This document shows positions 1 through 64,000 of a DNA stretch of 64,000 bases, in pieces (position 1 is the first letter of the stretch; each line of letters begins with the position of its first letter). The DNA lies in assembly GCA_905205975.1 (NCBI GenBank), contig CAJLFQ010000003.1, positions 3,130-67,129 of the forward strand, written 5' to 3'. The position numbers were made by a program, and so were the translations under genes. The DNA comes from an uncultured Eubacteriales bacterium (GTDB lineage: Bacteria > Bacillota > Clostridia > Oscillospirales > QAMX01). The notes beneath the pieces were generated by a model that did not search any database, was not told where the DNA came from, and was given only the letters and a program-made list of their open reading frames with translations.

Positions 1-1399
1 AATCGAGCCGGATGGAACCGGCGGCCTGCTTCATGACCGGCGTCTGCGCATCGCCGCCCACACGGGAGACGGACAGACCGACGTTGACGGCCGGACGCTG
101 CCCCGCAAAAAAGAGGCTGCTTTCTAAGAAAATCTGTCCGTCGGTAATCGAAATGATGTTGGTCGGGATATATGCGGACACGTCGCCGGCCTGCGTTTCC
201 ACAATCGGCAGCGCCGTCATCGAGCCGCCGCCTAAAACGCCGGACAAATGCGCGGCGCGCTCCAGCAGGCGGGCGTGCAGATAAAAAACGTCGCCCGGAT
301 ACGCTTCGCGCCCGGGGGAACGCCCAAGAAGCAGGCTGATTGTCCGATAGGCGACGGCGTGCTTGGAAAGGTCATCGTAGACGATCAAAACGTCGCGTCC
401 GGCATGCATGAAGTATTCACCCAGCGCGCAGCCTGCATAAGGCGCAATGTATTGCAGCGGTGCCGGATCGCTTGCCGAGGCGCTGACAATGATGGTATCG
501 TCCATGGCGCCGTGCTGACGGAGCGTTTCGGCAATCTGCGCGACGGTGCTTGTTTTCTGCCCGATGGCGACATAAATGCAGACGACGCCTTTGCCCTTCT
601 GGTTCAGGATGGTGTCAATGGCGACTGCGGTTTTCCCGGTTTGACGGTCGCCGATGATCAGTTCGCGCTGCCCGCGGCCGATCGGAAACATCGAGTCGAT
701 GGCCAGAAGGCCGGTTTCCAAAGGCCGGTTGACAGGCTGGCGCTCCACAATGCCGGGCGCGGGTGATTCCATCGGACGGTATCCGTCGGCCTTGACCGGC
801 CGTCCGCCGTCAATCGGAACGCCGAGCGCGTTTACAACCCGGCCGAGGAACTGTTTGCCGACGGGCATTCCGGCGACGCGGCCGGTGCGCTGGACGCGGC
901 TGCCTTCGCAGACCGCCGCTTCATCGTCAAAGAGAATGCAGCCGATTTCGTCGCGCCGGAGATCCTGCACCATCCCGCGGACGCCGCCGGAAAAAAGCAG
1001 GATTTCACCATAGAACGCGTCACGCATACCGGAAACTGTGGCGACGCCGTCTTCAACGGATAAAACGGTTCCGACGGTCTGCACCAGCGGTTCCGGCGTC
1101 CAGTTCTGAATCGTGTCGCGCAGCAGCGGGATCAGACCGGCGTCATCCGCCGGAAGCGCCATGGTATGCAGGCGCGTTTCCAACTGGCTCATCCGGGCGG
1201 ACAGACTCCAGTCAAACACATCGTCGCCGGATTCCAGACGGAATCCGTTGCCGAGCGAGGGATCCTCCACCCAGGTCAGCTCCGGTTCAACGCCGTAACG
1301 GTTCCGCAGAAACGCAGTCAGACGGGCGCGCTGTGCATCGTCCGGCGCGCTGGCGGCACGCAGAATGGCCGGACGTTTCGCGTCATTCGGCCGATCCAT
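1..1399 (-). CDS. atpA: F1 ATP synthase alpha subunit (C-terminus beyond window edge) carrying an in-frame N-terminal ~79-aa delta/OSCP C-terminal-like segment
   Basis: I translated the minus strand from the ATG at 1399: [79 protein letters not shown], then [46 protein letters not shown]. Alpha hallmarks follow: [10 protein letters not shown] (Walker A), [41 protein letters not shown]. The frame has no stop down to base 1. It is absent from the ORF track because it is open at the window edge. Confidence 0.85.
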
Positions 1400-1886
1400 G
1401 CGCGTCGCTCCCTTCGGCGGAGTTGAGGAATTGGTCATATACATCGGAAACCGGGCAGTCCACGAGCTTCCGCGTCGCTTCCAGCGAGAGCTCCGTGATT
1501 TCGCTCTGCGCGTCGCGGACAATGCGCTTTTCTTCGCGTGCGGCCGTTTCTTTCGCCTGCGTCACGATCTGTTCCGCCTGTTCTCTGGCGGTTTTCAGCA
1601 GATTGGCCGCCTCTTTTTCCGCTTCGGCGGCAGCGGCGCTTCGGCGGCTTTGAATTTCTTCATCGACGTTTTGCAGCTTGGCTTCATATTCGGCGCACAG
1701 CCGGTCGGCTTCAGCCTGCTTGGCAGCGGCGTCCCGGGCAGCTGTTTCCACCTTTTCGCTGCGTGCATCGAGGTAGCGCTTGACGGGTTTGAACAATAGC
1801 GCATACAGCCCGCCGACCAGCAGCGACAGGTTCAGCGCGTGCAGCAGAATCTGCTGCCAGTCAATGTTCAGCGGCATTTGAAGCAC
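1383..1886 (-). CDS. atpF: F0 ATP synthase subunit b
   Basis: 167 aa with one N-terminal TM helix ([22 protein letters not shown]), followed by a long A/E/K/R-rich helix. It sits between the c subunit and alpha. The next gene's ATG (1399) lies 17 nt inside its 3' end. Confidence 0.85.
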
Positions 1887-1891
1887 CCTCC

Positions 1892-2269
1892 TTACAGCAC
1901 GAAGATGATCAGAATGGCGACGATCAACGCGTAAATGATAGCGGTTTCAATGAAAACCAGACCCAGCATCAGACTGGCGCGGATTTTGTCGGCTGCCTCC
2001 GGCTGACGGGAGATCCCCTCATTGGCTTTGGCGATGGTATGTGCCATGGAAATCGCGCCTGCGACACAGGCGGCGGTGATGACGGCGCCCGCGGCAACGG
2101 CTTTCACCGTGGAACCGCCTGCGCTTTCCGATTCGTCAGATGCTGCGGCTGCGGGCGCAGCGTCGTCTGCCGCATAGGCGGCGACGCCCGGCAGCGCCGT
2201 GAGGAGAACGAGCGCCATCAGGGCGCAGAGTGTGATTCTGCCAAAAAATGTGCCAAAAAACTTTCTCAT
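1892..2269 (-). CDS. atpE: F0 ATP synthase subunit c with N-terminal signal-peptide-like extension
   Basis: I chose the internal Met of track ORF 1892..2599 (MRKFFGTFFGRITLCALMALVLLTALPGVAAYAADD...). The C-terminal 75 aa form a classic c-subunit hairpin (ISRQPEA loop; carboxylate in LVFIETAIIYALIVAILIIFVL). The ATG at 2269 overlaps the atpB stop (ATGA). Confidence 0.8.
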   Translation of the reverse strand: MRKFFGTFFGRITLCALMALVLLTALPGVAAYAADDAAPAAAASDESESAGGSTVKAVAAGAVITAACVAGAISMAHTIAKANEGISRQPEAADKIRASLMLGLVFIETAIIYALIVAILIIFVL

Positions 2270-3108
2270 TGCTTTTCTTCGACCTTTCGTGTCTGTTTTT
2301 TCTTTTTGGCCGACGGTTCGGAAACTTCTCCATAGAAAACAGCCGTCAGCATGGTTAAAACGTATGTCTGAATGATGGCGTGCAGCAGCGTGAACAGCAC
2401 GGCGACCAGCACTGGCAGGACAAAGCTGAGCTGCAAAGACGCATAGACCAGCTCTGTGACAAGCAGACCGCTGAGCATGGCGCCGAAAAGGCGGAAGCTC
2501 ATGGAAATCGGCAGAGAGAATTCTTTCAGCGCGCTGCCGAGGCCGCGGAAACCGTTGCCGGTGATGCCGCCGGAAAGAATGACCAAAAACGAAATGCACC
2601 CGACGGCGATGGCGCCGTTGATGTCGGAGATCGGCGCCGGCATGGAGATGGAACGGCCGGCTGTCGTCGCGACCTGCCAGCCGAACAGCTCAAAACAGGT
2701 CCCGAAAAAGATGTAAACGCCGACGCCGAAAAGATAAGCACCGAGAAAGCCGTTCTGGTGCGGGCTGTTTTTGCGCGCCAGATCGTCAAAATAGCCGACA
2801 AGCGCCTCTAAAAACTTCTGCATCCGGCCGGGATGGTCCTGAAACCGCGGAATGACAAAGATCCGCATGACCGCGGCAAATGCGAGCAGGAGCCCCGTCA
2901 CCGTAAAGGCTGAAATCAGCCCGGGGTTGACCGTGAAATCGCCGAAAAGGCGGATTCTGTTTTTCTCGTGCAGAACCGCATCCCGCATGACTTCGCGGAT
3001 GGATTCACCACCGGAACGATCCGGTGCCGTCAGAAAAATGCCGGCTAATAAGAGCATGATCCAGATACAAAAGCCGAGCAGGATCCATTTTTTGTTTTTT
3101 TGCTTCAA
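2266..3108 (-). CDS. atpB: F0 ATP synthase subunit a
   Basis: The C-terminal region is typical of subunit a (SFRLFGAMLSGLLV...LLHAIIQTYVLTMLTAVFYGE). I placed the start at TTG 3108, preceded by GAAGGGA. The track ORF extends to 3207, but that extra N-terminus is non-hydrophobic and lacks an SD. Confidence 0.75.
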   Translation of the reverse strand: MKQKNKKWILLGFCIWIMLLLAGIFLTAPDRSGGESIREVMRDAVLHEKNRIRLFGDFTVNPGLISAFTVTGLLLAFAAVMRIFVIPRFQDHPGRMQKFLEALVGYFDDLARKNSPHQNGFLGAYLFGVGVYIFFGTCFELFGWQVATTAGRSISMPAPISDINGAIAVGCISFLVILSGGITGNGFRGLGSALKEFSLPISMSFRLFGAMLSGLLVTELVYASLQLSFVLPVLVAVLFTLLHAIIQTYVLTMLTAVFYGEVSEPSAKKKKQTRKVEEKQ

Positions 3109-3429
3109 AATCGTCCCTTCTTTTCCGAGGCGGCTGCCTCTGTCTGCCGGACGGAACCGACGGAAAAACAAATCTGCGGTGCTGCCGGAATCCCATTTGG
3201 GTTTCAAAGATTATAGCCCTTTCCGGGAAAAACGTCAATGGTTGAACCTGCTGAATTTGAAGCGGCGGCCGGGCAGCTCATTTGGATGACATCGCCGAAA
3301 AACGGCTGTGTGCGGCGGGTAATCTTGCGGTTTCTGCCGAAATCGGCTTGCGGCCGGGCGCAGTAGAGTTGTGCCGGGCGGACGCATGCGCCAGAAAAGG
3401 CAAACCCGGGCGAAACGCCGGAAACACGC

Positions 3430-3458
3430 TTGACTTCCCATATCATTTATAGTATAAT
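3430..3458 (+). promoter_or_regulatory. sigma-A type promoter for the Crp/Fnr gene
   Basis: TTGACT, a 17-nt spacer, then TATAAT (cttgacttcccatatcatttatagtataatg), about 50 nt upstream of the TTG start at 3506. Confidence 0.6.
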
Positions 3459-3505
3459 GCAGCTGAAGTTCAGTTGTCTCGGCGACAGATCAGGAGGTCT
3501 TCTTT

Positions 3506-4180
3506 TTGCAGCGCAGTGATTTGCCGGTTCTCCGGCGCATCGATCCGGAAACGCTCAGCGAAATGGAAACGAGCGGCGGTGTCACATGCCGCCGGTACAC
3601 ACGCGGCAGTCTGATTCTGCACACCGGCGACCTCGTACATGAACTCGGCGTGGTTCTCCATGGCTGCGTCATGATAGAAAGTTTGGATTTGCTGGGCAAC
3701 CGCAGCATTGTCAATTTCATCCCGGCCGGACAGTGTTTTGCGGAAACATACGCCCTGTGCGGGGAGCCGCTGATGGTTGACGCGGTCTGTGCAGAGGATG
3801 CGGAAATTCTGTTTCTGGATCTCACCGCAGTCATGTGCGAACGCAACCGGCGGAAACCATGGTATCCGGCCTTTATGAGCGAACTGCTGACCATGACGGC
3901 GCAGAAAAATCTGGCGCTGTTCGACCGGATTTTCTGCACGACGCCGAAAGGCATCCGCGCCCGGCTGCTGACGTATTTGTCGGGGCAGGCGGTGCGCGCG
4001 AAAGCGGCGTCATTCTCCATCCCCTTCAACCGTCAGGAACTGGCGGATTATCTGAATCTGGATCGGAGTGCACTCTCCAAAGAGCTGTGCAAAATGCGCG
4101 ATGAAGGCATTCTCCGCTTTCGAAAGAATCACTTTGTCCTGCTGAAGCCGGAACGCCCGTGCGGCGGACAGAACGACTGA
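3506..4180 (+). CDS. Crp/Fnr family transcriptional regulator
   Basis: 224 aa with an N-terminal cNMP-binding-like beta-roll and a C-terminal HTH (NRQELADYLNLDRSALSKELCKMRDEGIL). TTG start lies 8 nt after GGAGG. Confidence 0.8.
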   Translation: MQRSDLPVLRRIDPETLSEMETSGGVTCRRYTRGSLILHTGDLVHELGVVLHGCVMIESLDLLGNRSIVNFIPAGQCFAETYALCGEPLMVDAVCAEDAEILFLDLTAVMCERNRRKPWYPAFMSELLTMTAQKNLALFDRIFCTTPKGIRARLLTYLSGQAVRAKAASFSIPFNRQELADYLNLDRSALSKELCKMRDEGILRFRKNHFVLLKPERPCGGQND

Positions 4181-4349
4181 AGATCGAATCCGGCCGGACC
4201 AGATGGCCGAAAACGGGCGGAACAAATCAAACATACCGGCGTGTACTTCCTTGGGAAAACTGCTGAATTTCACGCGGCGATCTTGACAGCATCCGGCACA
4301 TCCGATATAATATATCAAATATAGCCCTGAAAATGCGATAAAGGAGTGA

Positions 4350-5828
<1,479 letters not shown>

Positions 5829-5927
5829 CCGCATTTCCGCTCCGGCTGCGTAAATCCGGGCGGAACGGAGCCAACGTTTGAGCGTATTGAGCATATTGAA
5901 CGCATTGATTGAAAGGGCTGTTGCACC

Positions 5928-6734
5928 GTGAAGGTCAGTTTTTCAACGCTCGGCTGTCCGAATTGGACGCTGAACGAAATTTTAGCCGCTGCAAAAGATC
6001 TCGGATACGACGGGATTGAACTGCGCGGCCTGGGCGAAGACATCTATCTGCCGGACGCAAAATTGTTTACCGAAGGCTGCGGCCGGATCTGTGCTGAGCT
6101 TTCCGCGCGCGGCCTGTTCATCCCCTGCATTTCCACCGACTGCACGCTGCAGGAAGCCGATGAGGCCATTCTGGCGCAGACCCGCGCCTATATCGACCTT
6201 GCCGCGAAACTGCACGCGCCGTATATCCGCGTGCTGGGCGATACAGCGCCGGAACCGGGCGAAAACGTTGATACGGAACGCGTGACAGAGCGTTTGATCC
6301 GGCTTGCGCCGGAAGCCGCGGAAAAAGGCGTGACCATGCTGCTGGAATCCAACGGCGTCTACGCCGATACAAAACTGCTGGCGGAAACGCTTCACCGCGT
6401 CAACCATCCGGCGGTTGCCGCGCTGTGGGATATCAACCACCCGGTTCGCTACGCCAACGAAACGCCGGAAGAGACCTATGCCAACATCGGTCCATACGTC
6501 CGCCACATCCATGTGAAAGACACGGCAGTCGATGAAAACGGTCAGATCGTCTACAAAATGCTCGGCTACGGCACGCTGCCGCTCAAAGAGGCGTTTGCCC
6601 TGCTGAAGCGCGACGGATTTACCGGCTGCATCTCGCTCGAATGGACGAAACGCTGGCACAATGAACTGGAAGACGCGGGCATCGTGTTTTCCCACTTCAT
6701 CTATGCCGTCCGCAAACTCTGGCAGAGCGTCTGA
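5928..6734 (+). CDS. sugar phosphate isomerase/epimerase (xylose isomerase-like TIM barrel)
   Basis: 268 aa. MKVSFSTLGCPNWTLNEILAAAKDLGYDGIELRG and the later HIHVKD motif are typical of the AP endonuclease 2 / TIM-barrel family. Confidence 0.75.
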   Translation: MKVSFSTLGCPNWTLNEILAAAKDLGYDGIELRGLGEDIYLPDAKLFTEGCGRICAELSARGLFIPCISTDCTLQEADEAILAQTRAYIDLAAKLHAPYIRVLGDTAPEPGENVDTERVTERLIRLAPEAAEKGVTMLLESNGVYADTKLLAETLHRVNHPAVAALWDINHPVRYANETPEETYANIGPYVRHIHVKDTAVDENGQIVYKMLGYGTLPLKEAFALLKRDGFTGCISLEWTKRWHNELEDAGIVFSHFIYAVRKLWQSV

Positions 6735-6780
6735 CCTGCCAAACCATCCGAATCTGAAACCCAAACCGAAAACACGCGCA

Positions 6781-6819
6781 AAGAGCCTTTTCGTTCTATC
6801 CGGCGAAAAGGCTCTTTTT
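6781..6819 (+). terminator. intrinsic terminator
   Basis: 13-bp stem AAGAGCCTTTTCG / CGAAAAGGCTCTT followed by a T-run. Confidence 0.75.
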
Positions 6820-6876
6820 CGGTTTGCGGTGAACCGGCCGGCAGTGAAAATGTTTTTCCACACCGCCCAAAAGCGC

Positions 6877-6905
6877 TTGACAAACGCCGCGCGCTGTGGT
6901 AAAAT
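6877..6905 (+). promoter_or_regulatory. sigma-A promoter of metY operon
   Basis: TTGACA (6877-6882), 17-nt spacer, TGgTAAAAT extended -10 (6897-6905). Confidence 0.65.
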
Positions 6906-7085
6906 AAAACCAACCTACTAAGTTGGTGTGTAAAGAATCGAAGCAAAAGGGAGGCATTCGCATGACCAATGATTTTGAAGCGCTCGTTCGTGCGAATTTC
7001 CGGTTTGGCCGAATGTGACAGGGGAGAAAGAACCATGCGGAAGCAATCCCCCCAAAAAAACGAAGATAAGAAAGAGGTCATCCCA

Positions 7086-8366
7086 ATGCAGCCCTATCAT
7101 TTTGAAACGCTTCAGCTCCACGTCGGCCAGGAAACGGCCGATCCGGCGACCGACGCCAGAGCGGTGCCGATTTATGCAACCACGTCTTATGTGTTCCACA
7201 ACGCACAGCATGCGTCGGACCGCTTTGCCCTGCGCGATGCCGGCAATATTTACGGCCGCCTGACAAATACCACACAGGATGTTTTTGAAAAGCGCATTGC
7301 CGCCCTGGAAGGCGGTACGGCTGCGCTGGCAGTCGCCTCCGGCGCAGCTGCCATCACCTACACGATTGAAGCGCTTGCACAGCAGGGCGATCACATCGTC
7401 GCCCAGAAAACGGTCTATGGCGGCACCTACAACCTGCTGGCGCATACGCTGGCGTCATTCGGCGTACAGACGACGTTTGTCAACGCGCATGACCTTGCCG
7501 AAGTCGAAAACGCCATCCGCCCGGAAACAAAAGCGGTCTATCTGGAAACGCTTGGCAACCCGAACAGCGACATCCCGGATATCGACGCCATCGCAGCGAC
7601 TGCCCACCGGCATGGTCTTCCCGTCGTCGTCGACAATACGTTCGGCACGCCGTATTGGATCCGTCCCATCGAGCACGGCGCAGACATCGTCGTACATTCT
7701 GCCACGAAATTCATCGGCGGCCACGGAACGACGCTGGGCGGCGTCATCATCGATTCCGGCCGCTTTGACTGGCAGGCGAGCGGCCGTTACCCGCAGATTG
7801 CGGCGCCGAATCCGAGCTATCACGGCGTTTCCTTTGCGGAAGCCGCCGGTCCGGCCGCATTTGTCACCTACGTCCGCGCCATTCTGCTGCGAGATCAGGG
7901 CGCTGCCATTTCGCCGTTTGCCGCCTTCCTGCTCCTTCAGGGGACGGAGACGCTTTCGCTCCGCCTCGACCGCCATGCAGAAAACACGAAGCGTGTTGTG
8001 ACGTTTTTAAACGGGCATCCCAAAGTGGAGCGGGTAAATCATCCCTCGCTGCCGGATCATCCGGATCACGCCCTGTATGCACGCTATTTCCCCAACGGCG
8101 GCGCCAGCATCTTTACATTTGAGATCAAAGGCGGTCAACCGGCGGCCTTCCGGTTTATCGATCACCTGCGTCTCTTCTCCCTGCTGGCCAATGTGGCGGA
8201 TGTCAAATCGCTCGTGATCCATCCGGCGACGACCACGCATGCCCAGCTCTCCGAGGCGGAGCTGGCCGATCAGGGCATTACGCCGTCCACGGTGCGGCTC
8301 TCCATCGGCACCGAACACATTGACGACTTGCTGGCGGATCTCGAAGCGGGTTTCGCAGCGGTTTGA
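7086..8366 (+). CDS. metY: O-acetylhomoserine (thiol)-lyase / sulfhydrylase, PLP-dependent
   Basis: HFETLQLHVGQ, PIYATTSYVF, and the PLP lysine region HSATKFIGGHGT. I chose the start at 7086 (AAAGAGG 8 nt upstream). An alternative ATG at 7035 also has an SD. The track ORF begins at 6969. Confidence 0.9.
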   Translation: MQPYHFETLQLHVGQETADPATDARAVPIYATTSYVFHNAQHASDRFALRDAGNIYGRLTNTTQDVFEKRIAALEGGTAALAVASGAAAITYTIEALAQQGDHIVAQKTVYGGTYNLLAHTLASFGVQTTFVNAHDLAEVENAIRPETKAVYLETLGNPNSDIPDIDAIAATAHRHGLPVVVDNTFGTPYWIRPIEHGADIVVHSATKFIGGHGTTLGGVIIDSGRFDWQASGRYPQIAAPNPSYHGVSFAEAAGPAAFVTYVRAILLRDQGAAISPFAAFLLLQGTETLSLRLDRHAENTKRVVTFLNGHPKVERVNHPSLPDHPDHALYARYFPNGGASIFTFEIKGGQPAAFRFIDHLRLFSLLANVADVKSLVIHPATTTHAQLSEAELADQGITPSTVRLSIGTEHIDDLLADLEAGFAAV

Positions 8367-8383
8367 ACCGGGAGGAAAACGAT

Positions 8384-8806
8384 ATGATCTCAACGCGCGG
8401 GCGATATGCCGTCCGGATTCTGCTGGATCTGGCCGAACACGCAGACGGCGCCCTCATTCCCATGAAGGAAGTCGCCGCCCGGCAGGGGATTTCGCTCAAA
8501 TACATCGAGCGCATCATGCCGGCGCTCCGAAACAGCGGGCTGATCGAAAGCACGCACGGCATCGGCGGCGGGTACCGCCTTGCGAAACCGCCGGAAACGG
8601 TTACGCTGTGGGAGATCCTCTCACTGGCGGAATGGGGTCTGGCGCCTGGCGCCTGCCTGGAAACCGGTGCGGAGCCCTGCGGCCGCGCGCCGATCTGCAA
8701 AACGCTTCCGGTTTGGCAGGGCTATTACGCGCTGACGAAGGACTATTTTTCCAACCTGACGCTGGCCGACCTTCTGAAGCAGCCGGAGTCGGGAGAAACA
8801 ATATAA
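8384..8806 (+). CDS. Rrf2 family transcriptional regulator (IscR/CymR-like)
   Basis: MISTRGRYAVRILLDLA... winged HTH. C-terminal part has Cys residues (ACLETGAEPCGRAPIC). ATG lies 6 nt after GGAGGAA, 17 nt after the metY stop. Confidence 0.85.
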   Translation: MISTRGRYAVRILLDLAEHADGALIPMKEVAARQGISLKYIERIMPALRNSGLIESTHGIGGGYRLAKPPETVTLWEILSLAEWGLAPGACLETGAEPCGRAPICKTLPVWQGYYALTKDYFSNLTLADLLKQPESGETI

Positions 8807-8946
8807 AATCCGTGCCACTGCTGAAATACAGACGAAAACCGCCTCTGCTTTCCCAGAAAAAGGAAAACAAAGGCGGTTTTCGATTCTGACATGGGATCAT
8901 CCAATGAATGACAGACCGTGAACAGCAGACCGAACGGAACGCGCAG

Positions 8947-10098
8947 CTACATGCCGAAAAGCGCTTCGGCTTTTTTCATACTTTGAATGACGTCCACATG
9001 GAAGGGGCAGCGCTGCTGACAGCCGCCGCATGCAATGCAGTCCGAAGCATGTTTTTCCAGATTCCGGTAATGCTCTGCGATAGAGGCCGGCACGCGATCC
9101 TGCGTTGCGGCCAAATCGTAGAACTTGTTGACCATGGCAATGTGAATGCCGGCCGGACAGGGCTGACAATGGTTGCAGTATGTACACATATTCCGGTACG
9201 GATGGTGTGCGGCGGCAGCAAGCACCGACGCATAATCCTTTTCTTCTTCCGTGGCCGTTTCATAGGCGACGGAAGCGTCAACCTGATCCGGATTGCTGTA
9301 TCCAACCAGAACCGAAGCGACGGCGGGACGCGTCAGCGCATAATGCAGACATTGTACCGGGGTCAGGGCAACGCCGAACGGGGAACGAGCCGCGTCGAAC
9401 AAACGGCCGCTGGCATATCCCTTCATGACGGTGATTCCGACGGATTCCCGTTCACACAGCGCATAGAGCGATGCGCGGTCCGGATGGATGCCGCCGAGCG
9501 CGGGATCGAACGACTCGGAACGGTAGTCTTCCATTTCTTCACTGGCCGGAAGCATGTCAAAAATGGGGTTCACGGAAAAAAGAATCATTTCCACCAGACC
9601 GGCCTGAATTGCCTGAACGGCAATGCGGGGATTGTGGGTGGACATGCCGATGTGGCGGATGGTGCCGTTGGCGCGGAGCTTCTGGACGTATGTGAGGAAA
9701 TCGGAAGCCAGAATATGATCCCAGTCGGCCTGCTCATCGCAATAGTGAATCATGCCGAGGTCGAAATAATCGGCGTGAAAACGGCGCAGTTCATCTTCAA
9801 AAGCCGGGATCACGTCTTTTAGATTGCGGGAACGGACATATTGACCGTTTTGCCATGTGGAGCCGATATGCCCCTGCACGATCCACTGTGTGCGGCAGTC
9901 GCGAATGGAGTCACCCAAATTGCTGCGGACGTCCGGGTCGCTCATCCAACAGTCGCAAATGTTGATGCCGTGTTCCATGCAGCGCCGTGCCAGCGCCTGT
10001 CCCTCTGCACGGGTTTTTCCCTCCAGCCATTCCGGGCCGTAGCCGATTTCGGATACCATCAACCCGGTTTTGCCAAGCGGCCGGTATTGCATAGCCAA
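8947..10098 (-). CDS. aldo/keto reductase with C-terminal 4Fe-4S ferredoxin-type domain
   Basis: 383 aa. AKR N-terminus (YRPLGKTGLMVSEIGYG) plus C-terminal Cys clusters CNHCQPCPAG and CIACGGCQQRCP. Confidence 0.8.
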   Translation of the reverse strand: MAMQYRPLGKTGLMVSEIGYGPEWLEGKTRAEGQALARRCMEHGINICDCWMSDPDVRSNLGDSIRDCRTQWIVQGHIGSTWQNGQYVRSRNLKDVIPAFEDELRRFHADYFDLGMIHYCDEQADWDHILASDFLTYVQKLRANGTIRHIGMSTHNPRIAVQAIQAGLVEMILFSVNPIFDMLPASEEMEDYRSESFDPALGGIHPDRASLYALCERESVGITVMKGYASGRLFDAARSPFGVALTPVQCLHYALTRPAVASVLVGYSNPDQVDASVAYETATEEEKDYASVLAAAAHHPYRNMCTYCNHCQPCPAGIHIAMVNKFYDLAATQDRVPASIAEHYRNLEKHASDCIACGGCQQRCPFHVDVIQSMKKAEALFGM

Positions 10099-10266
10099 TC
10101 ATCCTTTCTGCCTCGTCAATTCTGTTTTTGACGACAGGTTCTCCTCAATATCATATCGTTTTTTGCCGGAAAAGTCAAGCGGCAGCCATGCTGAAAACGA
10201 CAGCGTTTCAGACGCATATGCTGAAAAAGACAAAAGAAAAAGCGGTGGAATCCAATTCCACCGCTT

Positions 10267-10343
10267 TGGTCGGAGTGTCGGGATTCGAACCCGAGGCCTC
10301 TTGGTCCCGAACCAAGCGCGATACCAAACTTCGCCACACCCCG
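10267..10343 (-). tRNA. tRNA-Pro (anticodon CGG), CCA encoded
   Basis: Minus-strand read: CGGGGTGTGGCGAAGTTTGGTATCGCGCTTGGTTCGGGACCAAGAGGCCTCGGGTTCGAATCCCGACACTCCGACCA. It has a 7-bp acceptor stem, anticodon stem CTTGG/CCAAG with loop TTCGGGA, and T-arm GGTTCGAATCC. A downstream hairpin plus T-run lies at about 10236-10266. An upstream TTGACA-17-TGTATCAT promoter lies at about 10375-10405. Confidence 0.92.
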
Positions 10344-10409
10344 ATCGGAGCACTCAAAACGCCCCGCGTTTCAAGCACTCCAATATGATACACTATTTGA
10401 CGCCATTTG

Positions 10410-11336
10410 TCAAGAGGGTTGGGAAATTTTTTTTGTCTGCTGGGCGGTTTCCGCCGCCCCTTCGGCGATGATCAGCCGTTCCAGCTCGTGCGCAGCCACG
10501 CTGAGCGGCTGGTCCTTACGCTTCACAACGCAGATGCTGCGCGATGGGATGGTGTCTACGAGGTCAATGGCGAACACATCGCGCATGGACGGCAGAAACT
10601 CCTCCGGCACAAATCCAACGCCGAGGGAGGCTTCCACCATCGGCGGCACCTGGTCGGCAGTCGCCGCTTCGATGTCCGGGCGGAAGGGCAGGCCGTGGTC
10701 GGCAAAGAACCGCGTGTGAAACTCATAGGATTTTGTTTCCGGCCCCAGCGAGATGAGCGGGTGTTCCGCCAGCTCCGCCAGCGTGACCGGCCGGCCGATC
10801 AGATCCGGAAAGGCCTTCGTGCAGACGGCTTTCTCATGAATGGGACGGATGCTGCGCTCCGTCAGGGTCGCCGATTCGACGGTCGGCGTCGTGACGACGG
10901 CGATGTCTGCGGCGCCGTCTTTCAATGCGGCGACGGCCTGCGGGGTGGAGTTGTTGCTGATGCGGACGCGAATTCCAGGGTAGCGCGCGCGGTAGCGCTT
11001 CAGAACCGGCAGGAGCAGGCAGCGCAGCGCCACTTCGCTGGCGGCGACGGAAACGGCGCCGGTTTCCAGATTGCGGCTTTCAGCGATTTCGGCCTCGCCT
11101 GCTTCCAGATGCTCAAAGGCAATGCGGACGTGCGTATAGAGTTTTTTGCCTTCCGGCGTCAGCTTCATGCCGCGGTTTGTCCGCGAAAAAAGCGGACACC
11201 CCAGCGCGCTCTCGAGATTCTTGATGGTCCGCGTGAGGTTCGGCTGGTTGTTCATCAAAACCTTGGCAGCCTGCGACAGGTTCCCATATTTGGCGACGCA
11301 GTAAAAAATGCGGTAATAGTCGTAGCTGATGTTCAT
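10410..11336 (-). CDS. LysR family transcriptional regulator
   Basis: 308 aa with N-terminal HTH (YRIFYCVAKYGNLSQAAKVLMNNQPNLTRTIKNLE) and a LysR substrate-binding domain. Divergent from the aminotransferase gene. Confidence 0.88.
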   Translation of the reverse strand: MNISYDYYRIFYCVAKYGNLSQAAKVLMNNQPNLTRTIKNLESALGCPLFSRTNRGMKLTPEGKKLYTHVRIAFEHLEAGEAEIAESRNLETGAVSVAASEVALRCLLLPVLKRYRARYPGIRVRISNNSTPQAVAALKDGAADIAVVTTPTVESATLTERSIRPIHEKAVCTKAFPDLIGRPVTLAELAEHPLISLGPETKSYEFHTRFFADHGLPFRPDIEAATADQVPPMVEASLGVGFVPEEFLPSMRDVFAIDLVDTIPSRSICVVKRKDQPLSVAAHELERLIIAEGAAETAQQTKKISQPS

Positions 11337-11479
11337 AATCGGGGCTCCTCCGGATGACCTGAAACAGGCGATATATCAGAAAACAATGGATGGTATACAA
11401 AAATCGGATTTTACATATACCAACAGATGTATTATAATACATTCAGCCAAAAGAATCAAGAGGATCGGAGAGAAAACGC

Positions 11480-12775
11480 GTGAAACAGGGGATTATGGTA
11501 GAAGATAATATCAAAGCGCTGGCCGAAGCGCACGAAGCGTGCGAGCAGCGGCTGGCGCAGCTGACGGAACAGGGACTGTCGCTGGATCTTTCAAGAGGGA
11601 AGCCTTCGGCAGAACAGCTTGCGCTGTCAGTCGATCTGCTCAATGCGCTGGACAGCCGGAGCATCCTCGATTCTGAAAACGGGCAGGACTGCCGGAACTA
11701 TGGCGGTCTGGAAGGCATCCCGGAGGCGCGCCGCCTGATGGCGCATATGATGGGCACGCACTCCGCCAACACGTTTGTCGGCGGCAACAGCAGCCTGATG
11801 ATGATGTATCAGCTGGTCAGTCACGCCATGGTGGACGGTCTCTGCGGCGAAGCGCCGTGGCAGACGGTGGAAAACCGGAAGTTCCTCTGTCCGGTGCCGG
11901 GCTATGACCGCCATTTTGCCATTACGGAACATTTCGGTTTTGAATCCGTCTGCGTGCCGATGCTGCCGACGGGGCCGGATATGGATCTGATCGAATCGCT
12001 CGTCGAAAGCGATCCGTCTATCAAAGGCGTTTGGTGCGTTCCGAAATATCAGAACCCGACGGGGATTGTTTTCAGCGACGAAACCGTCCGGCGTTTTGCG
12101 CGCCTGAAACCGGCCGCAAAAGACTTCCGCATTTTCTGGGACAACGCATACTGCGTCCATGCCTTTGAAGGCGAACCGGCTGAAATTCCGGATATCATTG
12201 CCGAGAGCGAAGCGGCTGGGAACCCGGATATCGTCTATGAATTCGCCTCGACGAGCAAAGTGACGTTCCCGGGGGCAGGGATTGCGGCAGTGGCCACCAG
12301 CCCGGCCAACCAAATTGATATCCGCCGCTTCCTGAAATATGCGACCATCGGCCCGGATAAACTGAACCAGCTGCGCCACGCCCGCTATTTTAAGAACACT
12401 GCCGGTCTCCGCGCGCATATGCGGAAGCACGCGGCGCTTCTCCAGCCGAAATTTGAAGCCGCTTACCGTGTCCTGTCAGAAGAGCTGGGCGACACCGGCG
12501 CAGCCGACTGGACGACGCCTTCCGGCGGCTATTTCTTCTCGTTCAACACGCCTGCCGGATGTGCTTCGGAAATCGTCCGCCGCTGTGAGGCCTGCGGCGT
12601 CAAGTTTACGCCGGCCGGCGCCACCTATCCGCGGGGCGTTGACCCGGAAGACCGCAACATCCGCATCGCGCCGTCATTTGCGACGGTTTCTGAAATCGAA
12701 ACGGCGACACGCATTCTGGCGCTTTGCACCAAAATGGTCGGAATCGAAAAACGCATGCGTGCGCTGGCAAATTGA
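11480..12775 (+). CDS. PLP-dependent aminotransferase (class I/II fold)
   Basis: 431 aa. LSRGKPSAEQL, KYQNPTG and STSKVTFPGAGIA (PLP-Lys region) are typical of a clostridial aspartate/aromatic aminotransferase-like family. Start is GTG 11480 or ATG 11495. Confidence 0.75.
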   Translation: MKQGIMVEDNIKALAEAHEACEQRLAQLTEQGLSLDLSRGKPSAEQLALSVDLLNALDSRSILDSENGQDCRNYGGLEGIPEARRLMAHMMGTHSANTFVGGNSSLMMMYQLVSHAMVDGLCGEAPWQTVENRKFLCPVPGYDRHFAITEHFGFESVCVPMLPTGPDMDLIESLVESDPSIKGVWCVPKYQNPTGIVFSDETVRRFARLKPAAKDFRIFWDNAYCVHAFEGEPAEIPDIIAESEAAGNPDIVYEFASTSKVTFPGAGIAAVATSPANQIDIRRFLKYATIGPDKLNQLRHARYFKNTAGLRAHMRKHAALLQPKFEAAYRVLSEELGDTGAADWTTPSGGYFFSFNTPAGCASEIVRRCEACGVKFTPAGATYPRGVDPEDRNIRIAPSFATVSEIETATRILALCTKMVGIEKRMRALAN

Positions 12776-12830
12776 TGTAGATTGAGATGTCGGATATAAA
12801 TTGAAATGTCAATGGAAAGGATCTTGTCCC

Positions 12831-13076
12831 ATGCTGATTCTGATTTGGATTGTTCTTGCCGCCCTGGATGCAGGGCTGTTTGCCATGGATTTCCGGATGA
12901 TCTCCGGCCGCACGGAAAATGAACGCGCGGCGCGCATCACAGCCGCTGTGGCTGCCGCGGCGCTGGTCTGCGGCTGTGTGGCCTGCGGCTTGGCCGGGTC
13001 GAAGTTCGCACTGCTCCTCTGTGCGGTAGGCGGTATGCTGGCCTGCACAGGCCTCCTGATGACGGAGTCCCGATGA
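12831..13076 (+). CDS. small hydrophobic protein (2-3 TM), unknown function
   Basis: 81 aa from the ATG after GGAAAGGA. It is very hydrophobic, and its stop overlaps the next start (ATGA at 13073). Confidence 0.45.
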   Translation: MLILIWIVLAALDAGLFAMDFRMISGRTENERAARITAAVAAAALVCGCVACGLAGSKFALLLCAVGGMLACTGLLMTESR

Positions 13077-13744
13077 ATCGCCAAACAAAGGCTACTCAGA
13101 TCGATGCGGCGGCCGGAGCGGCAGAAACACTCTGGCGCGCCGCGTTTCTGATTTTATCCGGCGGTTTTCAGGACGCCTATACCTATGTCTGCCGCGGCGG
13201 GGTGTTTGCCAACGCGCAGACGGGCAATGTCGTCCTGATGAGTGCTAAGCTGATGCACGGCGAATGGCGCGCTGCCGTGACGTATCTGATCCCGCTGGCG
13301 GCCTTTTTCACCGGGACGTTTGCCGCCGAGACAATCCGGCGCCGTCTGGAAAAAAGCGGCCGCCATCGGGTGAACCGCGCGGTGCTTGCCGTCGAAATCG
13401 CCCTGCTGTTCTGCGTCGGCTTCCTGCCGCAGCAGGAGAACGCGCTGGCCAATGCGCTGGTTTCACTGGCGTGTGCTGCGCAGGTGCAGACCTTTCAGAC
13501 CGTATGCGGGTATCCGTATGCCAGCACCATGTGTATCGGCAACCTGCGCAGTGGTGCGGAGGCCTTTACGGCATGGCTGCACAACCGTGAAACGTCAGAG
13601 CTGCGCCGCGCAGGGACGTATCTGGCGATTCTGCTGCTCTTTCTGCTGGGTGCTGCCGCCGGGTCTTTTTGCAGTCAATGGCTGGGCATCCGGGCTGTCT
13701 GGGTCTGCTGCCTGCTGCTGATGCCGCGCTTATTGCTGCGCTGA
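13073..13744 (+). CDS. YoaK/DUF1275 family membrane protein
   Basis: 223 aa, polytopic. The N-terminal LSGGFQDAYTY...ANAQTGNVVLM motif is characteristic of DUF1275, as I recall it. Confidence 0.7.
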   Translation: MNRQTKATQIDAAAGAAETLWRAAFLILSGGFQDAYTYVCRGGVFANAQTGNVVLMSAKLMHGEWRAAVTYLIPLAAFFTGTFAAETIRRRLEKSGRHRVNRAVLAVEIALLFCVGFLPQQENALANALVSLACAAQVQTFQTVCGYPYASTMCIGNLRSGAEAFTAWLHNRETSELRRAGTYLAILLLFLLGAAAGSFCSQWLGIRAVWVCCLLLMPRLLLR

Positions 13745-14401
13745 ACGTCCGCCGTGCTTCGAACGGCGTTTGTAATCGGCCTCGATCGGCGCTTTCCAGC
13801 CGGCGTCAAGCGTCTGAGACGAACGAACCGCACGGACGGCGTCGCTGATGGCCTCAAAGTTGAGCGCCGTACCGGCTTTGTCACAACAGTAGTTGACGGC
13901 ATGGTCAGCGTGGATGCCGATGCTGTCCGCCGCGGCTTCCGCGTTGATATTGGCGCCCAAAAACAGGAATTCCCAATGGTATTGTTCCTGCTGCGCCTGA
14001 ATCATCGCCCGGACTTCTTTGCCGGAATAATGATGGCTGGCATTTTCCATCCCGTCGGTTGTGATCACAAACAGCGTTCGTGCAGGGACATCTTCTTTGC
14101 GGGCATATCTGTGGACGGTGCGGATATGGCGGATGGCGCTGCCGACCGCATCATACAGTGCCGTGGAGCCGCCGACGCGATAGGTTCGGCCGTCCAGCGG
14201 AACGACCCGCTGTACCGGCGCCCGGTCGGAGACGACGGTGCTCATGTGGTTGAACAGCACCGTCGAAATCAGCGCTTCACCCGGTTCCTTCTGCTGCTTG
14301 GCGATCATTGCGTTGAAGCCGCCGATGGTATCGGCCTCCAGACCGGCCATGGAACCGCTGCAATCCAGGATAAAAACAATTTCTGTGAGATTCGGATTCA
14401 T
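13730..14401 (-). CDS. von Willebrand factor type A (VWA) domain protein, cytoplasmic
   Basis: 223 aa with a MIDAS-type DCSGSM motif near the N-terminus, plus GGSTALYDA and TDGMEN. No signal peptide. Confidence 0.8.
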   Translation of the reverse strand: MNPNLTEIVFILDCSGSMAGLEADTIGGFNAMIAKQQKEPGEALISTVLFNHMSTVVSDRAPVQRVVPLDGRTYRVGGSTALYDAVGSAIRHIRTVHRYARKEDVPARTLFVITTDGMENASHHYSGKEVRAMIQAQQEQYHWEFLFLGANINAEAAADSIGIHADHAVNYCCDKAGTALNFEAISDAVRAVRSSQTLDAGWKAPIEADYKRRSKHGGRSAQQ

Positions 14402-14530
14402 TTGTCAAGTCCTCCTGATAAAAAATAGTGACTGCGTTTCCGCAGTCACTATGATACCAGATTTCAGCCGTGGAAAGGTCGCTTTGAAAGCGACATTTTC
14501 ACGGCTTTCATATTGCGTCATACCAAATTT

Positions 14531-14953
14531 TCAAACCAGCGGCTTGGCAAAAAACAGCTCCGTAGGCTGAGCATATCCGGGCAGGTCGAGCAGGAGGCAT
14601 CCGGCATCCCGGTAGCCGAGTTTTCGGTAAAAATGCTGTGCCGTTTCGTCGGATTGCGTGGACGTCATGACCATGCCGTGGTTCTGGCGGCGCATTTCAT
14701 CTTCCCAATAACGCATCAGGGCCGTCCCGCAGCCGGAACGGCGAAAAGCGGGAGAGACCGTCAGCAGGGTGACGAACGGTATGTTGTCCCAGAAGAGGTG
14801 ATACCGCAGGAGTCCGGCGGGCACGCCGTCCGCAAACAGGAGATAGCCCATCCGGTCGCGGACTTTGCGGTCAAATGCCCGGTCAGAAAGATGCGGATCC
14901 AGCTGCATCCAGACAGCGCGGTCGGATGGCTGAACCGGACGGATTTCAAACAT
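14531..14953 (-). CDS. GNAT family N-acetyltransferase
   Basis: 140 aa from the ATG at 14953 (AAAGGAG upstream). Acetyl-CoA binding region FRRSGCGTALM, plus FYRKLGY. Confidence 0.8.
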   Translation of the reverse strand: MFEIRPVQPSDRAVWMQLDPHLSDRAFDRKVRDRMGYLLFADGVPAGLLRYHLFWDNIPFVTLLTVSPAFRRSGCGTALMRYWEDEMRRQNHGMVMTSTQSDETAQHFYRKLGYRDAGCLLLDLPGYAQPTELFFAKPLV

Positions 14954-14979
14954 CGGATGCTCCTTTCTCCGAGGAAGCG

Positions 14980-15990
14980 CTAAGCGCCGATCAGGCACTG
15001 GTCGAACGCAAACAGCGCCTCGTTGATTTCAAAGACGTTATACTGCCCGCGGGAGACGAAATATTCGATGATGATGTCAAATTTGCTGGCATGCGAGAGC
15101 GCAAATCCGGCACGGGCAAGCAGCTCTTTCAGCTCCGGCAGCGGCAACTCCAGCGCAAGCCCGAAGGCGATGGCCGTCTGTTTGGAGGGCTGGTATCCCT
15201 TGTCGTTCCGGATTTTTGAAAAGAGCTTGCGGTCGATGTTTGCCTTCTTATAACATGCGGCGTCGGTCATTCCGCTTTCGGCGATTTTTCGGAGCAGAAA
15301 CTCGGAGAACCCTTCGTCCAGCTGTCCCAATGCGTCCCGCAGCGCGCCGGCGCCGGGCGCTTGACAGACCGGCACCGATTGCAGAACCGGCGCATGCGGC
15401 GCGGCGGATTCGGCGTGCCGCACCGCTTTCGAACGCTGGAACAACCGGCGTTCCGGCTGCGCAGCGGCATAACGGTCATCGATATAGGCGGCGATGTCGC
15501 CGTAGATGGATCGGCTGATCTGGAAGGAATCCCGGTCGAAAACGACCAGAAAAACGGTCAGATCGCAGTCGGACAAAAACGCGCTGATGGTCTGCACAGC
15601 CGTCTGAAGGGCGGTTTCCCGCGGGAAGCCGAGCGAACCGGCGGCAAGCAGCGGACAGGCCACGGTTTCGCATCCGGCCTGCAGCGCCAGTGCAAGCGCC
15701 GAACGGTAGCATTGCGACAGCACAGCCGTTTCGCTGGATGTACCGCCGTGCCAGACCGGGCCGACCGTATGGATGACATAGCGGCAGGGCAGCCCGAATC
15801 CGGGCGTTATACGGGCTTCACCGGGGGCGGCGCGGCCAAGCGTCCGGCAGGCCGCGTCAAGCGCAGGGCCGCCTGCGCGGCGGATGGCGCGGTCCGTGCC
15901 GCCGCTGCCGGAAAACGTGCTGTCTGTCGGGCAGACGATGGCGTCTGCGCGGATGTGCGTGATGTCGTCGCGGATCATGGTCAGCGGCAT
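14980..15990 (-). CDS. macro domain protein fused to a C-terminal HTH-like domain
   Basis: 336 aa. Macro-domain motifs: DITHIRADAIVCPTD, GGTDRAI, IHTVGPVW, PLLAAGSLGFP. The C-terminal ~100 aa resembles a Cro/C1-type HTH (SGMTDAACYKKANIDRKLFSKIRNDKGYQPSKQTAIAFGLAL). Confidence 0.8.
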   Translation of the reverse strand: MPLTMIRDDITHIRADAIVCPTDSTFSGSGGTDRAIRRAGGPALDAACRTLGRAAPGEARITPGFGLPCRYVIHTVGPVWHGGTSSETAVLSQCYRSALALALQAGCETVACPLLAAGSLGFPRETALQTAVQTISAFLSDCDLTVFLVVFDRDSFQISRSIYGDIAAYIDDRYAAAQPERRLFQRSKAVRHAESAAPHAPVLQSVPVCQAPGAGALRDALGQLDEGFSEFLLRKIAESGMTDAACYKKANIDRKLFSKIRNDKGYQPSKQTAIAFGLALELPLPELKELLARAGFALSHASKFDIIIEYFVSRGQYNVFEINEALFAFDQCLIGA

Positions 15991-16094
15991 GGGCGGTTCC
16001 TCCTGTTTTTTTCTGCAACCAGTATATCATAAATAACAGCGGTCTGCAAGCACAGACAAAAACCGGGTGCAGCAGCCTGTACCCGGTTCAAAGA

Positions 16095-18656
16095 TTATTC
16101 GGTTCTCAGCGCGACGACCGGGTCTTTTTTGGAAGCGATTCTGGCGGGGATCAGACCGGCGATGAGCGTCAGCGCCATGCTGATGAGTATCAGAATGACG
16201 GCGCCGCCGGCCGGCAGAGAAGCGACGCCGGAGATACCGGCCAGAGACTGTATGACGGCGTTGAGCGGAATGGTCAGCAGCAGCGTGATCAAAATGCCGA
16301 GCGCACCGGCGACAAACCCGACAATCAGCGTTTCTGCGTTGAAAACGCGGGAAATATCGCGGCTTCTGGCGCCGATGCTCCGCAGAATGCCGATTTCCTT
16401 CGTCCGCTCCAGAACGGAAATATAGGTGATGATGCCGATCATAATCGAAGAAACCACCAGCGAAATCCCGACGAATCCGATCAGCACATAGCTGATGGCA
16501 TTGATGATGGTGCTGACGGAGGACATCATGAGGCCGACATAATCGGTGTAGCGGATGACGCGCGAACCGAGCCCCTGCGCCTGCATCTTGAGGTTATAGT
16601 CTTCAATGGCGTCGATCAGCGTTTCTTTGGCGGCAAAATCGACGGCGTAGAGGTAAATGCGGTCCGGATCCTCCGGCAGACAGGCGCCTAATTTGCGCAG
16701 GTTCGAGTCGGCGGATTCCGTTTCTCCGGCAGGGGTGCCGGCCGTCAGCGCAGCCAGTTCTTCCGGCGAAAGCGACGCAAGGTATGCCCGCTGTTCTTCC
16801 GTCAGAGCATCCGGGTCAATGACGCCGGTTCCGTCCGCGAACGGCAGCCCGGTGAAGACGTTGGTTTGAGGGTCGGCACGCTGTTCGCGGACGATTTCAG
16901 AAGCATTGGCCTGCTCCAGCAATTCTGTCGTCAGGCTGCTCAGATAGCCGACTGTGCCGCTCAATGCGGCGGAAACCGCATCGCCTGCCGGGCGGACAAT
17001 GCCCACAACCGTCAATTCGACTGCCTGGTCGAGCAGCGATTCCAGATAGGCTTCATCGTCCCGGCGGTCTGTCCATCGCCCATTTTCCTTCTCATAATAG
17101 GCGGTGGACGGCAGAATGCGGTACGTCAGCCCGATCAGATCGCTATATGCATAGCTCTTCTGGGAAAGGGTCACATTTTGACCGGTGCGGAGCGCACGCA
17201 TCATTTCCTGAAGCTCGGCCGGATCTTTCAGGCCGAGTGCATAAAGCGCGTAGTCCGTGATTTCATTGTTGTCATCGGTAATCAGAATGACTTCGTGTGA
17301 AGATTCCGGCCAGCGTCCGGCGAGCACGTCATACTGCGCCGCAAGCAGCTCCGGATTGTCGATCATCTGCGTCCAGACCTGCATGCCCATGGAAAAGGCG
17401 CTGCTGCTCTGCGTCTGACCGGCCATGCCGAGGTCTTCAAACAGCGTAACCGGGCTGATCTGTTCATATCCGCTGCCGACCGGCCGGTAGATGTTCAGAT
17501 CGATGTCATATCCGTAGGAAACGGCGTTCAGGCAGGACTCAAAAATATCCGGATGCTCCTGCAAGTATGCGCGGAAAGCGGCCAGATCGTTTTCGTGGAT
17601 TTCACCGAACATCGTTTTCATCATGCCGCTGAAGACGTTTTTGGCATAGACGCGGTTGTCGGAGTGGGTGACTTCCTGGTTTGCGTCGCTCATGGCGGTC
17701 ATCAGCGACGCCATGTCAACGGCGTTCTTCTCGATCATGATGGGATAGCCGGACAGCGTATTTTCCTGCACGGTGTCGATGTAATCCTGAAAACCGCTGG
17801 AAAGTGAGAGGATCAGGGCGATGCCGATGATGCCGATGCTGCCGGCGAAAGCCGTCAGAAACGTCCGTGTTTTCTTCGTCATGAGGTTGTTCAGGCTGAG
17901 CGACAGCGCCGTCAAAAACGACATGGCGGTCTGTTTGACGCGGGGCCTGTCAACGGGCGACGGCGGTTCGGCGCTGCCGTCATAAGGGGCGGTATCGCCG
18001 GTAATCTGTCCGTCCAGCAGCCGGATGATGCGCGAGGAATAGCGCTCGGCGAGTTCACCGTTGTGTGTGACCATAATGACCAGCCGGTTTTTGGCGATCC
18101 GCGCCAACAGATCCATCACCTGAATGCTGGTTTCGGAGTCCAGAGCGCCGGTTGGTTCATCGGCCAGGAGAATCTCCGGGTCGTTGACCAGTGCGCGCGC
18201 AATGGCGACACGCTGCATTTGGCCGCCGGAAAGCTGATTGGGGCGCTTGCTGAGCTGATCGGCAAGGCCGACTTCCGCCAAAGCGGCGGCGGCCCGCCTG
18301 CGGCGTTCGGATTTGGAAACGCCGGAGAGCGTCAGTGCCAGCTCGACGTTTGCCAGAACCGATTGATGCTGAATCAGGTTGTAGCTCTGAAAGACAAAGC
18401 CGATGGCGTGATTCCGGTAGGTATCCCAGTCGCGCTCCGAAAACTGACGGGTCGAGCGCCCGTCGATGATCAGGTCGCCGCTCGTATATCGGTCCAGCCC
18501 ACCCAGAATGTTCAAAAGGGTCGTTTTGCCGCAGCCGGACGGGCCGAGGATCGAGACGAATTCGTTCCGGCGGAATTCGAGGTCGATGCCCTTCAGCGCG
18601 TGGACGACGGCGCCGCCGGATGTATAGTCCTTGACAATGGATTTTAATTTCAGCAT
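16095..18656 (-). CDS. fused ABC transporter ATP-binding / FtsX-type permease protein (MacB-like)
   Basis: 853 aa from the ATG at 18656 ([11 protein letters not shown]). Walker [10 protein letters not shown], signature [15 protein letters not shown], Walker [13 protein letters not shown], then a large extracytoplasmic domain and a C-terminal FtsX 4-TM module. Confidence 0.88.
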
Positions 18657-18926
18657 GGATTCTATGCGCCTTTCTGTGCAGTCGGAATACGTTCGAACAG
18701 ATTTGCGATGTGCAGATTGGTTTATTATACCGGAGGCAGAACGGAAGTTCAATTCGTGCTTTGTAAATTTTTGTACCGGCGCCGCTGCACCGGTGCGAAA
18801 AAAACGGCATGAAGGTTTTTTCGGCAACCGGATGGGTCTTGCAAAAAAGAACCGCGTGTATTATAATAATGTATCATACCCTTCCGGTCAGCCCGGCGTA
18901 CGGCGCAGAAAACAGGAGGAACAGCC

Positions 18927-20981
18927 ATGCATTTGATTTCGGATGTCAACGTTTTTCAGGGATGCGGTGCGATTGACCTGCCAGCGCCGCAGGGTGTCGC
19001 GGCCAGCTGGCATTTTATCAAAGCGCTCTGCGGCAACACGCATCCGGGCGCGGTACGGCCGTTCGGCAAACTGTCTGCCTGCTGTTATTCGGCCGGATAC
19101 TCCGCCGGATACGGGCATCATCGCATCAATTGCGGCGGCCCCATCCGTCCACTCTGGGACAGCGACCGATTTATCGGCATTTCGCATATGCACCAGAGCG
19201 GCATCGGCGCGCTGGGCTTTTATGAAAACTACGCGCTGACCATTCCGTTCTGCGGGACGCTGACAGCAGAGACAGCCGTCCGCGGCATCCGCTCGGAGTC
19301 TGCGGAACCGGGGTACTATGCCGTGACATCCAGCGATGGGATTCGTTCGGAAGTGACGGTCAGTCCGCGCTGCGCACGCCACCGCTATACGTTCCCCGCG
19401 TCAGGCGGTCGGATCGCAATTGACTTTACAAACGACGGACTGTATGAAGGCGAAAACGTTGCCTCACGGCCGAAGTCGTGGCGCGTCGAACGGCTGTCCG
19501 CCTCCGAAGCTGCGGCGGAAGCTGTTTTGCAGGGCGTCTGCGTGTCTTTTTATGTGAGCTGCCGTGGCAGTACCGGATGCACGCTCTGGCGGGGAAGCGC
19601 GCTGACGGACGCCGACCGGCTGTCGGCCTGCGGCGCCGCCGCGGAAGAACGGGGCGGATGCTGCTTTGACCTTGCAGAACAGACGGCAGAGCTCGTCGTC
19701 AGCGTCTCGCTGCGGGGAGAGCGGCAGGCACGTGAGGCGGCGGAAGCGGAAACCGCATCTTTTGAAACCGTCCGCGAGGAAGCGCACCGTGCATGGGCGG
19801 AACGGCTCAGCCACATTGAAATCGAAACCGCAGACGACCGGGAACGCGAAATCTTTGCATCGAACTTTTACCATTCTCTGGTCAAGCCGTCCGACTGGCA
19901 GGACGAAAGCTTTCTGTACCGGCAGGAAGACTTTATGCTCGATTTCTGTACGCTCTGGGACCAGTATAAAACGCAGCTCCCGCTGATTTTCACACTTTTT
20001 GACGACATATCAGGGAAAATTGTATCGACATATGAAGCGCTGAGCGAAACGCTCGGCTTTCTGCCGCACACGTTCGTACTCTGCGATCAGTTCCGCATTG
20101 AAGCCAAACAGGCGCAGATGCTCGGCGTCTATGTACTGTACGACGCGTTCTGCCGCGGCATCGGCGACCCCGAATCGCTGCTGGCGGCGATCCGGCGGGA
20201 TCTGACCCGGCCGGAGTACCGTCCGTTTTTTGAAACCGGCGTGTGTGAAAAGACAACGCATACGCTCGATATGGCAGAAGGGTGTCTGGCGGCGGCGGAA
20301 CTGGCGCGCGCCTGCGGCGATACGGCGCTGGCGAACCATCTGGAATCGTCTGCTCAATCCGTCTGGCAGGCGTTTGACCCGGCAACGGGGCTTCTCCGGG
20401 CAGACGCGGATTACTATGAGGGCAATCACTGGAACTATTCCTTCCGGCCGATGCGCGACATGCGGAAACGAATTGCCCTGACGGGATCCGCAGAAGCGTT
20501 TGTACGGCTTTGCGACCGGTTCTTCGGCTTTACGGACGCTGCAGATACGACGGCGCGTTTTGAGGGGTTCAACAATGAAACCGATATGGAAGCGCCGTAT
20601 GCCTATCTGTATGCCGGCCGCCATGATCGGCTCTGCGACGTTCTGACGGATGGGCTGGACAGCATGTTTACGACCGGCAGGGGCGGACTCCCGGGCAACA
20701 ACGACTCCGGCGGACTGTCGTCCTGCTACTTATGGAACGCGCTCGGCGTTTTCCCGGTGAGCGGACAAAATAAAATGCTGATCGGCACGCCGCGGTTCGA
20801 ACAGGCAGTGCTCCATTTGTCCGGCGGCCGGGACTTTCAGATTGTCCGCCGCGGGCGCGGCCGGTATGTCCGGGAGGCGAAGCTCAACGGGGTGCCCATC
20901 CAAAATTTCCAATTTTCTGTCCGGCAGATGATGTCCGGCGGTACGCTGGAGCTGACGATGTCGGAACAGCCGGTCTGCTGA
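18927..20981 (+). CDS. GH92-like glycoside hydrolase (alpha-mannosidase family), no signal peptide
   Basis: 684 aa. GH92-like motifs recalled from the family: GNTHPGAVRPFG, ISHMHQSGIG, PGYYAV...RHRYTF, LWDQYKT, EGNHWNYSF, ETDMEAPYAYLY, GLPGNNDSGGLSSCYLWNALG. Confidence 0.7.
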   Translation: MHLISDVNVFQGCGAIDLPAPQGVAASWHFIKALCGNTHPGAVRPFGKLSACCYSAGYSAGYGHHRINCGGPIRPLWDSDRFIGISHMHQSGIGALGFYENYALTIPFCGTLTAETAVRGIRSESAEPGYYAVTSSDGIRSEVTVSPRCARHRYTFPASGGRIAIDFTNDGLYEGENVASRPKSWRVERLSASEAAAEAVLQGVCVSFYVSCRGSTGCTLWRGSALTDADRLSACGAAAEERGGCCFDLAEQTAELVVSVSLRGERQAREAAEAETASFETVREEAHRAWAERLSHIEIETADDREREIFASNFYHSLVKPSDWQDESFLYRQEDFMLDFCTLWDQYKTQLPLIFTLFDDISGKIVSTYEALSETLGFLPHTFVLCDQFRIEAKQAQMLGVYVLYDAFCRGIGDPESLLAAIRRDLTRPEYRPFFETGVCEKTTHTLDMAEGCLAAAELARACGDTALANHLESSAQSVWQAFDPATGLLRADADYYEGNHWNYSFRPMRDMRKRIALTGSAEAFVRLCDRFFGFTDAADTTARFEGFNNETDMEAPYAYLYAGRHDRLCDVLTDGLDSMFTTGRGGLPGNNDSGGLSSCYLWNALGVFPVSGQNKMLIGTPRFEQAVLHLSGGRDFQIVRRGRGRYVREAKLNGVPIQNFQFSVRQMMSGGTLELTMSEQPVC

Positions 20982-21149
20982 AGAAGCGGCTTATTGAAGA
21001 AGACAGGAGAGTTCTTTGTGGCATTTTGACCTTTCTGCGCTGACGCTGGATTGGAAAGCACCGGAAAGCCGATGAAATGGGATCAAATCCATCGATCAAA
21101 AGACCATCAAGAGAGCAAGCGAACAAGTCGACGAATGGAGGAAAACAAG

Positions 21150-21854
21150 ATGAGCGGCTATCGAAAATACTTTACCCTGAGCTATGATGACGGCGTGATT
21201 TGGGACATCCCGTTCCTGAAAATCATCAATGACTGCGGTCTCAAAGCGACGTTCAATCTGAATTCGGGGCTTCTGGGTCAGAAAGTGGATATCACGCAGA
21301 ACGGCATCACGTTCAACCACGACAAAGTCGACCCCGAACAGGTGCGGGCGCTTTACGCCGGGCATGAAATTGCCACGCATGCCGTCACGCACCCGAACCT
21401 TTGCAGCCTGTCGGATGAAGAAATCCGCGCGCAGATCTGCGGCGACCGCGAGGCGCTCTCCGCACTGGCTGGATATGACGTCTGTGGGCATGCCTATCCC
21501 GGCGGCGCATACGACGAGCGGGTGGCAGGGGTGCTGGCGCAATGCGGCATTCGATATGCGCGGACGATCGTGTCGACCCACTCGTTCGCCATGCCGAAAA
21601 ATCTGATGATCTGGCACCCGACCTGTTACCATCAGGAGGATGTGCTGTTTGACCTGGCCGACGAATTTCTGCGCGCCGAACCTCGAGACAGCGATTTGCT
21701 GTTCTATGTCTGGGGCCACACCTATGAATTCAACATTTGGGACAGCTGGGACCGCATTCGCCGTTTCTGCGAAAAGATGGCTGGGCATTCGGACATTACA
21801 TATGCCACCAACCTGGAGATCGCCGAACGGGCAGCGGCCGGTAAAACGATTTAG
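21150..21854 (+). CDS. polysaccharide deacetylase (CE4 / NodB-like)
   Basis: 234 aa from the ATG at 21150 (GGAGGAAAACAAG upstream). Motifs FTLSYDDG, EIATHAVTHP and YPGG. Confidence 0.75.
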   Translation: MSGYRKYFTLSYDDGVIWDIPFLKIINDCGLKATFNLNSGLLGQKVDITQNGITFNHDKVDPEQVRALYAGHEIATHAVTHPNLCSLSDEEIRAQICGDREALSALAGYDVCGHAYPGGAYDERVAGVLAQCGIRYARTIVSTHSFAMPKNLMIWHPTCYHQEDVLFDLADEFLRAEPRDSDLLFYVWGHTYEFNIWDSWDRIRRFCEKMAGHSDITYATNLEIAERAAAGKTI

Positions 21855-21896
21855 CAGAAAAAAGCGGAAAATTCCAAAAAGCCCATCGTCCACCAC

Positions 21897-21925
21897 TTGA
21901 CAAAAAATTGCTGGAATGGTATAAT
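21897..21925 (+). promoter_or_regulatory. sigma-A promoter of the T-box operon
   Basis: TTGACA (21897-21902), 17-nt spacer, TGgTATAAT (21917-21925). Confidence 0.75.
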
Positions 21926-21938
21926 AAATGCATATATC

Positions 21939-22223
21939 GGATGCAGTGAACAAGAGGAGTAACCGCCTGAAACGATTCAGAGAAGGTGCGGCCGGTTTTC
22001 GCCGGGTGTGAGCCGCCCCATCGGGCAGGGCAGTGAAGGTCGCTTGTGAGCATTCTGTGCTGAACCGGCTGGTCGGCTGGTCGTAAGCGCAGGACGGGTG
22101 CTCCCGTTAACGGGCAGAGGTTTTTTGACCTTACTGAGTGTGCGGCGCTGCCGCAAATCTGGGTGGTACCGCGGGCTGATTTTCATGCGCCCGTCCCGAG
22201 CAATCGAGGACGGGCGCTTTTTT
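21939..22223 (+). promoter_or_regulatory. T-box riboswitch leader (probable Val, specifier GUC) with intrinsic terminator
   Basis: Conserved T-box sequence AAATCTGGGTGGTACCGCGG at 22155-22174. Terminator GCGCCCGTCC-loop-GGACGGGCGC plus T6 at 22187-22223. Stem I base helix GGATGC/GCATTC carries a GA (K-turn) motif. AGTA lies on the 5' side of the specifier loop, with an AGAGAAGG bay and distal GGTGTGA. The 3' side of the specifier loop reads GAAGGTCG (22035-22042). Confidence 0.88.
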
Positions 22224-22310
22224 ATATCTTTTTCTGCGCCATACCGCCGCTGCATCCGCCTGTCAATTCAAACGGTATGCACATGACTTATTTTGAGGGG
22301 GCTTGATTCT

Positions 22311-22868
22311 GTGTCTGACCATGTAAAGGAAATTGCCGTGCGGCTGAAAACCATGCGTGAAATTTCAGGCCTGACGGTAGAAGAAATGGGCGAACGCCTG
22401 ACCATTACGGCGGCGGAATACGCCAGAATGGAGAGCGGCGAGATCGATATTCCGGTCAGCGTTCTTTGTGAAGCGGCTGATATCTTCGGCATTTCGGTGA
22501 CTGAATTGCTGACGGGCGACCGCGCAAAACTGAAAATGTACTCCGTCGTCCGGAAAGGGCGCGGAATCGGCGTCGAACGAACGGCCGGCTATGACTATGC
22601 TTCTCTGGCACATGGCTTTGCAGAACGGCGCGTTGAGCCGCTGCTTGTCACCATCGAACCAAAAGACGATTCGACGGCGCTGCACATGAATACCCATACC
22701 GGCCATGAATTTCACTATTGTCTGGAAGGCGAAATGCGCCTGTATATCGGCGGCCATGAACTGACCATTCACGAGGGTGACTCGGTCTACTTTGATTCCA
22801 AATACCCGCACGCGATGCGCGCGCTCAACGGAAAGCCTGTGAAGCTGGTCGTCATCGTTATCAAATAA
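22311..22868 (+). CDS. XRE-family HTH regulator with C-terminal cupin domain
   Basis: 185 aa from GTG 22311 (GAGGGGG upstream). HTH region ISGLTVEEMGERLTITAAEYARMESGE. Cupin region HTGHEFHYCLEGEMRLYIGG...GDSVYFDSKYPH. Confidence 0.85.
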   Translation: MSDHVKEIAVRLKTMREISGLTVEEMGERLTITAAEYARMESGEIDIPVSVLCEAADIFGISVTELLTGDRAKLKMYSVVRKGRGIGVERTAGYDYASLAHGFAERRVEPLLVTIEPKDDSTALHMNTHTGHEFHYCLEGEMRLYIGGHELTIHEGDSVYFDSKYPHAMRALNGKPVKLVVIVIK

Positions 22869-22901
22869 AACACCCAAAAAACCACTTAGGCGAGGCTGAA
22901 T

Positions 22902-24560
22902 ATGCTGATTTCTAAATTCTGCGAGACACAATTCTCTTCTTATGAAGACTTCAGGGATCGTTTCAAAATCAACGTCCCGGAGAACTTTAACTTTGCATAC
23001 GACGTTGTCGATGAACTGGCGCGGACAAAACCGGATGCACGGGCGCTGGTCTGGTGCGACGACAAAGGCAACGACAAAACGTTCACGTTTGCCGACATGA
23101 AGCGCCTGTCGGATCAGGCGGCCTCTCTGTTCACGTCGGACGGCATCCGGAAAGGCGACGTGGTCATGACGCTCCTGCGCAGCAAATACCAATACTGGAT
23201 CTGTGCGCTGGCGCTGCATAAAATCGGTGCCGTTCTGCTGCCTGCCACGCATCAGCTGATGGCGAAAGACTTGGAATACCGGTTCCGTGCGGCTTCTGTT
23301 GCGGCGGTGGTGAGCATCGATGACGAGCGGCTGACCGCTGCGATCCGGCATGCGCAGGAAAACGCGCCGTCGCTGCGCAAAAAATATGTGGTCGGCCATG
23401 CGCCGGAAGGCTTCATCGACTTTGACGCTGCATTGGCTGCGGCATCGCCGGATTTTCAGCGGCCAACCGGTGCAGAGGCGACAACGAACGAAGACCTGAT
23501 GCTGATGTACTTCACCTCCGGAACGACCGGTATGCCGAAAATGGTCGTTCACGATTTCCGGTATCCGCTCGGTCACATCCTGACGGCCAAATTCTGGCAG
23601 GATCTTCACCCCGGCGACCTGCATTTTACCCACGCGGATACGGGGTGGGCCAAGACGTCATGGGGGAAAATCTATGGCCAGTGGATCTGCGAAGCAGCGA
23701 TCTTCGTCTACGACTACGAAAACAAATTCAAACCGACCGATCTCCTGCGCGTCATCGAACAGCATAAAGTCACGGTTTTCTGTGCACCGCCGACGGTTTT
23801 CCGCTTCCTGATCAAGGCTGACATCGAGCATTATGACCTCTCCTGTCTGCGCCATTGCTGCATCGCGGGCGAACCGCTCAACGCCGAAGTCTACAATAAA
23901 TGGAAAGAAATTACCGGGCTGGAGCTGCGCGAGGGGTTTGGCCAGTCGGAAACCTGCGTTCTGATTGCAACGTTCCCGTGGATTGCGGCGAAGCCCGGCT
24001 CTACGGGGCGCCCAAGTCCGCATTTCAATGTGAAATTGCTGGGCGGCGACGGGAAAGAAGTCGAACCCGGCGATGAAGGGGAAATCTGTATCGACATCTC
24101 CCATGGCCGGCCGGCCGGTCTGACCTGCGGATATTATCATGATCCGCTCAAAACCGCAGAAATCATGTATGACGGCTGGTATCACACCGGCGATATGGCA
24201 TGGATGGATGAAGACGGATACCTCTGGTTTGTCGGCCGCGCAGACGATGTGATCAAATCCTCCGGTTACCGCATCGGGCCGTTTGAAGTCGAAAGCGCGC
24301 TGCTGGAGCATCCGAGCGTCCTGGAAGCGGCGATTACGGCGGTGCCGGACAGTGAACGCGGCCAGATCGTGAAAGCGACGGTTGTCCTTGTCCAGGGAAC
24401 CGTTCCGTCTGACGCACTGAAAAAAGAACTGCAGGATCACGTCAAACGCACAACCGCGCCGTACAAGTATCCGCGGATCATTGAATTTGTCGAGGAGATC
24501 CCGAAGACGTTCAGCGGGAAGATCAAACGTGCGGAGATCCGCAGCAAGGATAAACGCTGA
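22902..24560 (+). CDS. AMP-forming acyl-CoA synthetase (medium/short-chain, ACSM/MACS-like)
   Basis: 552 aa. AMP-binding motifs YFTSGTTGMPK, WYHTGD, GRADDVIKSSGYRIGPFEVE and PKTFSGKIKR. Confidence 0.88.
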   Translation: MLISKFCETQFSSYEDFRDRFKINVPENFNFAYDVVDELARTKPDARALVWCDDKGNDKTFTFADMKRLSDQAASLFTSDGIRKGDVVMTLLRSKYQYWICALALHKIGAVLLPATHQLMAKDLEYRFRAASVAAVVSIDDERLTAAIRHAQENAPSLRKKYVVGHAPEGFIDFDAALAAASPDFQRPTGAEATTNEDLMLMYFTSGTTGMPKMVVHDFRYPLGHILTAKFWQDLHPGDLHFTHADTGWAKTSWGKIYGQWICEAAIFVYDYENKFKPTDLLRVIEQHKVTVFCAPPTVFRFLIKADIEHYDLSCLRHCCIAGEPLNAEVYNKWKEITGLELREGFGQSETCVLIATFPWIAAKPGSTGRPSPHFNVKLLGGDGKEVEPGDEGEICIDISHGRPAGLTCGYYHDPLKTAEIMYDGWYHTGDMAWMDEDGYLWFVGRADDVIKSSGYRIGPFEVESALLEHPSVLEAAITAVPDSERGQIVKATVVLVQGTVPSDALKKELQDHVKRTTAPYKYPRIIEFVEEIPKTFSGKIKRAEIRSKDKR

Positions 24561-24652
24561 CGGAAGAATACAAAGCGTATTACATTGCGAGAACAGATTC
24601 CTGAAAGTAATACGCTCTTCCAGAAATTGTGCAATATGACGAACAAGGCGCA

Positions 24653-24700
24653 AACCAAGCAGCGTTTCAGCGGCTGAATCCGATGAAACGCTGCTTGGTT
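24653..24700 (+). terminator. 17-bp perfect hairpin downstream of the acyl-CoA synthetase gene (no U-tract)
   Basis: AACCAAGCAGCGTTTCA, 14-nt loop, TGAAACGCTGCTTGGTT. It is preceded by a second 10-bp hairpin at 24574-24616 (AGCGTATTAC/GTAATACGCT). Confidence 0.5.
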
Positions 24701-24878
24701 CTGTGTTGGAAACCTGCCGGAAGGGCAGAAAACGCTGTTCCGCGAGGCCGTTGGCCGGCCAAAACATATCCGGCCAAATCGCTGAATATGCTGGAATCAC
24801 AGGGGGTATTGCTGGGCTACTTTGGACAAGAAAGCTGGAATTCATAAAACTTTAATGGATATGGTAGTATGACCGCTC

Positions 24879-24907
24879 TTGACAAAGTGCCCCAAATAAA
24901 ATATCAT
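24879..24907 (+). promoter_or_regulatory. sigma-A promoter of the 12-kb transporter-like operon
   Basis: TTGACA (24879-24884), 17-nt spacer, TATCAT (24902-24907), within a locally AT-rich stretch. It implies a ~220-nt 5' leader. Confidence 0.55.
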
Positions 24908-25134
24908 ATAGGTAGAGTCTATTGGGCTATTTTACGATGCAATGTCGAAAAAAGAGGCATTTGTGCCGAAAAGAGATGCATTCGAGAGTTTGCACCTGTG
25001 TTCACGGGTGCAATCTTTCGAATTATTCCCTTTTTCGGATAGGGCAAAATACACAAATGCCATTTGAGACTGCCGCGGGTCGGCGGAATCGCAAAAAGTC
25101 CCAGGAAGTTATCCTGTAAGGAAAGGGTGGAAGC

Positions 25135-28100
25135 ATGCGGAGGTTTACCAGAAACGGCGAAAGCCGGAAAGTCTTCGCCAAAGCAGGCAGATCCTTCACG
25201 CGAAGCGTGGAAGTTTTGCTTGCCGCAGTGATGCTCGTGTCCGTGATGGCGGGAGCCTTGACGGCCCGTGCAGACGAGACCGAGGGAATCGGAGCGGTTG
25301 ACAAAACCGTGACCTCGAGCAATTTCAAAGAAGGCTCCTACAGCGCATACCAGAACGAGCACGCCGACAAACCCCTCTATCAGGGGGAGGATATCATTAT
25401 CCCGGCTGCCGACTACACTGACACGAATACAAACATCAAAGTTTTTGACGAATACGAGGGCGTCAAAAACGCGGTGCTCCTGAAGGACACCTCAAAGGAG
25501 CAGGAAGAAGACGAGAGCCATGGCGAATCCTCCGCGGATGGCAGCCTGGAGCTCAAGGAATATGACAAGGCCTATGTCACCTACAAAGTCAATATTCCGC
25601 AGTCTGCGATGTACGAGATCTACTTCAAGTATTTCCCGATTGAAGGCAAGGGCACTGAAATCGAACGTGAAATCATGATCGATGGCGCCTACCCCTTTAA
25701 TGAAGCGACCTACCTGGCTTTCTCCCGCATCTGGCAGGATACGGAAAAGGTCGGCACCGTCTTTGACACCGCCGGCAATGAAATCCGCCCCACCACGCAG
25801 GAAGCGCCGGAATGGACCGTGAAATATCTGAACGATGATCGCGGCTACTTCTTCAAATCGTTCCGCTTCTATCTGGAAGCCGGCGAACATGAACTCAAGA
25901 TCCTTTCCGTCAAAGAGCCGATGCTCCTTGCGGAAATCGGTCTCGGCATGAAAGACGAACCGCGGCCCTATGCGGAAGTCAAGGCCGAATACGAATCCAA
26001 AGGCTACCAGATGACCACCGGTCAAAGCGTGAAGATCGAAGCGGAAGACACGTTCCAGAAGAGCGCTTCTTCCCTCTACCCGTATCACAGCCGCGCCTCC
26101 GTCAGCACGACGGGCGTCTCCGGCAAATTTACCTATGACCATACGCAGGTCAACGTCATCGGCGGCGAACGCTGGGAGACGGCCGGCCAGTGGATTTCCT
26201 GGAAGATCACAGTCCCGGAAACCGGTCTGTACAACATCTCGGCGCGCGGCCGCCAGAACGTCAACAAGAGCATGACATCCGGCCGCTGCCTGCGCATCGA
26301 CGGTGAAATCCCGTTTGCAGAAGCGGAAAACTGCGGCTTCTTCTACAGCGCGGATTTCCGGATGTACACACTGGGCGATGAAGAAGTCGGCGAACCGTTC
26401 CTCTTCTATTTTGAAGCCGGCCGCGAATACACGATGTCCCTGCAGGTCAACCTGGGTGTCATCGAAGATCTGGCCCGCCGCCTGGATAACTCCGTGACCG
26501 AACTCATGACGGTTTACCGCCGCCTGCTGATGCTCATCGGCGCAACGCCGGATAAAGAGCGCGACTACGACTTCAAACAGGCGATGCCGAACGAGCTGAA
26601 AACCATGGCCGTTCAGGCGGACGAACTGGATTCCATTCTGAACGATATGCTTGAGGCGACCGGCGAGCGCAACTCGGATATGGCCGTTCTGGAACGTACC
26701 TCGAGACGTCTGAGAACCATGTCGGCGCACGAGCATACCATCGCCAAAAACTTTACGCAGTTCAAGAGTGATGTTTCGGCCATTGCAAACTGGATTCTTG
26801 ACCTGAACTACCAGCCCCTCGAGCTGGACTATTTCCTAATCACTTCGCCAGAAGAAAAACTGCCGAAGGCCAACGCCGGCTTCTTTGCAGGCATCGGCCA
26901 TGAGCTGCGCCTCTTCATCTCTTCGTTCACGACGGACTACACGTCAGTCGGTGCGGAAGTTTCCGCGGACGAAGCGGTGACTGTCTGGTTCGCCCCGGGC
27001 AATACGGCCGGTCAGGTCGTCGGCGGCGGCCGTGAACAGGCACAGATCCTGAAGCAGATGATCGATGACGACTTCACCGTCAATCACCCGGATGTCCCGG
27101 TCAACCTCCAGCTGATCGACCTGAGCGCACTGCTGCCGGCAACGCTGGCTGGCAAAGGCCCGGACGTCGCACTGCAAGTCGCGGGTACCAACCCGGTTCA
27201 GTACGCCATGCGCGGCGCCGTCGTCGACCTGGCGCAGTTCAGCGACTATCAGGAAGTCGCCAAACGGTTCTTCCCGAGCTCGCTGGTTCAGTTCCAGTAT
27301 CTGCAGGGCGTCTACGCACTGCCGGAAACGCAGACCTATCAGGTGATGTTCTACAGAACCGATATTATGGAAGAACTGGGTCTGGAAGTTCCGCAGACGT
27401 GGGCCGATGTCTACGACATCATTCCGGAACTGCAGAACAACTACATGAACTTCGGTTTCCCGGCCAACACAAACAACTACTACACGCTGCTCTATCAGAA
27501 CGGCGGCTCTCTCTACCGCGGCGAAGGCGAAACGCTCGGCTATGCGACCAACCTCGACTCGCAGACGGCTGTTGAATCCTTCATCTCCTACGTCGATATG
27601 TACCGCAGCTATAAGCTGGATATTCAGATCGACTTCCAGAACCGCTTCAGAACCGGTGAAGTTCCGATCGGTGTCGCCGACTTTACGACGGTGAACGCCC
27701 TGAGCGTTACGGCGCCGGAAATCCGCGGCCTGTGGAGCTTCGCGCTGGTTCCGGGTACGGAACGCACCGATGAAAACGGCAACACCTTCATTGACCGTTC
27801 TGTCGCAACAAGCGGTAACGGCTGTATCATCCTGAAGAAATCCAAACACCCGGAAAAGGCGTGGGAATTCATCAAGTGGTGGACATCCGACACGGCGCAG
27901 ACCCGTTACTGTCTCGAAGTCGAAGCAACGATGGGTGTTGCAGCCCGTATCCCGTCGGCCAACATCAACGTCATGTACAACCAGGCGTGGTCGACCGACG
28001 ATTATAAGATGCTGATGGCGCAGCGTGCATGGGCGAAGGGTATTCCGGAAGTTCCGGGCGGCTACTACACGACCCGTCACATGGATAACGCCTTCAACCG

Positions 28101-28224
28101 CACCTACACCAACAAAACAGACCCGCGTGAAACCCTGCTCGACTATATTGATGACATCAATGCTGAGCTGACCAAAAAGCGTGCTGAAATGGGCATCATT
28201 ACCGCCGATCAGATTACTAAGTAA
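25135..28224 (+). CDS. giant extracellular solute-binding protein: signal peptide + two CBM-like beta-sandwich modules + helical linker + family-1 SBP domain
   Basis: 1029 aa. N-terminal signal (LLAAVMLVSVMAGALTARA/DE) has no lipobox Cys. Two repeated module signatures: ...YEIYFKYFPIEGKGTEIEREIMIDG... and IEAEDTF...GLYNISARGRQNV...RCLRIDG. The C-terminal ~440 aa resemble CUT1 sugar-binding proteins (TVWFAPGN..., YALPETQTYQVMFYRTD, WEFIKWWTS). Confidence 0.8.
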   Translation: MRRFTRNGESRKVFAKAGRSFTRSVEVLLAAVMLVSVMAGALTARADETEGIGAVDKTVTSSNFKEGSYSAYQNEHADKPLYQGEDIIIPAADYTDTNTNIKVFDEYEGVKNAVLLKDTSKEQEEDESHGESSADGSLELKEYDKAYVTYKVNIPQSAMYEIYFKYFPIEGKGTEIEREIMIDGAYPFNEATYLAFSRIWQDTEKVGTVFDTAGNEIRPTTQEAPEWTVKYLNDDRGYFFKSFRFYLEAGEHELKILSVKEPMLLAEIGLGMKDEPRPYAEVKAEYESKGYQMTTGQSVKIEAEDTFQKSASSLYPYHSRASVSTTGVSGKFTYDHTQVNVIGGERWETAGQWISWKITVPETGLYNISARGRQNVNKSMTSGRCLRIDGEIPFAEAENCGFFYSADFRMYTLGDEEVGEPFLFYFEAGREYTMSLQVNLGVIEDLARRLDNSVTELMTVYRRLLMLIGATPDKERDYDFKQAMPNELKTMAVQADELDSILNDMLEATGERNSDMAVLERTSRRLRTMSAHEHTIAKNFTQFKSDVSAIANWILDLNYQPLELDYFLITSPEEKLPKANAGFFAGIGHELRLFISSFTTDYTSVGAEVSADEAVTVWFAPGNTAGQVVGGGREQAQILKQMIDDDFTVNHPDVPVNLQLIDLSALLPATLAGKGPDVALQVAGTNPVQYAMRGAVVDLAQFSDYQEVAKRFFPSSLVQFQYLQGVYALPETQTYQVMFYRTDIMEELGLEVPQTWADVYDIIPELQNNYMNFGFPANTNNYYTLLYQNGGSLYRGEGETLGYATNLDSQTAVESFISYVDMYRSYKLDIQIDFQNRFRTGEVPIGVADFTTVNALSVTAPEIRGLWSFALVPGTERTDENGNTFIDRSVATSGNGCIILKKSKHPEKAWEFIKWWTSDTAQTRYCLEVEATMGVAARIPSANINVMYNQAWSTDDYKMLMAQRAWAKGIPEVPGGYYTTRHMDNAFNRTYTNKTDPRETLLDYIDDINAELTKKRAEMGIITADQITK

Positions 28225-28238
28225 AGGAGGACGAGTCC

Positions 28239-29204
28239 TTGGCTGAAATCAACAAAACCGCCGGTGCGGCTCCAGCAAAGAATTCTGCGCTGAAGAACAT
28301 CGGTAAGTACTTCCAGTTCAAGTTCGGAGAGATGAAGAAAGCCCGTGCATATTACCTCTTCCTCCTTCCGTACGCCTTGATCTTCACGACATTTACGGTC
28401 ATTCCGGTTGTCGTGTCGGTCGGTCTCAGCTTTACGTCGTTCAATATGATTCAGGCGCCCCGCTTCATATTCATCGACAACTACTACCAGCTCTTCATGG
28501 TCGACGACCTGTTCCTGACCGCCATCAAGAACACCATCGTCTTCTCGGCGATTACAGGTCCTGTCGGCTACCTGATGTGCCTCTGCTTCGCATGGCTGAT
28601 CAACGAAATGCCGCCGAAGATCCGTGCCGTCATGACACTGCTCTTCTATGCACCGGCTATTTCGGGCAACAGCTACGTCATCTTCTCGTTCCTCTTCTCC
28701 GCCGATGAATACGGCTTCCTGAACTCCCGGCTTCTGAACTGGGGCTTCATCAATGAAGCAATCCCTTGGCTGAAGAGTGAGAAAACCATTCCGGCCTGCG
28801 TCATCGTGGTTATTCTGTGGCTCTCGCTTGGTACCGGCTTCCTTTCCCTGATCGCCGGTCTCCAGAGCGTCGACCATGAACTCTACGAAGCCGGCGCAAT
28901 TGACGGCATCCGCAACCGCTGGCAGGAGCTGTGGTTCATCACGCTGCCTTCCATGAAAGAACATTTGATGTTCGCCGCTGTCATGAGCATCACGGGTTCC
29001 TTCGGTATGGGCGCAGTCATCACATCCCTTGTCGGCTTCCCGAGCCCGAACTATTCCGCACATACCATTGTCCACCACCTGGAGGACTATGGTAATACAA
29101 GGTTTGAAATGGGCTATGCCTCCGCGATTGCAACGCTGCTGTTCCTGCTGATGGTCGGCGCGAACCAGCTTGTTCAGAAACTCCTCAGAAAGGTTGGTAC
29201 CTGA
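28239..29204 (+). CDS. ABC sugar permease, MalF/UgpA-like (pair 1)
   Basis: 321 aa, 6 TM, EAA loop LYEAGAIDGIRNRWQELWFITLP. Confidence 0.88.
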   Translation: MAEINKTAGAAPAKNSALKNIGKYFQFKFGEMKKARAYYLFLLPYALIFTTFTVIPVVVSVGLSFTSFNMIQAPRFIFIDNYYQLFMVDDLFLTAIKNTIVFSAITGPVGYLMCLCFAWLINEMPPKIRAVMTLLFYAPAISGNSYVIFSFLFSADEYGFLNSRLLNWGFINEAIPWLKSEKTIPACVIVVILWLSLGTGFLSLIAGLQSVDHELYEAGAIDGIRNRWQELWFITLPSMKEHLMFAAVMSITGSFGMGAVITSLVGFPSPNYSAHTIVHHLEDYGNTRFEMGYASAIATLLFLLMVGANQLVQKLLRKVGT

Positions 29205-29206
29205 TC

Positions 29207-30103
29207 ATGGAAAAGCTTGAAAAGCCGAAGAAGCGATTCCACTTCTTTAAATCCAAGGCTGGCAACCGTGTCAACCGCTCCCTTTCGGGTGACGTTGGCA
29301 TCGTAATCTTTCTGGTGTTCTTCGCGGTGATCATGGCCATCCCGCTGTACTACGCAATCGTTCAGTCGCTGAAGCCGCTGAACGAACTCTACATCTTCCC
29401 GCCGCGTATGTACGTCACCACCCCGACGATGGATAACTACGCAGACCTCTTCCGCTTGATGTCCAACTCGTGGGTTCCGTTCTCCCGCTACGTCTTCAAC
29501 ACCGTTATGATTACCGTCATCGGTACGTTCGGCCACATCATCCTCGCATCCATGGCCGCTTACCCGCTGGCGAAGTACCGGTTCCCCGGCAGTGTCGCAT
29601 TTTCGCACATTGTCCGTTTCGCCCTGATGTTCAACGCCACGGTTCTGACGATCCCGTCCTACATCATCATGGCAAAACTCGGCTGGATCGATACCTATCT
29701 TGCAGTTATTGTCCCGGCATTCGGTTCTTCACTGGGTCTGTACCTGATGCAGAACTTCATGGCGGACCTGCACGACGCCCTGTTTGACGCCGCAAAGATC
29801 GACGGCGCCAAAGAAGGCACCATCTTCTGGAAGATCGTTATGCCGAACGTCAAATCCGGCTGGCTCACCCTGATGATCTTCTCCGTGCAGAGCCTGTGGA
29901 ACACCAACAACGGTATGTACATCTACAGCGAACCGCTGAAGACCATGCCGTACGCCATCAACCAGATCACGAGCGGCGGCTATGCCCGCGCGGGCGCTGC
30001 ATCAGCCGGTGTCGTCATCATGATGCTGATCCCGATCCTCGTGTTCGTCATCTCCCAGAGCAACGTCCTTGAAACCATGCAGAAGTCCGGTATTAAAGAA
30101 TAA
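29207..30103 (+). CDS. ABC sugar permease, MalG/UgpE-like (pair 1)
   Basis: 298 aa, EAA loop LFDAAKIDGAKEGTIFWKIVMP. Starts 2 nt after the preceding stop. Confidence 0.88.
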   Translation: MEKLEKPKKRFHFFKSKAGNRVNRSLSGDVGIVIFLVFFAVIMAIPLYYAIVQSLKPLNELYIFPPRMYVTTPTMDNYADLFRLMSNSWVPFSRYVFNTVMITVIGTFGHIILASMAAYPLAKYRFPGSVAFSHIVRFALMFNATVLTIPSYIIMAKLGWIDTYLAVIVPAFGSSLGLYLMQNFMADLHDALFDAAKIDGAKEGTIFWKIVMPNVKSGWLTLMIFSVQSLWNTNNGMYIYSEPLKTMPYAINQITSGGYARAGAASAGVVIMMLIPILVFVISQSNVLETMQKSGIKE

Positions 30104-30120
30104 AAGGAGGTCGAGTCCGA

Positions 30121-31698
30121 ATGCGGAAAAGAATCGTTGCAGCGGTTATGCTGCTGCTGCTGTTCGCAGCACAGGCAGTGTCGGTCTTGGCCGCACCGCC
30201 TTCAAGGTCCTATACCTATAACACTGAGATGCTCCCGGTTGCTTCGCCGAACCCCTACACCTATAACGGCGAAATCAACGGCATCGATCAGGGTGTTGGC
30301 CGGTTCCTCGAACCGGAAGATTTTGTCGTCGATGATGACAACTTCATCTACCTGCTCGACGCCGGCAACAAACGCGTGCTTGTCTTCAATGAAAACAAGC
30401 AGATTGTCCGTGTACTCGATCACTTTGACTATAAGGGCGAAGCAATCACGCTCAAAGCCCCGCAGGGTCTGTACATCTATCAGTACTACGGCATAAAGCT
30501 GCTCTATGTTTCCGATACGGAAAACAGCCGGATCTTCCGCGTGGATCTGACCAATGAGCTGCACGGCGAAGTGGAAACCAACGCCACTGCCAAGGTCGAC
30601 CGCATGTACGGGAAACCGGTCATCGACATTATTGCCGAAGATACGCCGTACTACCCGACCAAATTCATCGTTGACCGTGCTGAACGTATTTTCGTTCTGG
30701 GTCGTACGATCAACCGCGGCGTTATCAAGCTGACGAGCGATGGTTCATTTGACTCGTTCTTCGGCGCCCCGGACGTTTCGTATTCCCTGGTCGAAAAGTT
30801 CTGGCGTATGCTTTCAACCGAAGCGCAGCGCCAAAAGAGCCTGAAATACGTCCCGACGGAATACTCCAACATCGCGCAGGATTCCCGCGGCTTTACCTAT
30901 GTGACCATCTCCACGATGGAACGCCAGAAGCTTTACAGCACGTTCAACACCAAACCGGACGATACGGATGCCCGTGCGAACAACGCAGTCATCCGGAAAC
31001 TGGCGGCAGACGGTACGGATATCCTGACCAGACGCGGCTACTTCCCGCCGGTCGGTGACCTTTCGGTTTACAACCCGACGGCTGTTGAAGCTGTTCTGGC
31101 CGGTATGTCCTCGTTTGTCGACGTCTGCATCAACGACTATGACGTTTACACGATCATTGACGACATGCGCGGCAAGGTCTTCACCTACGACAACGAAGGC
31201 AACCTGCTCTTTGTTTTCGGCGGCACCGCTACACAGTACGGGACCTTCCAGAAACCGGTCGCGGTTTCCTACTTCAAGGATAATCAGATCTGCATCCTGG
31301 ATAAACGTTCCGCATCGCTGGCGTTCTTTACGCCGACGGACTACGGCGCGTCGATCCTGGCAGCTGTCAAAGCCTACCATGACGGTGAGTATGAGCTCTC
31401 CGAAGACATGTGGGGCCGCGTCCTTGAGATGAACTCCAACATGACGCAGGCGTACGGCGGCGCAGGCAAGTCCCTGCTCCGTGCCGGCGAGTACAAACAG
31501 GCGATGGAAAATTTCCGGATCGCGAAAAATACGGAATATTATTCCAAAGCGCTTGAACAGTATCTCAGCAACCTGATCGGCAGTAAGTTCACCTACATCT
31601 TCCTGATTGTGGTTGGCCTGTTCCTGCTCTCGAAGATCTGGAAACTGATCAAGAGATTCAGACGCTTCCTCCGCGAAGGCGTCAAGAAGGTGGTGTAA
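30121..31698 (+). CDS. secreted NHL-repeat beta-propeller protein with TPR-like segment and C-terminal TM anchor
   Basis: 525 aa. Signal peptide MRKRIVAAVMLLLLFAAQAVSVLA. Recurrent NHL-like strands: FIYLLDAGNKRVLVF, LLYVSDTENSRIFRV, RIFVLGRTINRGVIKL, VYTIIDDMRGKVFTY, ICILDKRSASLAFF. TPR-like AGEYKQAMENFRIA. C-terminal TM FTYIFLIVVGLFLLSKIW followed by a K/R-rich tail. Confidence 0.7.
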   Translation: MRKRIVAAVMLLLLFAAQAVSVLAAPPSRSYTYNTEMLPVASPNPYTYNGEINGIDQGVGRFLEPEDFVVDDDNFIYLLDAGNKRVLVFNENKQIVRVLDHFDYKGEAITLKAPQGLYIYQYYGIKLLYVSDTENSRIFRVDLTNELHGEVETNATAKVDRMYGKPVIDIIAEDTPYYPTKFIVDRAERIFVLGRTINRGVIKLTSDGSFDSFFGAPDVSYSLVEKFWRMLSTEAQRQKSLKYVPTEYSNIAQDSRGFTYVTISTMERQKLYSTFNTKPDDTDARANNAVIRKLAADGTDILTRRGYFPPVGDLSVYNPTAVEAVLAGMSSFVDVCINDYDVYTIIDDMRGKVFTYDNEGNLLFVFGGTATQYGTFQKPVAVSYFKDNQICILDKRSASLAFFTPTDYGASILAAVKAYHDGEYELSEDMWGRVLEMNSNMTQAYGGAGKSLLRAGEYKQAMENFRIAKNTEYYSKALEQYLSNLIGSKFTYIFLIVVGLFLLSKIWKLIKRFRRFLREGVKKVV

Positions 31699-31701
31699 AA
31701 G

Positions 31702-32334
31702 ATGGCAGAGCTTTGGAAACAGTTGCGTTACTCAACCCATGTCATGTTCCACCCGTTTGACGGCTTCTGGGATCTGAAACACGAACACAGAGGCAGCGTG
31801 AAAGCAGCGATGGTGCTGCTGGCGATGCTGGTGCTCAACTCGATCATCAAGACGCAGTTTACCGGCTTCCTTTACAACCCGTATTATGACGGCGTCAGCC
31901 TGAACGTGTTCAGCGAACTGACATCGGTTGTCGGTACCTTCTTCCTGTGGTGCATTTCGAACTGGAGCTTGACAACCCTGATGGACGGCGAAGGCCGCTT
32001 CAGTGATATCGTGATGGTCAGTGCTTACGCGCTGGTCCCGATGTTCCTGATCGGAATTCCGCTGACCTTCCTCAGCAACGTCATGCCGCTCGATTATGCA
32101 GCATTCTACAACATCGTCTTGAGCTTCACCTACATTTGGGCTGGGTTCCTGATGTTGGCGGGTCTGATGGTTGTTCACCAGTACACCCTCGGCAAGACGC
32201 TCCTGTCGGCCATCCTGATCATTGTCGGTATGGCGGTCATCGTCTTCCTTGGTCTGTTGTTCTTCAACCTGATTTCTCAGCTGGTCGGCTTCGTTGTCGA
32301 ACTCTATTGGGAAATCTCGCTCAGATTCTTCTAA
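31702..32334 (+). CDS. Yip1-domain integral membrane protein
   Basis: 210 aa with about 5 TM helices. N-terminal HPFDGFWDLKHE motif and overall topology resemble bacterial YIP1 family proteins, from memory. Confidence 0.65.
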   Translation: MAELWKQLRYSTHVMFHPFDGFWDLKHEHRGSVKAAMVLLAMLVLNSIIKTQFTGFLYNPYYDGVSLNVFSELTSVVGTFFLWCISNWSLTTLMDGEGRFSDIVMVSAYALVPMFLIGIPLTFLSNVMPLDYAAFYNIVLSFTYIWAGFLMLAGLMVVHQYTLGKTLLSAILIIVGMAVIVFLGLLFFNLISQLVGFVVELYWEISLRFF

Positions 32335-32349
32335 AGGGGAGGTGCTTGG

Positions 32350-35304
32350 ATGAAAAAGATCAGAAAATATGCGGTAATCTGCTATATCCTCGCGCTGGCG
32401 ATGATCCTGCCGTTGAGCAGCATGGCAATTACCCCCATGAAGGAACAGTTCGTTGCTCCGGGCTATGCAGATCCTTACATCGAAGGCGCCGGAAAATCGT
32501 CGCCCCTTTCCATCGAGGTCGACCACATTCCGAACGAACGCCTGAACATCAAAGTGACGGATTCGCGCACCGGTAAAGTCTGGGAGACCAACCCGGTATA
32601 CACCGGCGGCGACAAAGCATCCACAACAGAAGACAAAAAGAAAGAGCTGCATTCGCAGATCCTTCTGACCTACACGTTTGATAAAAACGGCAACGCCGAC
32701 AAACTGGCGGATATCGGTTACATGTCTTCTGCAACGTCTGTCGGCAAATTCAACAGCTATGAGGAATCAGTCGTCAAGAACCAGCTGACCATTCAGTATG
32801 TGCTTGACAACGGTGACCTGCTGGACTATTATGTCGATGCAGACGCGCAAACACTGGAAGTCAACCAAATCCCGGCCGGCAGATCGGTCGTTGGATTCCG
32901 CGTTGGATACGGTTTCGGCGATAAGAACGCTTCGCTGTACCCGGTTATGATCACCGAGTCCCGTATGAACGAGATGCTTGATCGAATCGAGATCAAAGGC
33001 GAAGACGGAACCATTGACGAAGCCGCAACGGAAAAGATGAAAAAGAACATCCTTTCCAAATACCGTCTGACGACGCTGGAAGGCAAGCTGGAAGAAATCG
33101 AACGCCAGGTCAAACGCCAGAAGACGGAAGAAGACAAAAAGAAGAAACGCAAGGAACTGGAAGATCAGCTGAATGATTACCTTGCGAAGTACCCGGTTCT
33201 CGAAGAGGAGAACATTTACGAACTGTACAGCGACGCAACCAGCACCACGAGAAATAAAAAGCTCCTGGTCAGCTACTGGGCATCGATCCCGTACACCCGT
33301 GAAGATCTCGACTTCGATAACCAGATGATCGGCTACGAGAAATCGGCAGGCGGCGTCAGCTTTGAAATCCCGGTGCTCTATATGATCGAAGGCAGCACCT
33401 TCCGTGCGACGGTTCTGACCAGTGAAATTGACCAACCGGCTGAAGTTGGCATCACCCGTCTGGACTTCCTGCCCGGTTTTGCCGGCGCCGACGATACCGT
33501 TCTGAAAGGCTACACCCTTGTCCCGGACGGCAGCGGCTCGCTCGTTCCGATCAACAGCGAAGACCAGCGCCAGACCGGTTACCAGGTTGCTGTTATGAAC
33601 CGCCAGAAAGACGAAGGTCTTTCGATGAACTCCTCGAACATGCGCGACATCCCGTATTATGAATATACGCTGATGCCGGTGTTCGGCCAGAAGCAGGACG
33701 ATAACGCTTACTTCTGCATCATCGAAGAAGGCTATGAATTCGCAAACATCACGGCTTATGTCGCAGATAGCTTTACGAAGTATAATACGGCCTTTGCCTC
33801 ATTCTTCCCAATTGTTACCGACGATATCTACTACTCCTCCGGCAGCGAGAGCGGCATTACGATGTTCCCGAAGGTCAAAGTCGAAGAAGAGAAGATGTCG
33901 ATCAAGTACACCCGCGACCCGGATACCAAAGAAGTCTCGACTGAAGAAGTCGTTAAGAAAACGGTCAGCAACTACTGCCGTCTTCCGGCTTCCAACCTGT
34001 CCGTCCGCTATGCATTCCTCTCGGGGGATCAGGCGAACTACGTCGGTATGGCAAACTACTACCGCACGTACCTGATGAATACCTACGACATGGAAAAACG
34101 CACCAACTTCGGTGAAGACATGACGTTCTATGCCGACCTTTATGGTATCATCGACAAAAAAATCAGCTTTGCCGGCTTCCCGATCAACCGGAAGTTCGCG
34201 CTGACGACGTTTGACCAGGCTGAAGAGATTGTTCAGGCACTCTTTGATAACGGCGTCAAGGATCTGAAACTCCGTTATCTCGGCATGATCAACGGCGGCA
34301 TGAATCAGCGCTACGCCGGAAACTTCAAAGTGGAAGGCAACCTCGGCGGCAAGAAGGGCTATCAGAACTTCCTGACGAAGATGGAATCGCTCGGCGTTGA
34401 GGTTTACCCGGATATCGACGTGACGCACGTCTATCAGGACCGTATGTTTGACGGTTTCGACCCGAATGATGATACGGTCATGACACTCGGTAAAACACAG
34501 TCGATCATCTTCGACTTCAACATCGCCACCGGTATCAAAGACCCGAGAAGCGACTCCCGCTATTATCATCCGCGCTGGATCATTTCCCCGCGCCTGTACG
34601 AAGACTTGTTCGATACGCTTCAGGAAAAGCTCGACAAGTTCGGCAACAAGCATATTTCTCTGAGTACACTTGGCAGCAAGCTTTCCTCTGACTATAACGA
34701 GGATATGATCATCGACCGCGGACAGACCGCCCGCGTGGTTGCAGATCAGCTCAAACAGTATCAAGAAGCCGGCTACGACATGATCGTCGAAAAAGGTTTT
34801 GTTTATACGCTGCCGTACGTTTCCACCGTTCTGGACATCCCGCTGACCTCCAGCATGTTCACGGTTGAAATGTATGACATCCCGTTTGTTCAGCTTGTTC
34901 TGCACGGCTTGGTTGAATATGCCGGTGAACCGCTCAACCTCACGCAGGACGTTCAGTACAGCATTCTGAAATGCCTGGAGTATGGCGCTACGGTCTATGG
35001 CCGGTACATGTATCAGCCGGATACCGTCTTCCAGAATACATACTTCCTGAACCTCTTCTCGCTCAACTATCAGAGCTGGATGGATGAAACCAAAGCAGTC
35101 TACACGGCAGTCAACGAGGCCATCCGTGACGTTCAGGGGCAGTTCATGGTGAACCACGAACGTCTGGCTGACAACGTCTACCGTACGACTTACGAGAACG
35201 GCAAACAGGTAATCGTCAACTACAACACGGTTGATTACTTTGTTGAAGAACTCGGCGTTACGGTTGCAGCCAGAGGCTATTATGTAACGGGAGGTGCCCA
35301 GTAA
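32350..35304 (+). CDS. large secreted protein of unknown function (resembles what I recall being annotated DUF5696)
   Basis: 984 aa. Signal/anchor MKKIRKYAVICYILALAMILPLSSMA. A K/E-rich coiled segment (EEIERQVKRQKTEEDKKKKRKELEDQL). The C-terminal half has alternating beta/alpha-like pattern (GVKDLKLRYLGMINGGMNQ..., VEVYPDIDV). I recognise no catalytic motif. Confidence 0.6.
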   Translation: MKKIRKYAVICYILALAMILPLSSMAITPMKEQFVAPGYADPYIEGAGKSSPLSIEVDHIPNERLNIKVTDSRTGKVWETNPVYTGGDKASTTEDKKKELHSQILLTYTFDKNGNADKLADIGYMSSATSVGKFNSYEESVVKNQLTIQYVLDNGDLLDYYVDADAQTLEVNQIPAGRSVVGFRVGYGFGDKNASLYPVMITESRMNEMLDRIEIKGEDGTIDEAATEKMKKNILSKYRLTTLEGKLEEIERQVKRQKTEEDKKKKRKELEDQLNDYLAKYPVLEEENIYELYSDATSTTRNKKLLVSYWASIPYTREDLDFDNQMIGYEKSAGGVSFEIPVLYMIEGSTFRATVLTSEIDQPAEVGITRLDFLPGFAGADDTVLKGYTLVPDGSGSLVPINSEDQRQTGYQVAVMNRQKDEGLSMNSSNMRDIPYYEYTLMPVFGQKQDDNAYFCIIEEGYEFANITAYVADSFTKYNTAFASFFPIVTDDIYYSSGSESGITMFPKVKVEEEKMSIKYTRDPDTKEVSTEEVVKKTVSNYCRLPASNLSVRYAFLSGDQANYVGMANYYRTYLMNTYDMEKRTNFGEDMTFYADLYGIIDKKISFAGFPINRKFALTTFDQAEEIVQALFDNGVKDLKLRYLGMINGGMNQRYAGNFKVEGNLGGKKGYQNFLTKMESLGVEVYPDIDVTHVYQDRMFDGFDPNDDTVMTLGKTQSIIFDFNIATGIKDPRSDSRYYHPRWIISPRLYEDLFDTLQEKLDKFGNKHISLSTLGSKLSSDYNEDMIIDRGQTARVVADQLKQYQEAGYDMIVEKGFVYTLPYVSTVLDIPLTSSMFTVEMYDIPFVQLVLHGLVEYAGEPLNLTQDVQYSILKCLEYGATVYGRYMYQPDTVFQNTYFLNLFSLNYQSWMDETKAVYTAVNEAIRDVQGQFMVNHERLADNVYRTTYENGKQVIVNYNTVDYFVEELGVTVAARGYYVTGGAQ

Positions 35305-36311
35305 TGGCGGCCGATGTCAAGAAAAAAGACGGCTTTTTCTACAAAGTCAAACGGTTTATTCTGAAGGCATTGCGAATGGACCTGATGGAAAGGCGAAACC
35401 TGGCGGGCTACGTTTTCGTCCTCCCGTTCATCTTGGGCTTGCTGCTGATCTTCCTGCCGTCCATGGTGCAGTCCTTCCTCTTCAGCCGCAGTGACATCGT
35501 CATTCGTGCCGATGGTACGGGCTATGACCTCATCAGCAAAGGCTTTATCCACTATTACGACTCGTTCTTCACGGATACGGATTTCCGCATCAAGCTGGTG
35601 CATACGCTCCGCGATATCGTCATCAACCTGCCGGTTATCCTGATCTTCTCGTTCTTCATGGCACTGCTTTTGAACCGCAAGAAGTTCCCCGGAAGAACCG
35701 TGTTCCGTATCATCTTCTTCCTGCCGGTTATCATCTACACCGGTATTGCTTCCACCGCTGGTATCACCTCCGGCTCTTCCGAATTGTCTGAAGCGGCGTC
35801 GCAGGTCTTCGCAGACCCGACCATCGGCAACGAAGGGATGCAGTCCGGCGCAACCAGTATCATCGGTATGGCAATGAACATTGAAGCCATCATCTCGTCG
35901 CTCGGCTTGGGCACGACGCTGATGAACTTCATCCAGACCTCGATCAGCCGTCTGGAATGGATTATCCAGTCCTCCGGCGTTCAGATCCTCGTCTTCCTGG
36001 CCGCTCTGCAAGGCGTCCCGACTTCAATCTTTGAAGCCGCAAGCGTTGAAGGCCTGACGAGCTGGGAAATGTTCTGGAAGATCACGCTCCCGATGATCAG
36101 CCCGCAGATCCTGGTCAATACGATCTACACGGTCGTTGACTCCTTTACGAACCAGCGCTATGAGGTTCTTCCGTATATCCAGAAGATCTCATTTTCCAAC
36201 GCGGACTACGGTCTCGGGTCGGCCATGGCGTTCATCTATTTCCTCTGTACGATCATCTTGATTGGTCTGGTTTCCCTGATCATCTCGAAGTTCGTATTCT
36301 ACAACGAATAG
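35304..36311 (+). CDS. ABC sugar permease, MalF-like (pair 2)
   Basis: 335 aa, EAA loop IFEAASVEGLTSWEMFWKITLP. The ATG overlaps the preceding TAA (TAATG). Confidence 0.85.
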   Translation: MAADVKKKDGFFYKVKRFILKALRMDLMERRNLAGYVFVLPFILGLLLIFLPSMVQSFLFSRSDIVIRADGTGYDLISKGFIHYYDSFFTDTDFRIKLVHTLRDIVINLPVILIFSFFMALLLNRKKFPGRTVFRIIFFLPVIIYTGIASTAGITSGSSELSEAASQVFADPTIGNEGMQSGATSIIGMAMNIEAIISSLGLGTTLMNFIQTSISRLEWIIQSSGVQILVFLAALQGVPTSIFEAASVEGLTSWEMFWKITLPMISPQILVNTIYTVVDSFTNQRYEVLPYIQKISFSNADYGLGSAMAFIYFLCTIILIGLVSLIISKFVFYNE

Positions 36312-36323
36312 GAGTGTGTGAAC

Positions 36324-37289
36324 ATGGAAAAAGTAGTCAAGAATCATACAACTACCTATCGTGAGACAACGAAAGGCGAACGTGCAAAAGCCAAATATCT
36401 GTCTTGGCGTTTTGTCGCGACGATCTTTGGGAACATCTTTGCGTACGTTCTGACCATTGGTATCGCATTCGTCATCATCTACCCGCTGCTTCGCCGTATC
36501 GGCAACGCGTTCAAACCGGTTGAAGAGTTCTACGATACCTCAATCGTTTACTTCCCCAGAAACCCAACCTTTGAGGTTGTGCGTCAGGCTTTCTACAGAC
36601 TGAACTTCAAGCAAGTTGGTATCCCGTCCTTCCTGATGGCGCTGTACGTCGGCCTGACACAGATGGTCGTCGCACTGCTCGTCGGTTACGGGTTTGCCCG
36701 TTTCAAGTTCAGAGGCTCCAGAGTTCTGTTTGCGTGCGTGATTCTGACGCTGGTCGTTCCGCCGCAGACGATTTTGATCCCGCTGTACCTGCGCTTCCGT
36801 TATTTCGATATCCTCGGGATTTTCAAAGCCATTACCGGCCACTCTCTGAAGCTGATCGATACCTACTGGTGTCAGATCCTGCTTTCAGCAACCGGTCTCG
36901 GCTGGAAGAACGGCTTGTACATCTACTTGATGCGCCAGTACTTCCGCGGCGTCCCGAAGGCGCTGGAAGAAGCGGCCTACATCGACGGCGCACGGACGTT
37001 TAAGGCGTTTGTGAAGATCATGGTGCCGTCCGCACTCCCGATGATGCTGACGGTTTTCCTCTTCTCCTTCTCCTGGCAGTGGACGGATACGTTCTACACC
37101 GGCACCTTCCTCATCAAGAAGAAGCTGCTGGCGACGAGCGTCAACGCGATTACGCATGAAAATGAGCTGATGGCATTCAACCTCCAGCAGACGGCTATCC
37201 TCATCATCCTGATCCCGCTGATCTTCCTGTTCGTTGTCACACAGCGTTACTTCGTCGAAGGTATCGAACGTTCCGGCTTGACCGGCTGA
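36324..37289 (+). CDS. ABC sugar permease, MalG-like (pair 2)
   Basis: 321 aa from the ATG at 36324 (track ORF starts at GTG 36318). EAA loop LEEAAYIDGARTFKAFVKIMVP. Confidence 0.85.
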   Translation: MEKVVKNHTTTYRETTKGERAKAKYLSWRFVATIFGNIFAYVLTIGIAFVIIYPLLRRIGNAFKPVEEFYDTSIVYFPRNPTFEVVRQAFYRLNFKQVGIPSFLMALYVGLTQMVVALLVGYGFARFKFRGSRVLFACVILTLVVPPQTILIPLYLRFRYFDILGIFKAITGHSLKLIDTYWCQILLSATGLGWKNGLYIYLMRQYFRGVPKALEEAAYIDGARTFKAFVKIMVPSALPMMLTVFLFSFSWQWTDTFYTGTFLIKKKLLATSVNAITHENELMAFNLQQTAILIILIPLIFLFVVTQRYFVEGIERSGLTG

Positions 37290-37320
37290 TTCTGTACACG
37301 TCGGCGCAAAACAAACCACA

Positions 37321-37355
37321 AAACGGCGCTCGGCCTGCTTGGCCGGGCGCCGTTT
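37321..37355 (+). terminator. intrinsic terminator closing the 12-kb operon
   Basis: 12-bp GC-rich stem CGGCGCTCGGCC / GGCCGGGCGCCG followed by TTT. Confidence 0.7.
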
Positions 37356-37380
37356 GGCATACAGCCGGGAAAAAGAGGGT

Positions 37381-37410
37381 TTGACGCAGAGATACCGTTT
37401 GTGATATAAT
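37381..37410 (+). promoter_or_regulatory. sigma-A promoter of zapA-maf-mreCD cluster
   Basis: TTGACG (37381-37386), 18-nt spacer, TGaTATAAT (37402-37410). Confidence 0.65.
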
Positions 37411-37456
37411 AAAAGATGGAAAATCTTATGCCGATCGTCAAAGGAGTGATGAGCGG

Positions 37457-37789
37457 ATGGCAAACCGCGTAACAATTCAAATTTGCGGGACCTCATTTGC
37501 GCTGCTGGCGGATGAGTCGCCCGAATATGTTCAAAAATTAGCAGAATACCTGGATGCCCGCTGCCCGGCAGGCGACGGAACGCCTCAGATGACAGCGCTT
37601 GTCCTGGGCGGCTTGGCTGCTGTGGAAGAGCTTTTTCAAACACGGGAAAAATCAAAAGAAACCGAAGCGCAGATCCGGACCTATGAAGCGGAAACCGTTC
37701 GTCTCCGCAGCGAACTGGCGGCGCTGAAACGGGAACTCTCTTACCGGGAAACGCAGCAGCGCACCCAACCGGAAGGCGGCAACACATGA
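37457..37789 (+). CDS. zapA: cell division protein ZapA
   Basis: 110 aa. MANRVTIQICGTSFALLADESPEYVQKLAEYLD is typical of ZapA, followed by a C-terminal coiled coil. Confidence 0.8.
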   Translation: MANRVTIQICGTSFALLADESPEYVQKLAEYLDARCPAGDGTPQMTALVLGGLAAVEELFQTREKSKETEAQIRTYEAETVRLRSELAALKRELSYRETQQRTQPEGGNT

Positions 37790-38373
37790 CGCCAATCATT
37801 CTGGCCTCCAAATCGCCGCGAAGAGCAGAACTGATGCAGCAGATCGGGCTGCCGTTTACGGTTTGTCCGGCGGATGCCGATGAATCGGTTACGCCGGAGC
37901 TGTCGCCTGCAGAAGCGGTTGCAGAAATCTCAAAGCGGAAGGCGCTGGCGGTTCGAAAAATGCGGGATGCGGGGGATGTGATTGTCGCCTGCGATACCGT
38001 TGTGGCGCTGGATCACCGGATCTTCGGCAAACCGCATACGGCGGAAGAGGCAGAGGCCATGCTGCACCTGCTGTCCGGCCGTACCCATTCCGTTTTTTCA
38101 GGTCTGACGGTCTGCTGCGGCACAGCCGTGACTTCGGCTGTGGAATGCACCGACGTGACGTTCCGTACGCTCTCTGATGCGGAAATCACTGCATATGTGA
38201 AAAGCGGAGAACCCATGGACAAGGCCGGCGCCTACGGCATTCAGGGACTTGGCGCTGTGCTGGTTGAACGCATTGCCGGCGATTATTTCAATGTCGTCGG
38301 TCTGCCGCTCTGCCGCCTTGCACAGATGCTGTGCCCGTTTGGTATCCGGATTCTGAAATCTGTGGACTGTTGA
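37786..38373 (+). CDS. maf: Maf-like nucleoside triphosphate pyrophosphatase (septum formation protein)
   Basis: 195 aa. ILASKSPRR.ELM, DTVV, and KAGAYGIQG motifs. ATGA overlap with zapA. Confidence 0.9.
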   Translation: MTPIILASKSPRRAELMQQIGLPFTVCPADADESVTPELSPAEAVAEISKRKALAVRKMRDAGDVIVACDTVVALDHRIFGKPHTAEEAEAMLHLLSGRTHSVFSGLTVCCGTAVTSAVECTDVTFRTLSDAEITAYVKSGEPMDKAGAYGIQGLGAVLVERIAGDYFNVVGLPLCRLAQMLCPFGIRILKSVDC

Positions 38374-38388
38374 TTGAGGTGACCATGT

Positions 38389-39219
38389 ATGAGACGCTTT
38401 TTCCAGAATAAAGCCGTGGTGATTGCCTTGATTCTGATTGCTGTGGTTCTGTTGGCGTCCGCTGCGCTTTCGATTTTTGCGAAGGGAACGTCGCTGCCAT
38501 ACCGGATTGCAAATGCCATTGTATCGCCTTTCCAAAAGGGGTTCACCGCCGCCAAAAACGGCGTCGCATCGTTCTGGGACGCCCATACAAAATATGACGC
38601 GCTGCTCAAGGAAAATGAGGCGCTGAAGGATGAATTGCGGGCAGTCAAAGAACTGATCGGCGATGCGGCGCGTTACCGCAGCGAAAATGAAACGCTGCGG
38701 GCGCTGCTCGATATCCGCAAACAGTATGCGAACCTGACCATCGATACGGCATCGGTCATAGCATGGAATGATACGGCTTGGTCGTCTGTTTTTACCATCA
38801 ACAAAGGCACGCGTGACGGGGTTCAGAAGGGATGCTGCGTGATGACGAAAGACGGCGTTGCAGGCGTGGTCACACAAGCCGAATCGACTACGGCGGAGGT
38901 TCGATCCGTCGTGGATTCGCGTTTCAGCGCCGGCGCGTGGATTCCGTCGACCGGTTTGTTCGCACAGGCAAGCGGCGATTTCCGCCTGATGAAAAACGGC
39001 CGCCTGTGCCTGGAACTGATTCCGCTCAACAGCGCCGTCAAAGCGGGGGACCGCGTCGTGACATCCGGCGTCGGCGGCGTTTTTCCGCCGGAGCTTGTCA
39101 TTGGTGAGGTTTCCGCAGTCCAAACGGCGCCGGACGGCATGACCTTGTATGCCGAAGTGACTCCGTCAGCATTGCTGGAACAGATGCAGCAGGTGTTTGT
39201 CGTGCTTGCTTTTGAGTAG
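38389..39219 (+). CDS. mreC: rod shape-determining protein MreC
   Basis: 276 aa with an N-terminal TM, a coiled coil (ENEALKDELRAVKEL), and C-terminal beta domains (VVTSGVGGVFPPELVIGEV). Confidence 0.88.
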   Translation: MRRFFQNKAVVIALILIAVVLLASAALSIFAKGTSLPYRIANAIVSPFQKGFTAAKNGVASFWDAHTKYDALLKENEALKDELRAVKELIGDAARYRSENETLRALLDIRKQYANLTIDTASVIAWNDTAWSSVFTINKGTRDGVQKGCCVMTKDGVAGVVTQAESTTAEVRSVVDSRFSAGAWIPSTGLFAQASGDFRLMKNGRLCLELIPLNSAVKAGDRVVTSGVGGVFPPELVIGEVSAVQTAPDGMTLYAEVTPSALLEQMQQVFVVLAFE

Positions 39220-39233
39220 GAGGCGTTGCGCAA

Positions 39234-39761
39234 ATGAACCTGATCCGAAAAGACTGGATCGTGAAAACGCTGGCGTATGCCTTGCTTCTTGTTTTGATCG
39301 CGGCATTGGAAACATCTGTTTTGTCCGGCTGGCGTATTTTCGGAGCCGCGCCGGAGCTGCTGGTGTTTATTGCGGCGGCTGCGGCCGTCTATGAAGGCCC
39401 TGTCGCTGCCGTGCTGTGCGGTTTTTTTGCCGGACTGCTGCTGGATGGGCTGGGTACCGGCAGCCTCTGGTGGAATACGGTCGCGCTGACCGGTATGACT
39501 GCGGTTATCTGGGCGGTTTCTCCGCTGATCTTTCGCCGCAGGGTTTTGACCGTGATGATGTGGGGCGCGCTGATGCAGTTTCTCTGTGAGTTTGCCCGCT
39601 TTTTCATTACGCTGTATCTCTTTTCAAAATCCGGCCTGTCGCCGGTCGTGACGGTGATCCTGCCGCGTCTGCTCTACTCGGCTGCACTGTCGCCGCTGGT
39701 GATTCTGCCGACGGCTTTCCTGTACAAACGCTATACCCAAGAGCCGTCTATTTTTCGCTGA
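39234..39761 (+). CDS. mreD: rod shape-determining protein MreD
   Basis: 175-aa polytopic membrane protein immediately after mreC. Confidence 0.75.
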   Translation: MNLIRKDWIVKTLAYALLLVLIAALETSVLSGWRIFGAAPELLVFIAAAAAVYEGPVAAVLCGFFAGLLLDGLGTGSLWWNTVALTGMTAVIWAVSPLIFRRRVLTVMMWGALMQFLCEFARFFITLYLFSKSGLSPVVTVILPRLLYSAALSPLVILPTAFLYKRYTQEPSIFR

Positions 39762-39790
39762 AGAACATACATCAAAGGAGGTGAACCGCC

Positions 39791-41833
39791 ATGCCCCGAA
39801 CAAAGCATACCTTCTGGCGTATCTGCTTGGTTGGATTGATGGCACTGACCCTGACAGCAACCATGGCGGTGCGCCTGCTTCGCTTGCAGCTGGCAGCCCC
39901 CGCGGAGACGAAAACCAATGGCGGTGCGCAGAAAACGACGCTTTACACAAGAATCATTCCGGCTGCGCGCGGAGAAATTCTGGATCGCTACGGTCGGAAG
40001 CTGGTCGCCAACCGCATTTCCTATCAGCTGACCTTTGATTATCTCCTTTGGAGCAAGTCCAGACAAAACGATGTCCTGATGGCGCTGACAGAGTTGTGCG
40101 GTTCCTACGGGCTGACGTACGAAGACCATCTGCCGCTGACCGCAGACGGAACGGCATATCAAACCGACCGCTCCGGAGAAGACGCCATGGACAAGCGTCT
40201 GAATCAATTTTTGCAGGCGCAGAAATGGGCGGAGACGATGGAACCGGCAGAGCTGTTCCAAAAGCTCTGCCAACGCTACCGCATCGATGAAACGCTGACA
40301 GCAGAGACGGCAAGGACAATTGCGGGGATCCGCTTTGATCTGGAAACCGGCCGTTTTTCCACGCTGGAACCGTTTGTTTTCCTGAAAGAGATTCCGCTGG
40401 AACTGGCGATCTGCATCGGCGAACGCGCGGATGATTTGCCGGGTGTCCGTGCGGAAACAACCTATCAGCGCGAATATCAGACGATCTATGCGGCGCATAC
40501 GCTGGGGCATCTGGGGCTGATCAATGCCGACGAATACGCGGAACTGGCAGATCAGGGCTATCGCTCCAACGACCGCGTCGGACGGGACGGTGCGGAAAAA
40601 GCGTTTGAATCCGATCTGCATGGCCGTGCCGGATATGAAAAACTGCGCCTGACTGCCGACGGGCACGTTGTTGACGTGCTGGAAGATCGCCCGGCCGAGG
40701 CAGGCAGCAACGTCATGCTGACGATCGATATCCGCCTGCAAGCTGCGGTGGAACGCGCTTTGGCGGAACAGATCGAGTTGATGGTTGCGGAAGGCGTGGA
40801 AGACCCGGAAAAACCACAGGACGTCGCAGGCGGCGCAGCGGTGGTCATTGATATCGCCACGGGCGATGTGCTGGCGGAAGCATCCTATCCGACCTATGAT
40901 CTCTCGCGCTTCAACGAACTGTTCAACGAGCTGAATGCGGACGAACGGACGCCCATGCTCAACCGGGCGGTCAGCGGCATCTATTCGCCGGGGTCGATCT
41001 TCAAGATGGTCACGTCGGTTGCGGGTTTGGAGCTCGGCATTATCACGCCGGAGACGGTGATTGAAGACACCGGCGTCTACCGCTTTTATCAGGACTATCA
41101 GCCATCCTGCTGGCTGTACAGCGCATCTCGTATGACGCATGGCGATGAAACGGTCGTCACAGCGCTGCGCGACTCGTGCAACATCTTCTTCTTTGACGTC
41201 GGCCGCCGCATCGGCATCGAGCAGCTGGCGGAATATGCCCGCGTGTTCGGCTTTGGCGAATACACCGGGATTGAATTGAGCGGCGAGTCGCGCGGTTATG
41301 TCGCCTCGCCGGAATCCAAGAGAAAACTGGAAGGTCGGCCGTGGGTCAACGGCGACACATTGGCGGCAGCCATCGGGCAGTCGTCCAACCTCTTCACGCC
41401 GCTGCAAATGGCCAATTACATCGCAACCCTTGCCAATGGGGGAACGCGTTATGAAACCCATCTGCTGAAATATGTCTGCGCCAGCGACTATTCATCCGTC
41501 CTGTCTGCCACACAGTCGGTCATCGCCGGACGGGTGGAAATGTCGGAGCAGACCTACCAGACCGTGATGGAAGGTATGTCCGAAGTCACAGAGAACGGTA
41601 CGGCAGCCGGCGCATTTAAGAACTACCGGATTCACGTCGGTGGAAAAACCGGCTCGGCGCAGGTTTCTTCCGGTACGGCAAACAGCGTTTTTGCCGCATT
41701 TGCACCGTTTGATGAGCCGGAAATTGCCGTGGTTGTCGTTGTGGAACACGGCGGCTCCGGCAACCGGATTGCGCCGATTGCACGCAGCATCTTTGACGCA
41801 TATTTCGCATTGAAAGAAACGTATCAACGCTGA
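39791..41833 (+). CDS. mrdA: penicillin-binding protein 2 (class B transpeptidase)
   Basis: 680 aa. ARGEILDRYGR, SxxK motif SPGSIFKM, SxN (SCN) and KTGSAQ. Confidence 0.9.
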   Translation: MPRTKHTFWRICLVGLMALTLTATMAVRLLRLQLAAPAETKTNGGAQKTTLYTRIIPAARGEILDRYGRKLVANRISYQLTFDYLLWSKSRQNDVLMALTELCGSYGLTYEDHLPLTADGTAYQTDRSGEDAMDKRLNQFLQAQKWAETMEPAELFQKLCQRYRIDETLTAETARTIAGIRFDLETGRFSTLEPFVFLKEIPLELAICIGERADDLPGVRAETTYQREYQTIYAAHTLGHLGLINADEYAELADQGYRSNDRVGRDGAEKAFESDLHGRAGYEKLRLTADGHVVDVLEDRPAEAGSNVMLTIDIRLQAAVERALAEQIELMVAEGVEDPEKPQDVAGGAAVVIDIATGDVLAEASYPTYDLSRFNELFNELNADERTPMLNRAVSGIYSPGSIFKMVTSVAGLELGIITPETVIEDTGVYRFYQDYQPSCWLYSASRMTHGDETVVTALRDSCNIFFFDVGRRIGIEQLAEYARVFGFGEYTGIELSGESRGYVASPESKRKLEGRPWVNGDTLAAAIGQSSNLFTPLQMANYIATLANGGTRYETHLLKYVCASDYSSVLSATQSVIAGRVEMSEQTYQTVMEGMSEVTENGTAAGAFKNYRIHVGGKTGSAQVSSGTANSVFAAFAPFDEPEIAVVVVVEHGGSGNRIAPIARSIFDAYFALKETYQR

Positions 41834-41854
41834 TTTTGAGGAGGGCAGAACGAG

Positions 41855-42595
41855 ATGAAATTTGCCAATCTCTATGCCGTTGTCTCCGGCAAAGGCGGCA
41901 CAGGCAAGACGACGGTCTGCGCAGCCGTCACCTCCGCGCTGTCGCAGCTGGGCCGCAGCGTCTGCGCCGTCGATTTGGACGTCGGGCTGCACAATCTGGA
42001 TCTGGCACTCGGCTTGCAGGATCAAGCGATTTTCGACTTGGGCGATGTCGTCTCTGGGCGGACATCGCTGGAGAAAGCGCTGATTTCCCGCCCGGACCTG
42101 CCAAATCTATCAATTCTCGCGGCGCCTGCCGACGATACGGATCTGAAACAGACGGACCGCATGGAGGCCGTGCTGAAAACGCTGACCGACCGGTTTCAAT
42201 ACTGTTTCATGGATGCACCTGCCGGAATCGGCAGCGGCTTTCAGATGGCGGCCCGCTATGCCGCACATGCGCTCGTTGTTTCCACGCCAGACACGCCGTG
42301 TATTTCCGATTCGGCGGCGGCGGCAGAACAGCTCTGCGAAATGGGGATTGAGGACGCCCGGCTTGTCGTCAACCGCGTTGTCCGCCGGATGATCCGCCGC
42401 CGGAATGCGTATAACATCGACGAATCCATGGACCGCGTCGGACTGCCGCTGGCAGGCATCGTTTTTGAAGACCGCGCGATCACAGCGGCGTTCAACCGCT
42501 GCCAGCCGCTGATGCTCACGGGGGATAAAGCGGCAGCCGCTTTTCTGGACATTGCGAAGCGCCTGGAGGGCTTTCCGATCCGCCCGAAATTTTAG
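41855..42595 (+). CDS. minD: MinD/ParA-family ATPase
   Basis: 246 aa with deviant Walker A SGKGGTGKTT. Sequence is MinD-like through DLDVGLHNLDLALG. No minC or minE gene is adjacent. Confidence 0.7.
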   Translation: MKFANLYAVVSGKGGTGKTTVCAAVTSALSQLGRSVCAVDLDVGLHNLDLALGLQDQAIFDLGDVVSGRTSLEKALISRPDLPNLSILAAPADDTDLKQTDRMEAVLKTLTDRFQYCFMDAPAGIGSGFQMAARYAAHALVVSTPDTPCISDSAAAAEQLCEMGIEDARLVVNRVVRRMIRRRNAYNIDESMDRVGLPLAGIVFEDRAITAAFNRCQPLMLTGDKAAAAFLDIAKRLEGFPIRPKF

Positions 42596-42723
42596 CGGAC
42601 GCCATTTTTTTCGAGAATAAGACTTGAAAAATCCGGAAAATACTGTATAATATAAGGCAGAAGGCTTTAGACCAGTGCGGTGTGAAGATATCTGCACGGG
42701 TCGGGCAGAAACGGAGAACAACC

Positions 42724-43128
42724 ATGAACATAGCCCTGATTGCACACGATAAGAAAAAGGAACTGATGGTCCAGATCTGCATCGCATACTGCGGTATCTT
42801 GGCCAAACATAATATTTTTGCGACGGAAACAACCGGCAAACTGGTCGCAGAGGCGACTGGGCTGCGCGTTCACCGCTTTCTCTCCGGCGCCCAAGGCGGC
42901 GACCAGCAGATCGGCATGCGCATTGCCTACAACGAAATCGACATGGTTCTCTTTTTCCGCGACCCGCTGACGCCGGGGCCGGGCGAACCGGACGTCCATA
43001 ACCTGCTCCGCCTGTGCGACATCCATAATGTTCCGATTGCAACCAACGTCGCAACGGCAGAAGTCCTGATCCTCGGCATGAACCGCGGCGATCTGGACTG
43101 GCGCGATATCGTCAACCCGAAAAACTGA
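42724..43128 (+). CDS. mgsA: methylglyoxal synthase
   Basis: 134 aa from the ATG at 42724. [25 protein letters not shown] and FFRDPL motifs. Confidence 0.9.
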
Positions 43129-43168
43129 TTTTTTTTCGCCCAACGGGCAAAAAAATCCGCAAACCCTC

Positions 43169-43196
43169 TTGACTTTTCTCTGTGGTGTGCTATAAT
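43169..43196 (+). promoter_or_regulatory. sigma-A promoter of rpmG-secE-nusG
   Basis: TTGACT, 16-nt spacer, TGcTATAAT. Confidence 0.65.
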
Positions 43197-43274
43197 AGTA
43201 GTACCTATAGAGAAAGGTCTTATTTTTTTGACCTTTTTTAGGGAGGCAAAACTTTAAGGAGGTGCCGTTAAATC

Positions 43275-43424
43275 ATGAGAGTCAGAATCACTCTCGCCTG
43301 CACGGAGTGCAAACAGCGGAACTATGACACGATGAAAAACAAAAAGCATACCCCCGACCGGCTTGAGCGGAATAAGTACTGCAGATTCTGCCGCAAGCAT
43401 ACCCTGCACAGAGAGACAAAGTAA
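43275..43424 (+). CDS. rpmG: 50S ribosomal protein L33
   Basis: Not in the ORF track (below 60 aa). My translation: [49 protein letters not shown], with GGAGG upstream. Confidence 0.92.
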
Positions 43425-43452
43425 TGTCTCGGCTGTCATGAATTGAGAAAGG

Positions 43453-43758
43453 GTGAAGAAAGTGGCGGATAAAGGCCAAACGGACAAGCTTGACGCAGCC
43501 GAACTGAAGCCTGCATCGAGCGGGAAAATCAGCAAGGATAAGAAAAAGCCGAACTTTTTTCAGCGGGTCGGAGCGCGGTTCAAGAAGTGGTTCAAAGAGC
43601 TGAAAAGCGAAGCGAAAAAAGTCACATGGCCGACCTTCCATCAGGTCGTCAACAACACGCTGATTGTTTTTGCGATGGTGATCGTTGTCGGCGCAGTTAT
43701 TCTGTTGGCGGATGTCGCTTTCAGAAACGGCCTCGACCTGCTCATCAGCTTATTTTAG
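43453..43758 (+). CDS. secE: preprotein translocase subunit SecE
   Basis: 101 aa with a K-rich N-terminus, ELKKVTWP-like motif (EAKKVTWPT) and a single C-terminal TM. Sits between rpmG and nusG. Confidence 0.88.
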   Translation: MKKVADKGQTDKLDAAELKPASSGKISKDKKKPNFFQRVGARFKKWFKELKSEAKKVTWPTFHQVVNNTLIVFAMVIVVGAVILLADVAFRNGLDLLISLF

Positions 43759-43789
43759 CGCTTAGCCGCTGAACAAAAGGAGAACCTTC

Positions 43790-44329
43790 ATGTCGGAAGA
43801 AGCGAAATGGTACGTCATCCACACCTATTCCGGTTACGAGAACAAGGTGGCCAAGACAATTGAAAAAACCGTTGAGAACAGACATCTGGAAGAGCTCTTT
43901 CAGGATATCATGATCCCGACGGAAAAGGTTACCGAGATTCACGAAAACAAAGACGGCGACAAAACCGAGGTACAGGTCGAACGCAAGACTTATCCGGGTT
44001 ATGTCATGGTCAAAATGGTGATGAATGACGAGACGTGGCACGTTGTGCGCAACGTCCGCGGCGTGACCAGTTTCGTCGGTCCCGGCTCCAAACCGGTGCC
44101 CCTGTCTGAGGCGGAAGTCATTCGGCTGGGGGGCGAACGCTGCGTTGCTGCTGCGCCGTCCTATCAGGTGGGCGATATTGTCCGGATCTGCGAAGGTATG
44201 CTGGAGGGCTTCTCCGGCACCGTGGAGACGGTTTCACCGGACAGCACCAAGGTCAAGGTGAAGGTCATTATGTTCGGCCGCGAACAGGTCGTCGAGTTGG
44301 ATACGGAACAGGTCGAACTTGACGCGTAA
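43790..44329 (+). CDS. nusG: transcription termination/antitermination factor NusG
   Basis: 179 aa. KWYVIHTYSGYENKV, PGYVMVKM, and a KOW domain (VGDIVRICEGMLEGFSGTV). Confidence 0.95.
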   Translation: MSEEAKWYVIHTYSGYENKVAKTIEKTVENRHLEELFQDIMIPTEKVTEIHENKDGDKTEVQVERKTYPGYVMVKMVMNDETWHVVRNVRGVTSFVGPGSKPVPLSEAEVIRLGGERCVAAAPSYQVGDIVRICEGMLEGFSGTVETVSPDSTKVKVKVIMFGREQVVELDTEQVELDA

Positions 44330-44400
44330 GCGTGCGCTTGCCGCATGCAAACTGTTTCCAGTTTTTTGTTTTTTACAATGTTAGGAGGTTACGCTAGACT

Positions 44401-44826
44401 ATGGCGCAAAAAGTAGTCGGTTATGTAAAATTCCAGATCAACGCCGGTAAGGCTGTCGCCGGTCCTCCGGTCGGCCCTGCTCTGGCGCCGCATGGCATCA
44501 GTCTTCCGAATTTTGTCAAGGAGTTCAACGAGCGTACAAAGGACAACATCGGCTTCAAAGTCCCGGTTGTTGTTACCATCTACGCGGACCGTTCGTTTAC
44601 CTTCATCACGAAGTCGCCCCCGGCAGCAGCTCTGATTAAAAAGGCCTGCGGCATCGAGAGCGGTTCCGGCGTTCCGAACAAGACAAAGGTTGCCACCATC
44701 ACGAAGGAAGATATCCGCAAGATCGCGGAAACGAAGATGAACGACCTGAACGCCAAAGATCTCGAAGGCGCAATGAGCATGATTGCGGGTACCTGCCGCA
44801 GCATGGGCGTTGTTGTCAAAGACTGA
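44401..44826 (+). CDS. rplK: 50S ribosomal protein L11
   Basis: 141 aa; [22 protein letters not shown]. Confidence 0.95.
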
Positions 44827-44930
44827 GCGGTTTCAGCTTTTGGAAAAAAGCTCTCCTGATATTAGCAGGGCAAAATTGCCCGAGCGGTGGGAGGATTATT
44901 CCGAAGTACCACTTTGAGGAGGAAATGTAA

Positions 44931-45632
44931 GTGCACAGAGGTAAAAACTATCTTGCTAGCGTAAATACTTACGACAAGCAGAACCAATATGAACCGGATG
45001 AAGCGCTGAAGCTCGTCATCCAGAACGCCAAGGCAAAATTTGACGAAACCGTCGAACTGCATATCCGCCTGGGCGTTGACTCCCGTCATGCTGACCAGCA
45101 GGTCAGAGGCGCGGTTGTCCTGCCGCACGGCACGGGCAAAACCACGCGCGTCCTTGTCTTTGCACGCGATGCCAAGGCTGCTGAAGCTTTGGAAGCGGGC
45201 GCCGATCTTGTCGGTGCGGAAGACATGGTCCAGAAAATCCAGAAAGAAAACTTCTTTGAGTTTGACGCCGTTGTCGCCACGCCTGATATGATGGGCGTTG
45301 TCGGCCGCATCGGTCGTATTCTCGGCCCGAAGGGTCTCATGCCGAACCCGAAAGCCGGCACCGTTACGCCGAACGTTGCACAGGCTGTCAAAGAACTCAA
45401 AGCCGGTAAAATCGAATACCGTCTCGACAGAACGAATATCATTCACTGCCCGATCGGTAAGGTTTCTTTCGGCGCTGAAAAGCTGTCCGAAAACCTGCGC
45501 ACGCTGACGAATGCAGTCGTCCGTGCCAAACCGGCAGCCGCCAAAGGTCAGTACATCCGCTCCTGCGTCGTTACCTCGACGATGGGCCCGGGCGTCAAGA
45601 TCAGCACAGCGCGCGTTTCCGAAGTTCTCTAA
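44931..45632 (+). CDS. rplA: 50S ribosomal protein L1
   Basis: 233 aa, GTG start. [24 protein letters not shown] and GKIEYRLD. Confidence 0.95.
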
Positions 45633-45689
45633 GATCATCCCAGCGTTTATCAGCGGCAGCAATGCCGTGGATAATAAATCAAAAGCCTT

Positions 45690-45825
45690 TTCCGAAGACA
45701 GCAGGTCGCTTCACAACGGAAACCCGTTCCGTGAAGGTGTAAACGTCCCTGCCGAGGAGAGAGCAGGTTTTTCAGAACCTAAGCGCTCCTCGCTCGTCCA
45801 GTCGGATCAGCGTGGAGCGCTCTTC
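45690..45825 (+). promoter_or_regulatory. ribosomal protein L10 leader (autoregulatory RNA, Firmicute type)
   Basis: GAAGACAGCAGGT ... CCTGCCGAGG pairing encloses an inner hairpin (CTTCACAACGGAAACCCGTTCCGTGAAG). A second hairpin AGCGCTCC/GGAGCGCT lies just upstream of rplJ. Layout matches the L10 leader as I recall it. Confidence 0.7.
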
Positions 45826-45861
45826 ATATGATTCCGAAAAGGCTTTACCACACTATCGGAG

Positions 45862-46407
45862 GTGAAACTCATGCCAACAAGCAAGGTCCTCGCAGAAAAA
45901 CAGGCCGTTGTTGACGCTTTGGTTGAACGCCTGAAGGGCGCTCAGTCCGGCGTTCTCTGCGAGTACAAGGGTATCACGGTTGAAGACGATACGGCGCTGC
46001 GCCGTGAGCTTCGCAAGGCCGGCGTCGAATACAGCGTTGTCAAGAACACGCTTCTGCGCCGCGCAGCGGACAACACCGGTCTCAACGAGATGGATCCCTT
46101 CCTCAACGGCACGACCGCACTGGCAACCTCGGATTCCGATTTGACGGCTCCGGCCAGAATCCTGTCCGATTTCGTCAAGAAATCCAAGTCCAGCTTCGCG
46201 ATCAAAGCCGGCATCCTCGAGGGTAAGGTCATTGACGTCGCAACCGTCGAAAAGCTTGCAGCACTGCCGTCCAAAGAGACGCTGCTGTCCATGCTTCTTT
46301 CCGCCCTCAACGGCAACATCCGCGGTCTCGCGGTCGCCCTCAACGCAATCGTTGAAAAGCAGACCGAACAGCCGGAAGCTCCGGCGGAAACCGCAGAAAA
46401 CGCGTAA
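45862..46407 (+). CDS. rplJ: 50S ribosomal protein L10
   Basis: 181 aa. Typical L10 N-terminus (K...V..L...L......V...Y.G.TV...T.LR..LR). Confidence 0.93.
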   Translation: MKLMPTSKVLAEKQAVVDALVERLKGAQSGVLCEYKGITVEDDTALRRELRKAGVEYSVVKNTLLRRAADNTGLNEMDPFLNGTTALATSDSDLTAPARILSDFVKKSKSSFAIKAGILEGKVIDVATVEKLAALPSKETLLSMLLSALNGNIRGLAVALNAIVEKQTEQPEAPAETAENA

Positions 46408-46452
46408 TTTCCACACAAACATCAACTCAAAAATTAACGGAGGTTATTGAAA

Positions 46453-46827
46453 ATGGCTAGCGAAAAAATCACGGCTATCATCGAGTCTGTCAAGGCTCTG
46501 ACTGTTCTTGAGCTCTCCGAGCTCGTCCATGCGATCGAAGACGAATTTGGTGTTTCCGCCGCTGCACCGGTTGCAGTGATGGGCGCTGCTGCCGCCGCTC
46601 CGGCAGAAGAAGAAAAGACCGAATTCACGCCGGTTCTCGCCGACTTCGGCGCAAAGAAGCTGGATGTCATCAAGGTCATCCGCGAACTCACCGGCCTGGG
46701 CCTCAAAGAAGCCAAGGAATTCGTCGAAAGCGCACCGAAGGCTGTCAAGGAAAACATCTCCAAGGACGAAGCCGAAGCCATCAAGACCAAGCTCGAAGAA
46801 GCTGGCGCCAAAGTCGAAATCAAGTAA
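46453..46827 (+). CDS. rplL: 50S ribosomal protein L7/L12
   Basis: 124 aa from the ATG at 46453. [10 protein letters not shown], an Ala-rich hinge, and [18 protein letters not shown]. Confidence 0.95.
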
Positions 46828-46841
46828 TTTCAGCTTTTCTA

Positions 46842-46877
46842 AAACGGTGCGGCCGCAATGGCCGCACCGTTTTTTTG
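46842..46877 (+). terminator. intrinsic terminator after rplL
   Basis: AAACGGTGCGGCC gcaat GGCCGCACCGTTTTTTT. Confidence 0.85.
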
Positions 46878-47101
46878 ATGCAAAGCACTTTTCTGTTCTA
46901 TGTCATCGGTTGCGCGGTTCTGCCGCAGGGGATTCTGGTGGGTGTCCGAGTGATGCAAAGCGCGGGCACGCAAAAAGATGTTTTCATCGGAAGGTTGCCG
47001 TTCGCTGTCTGAACCGCGCAAAGAAAGTGACAAGCCGGTTCAGCAAACAAGCCGCCTGCTTCAAAAGCAGACGGCTTGTTTGCATGATGATGTGACGGTG
47101 T

Positions 47102-47902
47102 TCACCACTTTGCTTCTTCGCTGTGATACGGCGTACCGATGAAACCAACCTGCGTGAAATCCTCCGGATTGTGACGGATGATATAGTCGAGATAAGCGGC
47201 GACAAGCCGGGAAGTCAGCAGGTATCCGGCCGGATTCAAATGGCCGTGCAGATAGAAATTCCGCCGGTATTCCGCATCCTCAACCGGACCGTATGCGGCG
47301 AAATCGAGGACATAGGTGAAATCAAACAGCTTGGCAAAACCGTGGAGCAGCGCCGCGTGATCGCGGACGATTTGGTCATGTGCCTCGTCTCCGTTTGAAA
47401 GCATCGTCATCAAAAAGAAACGCGCTTTCGGCTGCATGGCCTTGAGCCGCTGAATGATCCGCGCGTACCAGCCGGCAAACGTTTCTTCGTTGTTTTTGGC
47501 GGGGTCATCAAGGCAGACATCGTCCGTCGAACCGACCGGCATCCGAAGGCCGAACAGGTCGTTGACACCCAGTGCAATGATGTAACAGGGGCAGAGCTTG
47601 TCTTCATCCCAGAAGTGGTTTGCTTCCGCGAAGCTTTGGCAGTATTCTTTTGCAGTCATGCCGCCGCGCGAAAAATTGTAGACCGTCGAGCCGACCAAAC
47701 GGCCGAGATACTGTCCCCACGAAAACTCAAAAAAGTCGTAGTAGCCGCGCTGGCCGGCCGAGTCGACCGCTTCAAATTCACCGGAGGAGAGACTGTCGCC
47801 GATGCAGGCAATCCGGCGGAAAATACCTGCAAAACCGCCGTCTGCCGGAATCTGGTCAAGCGGTTTTTCGTTTTCAGAGGCATAATAACGTGCAAGATCC
47901 AT
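47102..47902 (-). CDS. SGNH/GDSL family hydrolase
   Basis: 266 aa. Block I IACIGDSLSSGE, block II RGG, block III GVND. A bidirectional hairpin lies downstream at 47045-47081. Confidence 0.75.
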   Translation of the reverse strand: MDLARYYASENEKPLDQIPADGGFAGIFRRIACIGDSLSSGEFEAVDSAGQRGYYDFFEFSWGQYLGRLVGSTVYNFSRGGMTAKEYCQSFAEANHFWDEDKLCPCYIIALGVNDLFGLRMPVGSTDDVCLDDPAKNNEETFAGWYARIIQRLKAMQPKARFFLMTMLSNGDEAHDQIVRDHAALLHGFAKLFDFTYVLDFAAYGPVEDAEYRRNFYLHGHLNPAGYLLTSRLVAAYLDYIIRHNPEDFTQVGFIGTPYHSEEAKW

Positions 47903-48064
47903 CGCGTTGAAGCCTTCTTTCAGAAAAATGATTTTGATTCAGTATACCACAGAACGCAGGGAAGGTAAAGAGCCAACCTTGCGAACGACAGAAAAATGTG
48001 CTACAATATGTAAAAAAGCATGCAGAAATGCAAAAACGGATTCCGGAAAGAAGGACTCGTACCC

Positions 48065-48841
48065 GTGTACGCAAATTATCATACCCATACGTTCCGCTGT
48101 CACCACGCCAATGGCACAGAACGCGAATATATCGAGCAGGCCATCGAACGCGGTCTGCACACGCTTGGCTTTTCCGACCATGCGCCGTACTGCTTCCCGG
48201 ATGGATATACCTCCGGTTTCCGGATGGCGATGTCCGAATTTGACGGCTACTGCCGGACGCTCAGCGATCTGAAACAGGCATACAAAGACGACATCGAACT
48301 CCACATCGGCCTCGAAATGGAATACTATCCGGCGTATTTTGCCAAGACCCTTGAACGAATGAAGGGTTATCCGCTTGAATATCTGATTCTCGGCCAGCAT
48401 TTCTTGGAGAATGAACAAAACGCGCCATACAGCGGACGTGCTGAAAACGGGGCGGCTGAATTGATTCGCTACGTCGATCAAACCGCAGAAGCGATGGAAA
48501 CGGGGTGCTATACCTATTTTGCGCACCCGGATCTGATCCGGGCAGATGTGCCGCCGGAAACGTATCGGCACTGTATGACCCGCCTGTGTGAAACGGCGAA
48601 ACGCTGCGGCATTCCGCTGGAGCTGAATTTGCTCGGCCTCGGTGAACACCGGGCATACCCGACAGAAGCGTTCTGGTCGATTGTGAAAACCGTCGGCAGC
48701 GATGTCGTCGTCGGATGCGACGCACACACGCCTGACGCCGTCGCCAACCCGGCTGTTTTGCAGGAAGCGGACGATTTCCTCAAACGATTCGACCTGACAC
48801 CCCTGAAAACGGTGACGCTTCGGAATCCGTTCTCGAACTGA
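48065..48841 (+). CDS. PHP-family histidinol-phosphatase-like protein (HisJ family)
   Basis: About 258 aa from GTG 48065. YANYHTHTFRCHHA, GFSDHAPY, and HPD motifs. A terminator follows at 48882-48910. Confidence 0.75.
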   Translation: MYANYHTHTFRCHHANGTEREYIEQAIERGLHTLGFSDHAPYCFPDGYTSGFRMAMSEFDGYCRTLSDLKQAYKDDIELHIGLEMEYYPAYFAKTLERMKGYPLEYLILGQHFLENEQNAPYSGRAENGAAELIRYVDQTAEAMETGCYTYFAHPDLIRADVPPETYRHCMTRLCETAKRCGIPLELNLLGLGEHRAYPTEAFWSIVKTVGSDVVVGCDAHTPDAVANPAVLQEADDFLKRFDLTPLKTVTLRNPFSN

Positions 48842-49073
48842 ACAGAGACAACGGCAGGGATACCAAACCTGATTCCCCCAAAAACGGCTGAAGGATTCAG
48901 CCGTTTTTTTATTTGCACCGCAAAACAGCCATTTTTCGAGCCTGCATCCGCGTATGATGAAATGAGCGGCGCTCAGCGGAGAGAAAACAACAGCCTCCGG
49001 GTATGAATTCCACAAAAGCGAAGCACACTATGCGTAAAAGAATGCCAGAATCAACAGAAAGGCAAGATGATTC

Positions 49074-51443
49074 ATGAAAGCATGTATTCTCGCTGGCGGA
49101 GAAGGACGGCGGCTGCGGCCGCTGACCTCGCATCTGCCAAAACCGATGGTGCCGCTGCTGGGGAAACCGCTGCTGCACCGGATTGTCAAGCAGCTCCGCG
49201 CAGAAGGCATCCGCGATATGGCGCTGACATTGATGTACCTTCCGGATGTCATCCGCGATTTTTTGGGAGACGGCAGCGCATACGACGCCTCGTTTTTTTA
49301 CGCAGTGGAAAAGGAGCCGATGGGGACGGCCGGAGGTGTTCGCGCCTGCGCCGATTTTCTGCGCGGGGATGACTGCTTGGTCATCAGCGGCGACGCCGTG
49401 TTTGACTTTGACCTGGCGCAGGCATTCCGTTTTCACCGGGAACACGGCGCCGATGTGACGATCATCCTGAACCGCCAGGACAACCCGACGGAATATGGTC
49501 TGGTTCAGACCGATGCAGACGGACGCATTCAACGATTCGCGGAGAAACCGGCGTGGTCAGAGGTGTTTACCAACGTCGTCAACACCGGCATTTACCTGCT
49601 GGCGCCATCTGTTTTGGAACGCATTCCGACGGGTCAGCCGTTTGATTTTTCAAAAGACCTTTTCCCGATGCTGCTGAAAGAAGGCGCGCGCCTCTATGGC
49701 TGTGAACTGAACGGTTACTGGTGCGATATCGGCGATACTGCGGCGTATCTGCGCTGCTCGCTCGACGCACTCAATGGCCGCGTGCGGCTCGCAAATGCCG
49801 ATGAAGCGATGATGGAAGCCGCCCCCGGCGTTTGGACGGCGCAGGGGAAAGCGTGTCCGGCGGGCGTTACGTTTGAAGGTCCGGTTTGGCTGCAAACGGG
49901 TGCGGTCGTGCTGCCCGGGGCCCATGTCGGGCCGAACGTCTGGCTGGGCGCCGGTGCTTATGTCGGCGAAAACAGCATCGTATCCGATTCAGTGGTCGAC
50001 GGCACGCTGTCGGCGCACAGCGAAGCGGAGGGCGCCATTGTCTGTGCCGGCAGCTGCGTTGGCAGCGGCAGCGTCCTGTGCCGGGGCGCCGTGCTCGGCA
50101 GCGGCGTTCGTCTGGGAGAAAACTGCTATGTCAGCAGCGGCGTCCGCATCTATCCGGATATCGCCGTACCGCCCTCTTCCGTTGTCCGCGCAACGCTCAC
50201 GGCAGGCGGCACGCAGTCTGCCGTCTTTGAAGAGGACGCCATCACCGGCACATTCGGGTGCGGATTGTCGCCGGAACTGGTGTCGGCCATCGGTTCCGCC
50301 TGCGCAGAGCTGCCGGGCGTCAATCGTGCGGCGCTGGGGTGCTCCGGCGGAGCGGACACACAGAGCCTGATGCAGTCGATGCTGGGCGGCATGACATCCG
50401 CCGGTATCCAAGTGCTGATTCACGATGTCCCGTTTGCGGCGGGCGCAGCGGCTATGCCGAACCTGCTCGGTGTGCCGCTCTCTGTTTTCCTCGACAGCGG
50501 CGATGAATTGTCCATCCGTATGTATGCCGGAGACGGACGGCCGATTCCGCATGCTTGGCAGCGCAGGCTGGAGGGCGCCGTTGCCCGCGGGGAATACCGG
50601 CGGGTGCCGTCGATTTCGGCGGGTCGAATGCAGCCGATTCTGGGCGGAACAACACTGTATGCAGCCGCTGCGGCGTGCCCGAAATCCGCGCGAAAACTGA
50701 AAGCGGCCGTCCATGGACACCATCCTGCGGCATCCGCCCTGATGGAAGCACTGCGCATTTCAGGCTTTGATCTGCCGGTGCCGCCTGCACTCTGTTATGA
50801 CGGACTGACGCTTTCAATTTCAAGGGACGGATTCTATCTGACGGTTGCAGACGGTTCGTGCCGGCTCAGCTGTCAGGAAAGCGCTTCCATAGTGCTGCTG
50901 ACTGCAATGCTCGAAACGCCGGGGATGACACTGGCGCTGCCGGAAGACGCGCCGGAAGCATATGAGCAAATGGCCATACAAAACGGCGCCAGCGTCATCC
51001 GGCTTGGCCGCGACGGCAGGCGTGCCGCAGAGCTGTATGCGGCGCAGCCGTTTACGCATGATGCCATTGGCGGCGCCGTCATGCTGATTTCTTTCCTGGA
51101 ATCCTCCGGAACCACCATACAGGCGCTGAAACCGCTCATACCGTCTTTTGGAACCCATGTGATGGAATTAGACAGCCCATGCGAAAAAAGCGACCTGATG
51201 CGTATGCTGGCGGAAAAAATGAAGCCGGAGGAATCTGACGGCCGCGGCGGCATGACATTCCGGCAAAATGGCGGGACGATCCGGGTGACGCCGTCTGCCA
51301 AGCGAAGCGCGCTGAAAATTCTGGCGGAAGGTTTTTCCGAGGAAATTGCCAGAGAGATTGCCGTCGACTTTGCAGAGCGGGCGGGACGGATTGCAGGCGG
51401 TAAATCAGAGAAAAACCGCAAAGCAGATGGGAAATTCGATTGA
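49074..51443 (+). CDS. sugar-phosphate nucleotidyltransferase + left-handed beta-helix + phosphohexomutase-like C-terminal region (fusion)
   Basis: 789 aa. N-terminus MKACILAGGEGRRLRPLTSHLPKPMVP (GxGxR nucleotidyltransferase), hexapeptide-like repeats at about aa 270-390, then a PGM/PMM-like four-domain-sized tail. Confidence 0.75.
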   Translation: MKACILAGGEGRRLRPLTSHLPKPMVPLLGKPLLHRIVKQLRAEGIRDMALTLMYLPDVIRDFLGDGSAYDASFFYAVEKEPMGTAGGVRACADFLRGDDCLVISGDAVFDFDLAQAFRFHREHGADVTIILNRQDNPTEYGLVQTDADGRIQRFAEKPAWSEVFTNVVNTGIYLLAPSVLERIPTGQPFDFSKDLFPMLLKEGARLYGCELNGYWCDIGDTAAYLRCSLDALNGRVRLANADEAMMEAAPGVWTAQGKACPAGVTFEGPVWLQTGAVVLPGAHVGPNVWLGAGAYVGENSIVSDSVVDGTLSAHSEAEGAIVCAGSCVGSGSVLCRGAVLGSGVRLGENCYVSSGVRIYPDIAVPPSSVVRATLTAGGTQSAVFEEDAITGTFGCGLSPELVSAIGSACAELPGVNRAALGCSGGADTQSLMQSMLGGMTSAGIQVLIHDVPFAAGAAAMPNLLGVPLSVFLDSGDELSIRMYAGDGRPIPHAWQRRLEGAVARGEYRRVPSISAGRMQPILGGTTLYAAAAACPKSARKLKAAVHGHHPAASALMEALRISGFDLPVPPALCYDGLTLSISRDGFYLTVADGSCRLSCQESASIVLLTAMLETPGMTLALPEDAPEAYEQMAIQNGASVIRLGRDGRRAAELYAAQPFTHDAIGGAVMLISFLESSGTTIQALKPLIPSFGTHVMELDSPCEKSDLMRMLAEKMKPEESDGRGGMTFRQNGGTIRVTPSAKRSALKILAEGFSEEIAREIAVDFAERAGRIAGGKSEKNRKADGKFD

Positions 51444-51459
51444 AAAGCAGAAACAACGC

Positions 51460-51675
51460 TTTACAAATCGCGCAGAATATGATATAATATAAAAGATCAT
51501 TACGCTGTCCTGTGAAGTGCGGTTCGGCTCCGCGCTTCACAGGACAGGTAAACAGGAAAGCGAACTTGGTCTACATAAAGCGTTTGACCGGCGGGCGAGG
51601 CGGAGTCGCCGGCCGGTCAGATGGATTCGTATGACGTGATTCATCAGATGATGGGGGCTTCCCCCTTTTCTTTTG
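51460..51675 (+). ncRNA. promoter-to-terminator structured RNA (~180 nt) upstream of rnj; unknown class (sRNA or cis leader)
   Basis: TTTACA (51460-51465), 17 nt, TATAAT (51483-51488). An 18-bp hairpin lies at 51505-51547 and a 12-bp GC hairpin at 51586-51618. GGGGGCTTCCCCC plus TTTTCTTTT lies at 51653-51675. Confidence 0.45.
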
Positions 51676-51751
51676 TTGCGCTTTTTTGCATTTTTGACGA
51701 TTCAAAAACGGGCAGATTGGTGTCCCGTTCAAATTCAATACAGGAGAATAT

Positions 51752-53488
51752 ATGGCACATAAACTGAAAATAATCCCCCTTGGCGGTCTGAATGAGATCG
51801 GCAAGAATATGACCGTTTACGAGTATAACGGCGACATCATCATCGTAGATGCAGGTCTGGCATTCCCGGACGAAGAAATGTACGGCGTCGACCTGGTCAT
51901 CCCGGACTTTACCTATCTGGTGGAGCATAAACGCAAGGTCAAAGCGATCTTCCTGACACACGGCCATGAAGACCACATCGGCTCCATCCCGTACCTCATG
52001 CGCGTCATTGACGCACCGATCTACTGCACCCAGCTGACGGCAGGGCTGGTGGAACTGAAGCTGGCGGAGCACAAGCTGCTCAGCAAAGTGACCATCAACC
52101 GCGTCCGCCCGGGCGACGTTGTGTCGGCCGGCGTGTTTTCGGTGGAATTTATCCAGGTCAACCATTCCATCATGGACAGCTGCGCCTTCGCCATTTCCAC
52201 CCCGGTCGGCACGGTCGTGCAGACCGGCGACTTCAAAATCGACACGACCCCGATTGACGGCAAAATGATCGACCTGGCCCGCTTCGGCGAACTGGGCAGA
52301 AACGGCGTGCTGCTTCTTTTGTCCGATTCCACCAACGTAGAGCGTCCGGGGCTGGCGATGTCGGAACGTATGGTCGGCGAGTCCTTCCGAAACATCTTCA
52401 AAGACTGCTCCAAACGCATCATCGTCGCATCGTTTGCCTCCAACATCCACCGCATCCAGCAAATTATTGACGCCGCCGTGGAAAACGGCAGAAAAGTTGC
52501 CGTTTCCGGCCGCAGCATGGAAAACATTCTGAACCTCGGGCTGGAGCTGGGATATCTCCGCGTCCAGGATGACTGCCTGATCGACATTACGGCGATCGAT
52601 AAATATCCGAAGAAAAAGGTCTGCATCATCACGACCGGCAGTCAGGGCGAGCCGATGTCCGCACTGTCACGCATGGCGTTTGACAACCATAAGCAGGTCG
52701 AGATATCCAACGGCGACCTGGTCATTCTGTCTGCCAATCCGATTCCGGGCAACGAGAAAACCGTTTACCGCTTGGTCAACGAGCTGTTTAAGAAAGGCGC
52801 AGAAGTCATCTACGAACGGCTGGCCGAGGTTCACGTTTCCGGCCACGCATGCCGGGAAGAGCTGAAAATGATGCTCGCGCTGACCAAACCGAAATATTTC
52901 ATGCCGGTTCACGGAGAATACCGCCACTTGGTCAGCCATGCCAACTTGGCGGTCACCTGCGGCGTGCCGAAAAACAACGTCTTCATCTCGGAGATCGGCC
53001 GCATCCTGGAAATCAACAAAGACGGTGTCGCCAAGCTCGGCGGAACGGTTGCCTCCGGCAAGGTCCTTGTCGACGGCCTCGGCATCGGCGACGTCGGCAG
53101 CGTCGTTCTGCGCGACCGGAAGCACCTGTCGCAGGACGGGCTGATTGTGGTTGCGTTCTCGCTCAGCGAAGCCGATGCATCAATTCTGGCGGGGCCGGAC
53201 ATCATCACCCGCGGCTTCATCTATGCCAAAGAAGCGGAAGCGATTGTCGCACAACTGAAAGAATACGCTGTGCGGACGGTTGAAAACTGCCGTGCAAACA
53301 ACGTGACCGATTGGCTGGCCATCAAAAATGAGCTGCGTTCCTCGCTGTCCTCATTCCTCTTCAAGCAGACGAAACGCTCTCCGATGATTCTGCCGGTGCT
53401 CCTCGGCGTGTCCAGCGAGCCGGGTGTCTCTTTCGATTGGGACGACGACAGTGACCGTGTTTCCCGGCCGTCGAAAAAGAAGAACTGA
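51752..53488 (+). CDS. rnj: ribonuclease J
   Basis: 578 aa. LKIIPLGGLNEIGKNM, beta-lactamase motif THGHEDHIG, beta-CASP and C-terminal domains. Confidence 0.93.
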   Translation: MAHKLKIIPLGGLNEIGKNMTVYEYNGDIIIVDAGLAFPDEEMYGVDLVIPDFTYLVEHKRKVKAIFLTHGHEDHIGSIPYLMRVIDAPIYCTQLTAGLVELKLAEHKLLSKVTINRVRPGDVVSAGVFSVEFIQVNHSIMDSCAFAISTPVGTVVQTGDFKIDTTPIDGKMIDLARFGELGRNGVLLLLSDSTNVERPGLAMSERMVGESFRNIFKDCSKRIIVASFASNIHRIQQIIDAAVENGRKVAVSGRSMENILNLGLELGYLRVQDDCLIDITAIDKYPKKKVCIITTGSQGEPMSALSRMAFDNHKQVEISNGDLVILSANPIPGNEKTVYRLVNELFKKGAEVIYERLAEVHVSGHACREELKMMLALTKPKYFMPVHGEYRHLVSHANLAVTCGVPKNNVFISEIGRILEINKDGVAKLGGTVASGKVLVDGLGIGDVGSVVLRDRKHLSQDGLIVVAFSLSEADASILAGPDIITRGFIYAKEAEAIVAQLKEYAVRTVENCRANNVTDWLAIKNELRSSLSSFLFKQTKRSPMILPVLLGVSSEPGVSFDWDDDSDRVSRPSKKKN

Positions 53489-53520
53489 AACGACTGCGTA
53501 TGCAGAAACGTTCAAAAACA

Positions 53521-53555
53521 AAAAGCCATGGGCGAAATTCGCCCATGGCTTTTTT
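53521..53555. terminator. bidirectional intrinsic terminator (rnj / prsA-like convergent genes)
   Basis: AAAA GCCATGGGCG aaatt CGCCCATGGC TTTTTT. Confidence 0.85.
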
Positions 53556-53600
53556 ACGGTGTGTTGATTCGGGATGTTTCAAATGGAACGTCCGGATGGG

Positions 53601-54632
53601 TTATCGGACGACAATGGAGTCGTAGTTCTTGTCGTTGATCTTGATTTTGGCCGCTTCGGAATGCTCATTCAGATAGTTCTGGAACTTCGCCTGAATCACG
53701 GTCTGATAATAGGTGGCATACTTGTCATTGGAGAGTTCGTCGCGGATGATGATGTGATAGCCGTACTTCGTTTTGACCAGGTCGGAGATTTCACCGACCT
53801 GAAGCGCAAACGCGGCCGTTTCGTATTCGGAAACCATTTCACCGGTCGTAAACGTCAGCGTGCCTTCGGAGGCGTTGTCGACTTCACCGTCTTTCCGGAC
53901 GGCTTCAAAATCTTCGCCATTTTTCAAACGGGCCAGTGCGGCCTGTGCACGCTGATGTGCTTTCTCAATTTCTGCATCGCTCAGGGATGTTCCGGTGGAG
54001 GAGTTGATCGTCAGGAAGAGGAGCTGGCGCGTCGAAATATATTGTTCGGCGTAGTCTTCTTTGGCTTTGTCCTTTTCATCAGCCGTGAGGGCGAACTTTT
54101 GACCGTCGCCGAAGAGCTTCAGAAGCTTGGACATATACAGCGAATTTTCGAGATAGCGCGTATAGGCGCCGTCCGTTGTGCCGGACTTCTTGAGGAAGGT
54201 GTTGAAGCTCTTGGCGCCGCCGAGCGTCTGAATGAACTGCTCACGCGTGGCTTCAATGGTTTTCTTGTCGGAGGCGGTGATTTTCAGCTTGTTTTCTTTG
54301 GCAAGCTGGCGGCAGAGCTGTGCGCTCAAAGCCGTATTGGTCGCCGTCAGCAGCAGATAATCGCTCAGCGTGACGCCGTCGCTCAGCTCTTTGGAGAGCA
54401 TATCGACATCCAGATTATAGAGGTTGTCAAAGGTCATCGTACCGTTTGAAATCTGGGAGCTGAACAGGTCATATTTCTGGAAGAAAAGGTGGACCATGAT
54501 GTCATCGTAACAAACGTCGTCGCCGTTGACGGTAAAGATGGTCGCTTTGCGCGGGCTGCATCCGGCAAACAGCGTCAGACAAAGTGCAGCCAGGAGCATC
54601 AGAGAGACAGCGCGGAAGAGATGTTTTTTCAT
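53601..54632 (-). CDS. peptidyl-prolyl isomerase lipoprotein (PrsA/parvulin-like)
   Basis: 343 aa from the ATG at 54632. Lipobox LFAGCS. C-terminal PpiC domain (GEISDLVKTKYGYHII). Confidence 0.8.
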   Translation of the reverse strand: MKKHLFRAVSLMLLAALCLTLFAGCSPRKATIFTVNGDDVCYDDIMVHLFFQKYDLFSSQISNGTMTFDNLYNLDVDMLSKELSDGVTLSDYLLLTATNTALSAQLCRQLAKENKLKITASDKKTIEATREQFIQTLGGAKSFNTFLKKSGTTDGAYTRYLENSLYMSKLLKLFGDGQKFALTADEKDKAKEDYAEQYISTRQLLFLTINSSTGTSLSDAEIEKAHQRAQAALARLKNGEDFEAVRKDGEVDNASEGTLTFTTGEMVSEYETAAFALQVGEISDLVKTKYGYHIIIRDELSNDKYATYYQTVIQAKFQNYLNEHSEAAKIKINDKNYDSIVVR

Positions 54633-54736
54633 GTACGTCAATTCCTTTCATGGACGGAGCAGTTTACTCTTTTAATAGTATCACGAATGGGGCAAAATGT
54701 AAAGAGACCGGGGGATCTTTTTTGTGTAAATTCTTT

Positions 54737-57700
54737 TCAGTTTGTTTTTTTCGGCGGGGTCAGCGTCTTGACCAGCTCCTCCGACAGCGCCATGCGGTCG
54801 TCTTTGCGGCGCAGCTTGATGGCAATGTGCGGACGGTCACCGGCATTGAGCAGGACGCGGCCTTTAAGTGTTGGATGGTCAAACAGCGGCTGGATGCGTT
54901 CAAAGGTGAAATCCGAAAAGAAAAAGCGCAGCGTATCTTCCTTGTCGGCGATCTCACAGATACCGGCGGCTGCGGCATCCGTCCGCAGGACGGAAATGCG
55001 GATCAGCGTTTCCGTTTCCGCCGGTACGTCGCCGAAACGGTCGCAGAGCTCGTCCCGCATATCGTCTGCGTCTTCCGGCGTCTGAATCCGCGCAATCCGG
55101 CGGTAGAGGTCCATCCGCTCAAACGACGAGGTGACATAGGTGTCCGGAATCCCCGCAGGAACGGCCAGTTCAATGATGCATTCGCGCTTCGGCTCGACTT
55201 TTTCTCCTTTTTCCTCCAGAACGGCTTCTTCCAGGAGGCGGAGATACATGTCGTACCCGACGGAGATCATGTGACCGCTCTGCTCAGCGCCCAGCAGGTT
55301 CCCCGCGCCGCGGATTTCCAGGTCACGCATGGCGATTTTGAACCCGGCGCCGAATTCGGCAAAGTCGCGGATGGCGGCCAGACGCTTCTGGCTGATTTCC
55401 GAAAGAACCCGCCCGGCCGGAAAGGTCAGGTAGGCATAAGCGTGCCGGGATGACCGCCCAACACGTCCGCGGATCTGGTGAAGCTGCGCCAGCCCGAACC
55501 GGTCGGCGTCTTCGATGATCAGCGTGTTGACGTTCGGAATGTCGATGCCGGCTTCGATGATGGTGGTGCAGACGAGAATGTCCGCCTCACCGTCTGTAAA
55601 GGTCTGCATGACTTCGCCGAGCTGCTTTTCGTTCATTTTGCCGTGCCCGACGATGACGGTTCGCTCCGGGAACATGGCTTGCAGGCGTGCAGCCGTTTTG
55701 TCGATGGTGTCCACGCGGTTGTGCAGATAGTATACCTGCCCGCCGCGCGTCAGCTCACGCGCTATGGCATCCCGGATCACGGCGGCGTCGTATTCCATGA
55801 CGTACGTTGTGACGGGGTAGCGGTCGTGCGGCGATTCCTCCAAGACGGACATATCGCGTACGCCGGACAGAGCCATGTTCAGCGTCCGCGGAATCGGCGT
55901 CGCCGACAGGGTCAGAACATCGACGTTGCCGGTCATTTCCTTGAGCCGCTCCTTATGTGCGACGCCAAAGCGCTGCTCTTCATCGACGATGATCAGGCCG
56001 AGGTCGTGGAATACAACGGATTTGTTCAGCAGCCTGTGCGTGCCGATGACCATATCGATGCTGCCGGTGCGCAGCCCGCGGATTGTTTTTGCCACATCGC
56101 CCGGCGTGGAAAACCGGCTGAGCGACGCGATTTTGACCGGATATCCGCGGAAACGGTGCATGGCGGTCAGATAATGCTGGCGGGCCAGAACGGTTGTCGG
56201 CACAAGCACGGCAACCTGCTTGCTGTCCAGAATGCACTTCATCGCAGCACGGAAGGCGACTTCCGTTTTGCCGAACCCGACGTCGCCGCACAGCAGACGG
56301 TCCATCGGCATGGAACGCTCCATGTCCTTTTTGATTTCTGCAATGGAAATGAGCTGATCGTTCGTCTCCTCATATTCAAAGCTGTCTTCAAATTCGCGCT
56401 GCCATGCAGAATCGGGTGCAAAAGCGTGGCCGGGGAGGCGCGCCCGCTTGGCGTACAGGGCAATCAGCTGTTTGGCCAGATCCTTGGCGGCGCTTTTGGC
56501 GCGCTGGCGCGTCCGCGCCCAGTCCGTACCGCCGAGCTTGGAAAGCTTGACGGCGCTGTCTTCGGCGGCGCCGAGATATTTTGAAATGACATCCAGCTGC
56601 GTCACCGGGATGTAGAGCACATCGCTCCCGGCGTAGGAGAGCTTGATAAAATCCTTTTTGATGCCGTCGGCTTCCAGCTCTGTAATGCCGCAGAAGCGGC
56701 CGATGCCGTAGTTGTCGTGGACGATCAAATCCCCCTCGTGGAGATCCGTAAAGGACTTCAGCCGTTCGCGGCTGCCTTTTTCCACAGCGGCGGTGCGGCG
56801 CGTGCGCTTCTTTTCGGGCGCTGTCGGCCGGGTGTCGTTCAGAACGGCAACGGAGGCGTCCGGCAGTTCAATCCCAGCAGACAAACTGCCGATGCCGACG
56901 GTGACGCCGCCGGGCGTAAACGGCATGGAAACGTTCGGATCGATGGTCGCGGCGACGTTTTTTTCAGCCAGCAGAGAGATCAGATAATCGACACGCTCGC
57001 GGCTGGCCGCCAGAACCAGCACGGCAAATCCCTGGCGCCGGTAGAAGTCGATGTCCTGAAAAAGCGCGTCGAAGCTCTGAGAGAGTGACGGCAGCTGCTT
57101 TGAAATCAGCGTGATGATTTCACGCGGCGGCAGTTCGCTGCGCTGCGACAGGAAGTTGTCCAGCATGATGAGGTTGTGCGCCGAAAGGAAGGAAAACATG
57201 CCGTCGGCATCCAGATAATAGCTTTTTTGGCGGCCGCTGATGATGCCGCTTTCCATCAAGTGCTTAACATCCTGCGCGGTGCGGCGCGTCAAGCTGCGGA
57301 TCTCTTCGCAGACGCGCTGCGCGTCGTCCAGAAAGAAAACCGTTTCGTTGGAACAGAAATCCAGCGCCGTAAACGGCGTCTCCTGATAAACGGGCAGGTA
57401 CCGGTCGATGGCAGCAAACCGCAGACCGTCACGGATGCGGCCGCTGTCCGTATCGATGTGTTCCAGCAGCTCTTTGGCGAGTTTCTGACGATTCAGCCCT
57501 TTCAAAAGTCCGGCGACGCGTCTGGCAAACGCCTCGCGCCCATCCTGTGCGAGGTCCGGCGGCAGCTCCAGCGCAGGCGTGATCCGCACATGGCGCAGGT
57601 TTTCGGTGCGGCGCTGTGTCGCAATGTCAAAAGCGCCCATCGAGTCAATTTCATCGCCGAAGAATTCGATGCGGACCGGGCGGCGGAGTGACGGCGGGAA

Positions 57701-58246
57701 GATGTCGAAGATGCCGCCGCGAAAAGCGAACTGCCCGGCGCCTTCCACCGTTTCAGAACGGCAGTATCCGAGGCGCAGCAGCGTGTCCGAAAGCGCCGTG
57801 ACGTCCGTTTCCATGCCGACTGAAAGCTCCAGCACGGCGTCTGCAAACGTATCCGGCGCGATGGTGTGCAGAGAAAATGCTTCTACCGACCCGCAGACTG
57901 CCGTACAGCAGCCGGTCTTCAGCGCATCCAGCACGCTGACGCGGCGATGCTCCCATTCCCGGCTGGCGCCTTCGATTTCATGAAACATCAGCTCACGGGC
58001 AGGCAGAACGGCATACTCAATGCCGCTGAGCGCGGCGGCATCGGCGGCGAACGACGAAGCCGCCGATTCGTCGGCTGTGATAACCGCAACCGGACGGAAA
58101 AACTCGGCCTGTATCGCCGCGGCGACCAGCGCACGGTGAAGCGGCGACAGCCCGCAGATCAGAACCGGCGTGCTGCGGTCTTCCAAACGGCGCCGCAGCT
58201 TTTGCAGCTCATCCGGTGAAAAGACGGATTTACAGAGAGAAAGCAT
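54737..58246 (-). CDS. mfd: transcription-repair coupling factor
   Basis: About 1169 aa from the ATG at 58246 (GAGGA upstream). UvrB-homology N-terminus, CarD-like RID (GDLIVHDNYGIGRF), superfamily-2 helicase motifs (LLCGDVGFGKTEVA, DEEQRFG, LTLSATPIPRT), and a TRCF domain. Confidence 0.95.
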   Translation of the reverse strand: MLSLCKSVFSPDELQKLRRRLEDRSTPVLICGLSPLHRALVAAAIQAEFFRPVAVITADESAASSFAADAAALSGIEYAVLPARELMFHEIEGASREWEHRRVSVLDALKTGCCTAVCGSVEAFSLHTIAPDTFADAVLELSVGMETDVTALSDTLLRLGYCRSETVEGAGQFAFRGGIFDIFPPSLRRPVRIEFFGDEIDSMGAFDIATQRRTENLRHVRITPALELPPDLAQDGREAFARRVAGLLKGLNRQKLAKELLEHIDTDSGRIRDGLRFAAIDRYLPVYQETPFTALDFCSNETVFFLDDAQRVCEEIRSLTRRTAQDVKHLMESGIISGRQKSYYLDADGMFSFLSAHNLIMLDNFLSQRSELPPREIITLISKQLPSLSQSFDALFQDIDFYRRQGFAVLVLAASRERVDYLISLLAEKNVAATIDPNVSMPFTPGGVTVGIGSLSAGIELPDASVAVLNDTRPTAPEKKRTRRTAAVEKGSRERLKSFTDLHEGDLIVHDNYGIGRFCGITELEADGIKKDFIKLSYAGSDVLYIPVTQLDVISKYLGAAEDSAVKLSKLGGTDWARTRQRAKSAAKDLAKQLIALYAKRARLPGHAFAPDSAWQREFEDSFEYEETNDQLISIAEIKKDMERSMPMDRLLCGDVGFGKTEVAFRAAMKCILDSKQVAVLVPTTVLARQHYLTAMHRFRGYPVKIASLSRFSTPGDVAKTIRGLRTGSIDMVIGTHRLLNKSVVFHDLGLIIVDEEQRFGVAHKERLKEMTGNVDVLTLSATPIPRTLNMALSGVRDMSVLEESPHDRYPVTTYVMEYDAAVIRDAIARELTRGGQVYYLHNRVDTIDKTAARLQAMFPERTVIVGHGKMNEKQLGEVMQTFTDGEADILVCTTIIEAGIDIPNVNTLIIEDADRFGLAQLHQIRGRVGRSSRHAYAYLTFPAGRVLSEISQKRLAAIRDFAEFGAGFKIAMRDLEIRGAGNLLGAEQSGHMISVGYDMYLRLLEEAVLEEKGEKVEPKRECIIELAVPAGIPDTYVTSSFERMDLYRRIARIQTPEDADDMRDELCDRFGDVPAETETLIRISVLRTDAAAAGICEIADKEDTLRFFFSDFTFERIQPLFDHPTLKGRVLLNAGDRPHIAIKLRRKDDRMALSEELVKTLTPPKKTN

Positions 58247-58392
58247 ATGAAAAATCCTCGTTTCATTTGCATTCAGGTGCATTCAGAGACAGTCAGACGC
58301 GGGAGAAAAGCAGAACAAAACGCGGGCAAACGTGTGATAAACGCTGCCCGCTTTTGCGCTGTAAGCTGTAAGATGGAATGATTCAGAACGGC

Positions 58393-59286
58393 TCAGTTTT
58401 TGGCATCGGTGTCGCAGCCATAGGCGGTGTGCAGCAAAGCAGCGACCGGATCAGCCCGGCGGGGTGCAAAGAAAACCGGCACCACGGCCAGCGTGAAGAG
58501 AAAGCCGTAAAGGAAAATCAGGGCGTCCGTTACGCCGGCATTTGCAAACGTCGTTCCGTTTGCAAGCAGGCGGAGGCAGTTCAGTCCGCGGCCCAGAAAA
58601 GCCGTCGTGCAGAAAAAGAGATTGACTGCCACGGCCAAATAGACGCGCATTGCACTTTTTCGGCCGTACAAATACCCGGAACAGGCAAAAAACATCAGAA
58701 TCATCGTAATCAAAGCGGCGATGTCATAAAAATAAGCGCTGACGGACGGGTTGGAGGAGACATCACGGTATACTTCAATCAGACGGAAGCTGGCCCAGAA
58801 AACAAGCAGCAGCGAAGCGGTTCCAATCGGCGAGCCGCCTTCAACCGGCTGAGACAGCTTTTTCAGGACAGGCACCGTGAGCAGCGTTGAAGCAAACAGG
58901 AGAAGACCGTTGAGCATCCCCCAGACCGAAACGTGCTGTACCGCTGTGATTAGAACGGCGATGGTTCCGGCCGTACCGGCTGCGGCGGCGCAGACGGCAA
59001 AGAGGATGGTCGGAACGCCAATGGCGCCGACAATGACGGCGTTTGAAGGAAAGAGACGGTTTTTCGCCGCCAGCAGCGCGATTACGCCCAACGCGGCCAA
59101 CATACAAACGCAGAGCAGAAGCAGTATCAGGCTGCTGCGTTCCCCGGGAATGGCCAGCCCCTGCGCATCAAATCCGTCGCGCAGCTGGATCCATCGAACC
59201 AAACCGCCAAAAATACCGGCCAGCAGCATCAAAAACAAAAATGCGCCTTTTTCCAGCTTTGCGTTCTTTTCGTTTGTCAATTTCAT
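58393..59286 (-). CDS. polytopic membrane protein, unknown function
   Basis: 297 aa with about 8 predicted TM helices by eye. The ATG overlaps the stop of the upstream carboxypeptidase gene. A terminator-like hairpin lies at 58322-58352. Confidence 0.6.
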   Translation of the reverse strand: MKLTNEKNAKLEKGAFLFLMLLAGIFGGLVRWIQLRDGFDAQGLAIPGERSSLILLLLCVCMLAALGVIALLAAKNRLFPSNAVIVGAIGVPTILFAVCAAAAGTAGTIAVLITAVQHVSVWGMLNGLLLFASTLLTVPVLKKLSQPVEGGSPIGTASLLLVFWASFRLIEVYRDVSSNPSVSAYFYDIAALITMILMFFACSGYLYGRKSAMRVYLAVAVNLFFCTTAFLGRGLNCLRLLANGTTFANAGVTDALIFLYGFLFTLAVVPVFFAPRRADPVAALLHTAYGCDTDAKN

Positions 59287-60707
59287 TCACCCTTTTCTGA
59301 TTTCTGTGGTTTGTCTGCATCGTCTGCCGGCTTTTTCGGCGATTGAGCGCCCTGCTTTTTGCTGTACCGGTATGCGGAGATCAAAATGACAACGCCGTAA
59401 ATCATGGCGCAGACAATGGCGACGCATAATAAAATCAGCAGAAAACGAATGATGGTCCCGGCAAAAGTCCGGCTTCTCTGCGTGCCGGCGGATGCCGTTA
59501 CGGAAACATCGCCCGGACGGGGCGTCGTGGCAGCCTGCGAACCGGAGGCGTCTGTGACGGCAGACGTCAGATAATCGCTGCGGGAAACGACGGAAGCGTG
59601 TCCGACGGGGAAGCCGTGGTCGTAAAGCTCAACGGAACCGAAAACAGTCCCTGCGGGCGCCGGATCGGAAATCAAATCGGGGATGTCATAGATGGCCTCA
59701 AACGTCAGCGGATCGTCCGACTTGTGGCACAGCACGGAGAAGGATTCCGGCTCCAGCATCAGCGTTCCGCCTGCAGCCGTCGGCACGGATTTGGCCAAGT
59801 CAATGGTATTGTCTACGGTTTTCAGCGTCAGGTTTTCAGCAAAGGAATCGACGAGCGCAGAGGTGTCTTTGAATGTGGTTCCCTTCGGCGCTTTCATCAC
59901 GGTGATGATGAACTGCATGCCGTCCACCTCGGACAGCGTCGCCAGCGTGTTCCCGGCCGGCGTGGTATAGCCGGTTTTGCCGCAGACGACTTTGCTGTTG
60001 TAGATGCCGGAGCGGGTCAAGAGCAGATCGTTGGTCGTCACTAGGTGGCGCGTTTCACTGCATTTGTTGGTCGGCGGGATGTCATAGGTCGGCGTGGACA
60101 TGACCTCGACCAGAAACGGATGGCGGATGCATTCCCGCATCAGCGTCGCCAGATCGCGTGCGCTCATATAATGCTGCTCGTCGTGGAGGCCGTTGGTCGT
60201 TACAAAATGCGTGTTGGTCATGCCGAGCTCTGCGGCGCGTTCGTTCATCAAAATGAGGAAATCCTCTGCACTGCCTGCCAGATATTCCGCCATGCCGAGG
60301 CACGCCTCGTTGGCGCTGGGGAGAAGGATGGCGTAGAAGACCTGACGGACGGTGAGCTGTTCGCCGACGTCAATCGCGATGTGCATGGTGTCCCGCGGAA
60401 TGCCGTAAACAGCTTCCCGCGAGAAGGTAATGACGTCATCCAGTGAAGCCAGTCCGGCTTCTACACGCTCTGCGGCAATCAATGCCGTCATGAGTTTGGT
60501 GGTGCTGGCCGGATAAAGCTTTTCATCGGCATTCTTTTCGAGAAGGATGGTGCCGGTGTTCAATTCCATGGCAAAAGCGGCATAACCGGATACACTCGGC
60601 AGCGGGTCGGCGCCGCAGGCATCCCCATAGGCAGCCGCAGCGCGCGGCGCAAACGTGAGGATCGGAATCAGGGCGAGGAGAAGGGCGAAAAACCTCTTGT
60701 GTTTCAC
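59283..60707 (-). CDS. D-alanyl-D-alanine carboxypeptidase (serine-type, PBP5/DacB-like) with C-terminal anchor
   Basis: 474 aa. Signal peptide, SxxK (PASTTKLMT), SxN (PSANEA), KTG (GKTGYT), and a C-terminal TM. Confidence 0.88.
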   Translation of the reverse strand: MKHKRFFALLLALIPILTFAPRAAAAYGDACGADPLPSVSGYAAFAMELNTGTILLEKNADEKLYPASTTKLMTALIAAERVEAGLASLDDVITFSREAVYGIPRDTMHIAIDVGEQLTVRQVFYAILLPSANEACLGMAEYLAGSAEDFLILMNERAAELGMTNTHFVTTNGLHDEQHYMSARDLATLMRECIRHPFLVEVMSTPTYDIPPTNKCSETRHLVTTNDLLLTRSGIYNSKVVCGKTGYTTPAGNTLATLSEVDGMQFIITVMKAPKGTTFKDTSALVDSFAENLTLKTVDNTIDLAKSVPTAAGGTLMLEPESFSVLCHKSDDPLTFEAIYDIPDLISDPAPAGTVFGSVELYDHGFPVGHASVVSRSDYLTSAVTDASGSQAATTPRPGDVSVTASAGTQRSRTFAGTIIRFLLILLCVAIVCAMIYGVVILISAYRYSKKQGAQSPKKPADDADKPQKSEKGE

Positions 60708-60851
60708 GGCGGAAAAAACCTCCAGTCTGTATGCAAGAAATTTCGTTTACTCTATATTCTACCATTTTATGTATCGTTTGTCAAAGTGTTTTTTGTTGCA
60801 CGGCAGGGGCGGCGGTTCATTTTCCAAAACATGCCGCTTTGAAAAGTGGTT

Positions 60852-60880
60852 TTGACAAAAAACGAACCCGGTGGTATAAT
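60852..60880 (+). promoter_or_regulatory. sigma-A promoter of pdxK-ldcA
   Basis: TTGACA (60852-60857), 17 nt, TGgTATAAT (60872-60880). Confidence 0.7.
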
Positions 60881-60930
60881 AGAAAGAGGATTTTTTGCCG
60901 CTGTCCGGCAAGACAGGAGCGTGCTGCCCG

Positions 60931-61776
60931 ATGAACCCCATTCTGCCGCGTGTCGCCGCGGTTCACGACGTTTCCGGATTCGGAAAATGCGCGTTGACGA
61001 TTGCGCTGCCCGTGCTCTCTGCATGCGGCGTTGAAGTATGCCCGCTGCCGACGGCGGTTCTGTCCGCCAATACCGATTTCGCCGGATTTCAGATGGTCGA
61101 TCTGACCGATGCCATGCCGCGTTTTCTCCGGCACTGGCAGGCCATGGGTTTGCATCTGGATGCCGTTTATTCCGGCTTTTTGGGCTCCGCGGAGCAGATG
61201 GACGATATCGAACGCATGGTGCAGCTGTTTCACCCGGCGCTGACCTTGGTGGATCCGGTCTGCGGGGATGACGGCCTCGTCTACAAAACCTATACGCCGG
61301 CCATGTGTGCCCGGCTGCGCAGGCTGATGGGCATCGCCGATGTGATCACCCCCAATCTGACGGAAGCCTGCGTCCTGACGGATACGCCGTATGATACCTG
61401 CCGGACGGACGCCGCTGCTGTCCGCTGTCTGGCAGAGCGCCTGCGCGAAACCGGCGCCAAAAGCGTGATCATCACCGGCATTGAGCGCGACGGTCTCCTT
61501 TGCAACTGTATTCTGGACGAAACGGGATATGACGAACGTGCCGTTCCGCTGCTGCCGTTTCGTATGCACGGCACAGGCGACCTGTTTGCCAGCGTTTTGA
61601 CCGGCGGCCTGATGACGGGACATTCGCTCCGCGAAAGCGTGGATTCTGCAGCGCGCTTTACTGCGTTTGCCATGGAAAAAAGCGTCCGGTATGACGGCGC
61701 TTTCCAGCGCGGCGTCTGCTTTGAACCCTATCTGCACCTGCTGGCAGGCGGCGTGTTTACCGGTGAAACCGCCTGA
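60931..61776 (+). CDS. pdxK: pyridoxal/pyridoxamine kinase
   Basis: 281 aa from the ATG at 60931. Ribokinase-fold PdxK/PdxY features (VAAVHDVSGFGKCALT, DAVYSGFLG, DPVCGDDG, ITPNLTEA, GTGDLFAS). Confidence 0.85.
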   Translation: MNPILPRVAAVHDVSGFGKCALTIALPVLSACGVEVCPLPTAVLSANTDFAGFQMVDLTDAMPRFLRHWQAMGLHLDAVYSGFLGSAEQMDDIERMVQLFHPALTLVDPVCGDDGLVYKTYTPAMCARLRRLMGIADVITPNLTEACVLTDTPYDTCRTDAAAVRCLAERLRETGAKSVIITGIERDGLLCNCILDETGYDERAVPLLPFRMHGTGDLFASVLTGGLMTGHSLRESVDSAARFTAFAMEKSVRYDGAFQRGVCFEPYLHLLAGGVFTGETA

Positions 61777-61848
61777 AAGCGTTTGAACAGATGGAAGGAA
61801 CCGGACACGCAAAAACAGAAAAAAACAAATCAAAGAATTGAGGAAAAT

Positions 61849-62763
61849 ATGATGTTGAAACCGAAACGCCTGATGGCAGGCGATACTGTTGGACTTGTTG
61901 CACCCTGCTACGGTGTCAATCTGGGGGATGCGGAAGAACCGCTGGCACAGATGGAGCAGATGGGCTACCGCACAAAGGTCAGCAGACACTTCTACGACCG
62001 CGACTGGACGTTTGCCGCCTCCGTCGAAAAACGCGCAGAAGATTTCAACGAAATGGCCGCAGATGACGAAGTGAAAATGGTCATTTTCGGCGGCGGTGAA
62101 GTCTCCAATGAAATCCTGCCTTACATGGATTTTGATCTGATCCGCAAACATCCGAAAATCTACTGCTCTTACAGCGACGGAACAACCCCGCTGAACGCCA
62201 TCACATCCTTGACCGGGCTGGTCACTTACTACGGCGCAGACCCCGGCGTGCCGGGCGGCAAAAATCTTTACAGCGCCCGTTCGCTGGCGGCGGCCATCAA
62301 CACCGGTACGGCGCCCTATACGTTTGAAAAATGCAGCGAATGGACGACGCTGCGCGGCGGCGAGTGCAGCGGTGAGCTGATCGGCGGTTTTTTGGCCAAC
62401 TTTGCGCTCATGTTCGGCGGCAGCTATCTGCGGATCGATAAAACGAAAAAATACCTGCTCTTCCTCGAAGACCACGAGCAGTTCGGTTCGCCGAGCGTGA
62501 CGTCGAAATATCTGTCCCACATCGAGCAGAGCGGCTTTATGAACAACGTTTCCGGCCTGATCCTCGGCCACTATGCCGACAAGTTCTATCCGGAAATTCT
62601 CGACATTCTTCGTCGCATTGCCGACCGCTATCAGATCCCGACGGTCAAAACCGATGACTTCGGCCACTGCGCGACGCGCGGCACGATCCCGATCGGCGTT
62701 TCCGCCGTGCTTGACGCGGACGCACAGACCCTGCGCTTCACAGAAAATACCGTTGAAGCGTAA
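61849..62763 (+). CDS. LD-carboxypeptidase (peptidase S66, LdcA/MccF-like)
   Basis: 304 aa from the ATG at 61849. GDTVGLVAP, YSDGTT (nucleophile Ser region), and FGHC near the C-terminus. Confidence 0.8.
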   Translation: MMLKPKRLMAGDTVGLVAPCYGVNLGDAEEPLAQMEQMGYRTKVSRHFYDRDWTFAASVEKRAEDFNEMAADDEVKMVIFGGGEVSNEILPYMDFDLIRKHPKIYCSYSDGTTPLNAITSLTGLVTYYGADPGVPGGKNLYSARSLAAAINTGTAPYTFEKCSEWTTLRGGECSGELIGGFLANFALMFGGSYLRIDKTKKYLLFLEDHEQFGSPSVTSKYLSHIEQSGFMNNVSGLILGHYADKFYPEILDILRRIADRYQIPTVKTDDFGHCATRGTIPIGVSAVLDADAQTLRFTENTVEA

Positions 62764-62896
62764 AAATGTCAGATTATCCACAGAAAACACGGAAAAAGCC
62801 GGTATATTTATCGAGAATAGAACTTCCGATTCGCGAACCGGCATGGTATAATATTAAGAATCCCAAAGGCATTTGAATTTGAAAAGGAGACGGATT

Positions 62897-63586
62897 GTGG
62901 GCAACCTCGCGGAGACGATTGGACAAACCATTTTGCTCGCAGGGCATTATGGCAGCGGAAAAACGAACATTGCGCTGAACCTGGCTGTCAGCCTGCGTCA
63001 GGCCGGCCGGACGGTCACGGTGATCGATCTGGATATCATCAACCCGTATTTCCGCCTGGCGGACGGAATTGATATCTTGGAGCGTTTCGGCATTGACCAC
63101 GTTGCGCCGACGTATGCGAACACCAACGTCGATATCCCGGCCCTGTCGCCGCGTGTCGCCGGTCTTCTCGAAGACAGCGGCGATACCTTAATTGTGGACG
63201 TCGGTGGCGATGATACCGGCGCGGCCGCACTCGGCGGGTTTGCGCAGACGCTGACGCGCCGCGGCTATGAGATGCTGCTGGTTGTGAACCCGTTTCGCCC
63301 GTTCACGGAGACGGCGGCGGATGCCGCCGGCGTCGCCGCTGACATTGAATTGGCGGCTCGGCTGAAATTCACGGGAATCGCGGCCAACCCGAATCTGGGG
63401 CGCGAAACCACCGTGGAGACGATCTGCGGCGCAAAGCCGTTTTTTGACGGCCTGTCTGAGCGGCTGCATCTGCCGGTCTGCATGACGGCCGTGCGAAAGG
63501 ATCTGGTGTCTGCCGTGTCCGGCGCAGTTTCCGGCCCGGTTCTGCCCCTTGAAATTCTTCAAAAACCCGGATGGGACATCTTCTGA
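62897..63586 (+). CDS. P-loop NTPase of unknown role (SIMIBI-like), upstream of OFOR genes
   Basis: About 229 aa from GTG 62897 (AAAGGAGA upstream). Walker A GHYGSGKTN, Walker B-like LIVDVGGDD. Confidence 0.65.
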   Translation: MGNLAETIGQTILLAGHYGSGKTNIALNLAVSLRQAGRTVTVIDLDIINPYFRLADGIDILERFGIDHVAPTYANTNVDIPALSPRVAGLLEDSGDTLIVDVGGDDTGAAALGGFAQTLTRRGYEMLLVVNPFRPFTETAADAAGVAADIELAARLKFTGIAANPNLGRETTVETICGAKPFFDGLSERLHLPVCMTAVRKDLVSAVSGAVSGPVLPLEILQKPGWDIF

Positions 63587-63637
63587 AATGTGCTTTTCAG
63601 GAACAAATAATTTCAGTACGGAAAGGTGATAAAGCAT

Positions 63638-63844
63638 ATGGCGAAAGTGACAATTGACGAAAAAAGATGCAAAGGCTGCGGCCTGTGTGTCTCCGTTTGC
63701 CCCAAGAAAATCATCGCCCTTGCGGCGCACCGGCTGAATGCCAAAGGGCATCACCCGGCGGAAGTGATCAACCAGGAGGCATGCCTTGCCTGCGCAATGT
63801 GCGCGCGTATGTGCCCCGATGCGGCGATCATGGTAGAACGGTAG
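63638..63844 (+). CDS. 4Fe-4S dicluster ferredoxin (2-oxoacid:ferredoxin oxidoreductase delta-type subunit)
   Basis: 68 aa with two Cys motifs, [12 protein letters not shown] and [12 protein letters not shown]. Confidence 0.85.
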
Positions 63845-63873
63845 TCTGCAACCAGAGAGGACGGAATGAATTT

Positions 63874-64000
63874 ATGGCTGAAAAAATTTTGATGAAAGGC
63901 AACGAGGCGCTGGCGGAAGCCGCCATTCGCGCCGGCTGCCGGTATTTCTTTGGGTACCCGATTACGCCGCAGACGCAGGTCGCGGAGTATATGGCGAAAA
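63874..64000 (+). CDS. 2-oxoacid:ferredoxin oxidoreductase alpha subunit (5' fragment, continues past window)
   Basis: [42 protein letters not shown] is a typical KorA/VorA/PorA N-terminus. Confidence 0.8.

Follow-up and report, generated by a model that had tools for sequence, protein, structure and literature searches.

A T-box leader tells which amino acid the genes behind it serve. In the stretch of DNA analysed here, 64,000 nucleotides that we call the window, such a leader precedes two genes, one for an XRE-cupin transcription factor and one for an AMP-forming acyl-CoA synthetase. Which amino acid does this leader read, and what would the ligase do for its supply? The answer that we consider rather likely is a tRNA-Val-specific, transcription-attenuating T-box through which a shortage of valine induces the activation of isobutyrate, the product of which would then be reductively carboxylated on the way to valine.

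A full-length T-box leader behind a consensus promoter

The Rfam T-box model (RF00230) matches the window full-length and untruncated at 21937-22201 on the + strand (model positions 1-219, 95.0 bits, E 1.5e-19), covering Stem I, Stem II, Stem IIA/B with CCGUUA, Stem III and the antiterminator. The score exceeds the gathering score of the model (93) by 2 bits. Related leaders score between 75 and 105 bits, and those of L171-L173 fall below the gathering score (75-84 bits), though at E <= 1e-14. Stem I of the window leader contains a GA/K-turn (AGUGA ... UGA) and an AGAGA bay, and the 5′ strand of its specifier loop, AGGAGUAA at 21955-62, supplies the AGUA of an S-turn (AGUA ... GAA). The GA, AGTA and AGAGA motifs that a sequence-only reading of this DNA had assigned to Stem I are thus present; that reading had called the T-box unambiguous, and every part it listed lies where it had been placed. 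Aligning 9 leaders shows compensatory two-sided changes at 26 of the 56 consensus pairs.

Upstream of the leader, a sigma-70-type promoter (TTGACA-17 nt-TATAAT, with a TG extension) at 21897-21925 on the + strand agrees with the consensus at 12/12 positions, and transcription probably starts near 21932. All eight related T-box loci that were scanned (L161, L163-L167, L001 and L081) have a TTGACA-N16-18-TATAAT-like site at the equivalent place.

The specifier codon

T-box specifier loops end, on their 3′ side, with the codon and a conserved purine after it. The 3′ strand of the specifier loop in the window reads GAA G GUC G (22035-22042) and can be parsed in two registers. Counted from the helix, the codon is GUC (valine) at 22039-22041 on the + strand, followed by the conserved purine G22042, which is G and not the commoner A, and then by CUUG (22043-22046), which pairs with CAAG (21951-21954). 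Counted from GAA, the codon would be GGU, the T-box would be glycine-specific and the operon would answer glycine limitation; the glyQS leader of B. subtilis has its codon in just that place, directly after GAA.

We compared 14 leaders, that of the window and those of 13 relatives with ligases 64-89% identical to the ligase of the window. In the register set by the helix, 11 leaders have GUC and the other 3 have GUA, each followed by a purine. The two are valine codons that differ solely at the third position, and an Ile or Leu specifier occurs in none of the 14. The common pattern of the 13 related leaders is GAA-N-[GUC or GUA]-G immediately on top of a 4-bp helix, and the helix below the codon occurs in five covarying variants (CAAG:CUUG, CAGG:CCUG, CAUG:CAUG, CCUG:CAGG and CUUG:CAAG). 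In L171, the cmscan alignment places GAAGGUCG above CUUG:CAAG. Counted from GAA, in contrast, the codon changes its amino acid between leaders: some would have GGU (Gly), and others CGU (Arg), among them L001, L081 and L170, whose triplet beside the helix is nevertheless GUA.

The antiterminator bulge bears on the same choice. In the UGGN bulge, N is the partner of the tRNA discriminator base, which is A73 in bacterial tRNA-Val and U73 in tRNA-Gly. The bulge is UGGU in 14/14 leaders, so A73 is expected in the tRNA, which fits tRNA-Val and not tRNA-Gly. The Rfam alignment likewise puts GUC in the codon slot ahead of the conserved purine. On these comparative data, which decide against glycine, the specifier is valine. 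The sequence-only reading had preferred valine on the evidence of the UGGU bulge and had proposed a covariance model as a check of the codon; the RF00230 alignment gives GUC and no other codon.

A glycine specifier is rejected on comparative grounds, contradicted as it is by the related leaders, and we leave it almost no probability. The 64-kb window holds no tRNA-Val gene.

Attenuation and the limits of the operon

The T-box sequence and antiterminator occupy 22155-22198 on the + strand, as judged from sequence, Rfam alignment and folding. The T-box sequence, AAAUCUGGGUGGUACCGCGG, lies at about 22155-22174 and contains the 7-nt bulge UGGUACC (22164-70), whose UGGU would bind the terminal ACCA of an A73-bearing tRNA that is uncharged. 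This bulge does not vary among the 14 leaders. An intrinsic terminator follows at 22187-22223 on the + strand, with a 10-bp GC-rich stem of GCGCCCGUCC (22187-96) paired with GGACGGGCGC (22208-17) and a run of U6 (22218-23). The 5′ strand of this stem shares nucleotides with the 3′ strand of the antiterminator. When folded, the platform truncated ahead of the terminator's 3′ strand gives a canonical antiterminator with the 7-nt bulge, and the full platform gives the terminator. Across relatives in the 9-leader alignment, the terminator stem shows compensatory changes.

The gene of the regulator starts 87 nt after the U tract, and the ligase start lies 33 nt past the stop codon of the regulator gene with no terminator in between, so the two genes are co-transcribed. 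The operon probably ends, though the U tract is weak, at a perfect 17-bp hairpin after the ligase stop (24653-24700, + strand; AACCAAGCAGCGTTTCA ... TGAAACGCTGCTTGGTT, read from the sequence), and the next promoter-like site past the hairpin is at 24879-24907.

The leader might instead be a relic, or be bypassed, and expression might come from a promoter behind the terminator or be set by the XRE-cupin protein alone, regardless of tRNA charging. The 87-nt spacer could be taken in this sense, as could the loss of the T-box in L168, a member of the same clade, and the fact that most homologous modules function without a T-box. An independent promoter downstream of the terminator, which had been named as a finding that would overturn the T-box reading, did not appear: there is no + strand promoter-like site of at least 9/12 between terminator and XRE start, and the spacer measures only about 20-35 nt in L164-L166. 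Between these two points, T-box loci have no conserved element besides the ribosome-binding site (RBS). The leader has, moreover, been maintained with compensatory changes while the ligase diverged to 64% identity, and it is the sole upstream element before the ligase in three loci. We regard a relic or bypassed leader as very improbable.

The XRE-cupin gene and the conserved module

The first gene (22311-22868, + strand) encodes an XRE-family HTH and cupin regulator of 185 aa, with HTH_31 (8.6e-10) and Cupin_2 (5.7e-18) domains. Its true start is the GTG at 22311, behind an RBS (GAGGGGG) at 22295-22301, and homologues are also 185 aa long with the same start. A palindrome search of the 200 nt upstream of 148 XRE genes yielded no XRE operator, with nothing above AT-rich noise, and a PDB search with the protein returned generic cupin matches only, which are uninformative on the ligand.

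Of 160 loci, 148 have an XRE-cupin homologue immediately before the ligase gene. The pair spans bacteria and methanogens, with Clostridia, Bacteroidales, Geobacter relatives and methanogens as its taxa, and it is an old and widely conserved module. On the same comparison, the XRE-cupin protein is the ancestral partner of the ligase, and the T-box was set before an existing pair. A transcription factor that has this history is in itself no odd T-box target. The downstream genes had been described as unusual for a T-box; the description stands for the ligase, which we have not found reported as a target, and lapses for the transcription factor, an old partner of the ligase. In one sublineage the XRE-cupin gene is missing, and the T-box is the only visible control there. 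Where present, the protein would probably form a ligand-responsive second control layer that was inherited with the module.

In about 22 of 169 loci, the module has oxidoreductase genes as neighbours on its own strand. The alpha subunit in L169 scores 536 bits against the VorB model NF005507, over its cut-off of 399, and the clade with VOR-XRE-ligase operons is the immediate sister of the T-box clade. Among loci named as methanogens, the oxidoreductase is directly downstream of the module in 10 of 11, and in Methanosarcina the module and the oxidoreductase form one gene string. The genomic link between ligase and 2-oxoisovalerate-type ferredoxin oxidoreductase (VOR) is thus found in relatives only, and the 64-kb window itself contains no VOR, BCAT or ilv gene. 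No Rfam element, T-box included, was detected at E <= 0.1 before the VOR-XRE-ligase operons of the sister clade or in L168, where the T-box was lost within the T-box clade. Simple T-box-motif scans of the remaining loci found the motif adjoining the ligase in the clade of the window only.

The ligase and its probable substrate

The second gene (22902-24560, + strand) encodes an AMP-forming acyl-CoA synthetase of the MacsMa/MbcS type (552 aa), a type for small branched acids, with AMP-binding (220 bits) and AMP-binding_C (77 bits) domains. It aligns with MacsMa (PDB 3ETC) at E 6.7e-224, query residues 2-551 on chain residues 27-578, and Methanosarcina orthologues are 57-58% identical to it. Conserved in the ligase are MacsMa Trp259 of the alternate acyl pocket (= W254), YHTGD (motif III) and, in the CoA site, Gly459, Tyr460, Arg490, Lys519, Tyr525 and Tyr527 (Y-K-Y), while Lys461 is replaced by Arg. 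Its EGFGQSE aligns with EGFGQTE of MacsMa, with Gly in place of the pocket Trp of Acs, the position of which we take to lie within this motif. Residue numbers of MacsMa are those of PMC10455477, and the 3ETC chain index equals the native number + 23. At E <= 1e-100 the ligase has more than 8,000 matches among database proteins. Proteins of this family are frequently labelled "acetyl-CoA synthetase" or "AMP-binding protein" in the sources.

PMC10455477 describes the MacsMa residues named above as functionally characterised, and gives 2-methylbutyrate as the preferred substrate and an adenylation step that takes C3-C8 acids and some branched ones. The best NCBIfam model for the ligase is MbcS (NF047394, an equivalog), at 448.5 bits; as this is far under the cut-off of 850, the ligase is not an MbcS orthologue. 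According to the substrate passages of PMC10026030, MbcS of S. aureus activates 2-methylbutyrate and isobutyrate, not acetate, and supplies branched fatty-acid synthesis with both; these passages mention no T-box control of MbcS.

From homology and the valine T-box together, the substrate of the ligase in the window is most likely isobutyrate, and perhaps 2-methylbutyrate too; it is the valine reading of the riboswitch that points to isobutyrate. The breadth of MacsMa and the acceptance of both 2-methylbutyrate and isobutyrate by MbcS would also suit a generalist ligase (isobutyrate, 2-methylbutyrate, isovalerate) or one that prefers 2-methylbutyrate, with the charging of tRNA-Val serving as a proxy for a general shortage of branched-chain amino acids. 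The specifiers speak against such a proxy: 0 of 14 leaders has an Ile or Leu codon, and a strict valine codon over such divergence suggests a specific link to valine. We think a proxy of this kind quite improbable.

A proposed route from isobutyrate to valine

Rumen and gut anaerobes and methanogens make branched-chain amino acids from branched short-chain acids by reductive carboxylation, a route known from labelling physiology. In the reading that we prefer, a strong constitutive promoter (21897-25) would drive a leader of about 290 nt, the GUC of the Stem I loop would pair with the anticodon of tRNA-Val, and, if the tRNA is uncharged, its free ACCA would bind the UGGU bulge, stabilise the antiterminator and allow readthrough into the two-gene operon. 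With charged tRNA-Val, the terminator at 22187-22223 would form and transcription would halt. The ligase would then convert isobutyrate, most likely, and perhaps also 2-methylbutyrate, with ATP and CoA to the acyl-CoA; a putative VorB-type 2-oxoacid:ferredoxin oxidoreductase encoded elsewhere in the genome would reductively carboxylate isobutyryl-CoA to 2-oxoisovalerate, and transamination would yield valine. The sequence-only reading had put forward this route from isobutyrate through 2-oxoisovalerate. It gains from the MacsMa/MbcS type of the ligase and from the adjacency of VOR in relatives, and it falls short of proof.

Several observations run counter to this reading. No oxidoreductase, BCAT or ilv gene is found in the 64-kb window. 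The characterised relatives of the ligase have a preference for 2-methylbutyrate, from which isoleucine is made, that equals or exceeds that for isobutyrate, and the T-box reads valine, not isoleucine. A VOR beside the ligase fits equally two routes that converge on a branched acyl-CoA for lipids. The narrow Rfam margin, the G after the codon and the negative search for an XRE operator also count against it.

The same valine T-box could accordingly serve membranes: the ligase would give isobutyryl-CoA as a primer for iso-branched fatty acids when valine is scarce, and valine itself would not be rebuilt. The premise of this alternative is that valine is the normal source of the isobutyryl-CoA primer. 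MbcS, the best NCBIfam match, channels 2-methylbutyrate and isobutyrate to branched fatty acids (PMC10026030), PMC11300592 places a Bacteroides homologue of MacsMa, together with BCAT and VOR, among the genes for branched lipids, and the adjacency of VOR would suit two routes meeting at one acyl-CoA. Methanogens, however, are not known to make fatty-acid lipids, and they keep the module with VOR. PMC10658910 reports that methanogens draw on branched acids to make amino acids, namely Ile and Leu. T-box regulons in surveys serve to restore charged tRNA, through synthetases (62%), biosynthesis (18%) and transport (12%) (PMC2494555), and the MbcS cut-off is missed by a wide score (448 vs 850 bits). 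On balance we judge a role in lipid priming unlikely and prefer the supply of valine.

Extended to the family, the argument would make the XRE-cupin and Macs-type ligase pair, often joined by a VorB-type oxidoreductase, a dedicated and very widespread cassette of anaerobes for turning branched short-chain acids from the environment into branched-chain amino acids, with a tRNA-Val T-box recruited in one uncultured Clostridia clade and replacing the protein regulator in one sublineage. We hold the chances of this wider view to be about even. If it is true, the T-box is the first regulatory evidence that the cassette runs biosynthetically, and the activating enzyme that the classical rumen pathway has long lacked gets a name. 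The T-box ties a large and poorly understood ligase family to valine supply, and together with the conserved VOR neighbourhood it offers a testable candidate for the first step from branched acids to branched-chain amino acids, a pathway relevant to the growth of fibre-degrading gut bacteria, to methanogens and to branched-acid cross-feeding. The locus also illustrates a riboswitch layered onto a protein regulator and, in one sublineage, substituting for it.

Comparison with known systems

The riboswitch is canonical; its target gene is not one that we found reported before. Like the T-boxes of Firmicutes (RF00230; valS, ileS and ilv-leu of Bacillus), it has a Stem I with K-turn, S-turn specifier loop, AG bay and distal loop, Stems II, IIA/B and III, a 14-nt T-box sequence, a mutually exclusive antiterminator and terminator acting by transcriptional attenuation, and a codon with its purine directly above the helix. 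It differs in that the purine after the codon is G, and in that it controls a transcription factor and an acyl-CoA synthetase instead of genes for aminoacyl-tRNA synthetases, transport or de novo biosynthesis. The words "CoA" and "acyl" are absent from the main text of the T-box survey PMC2494555, and our literature search found no report of a T-box paired with an acyl-CoA synthetase or VOR.

The regulator shares with PuuR-type repressors an N-terminal XRE HTH and a C-terminal cupin domain, aligned over the whole length, but it scores 42.8 bits against the PuuR equivalog (NCBIfam NF007408; cut-off 211) and its gene sits behind a riboswitch. The ligase is a full-length homologue of MacsMa (Q8TLW1, 3ETC, Methanosarcina acetivorans) with pocket and CoA-site residues kept, apart from Arg at Lys461, and the Methanosarcina loci also carry an XRE-cupin gene upstream; those archaeal loci have no T-box and have oxidoreductase genes directly downstream, and MacsMa prefers 2-methylbutyrate whereas the riboswitch in the window points to isobutyrate. 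MbcS of S. aureus, the source of the best-matching model, is no orthologue and serves branched fatty-acid synthesis.

For the reductive carboxylation route of rumen, gut and methanogen physiology (2-oxoisovalerate:ferredoxin oxidoreductase, EC 1.2.7.7), our search found no paper naming the activating ligase or a tRNA-sensing control. No oxidoreductase gene is seen in the 64-kb window. The route is identical to the pathway proposed here, and the sister clade and methanogens have gene strings that join the ligase to a VorB-type oxidoreductase.

A T-box leader upstream of a regulator and an acyl-CoA synthetase

An Rfam scan of the 64-kb window revealed a single cis-regulatory RNA, a full-length T-box match (RF00230) at 21937-22201 on the + strand (95.0 bits, E = 1.5e-19; gathering score 93). 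Just upstream lies a sigma-70-type promoter (TTGACA-17-TATAAT with a TG extension, 21897-21925, + strand; 12/12 positions match). Reading the + strand against the model alignment locates the GA/K-turn motif and AGAGA bay of Stem I, the specifier loop (AGGAGUAA, 21955-62, on its 5′ strand and GAA-G-GUC-G, 22035-42, on its 3′ strand) and the helix beneath it (CAAG:CUUG, 21951-54 : 22043-46). After Stem I come, in order, Stem II, Stem IIA/B (CCGUUA) and Stem III, and the T-box sequence AAAUCUGGGUGGUACCGCGG carries the bulge UGGUACC (22164-70). The terminator stem pairs GCGCCCGUCC (22187-96) with GGACGGGCGC (22208-17) and is followed by U6 (22218-23), likewise on the + strand.

In predicted folding, the platform cut 5′ of the terminator's 3′ strand forms Stem III and a canonical antiterminator with a 7-nt bulge, and the uncut platform forms the terminator. 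A consensus fold from nine aligned leaders retains 26/56 pairs through changes on both sides. The T-box, GC-rich terminator with T6 and Stem I motifs described in the sequence-only reading are thus confirmed in every detail, and the riboswitch is a textbook T-box.

Specifier loop and predicted valine specificity

Related loci (L numbers are locus handles, with internal coordinates) were gathered from species-representative genomes, metagenomes and contigs carrying the ligase's nearest homologues in the database. A T-box precedes the orthologous ligase in 13 further loci (L161, L162, L163, L164, L165, L166, L167, L171, L172, L173, L001, L081 and L170), whose ligases are 64-89% identical to that of the window. 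In each of the 14 leaders, eight bases make up the 3′ side of the specifier loop; they read GAAGGUCG in 11/14 and GAACGUAG in 3/14 (L001, L081, L170). The 4-bp helix directly beneath the loop occurs as CAAG:CUUG, CAGG:CCUG, CAUG:CAUG, CCUG:CAGG and CUUG:CAAG, compensatory changes that fix the loop boundary. An established rule takes as specifier the triplet whose 3′ neighbour is the conserved purine at the loop's 3′ end. Across the 14 leaders this triplet is GUC or GUA, both valine codons that differ in the third position alone, and the Rfam alignment of the window likewise sets GUC immediately 5′ of the purine.

The sequence-only reading had also counted directly after GAA, which gives the glycine codon GGU. 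Depending on the leader, that register yields GGU or CGU (Arg), a mixture that is nonsensical as a conserved signal. The fourth bulge base pairs with the tRNA discriminator, which is A73 in tRNA-Val and U73 in tRNA-Gly; the bulge has UGGU in 14/14 leaders, so A73 is expected and the glycine alternative fails on this point as well. Judged from these leaders, the valine specificity first proposed is upheld and very probably correct. The sole tRNA gene in the 64-kb window is tRNA-Pro(CGG) (10267-10343, − strand), and the window holds no tRNA-Val gene for checking the anticodon or discriminator base.

The L166 leader (4156-4410), also a valine T-box, falls short of the others by about 45 nt; its Stem II region is much reduced, and its specifier loop, T-box sequence and terminator are intact.

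Operon structure and surroundings

The XRE-cupin regulator gene (HTH_31/HTH_3 and Cupin_2, + strand) was assigned a GTG start at 22311, preceded by the RBS GAGGGGG, since the resulting 185 aa equal the length of homologues. The ligase gene (AMP-binding and AMP-binding_C, 552 aa, 22902-24560, + strand) begins 33 nt past the regulator stop, and these 33 nt contain no terminator. A perfect 17-bp inverted repeat with a weak U tract (AACCAAGCAGCGTTTCA / TGAAACGCTGCTTGGTT, 24653-24700, + strand), 93 nt past the ligase stop, is probably the operon terminator; with a new promoter-like site at 24879-24907 (promoter scan), this putative terminator marks the predicted end of the operon.

The sequence-only reading had allowed for an independent promoter after the leader terminator, by which transcription could bypass the switch. 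On the + strand, the promoter scan found no promoter-like site of at least 9/12 between the U tract and the XRE-cupin start. The terminator-to-XRE spacer is only ~20-35 nt in L164, L165 and L166, too short to hold a promoter, and L001, L081 and L170 have the ligase gene immediately after the leader.

Genes flanking the operon are unrelated to amino-acid metabolism, with a GH92 glycosidase and a polysaccharide deacetylase upstream and a 1029-aa solute-binding protein (SBP), ABC permeases and a DUF5696 protein downstream. The downstream genes lie in a large sugar-uptake-like block (25135-37289, + strand), which opens with the gene for the SBP_bac_1 protein, itself extended at the N-terminus over a long stretch. 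Two permease genes come next, then genes for an NHL-repeat protein and the DUF5696 protein (984 aa), and finally a second pair of permease genes. Synteny with the window at the SBP gene and the first permease gene holds for the XRE-containing T-box loci whose contigs reach past the ligase, so these loci represent one lineage of uncultured Clostridia.

Distribution of the regulator-ligase module and of the T-box

The XRE-cupin gene lies immediately 5′ of the ligase in 148/160 loci (L001-L160; ligase at about 5001 or 4001), the exceptions being mostly contig ends. Loci with both genes come from widely differing anaerobes, namely Clostridia, Bacteroidales, Geobacter/Pelobacter relatives, Ignavibacteria, Endomicrobia, Treponema and methanogens, and the two-gene module seems to cross domain boundaries. 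This conservation identifies the regulator as the ancestral partner of the ligase, and the initial view of a transcription factor as an odd T-box target no longer holds.

Among the collected loci, the T-box is limited to one clade of ligases; in a neighbour-joining ligase tree, which leaves out L170-L173, the T-box loci included form one group. On sequence evidence we take the module to be old and the T-box to be new. Inside the T-box group, L168 (syntenic with L166, rpiA upstream) has no leader (region 3670-5000) and only 42 nt from rpiA to the XRE gene; the lack of a leader seems to be a secondary loss. The XRE gene is absent from the sublineage L001/L081 (regions 4628-5000 and 3628-4000) and from L170 (3670-4000), which carry GUA valine T-boxes. 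With the XRE gene lost, the riboswitch is the sole visible control in these three loci and seems to have taken over from the protein regulator. An upstream palindrome search and a PDB search found no operator palindrome or ligand clue for the XRE-cupin protein.

Oxidoreductase genes and a predicted route to valine

L002, L003, L013 and L169 make up the clade immediately sister to the T-box group. Here four oxidoreductase genes (ferredoxin-like delta, POR_N alpha, TPP_enzyme_C beta and POR gamma) lie directly 5′ of the XRE-cupin and ligase genes, closely packed and in the same orientation as that pair. The genes of this multi-subunit, VorB-type enzyme are in one string with the pair at L002 1738-4255, L003 1257-3769, L013 1798-4309, L169 1478-4240 and also L026 6951-9725. 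On NF005507, the NCBIfam model '3-methyl-2-oxobutanoate dehydrogenase subunit VorB', the alpha subunit of L169 reaches 536 bits (cut-off 399). An Rfam scan found no riboswitch or other Rfam element in the four sister-clade loci. Homologous oxidoreductase genes lie directly 3′ of the ligase in 10/11 loci with methanogen-named records; in Methanosarcina sp. T3, XRE-cupin, Macs and a small ORF are followed on one strand by the alpha-subunit gene and then by a longer ORF in which the beta and the gamma match both fall. Genes for VOR (the 2-oxoisovalerate-type oxidoreductase), BCAT and ilv were not found within the 64-kb window.

The window shows, as a prediction, valine-tRNA-dependent attenuation of an operon for an XRE-cupin regulator and a CoA ligase for small branched acids. 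Reductive carboxylation of branched acids is a classical route of rumen and gut anaerobes. Uncharged tRNA-Val would induce the ligase, which would activate isobutyrate to isobutyryl-CoA; a VOR encoded elsewhere could convert this by reductive carboxylation to 2-oxoisovalerate, and an aminotransferase would then form valine. Methanogens are reported to use 2-methylbutyrate for isoleucine and isovalerate for leucine in this way (PMC10658910), and for Prevotella bryantii the reverse reaction via EC 1.2.7.7 has been considered possible, though not proven (PMC7709123). Characterised relatives of the ligase take 2-methylbutyrate at least as well as isobutyrate, a weak point of this reading, as is the absence of VOR, BCAT and ilv genes from the window.

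The main rival explanation is that the ligase provides isobutyryl-CoA for iso-branched lipids under valine scarcity. A lipid role would parallel that of S. aureus MbcS (PMC10026030) and has been proposed for a Bacteroides homologue (PMC11300592). Two observations speak for the amino-acid reading: T-box regulons restore tRNA charging (PMC2494555), and the ligase-VOR string is kept in methanogens, which are not known to make fatty-acid lipids. VOR adjacency by itself cannot separate the amino-acid from the lipid reading.

Comparison with known T-box targets and acyl-CoA synthetases

In a T-box survey, targets are synthetases (62%), biosynthesis (18%) and transport (12%), and its main text contains neither 'CoA' nor 'acyl' (PMC2494555). 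Our literature search, of incomplete coverage, returned no report pairing a T-box with an acyl-CoA synthetase or VOR, and nothing relevant on the reductive carboxylation route or its activating enzyme. It is the T-box target, not the riboswitch type, for which we found no earlier report, and this amounts to no more than an absence of evidence. A database search with the window ligase gives more than 8,000 proteins at E ≤ 1e-100, many named 'acetyl-CoA synthetase' or 'AMP-binding protein', and the valine T-box offers a functional label for this very large, vaguely annotated family.

The closest solved relative of the window ligase is PDB 3ETC, the medium-chain acyl-CoA synthetase of Methanosarcina acetivorans (MacsMa), aligned end to end at E 6.7e-224 (chain index = native number + 23). 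MacsMa favours the branched acid 2-methylbutyrate; Trp259 of its alternate pocket stands in for the Acs pocket Trp, whose position is Gly in Macs, and it has a CBAL-like CoA site (Gly459, Tyr460, Arg490, Lys519, Tyr525, Tyr527) and the motif III YHTGD (PMC10455477). Trp259, the CoA-site residues and motif III are all kept in the window ligase, except that Lys461 is Arg; the K461R variant of MacsMa shows modest effects only (PMC10455477). The best NCBIfam model is MbcS, yet the score of 448 bits lies below the equivalog cut-off of 850. S. aureus MbcS is selective for 2-methylbutyrate and isobutyrate; acetate is not among its substrates (PMC10026030). The likeness to MacsMa and the sub-cut-off MbcS score together make the window ligase a MacsMa-type enzyme and not an MbcS orthologue, with small branched acids as its predicted substrate class.

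Follow-up and report, generated by a model that had tools for sequence, protein, structure and literature searches.

A Gram-positive polysaccharide utilisation locus (gpPUL) is defined by the co-occurrence of a polysaccharide-degrading enzyme, a carbohydrate transporter and a regulator (Sheridan et al. 2016, PMC5320581). The closest described relatives of the locus analysed here are gpPULs built on CUT1 importers (PMC5320581), with which it shares a carbohydrate ABC importer, made up of a solute-binding protein (SBP) and MalF/MalG-type permeases, and an extracytoplasmic glycosidase-like protein. Firmicutes CUT1 sugar importers commonly use shared ATPases encoded elsewhere, such as MsmX of B. 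subtilis and MsmK of S. pneumoniae (PMC7658222), and an ATPase acting in trans is likewise expected here. A second point of comparison is YknWXYZ of Bacillus, where the Yip1-family protein YknW serves an ABC transporter as accessory subunit; the transporter, YknYZ, is an exporter of the MacB type that has YknX as its adaptor and protects against SDP toxin (PMC4887032).

The locus is an operon of eight co-directional ORFs on the + strand, at 25135–37289 of the 64-kb stretch of DNA that was analysed (the window). Unlike gpPULs, it is a fixed eight-gene core with two permease pairs, a ~1000-aa non-lipoprotein SBP carrying putative CBM-like domains and a helical bundle, and an NHL–TPR–Yip1 membrane component; the one candidate enzyme comes from a family not yet characterised, and the operon in this window is without a regulator. 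Its features are as follows.

24879–24907, + strand: sigma-70-type promoter, TTGACA–17 nt–TATCAT, 11/12 consensus positions
24908–25134, + strand: conserved 5′ leader of ~230 nt, with a hairpin at ~24984–25019 and then a T run at ~25030–25036
25135–28224, + strand: giant solute-binding protein, 1029 aa; SBP_bac_1, E 5e-27
28239–29204, + strand: permease 1a, MalF/UgpA-like TMD; EAA motif at aa 217
29207–30103, + strand: permease 1b, MalG/UgpE-like TMD; EAA-type motif at aa 194
30121–31698, + strand: type I membrane protein with signal peptide, NHL beta-propeller, TPR region and C-terminal TM helix; NHL E 2e-11
31702–32334, + strand: Yip1-family polytopic membrane protein, 210 aa; Yip1 (PF04893) E 9e-17
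32350–35304, + strand: secreted DUF5696 protein, 984 aa, candidate glycoside hydrolase with a GH129/GH101-like fold; PF18952 E 2e-160
35304–36311, + strand: permease 2a, MalF/UgpA-like TMD; EAA motif at aa 244
36318–37289, + strand: permease 2b, MalG-like TMD; EAA motif at aa 218; start perhaps ATG 36324
37322–37354, + strand: terminator-like G+C-rich hairpin, 14 bp, then TTTGG; 81-nt fold −38.8 kcal/mol, z −4.97

Organization and conservation of the operon

The intergenic gaps are, in order, 14, 2, 17, 3, 15, −1 (a TAATG overlap) and 6 or 12 nt, and a Shine–Dalgarno-like GGAGG or AAGG precedes every start. The two values for the last gap reflect the choice of start for permease 2b; in public assemblies the gene caller begins at an ATG giving 321 aa. 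Recomputed ORF coordinates thus uphold the tight co-directional packing (−1 to 17 nt) reported in a first-pass annotation of this DNA, as domain searches do its SBP, permease, NHL/TPR and Yip1 identities. Its count of nine genes is corrected to eight, the number that its own gene list and seven junctions also give.

All 39 related loci that were examined show the gene order SBP–TMD–TMD–NHL–Yip1–DUF5696–TMD–TMD, within the limits of their contigs, at DUF5696 identities down to about 23%. The gene-order sample included 29 genome loci, four remote DUF5696 loci with a partial fifth, and three loci reached via the SBP. The order is identical whether loci are retrieved by DUF5696 or by SBP, and the SBP-side loci, which include those of Anaerocolumna cellulosilytica and Paenibacillus cellulosilyticus, leave it unchanged. 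Hosts comprise Clostridia, Bacilli, Tissierellaceae, Acholeplasmataceae MAGs and Spirochaetales MAGs. Moreover, a domain-level check of 34 loci showed NHL and Yip1 joined in a single ORF in 14 of them. The evidence supports treating the eight genes as a single conserved unit rather than an accidental juxtaposition; this bears out that part of the earlier proposal of a single machine, and within the limits of the contigs the accessory genes stay with the permeases in 39/39 loci, where their separation had been named as one of the observations that would tell against it.

Upstream, both promoter hexamers are invariant across six orthologous regions that have otherwise strongly diverged, in agreement with the promoter previously placed at 24879. 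The leader retains conserved blocks in an alignment of the orthologous upstream regions. RNAalifold of the six sequences gives a helix at columns 79–120 with some compensatory changes and a weak energy (−5.1 kcal/mol); no Rfam match was found for the leader, and its hairpin and T run possibly form an attenuator. Downstream, the 'strong terminator' annotated at 37321 is indeed a strong hairpin, with a weak T tract (TTTGG), and it is absent from the output of a consensus terminator scan. A promoter-like site lies inside the operon at 32804, the number of such sites being within chance expectation. We lean towards all eight genes forming one transcription unit, as part of the explanation developed below.

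No regulator is encoded between promoter and terminator. The earlier statement that the system has none therefore holds for the operon itself and not beyond it: an HTH-cupin gene, which lies 2.3 kb upstream and belongs to a separate T-box-led unit, keeps synteny with the cassette in seven related loci (the AMP-binding gene next to it does so in eight), and a LacI/GntR/AraC-type regulator stands beside the cassette in most non-Oscillospiraceae versions, completing the regulatory part of a gpPUL there. Neighbours in other genomes include, besides LacI/GntR/AraC genes, GH31 (three times), GH38, GH18, GH20-like, GH16, GH43 and GH9 genes; since these flanking CAZymes vary between genomes, no single substrate is indicated. 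The cassette of the window lies immediately upstream of zapA–maf–mreC–mreD–PBP2, cell-shape genes that adjoin it only in the closest relatives (L001–L004), and its flanking genes in an Acholeplasmataceae MAG are Amidase_2, GHL10 and NamZ.

Binding protein, permeases and membrane components

The SBP_bac_1 match of the giant SBP is confined to aa 636–922 of the 1029-aa protein, which provides the SBP_bac_1/8-family extracytoplasmic component of a CUT1 importer. Its AF2 model (pLDDT 84.6) begins with an N-terminal TM or signal helix, followed by two beta-sandwich, CBM6/35-like domains (87–271 and 298–439), a four-helix bundle (443–558) and a C-terminal CUT1 oligosaccharide-binding domain (615–1029). 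The N-terminal extension, of about 570 residues, is predicted to comprise a single TM helix, a pair of beta-sandwiches and a bundle of helices. In structure comparisons the protein matches oligosaccharide SBPs best (for example 5ysf, E 7e-20). Homologues give short, borderline Pfam matches to CBM_35, Golvesin_C and GH115_C, which together with the predicted beta-sandwiches suggest that the N-terminal domains are CBM-like. A lipobox was sought in the giant SBP and none was found.

All four permeases match BPD_transp_1 and UgpA/UgpE/MalF/MalG models and carry an EAA motif, so that the MalF-like and MalG-like subunits of a CUT1 importer are present twice over, confirming the two complete pairs of the first-pass annotation. 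The pairs are only 23–24% identical (permease 2a versus 1a, 23%), and permease 2a has a ~70-aa insertion at aa ~150–220 that splits its BPD_transp_1 and NCBIfam matches. The annotation had also remarked on one SBP serving two permease pairs. This is true of the present clade, whose cassettes contain no second SBP, and is not general, since a second, ordinary-sized SBP adjoins the cassette in at least 19 other loci, several of them with a LacI/GntR/AraC-type regulator as well. A single SBP for two pairs in this clade is not accounted for by the model of capture and import set out below.

No CUT1-type ATPase (MalK/MsmX-like), and so no cognate nucleotide-binding subunit, is encoded in the 64-kb window, where the sole LSGGQ signature, and the sole ABC ATPase, is that of a MacB-like ATPase–FtsX fusion (16095–18827, − strand). 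The missing ATPase, noted earlier, is real within the window; it had been read as a departure from a canonical importer, and is in fact ordinary because Firmicutes importers share MsmX/MsmK-type ATPases (PMC7658222).

The NHL protein has hydrophobic segments at aa 5–23 and 485–503. Against PDB sequences, NHL domains match aa 55–119 and 347–406 and TPRs match aa 415–483; the NHL repeat is significant (E 2e-11) and the TPR matches are weak. Its neighbour scores 61.9 bits against the Yip1 family (PF04893; gathering cut-off 28.6) and has at least four hydrophobic segments, as expected of that family. As in YknWXYZ, the genes of an ABC transporter are accompanied by one for a Yip1-domain membrane protein, which would work with the transporter as YknW does in Bacillus (PMC4887032). 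The cassette differs in its partners, which are permeases of a type I sugar importer, and in the coupling of Yip1 to an extracellular NHL–TPR domain. The accessory proteins (NHL, Yip1 and DUF5696) are uncharacterised.

Predicted fold of the DUF5696 protein

The 984-aa protein, which carries a signal peptide, matches Pfam DUF5696 (PF18952) with 535.7 bits, above the gathering score of 25.6; clustering at 50% identity gives 4346 representatives of the family (E ≤ 1e-3). Its AF2 model (pLDDT 85.6) has an N-terminal beta-sandwich, a TIM barrel and a C-terminal beta-sandwich, the architecture of GH129 and GH101. Foldseek with this model returned 5opq (E 8e-29, TMt 0.70), NagBb (~1e-22) and GH101 (~1e-14); the top matches were 5opq, 8rzk and 5wzn, with target-normalised TM of 0.64–0.70. 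The predicted model thus shows the three-domain fold with a GH13-like (β/α)8 catalytic barrel that characterizes GH129, among whose members are the alpha-N-acetylgalactosaminidase NagBb (5wzn) and the 3,6-anhydro-D-galactosidase ZgGH129 (5opq); the GH101 endo-alpha-N-acetylgalactosaminidases share the fold as well. An extra helical insertion of ~125 aa (aa ~203–330) sets DUF5696 apart from both, as does its place in an ABC cassette rather than a mucin or carrageenan locus.

Sequence similarity to these families is remote. The family profile gives partial matches to GH129 PDB sequences (E 2e-9 to 6e-8), a barrel sub-profile aligns to NagBb residues 295–372 (E 1e-6), and HMMER alignment to GH129/GH101 extends over barrel strands 1–3 only; identity in structural alignments with the relatives is 10–14%. 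None of 31 members searched singly matched a Pfam GH family, GH129 and GH101 included. CAZy families are defined by sequence, and membership of GH129 was therefore rejected, there being no significant family-level similarity and no Pfam GH129 match among those 31 members. By its sequence DUF5696 would be at most a distant GH129 relative, or a separate family.

The candidate catalytic residues are D781, E877, D393 and E/D596. Across 161 diverse members D393 is kept in 153, D781 in 144, E877 in 158, N863 in 160 and R790 in 153, and E/D596 is likewise conserved. D781 lies roughly where the nucleophile is expected and is Asn in 13 of the 161. The best acid/base candidate by spacing is E814, 33 residues past D781, which is acidic in 90. 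As a candidate for the degrading enzyme of a gpPUL, DUF5696 offers a predicted glycosidase fold with candidate catalytic residues. The earlier view that the locus holds no recognisable glycoside hydrolase was wrong in substance. Nor is this a well-characterised hydrolase of a known PUL, an outcome that had been named as telling against the earlier proposal: no paper mentioning DUF5696 or PF18952 was found in the literature searched.

Proposed function and alternatives

We consider it somewhat probable that the locus is a conserved Gram-positive module that captures a glycan, cleaves it and imports the products. The membrane-tethered giant SBP would use its CBM-like domains to keep a polymer or a large oligosaccharide on the cell surface, and DUF5696 would cut or trim it; the enzyme would be a retaining glycosidase and, like its structural relatives, would probably attack alpha linkages. 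The C-terminal SBP domain would receive the products, as would the second small SBP in loci that have one, and two distinct permease heterodimers would admit them. A shared ATPase of the MsmX/MsmK type, encoded elsewhere, would power both pairs in trans. NHL–TPR and Yip1 may act as a membrane scaffold or co-receptor, keeping enzyme and binding protein beside the translocons.

Cleavage has no place in a different reading, in which DUF5696 is a non-catalytic glycan-binding or structural pseudo-glycosidase and the cassette does no more than bind and import oligosaccharides formed beforehand. The protein could then serve permease pair 2 as receptor or delivery protein, since its gene occupies the usual position of an SBP gene, directly upstream of the pair with a 1-nt overlap, in a clade without a second SBP. 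The poor conservation of E814, the Asn at D781 in 13/161 members and the lack of a Pfam GH match fit this account. We nonetheless judge it unlikely: D393, D781, E877, N863 and R790 are kept in about 90–99% of the 161 members, a pattern typical of active sites; DUF5696 preserves all three domains of the GH129/GH101 architecture; and a conventional second SBP, present in at least 19 loci, could serve pair 2.

What is captured, cleaved and imported might instead be glycan from the envelope or matrix of the cell itself (exopolysaccharide, wall polysaccharide or peptidoglycan-linked glycan), and not external polysaccharide. The downstream zapA–maf–mreC–mreD–PBP2 genes, the Amidase_2, GHL10 and NamZ genes of the Acholeplasmataceae MAG, the lack of a dedicated regulator here and flanking CAZymes too varied to name a dietary substrate would all suit such recycling. 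It seems distinctly improbable, however, given that the cell-shape neighbours are limited to the closest relatives, that LacI/GntR/AraC regulators and catabolic GH31, GH38, GH16 and GH43 genes adjoin the cassette elsewhere, and that the SBP domain resembles nutrient oligosaccharide binders. That the locus is a chance neighbourhood of two unrelated ABC importers and three further unrelated genes, without any functional unit, is hardly credible. The divergence of the permease pairs, which could serve different substrates, and the site at 32804 could be cited for it; the conservation data already contradict it, with identical order in 39/39 loci across several classes and phyla, the NHL–Yip1 fusion in 14/34 and gaps of −1 to 17 nt.

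The module for capture, cleavage and import is described nowhere in the literature searched as an eight-gene cassette. In this respect the 'undescribed system' of the first-pass annotation stands. The annotation had further envisaged a surface complex that processes a polymer and feeds two channels; the conserved unit and a hydrolase-like protein are there, and the physical complex is what we infer. In Bacteroidota, Sus-like systems combine SusCD with surface glycan-binding proteins and glycosidases. The proposed cassette would follow the same logic of CBM-like surface capture, limited extracellular cleavage and oligosaccharide import through a dedicated transporter, all from one locus, in cells without an outer membrane and with ABC permeases in place of a TonB-dependent transporter; we know of no homology between the two. 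A stable surface supercomplex, in which an NHL–TPR–Yip1 scaffold joins the CBM-bearing SBP and the new-family glycosidase DUF5696 to two ABC translocons, is a tentative extension that we regard as doubtful. If it exists, it would be a Gram-positive counterpart of the Bacteroidota 'utilisome' and would couple polymer capture and cleavage to the uptake of two classes of product.

Organization and setting of the operon

The cassette consists of eight co-directional ORFs on the + strand of the window, one fewer than the nine genes counted in the first-pass annotation. They encode a giant solute-binding protein (SBP), two permease pairs (P1a/P1b and P2a/P2b), an NHL/TPR protein, a Yip1 protein and a member of Pfam family DUF5696 (PF18952). 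Intergenic gaps are, in order, 14, 2, 17, 3, 15, -1 and 6 or 12 nt, and a Shine-Dalgarno-like motif precedes every start.

Features of the cassette and its upstream flank (window coordinates)
10270-10343, - strand: tRNA gene (Rfam RF00005, 64.6 bits)
16095-18827, - strand: MacB-like fused ABC ATPase-FtsX permease, 910 aa
18927-20981, + strand: GH92 alpha-mannosidase-family gene, 4 kb upstream of the cassette
21937-22201, + strand: T-box leader (RF00230, 95 bits), directly 5' of the HTH-cupin gene
22293-22868, + strand: HTH-cupin gene
22902-24560, + strand: AMP-binding enzyme gene
25135-28224, + strand: giant SBP, 1029 aa
28239-29204, + strand: P1a, 321 aa
29207-30103, + strand: P1b, 298 aa
30121-31698, + strand: NHL/TPR/TM protein, 525 aa
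31702-32334, + strand: Yip1 protein, 210 aa
32350-35304, + strand: DUF5696 protein, 984 aa
35304-36311, + strand: P2a, 335 aa
36318 or 36324-37289, + strand: P2b, 323 or 321 aa by start chosen

Since the motif TTGACA-17-TATCAT at 24879-24907 is unchanged upstream of six orthologous cassettes, in regions with little conservation elsewhere, it is very probably the true cassette promoter. A 14-bp G+C-rich hairpin with a weak T tract lies 3' of the last stop (37322-37354; z -5.0). The leader of ~230 nt between promoter and SBP start (24908-25134, + strand) carries conserved blocks, such as ATACACAAA. Comparison of six sequences gave a leader hairpin at ~24984-25019 with a few compensatory changes and a weak consensus energy, followed by a T run. 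The leader matched no known RNA element in Rfam, and a search of promoter and leader for a CcpA cre site found none; the leader may act as an attenuator, or else contain a cis-regulatory RNA of unknown type.

Genes on both sides are unrelated to the cassette. Downstream lie zapA, maf, mreC, mreD and PBP2; upstream are the T-box leader and the HTH-cupin and AMP-binding genes, which are atypical T-box cargo, and farther out, 4-9 kb from the cassette, the GH92 gene together with the MacB-like fusion. Of the Oscillospiraceae/Clostridia loci, eight have the AMP-binding gene and seven the HTH-cupin gene in this position 5' of the cassette. Across 26000-38000 GC skew is -0.01 to -0.12 despite the + strand genes, with positive flanks, and G+C is a few percent lower (0.51-0.54 versus ~0.56-0.60), a shift that might be explained by the composition of membrane proteins or by an old horizontal transfer.

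Conservation of the cassette across genomes

Scanning genomes with an alignment of closer DUF5696 sequences, the 31-sequence set being without conserved stretches, gave 29 loci. Their sources are MAGs of Oscillospiraceae and other Clostridia, the genera Paenibacillus, Cohnella, Bacillus and Amphibacillus, and MAGs of Tissierellaceae, Clostridiaceae and Spirochaetales. The cassette order, followed by phmmer with the eight window proteins up to contig ends, is the same in all but one. It is also kept in five remote DUF5696 loci (about 23-28% identity) and in three loci found via the SBP (Anaerocolumna cellulosilytica, an Acholeplasmataceae MAG and Paenibacillus cellulosilyticus). As far as co-inheritance goes, this conserved order lends good support to the initial idea that the genes form one machine.

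The exception, L021 from a Bacillota MAG, has no phmmer match to the window SBP, P1a or P1b upstream of its NHL-Yip1 gene. Because an 889-aa ORF (4881-7550, + strand) fills that space, L021 may represent a variant architecture.

In at least 19 loci an extra, normal-sized SBP gene directly precedes the giant SBP gene or directly follows P2b, the two kinds of placement being seen across loci L013, L035 and L038 versus L011-L029, L036 and L037. Its placement hints that this optional SBP serves permease pair 2. Several of these loci also have GntR/LacI/AraC-type regulators; the Oscillospiraceae clade that includes the window has neither the second SBP nor a regulator of these types.

Component proteins

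The CUT1-type SBP domain is restricted to residues 636-922 of the giant SBP (Pfam, NCBIfam). In the AlphaFold model (pLDDT 84.6), residues 15-41 form an N-terminal helix, 87-271 and 298-439 two beta-sandwiches, and 443-558 a four-helix bundle; the SBP domain spans 615-1029 and resembles binders of sophoro-oligosaccharide, cycloalternan, maltodextrin and manno-oligosaccharide. A fold search with the whole model returned SBP-domain matches only, giving no structural identity for the N-terminal domains; in homologues the beta-sandwich region has borderline CBM_35, Golvesin_C and GH115_C matches. Ordinary Gram-positive SBPs are lipoproteins. By contrast, even a loose lipobox-like Cys motif occurs in just 3 of the 54 giant-SBP family members inspected, so that, judged from their sequences, giant SBPs are anchored or secreted in some other way. 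In place of the lipobox Cys, most of them have a hydrophobic helix or a signal peptide at the N terminus (window 25135-25290; homologues P0037-P0154).

The 984-aa protein has a signal peptide and belongs to DUF5696 (E 2e-160). The closest fold to its model (pLDDT 85.6) is GH129 (ZgGH129 5opq, E 8e-29, TMt 0.70; NagBb, about 1e-22), followed by GH101 (about 1e-14) and then GH31, GH36 and GH13. At the sequence level, too, the family profile recovers GH129 chains (E 2e-9 to 6e-8). A barrel-only profile run against the PDB matched NagBb 295-372 (E 1e-6), with only strands 1-3 aligned, and gave spurious PPR-repeat matches as well. As a Pfam scan of 31 members at E<=1 found no GH family in any of them, DUF5696 is, on sequence grounds, best described as a distant relative of GH129 outside GH129 itself. 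Each of the residues D393 (VPDGSG motif), D781, R790, N863 and E877 is retained by 144-160 of 161 diverse members. E814, which lies 33 residues past D781, is acidic in just 90 of the 161; in SpGH101, by way of comparison, 32 residues separate D764 and E796 (PDB titles). DUF5696 is a candidate new glycoside hydrolase family. Counted as clusters at 50% identity, it has 4346 representatives at E<=1e-3, a number that falls to 2163 at E<=1e-30. We found no mention of DUF5696 or PF18952 in the literature searched. The GH129-like predicted fold runs against the initial claim that the locus lacks a hydrolase; this and the gene count apart, that description of the locus was largely correct.

The four BPD_transp_1 permeases, with EAA motifs, make up two MalF/MalG-like pairs. 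Recent duplication of one transporter was rejected as their origin because the pairs are only 23-24% identical. P2a (35304-36311) has a ~70-residue Ser/Gly/Thr-rich insertion at residues ~150-220 that divides its BPD_transp_1 match. The analogous P2 loop of MalF suggests that a large extracytoplasmic partner could dock there.

From its signal peptide the NHL protein runs through NHL repeats and a TPR region to a C-terminal TM helix; its neighbour matches Pfam Yip1 (E 9e-17). In 14 of 34 loci the two are fused in a single ORF of about 690 aa, as Pfam confirms for some of them. This fits the topology, the C-terminal TM helix and cytoplasmic tail of the NHL protein leading into the cytoplasmic N terminus of Yip1. 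The sole precedent we found in the literature searched for a bacterial Yip1 protein partnering an ABC transporter is YknW of the exporter YknWXYZ (PMC4887032).

A model for glycan capture and import

The best-supported reading of the cassette is a module for surface capture, cleavage and import. A tethered giant SBP would hold the polymer through its CBM-like domains and the DUF5696 protein would cut it; the resulting oligosaccharides would cross through two distinct permease dimers, both driven by one shared MsmX/MsmK-type ATPase, with NHL-TPR-Yip1 acting as membrane scaffold or co-receptor. The model builds on the observed fold, domain content, operon structure and co-conservation, and from these infers enzyme activity, substrate, the pairing of SBP and permeases, and physical assembly. 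That no ATPase accompanies the cassette was noted at the outset and holds, but it is ordinary rather than a departure, many Firmicutes sugar importers without an ATPase gene of their own using a shared MsmX/MsmK-type ATPase (PMC7658222).

Flanking CAZymes vary between genomes (GH31 three times, GH38, GH18, GH20-like, GH16, GH43, GH9 and GH106-like; GH92 near the window's own cassette) and so point to no single substrate. In a Paenibacillus subset alone, CBM9, transglutaminase-like, GH18, GH20-like and GH38 genes lie 3' of the cassette; together with the window's GH92 they suggest a mannose/N-glycan-like theme.

The cassette would work like a Gram-positive polysaccharide utilization locus (PUL), although the window's copy is without the regulator by which such loci are defined and its enzyme is a candidate only (PMC5320581). 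What sets it apart from described loci is that its core is fixed at eight genes and has two permease pairs, that its giant SBP carries CBM-like domains and is not a lipoprotein, and that it includes the NHL-Yip1 component. Literature searches on DUF5696, Yip1 with ABC transporters, ZgGH129 and SBPs with CBMs found no description of it.

The cassette is a fixed, widespread module, DUF5696 alone exceeding 4000 clusters at 50% identity, with an unusual SBP, and gives bacterial NHL-Yip1 proteins a first proposed role in sugar import. How Gram-positive bacteria of gut and soil capture and import complex glycans is understood much less well than the Sus paradigm of the Bacteroidota. Since cultured organisms carry the cassette (Anaerocolumna cellulosilytica, Paenibacillus cellulosilyticus and numerous further species of Paenibacillus and Cohnella), these hypotheses are directly open to genetics, transcriptomics and enzymology.
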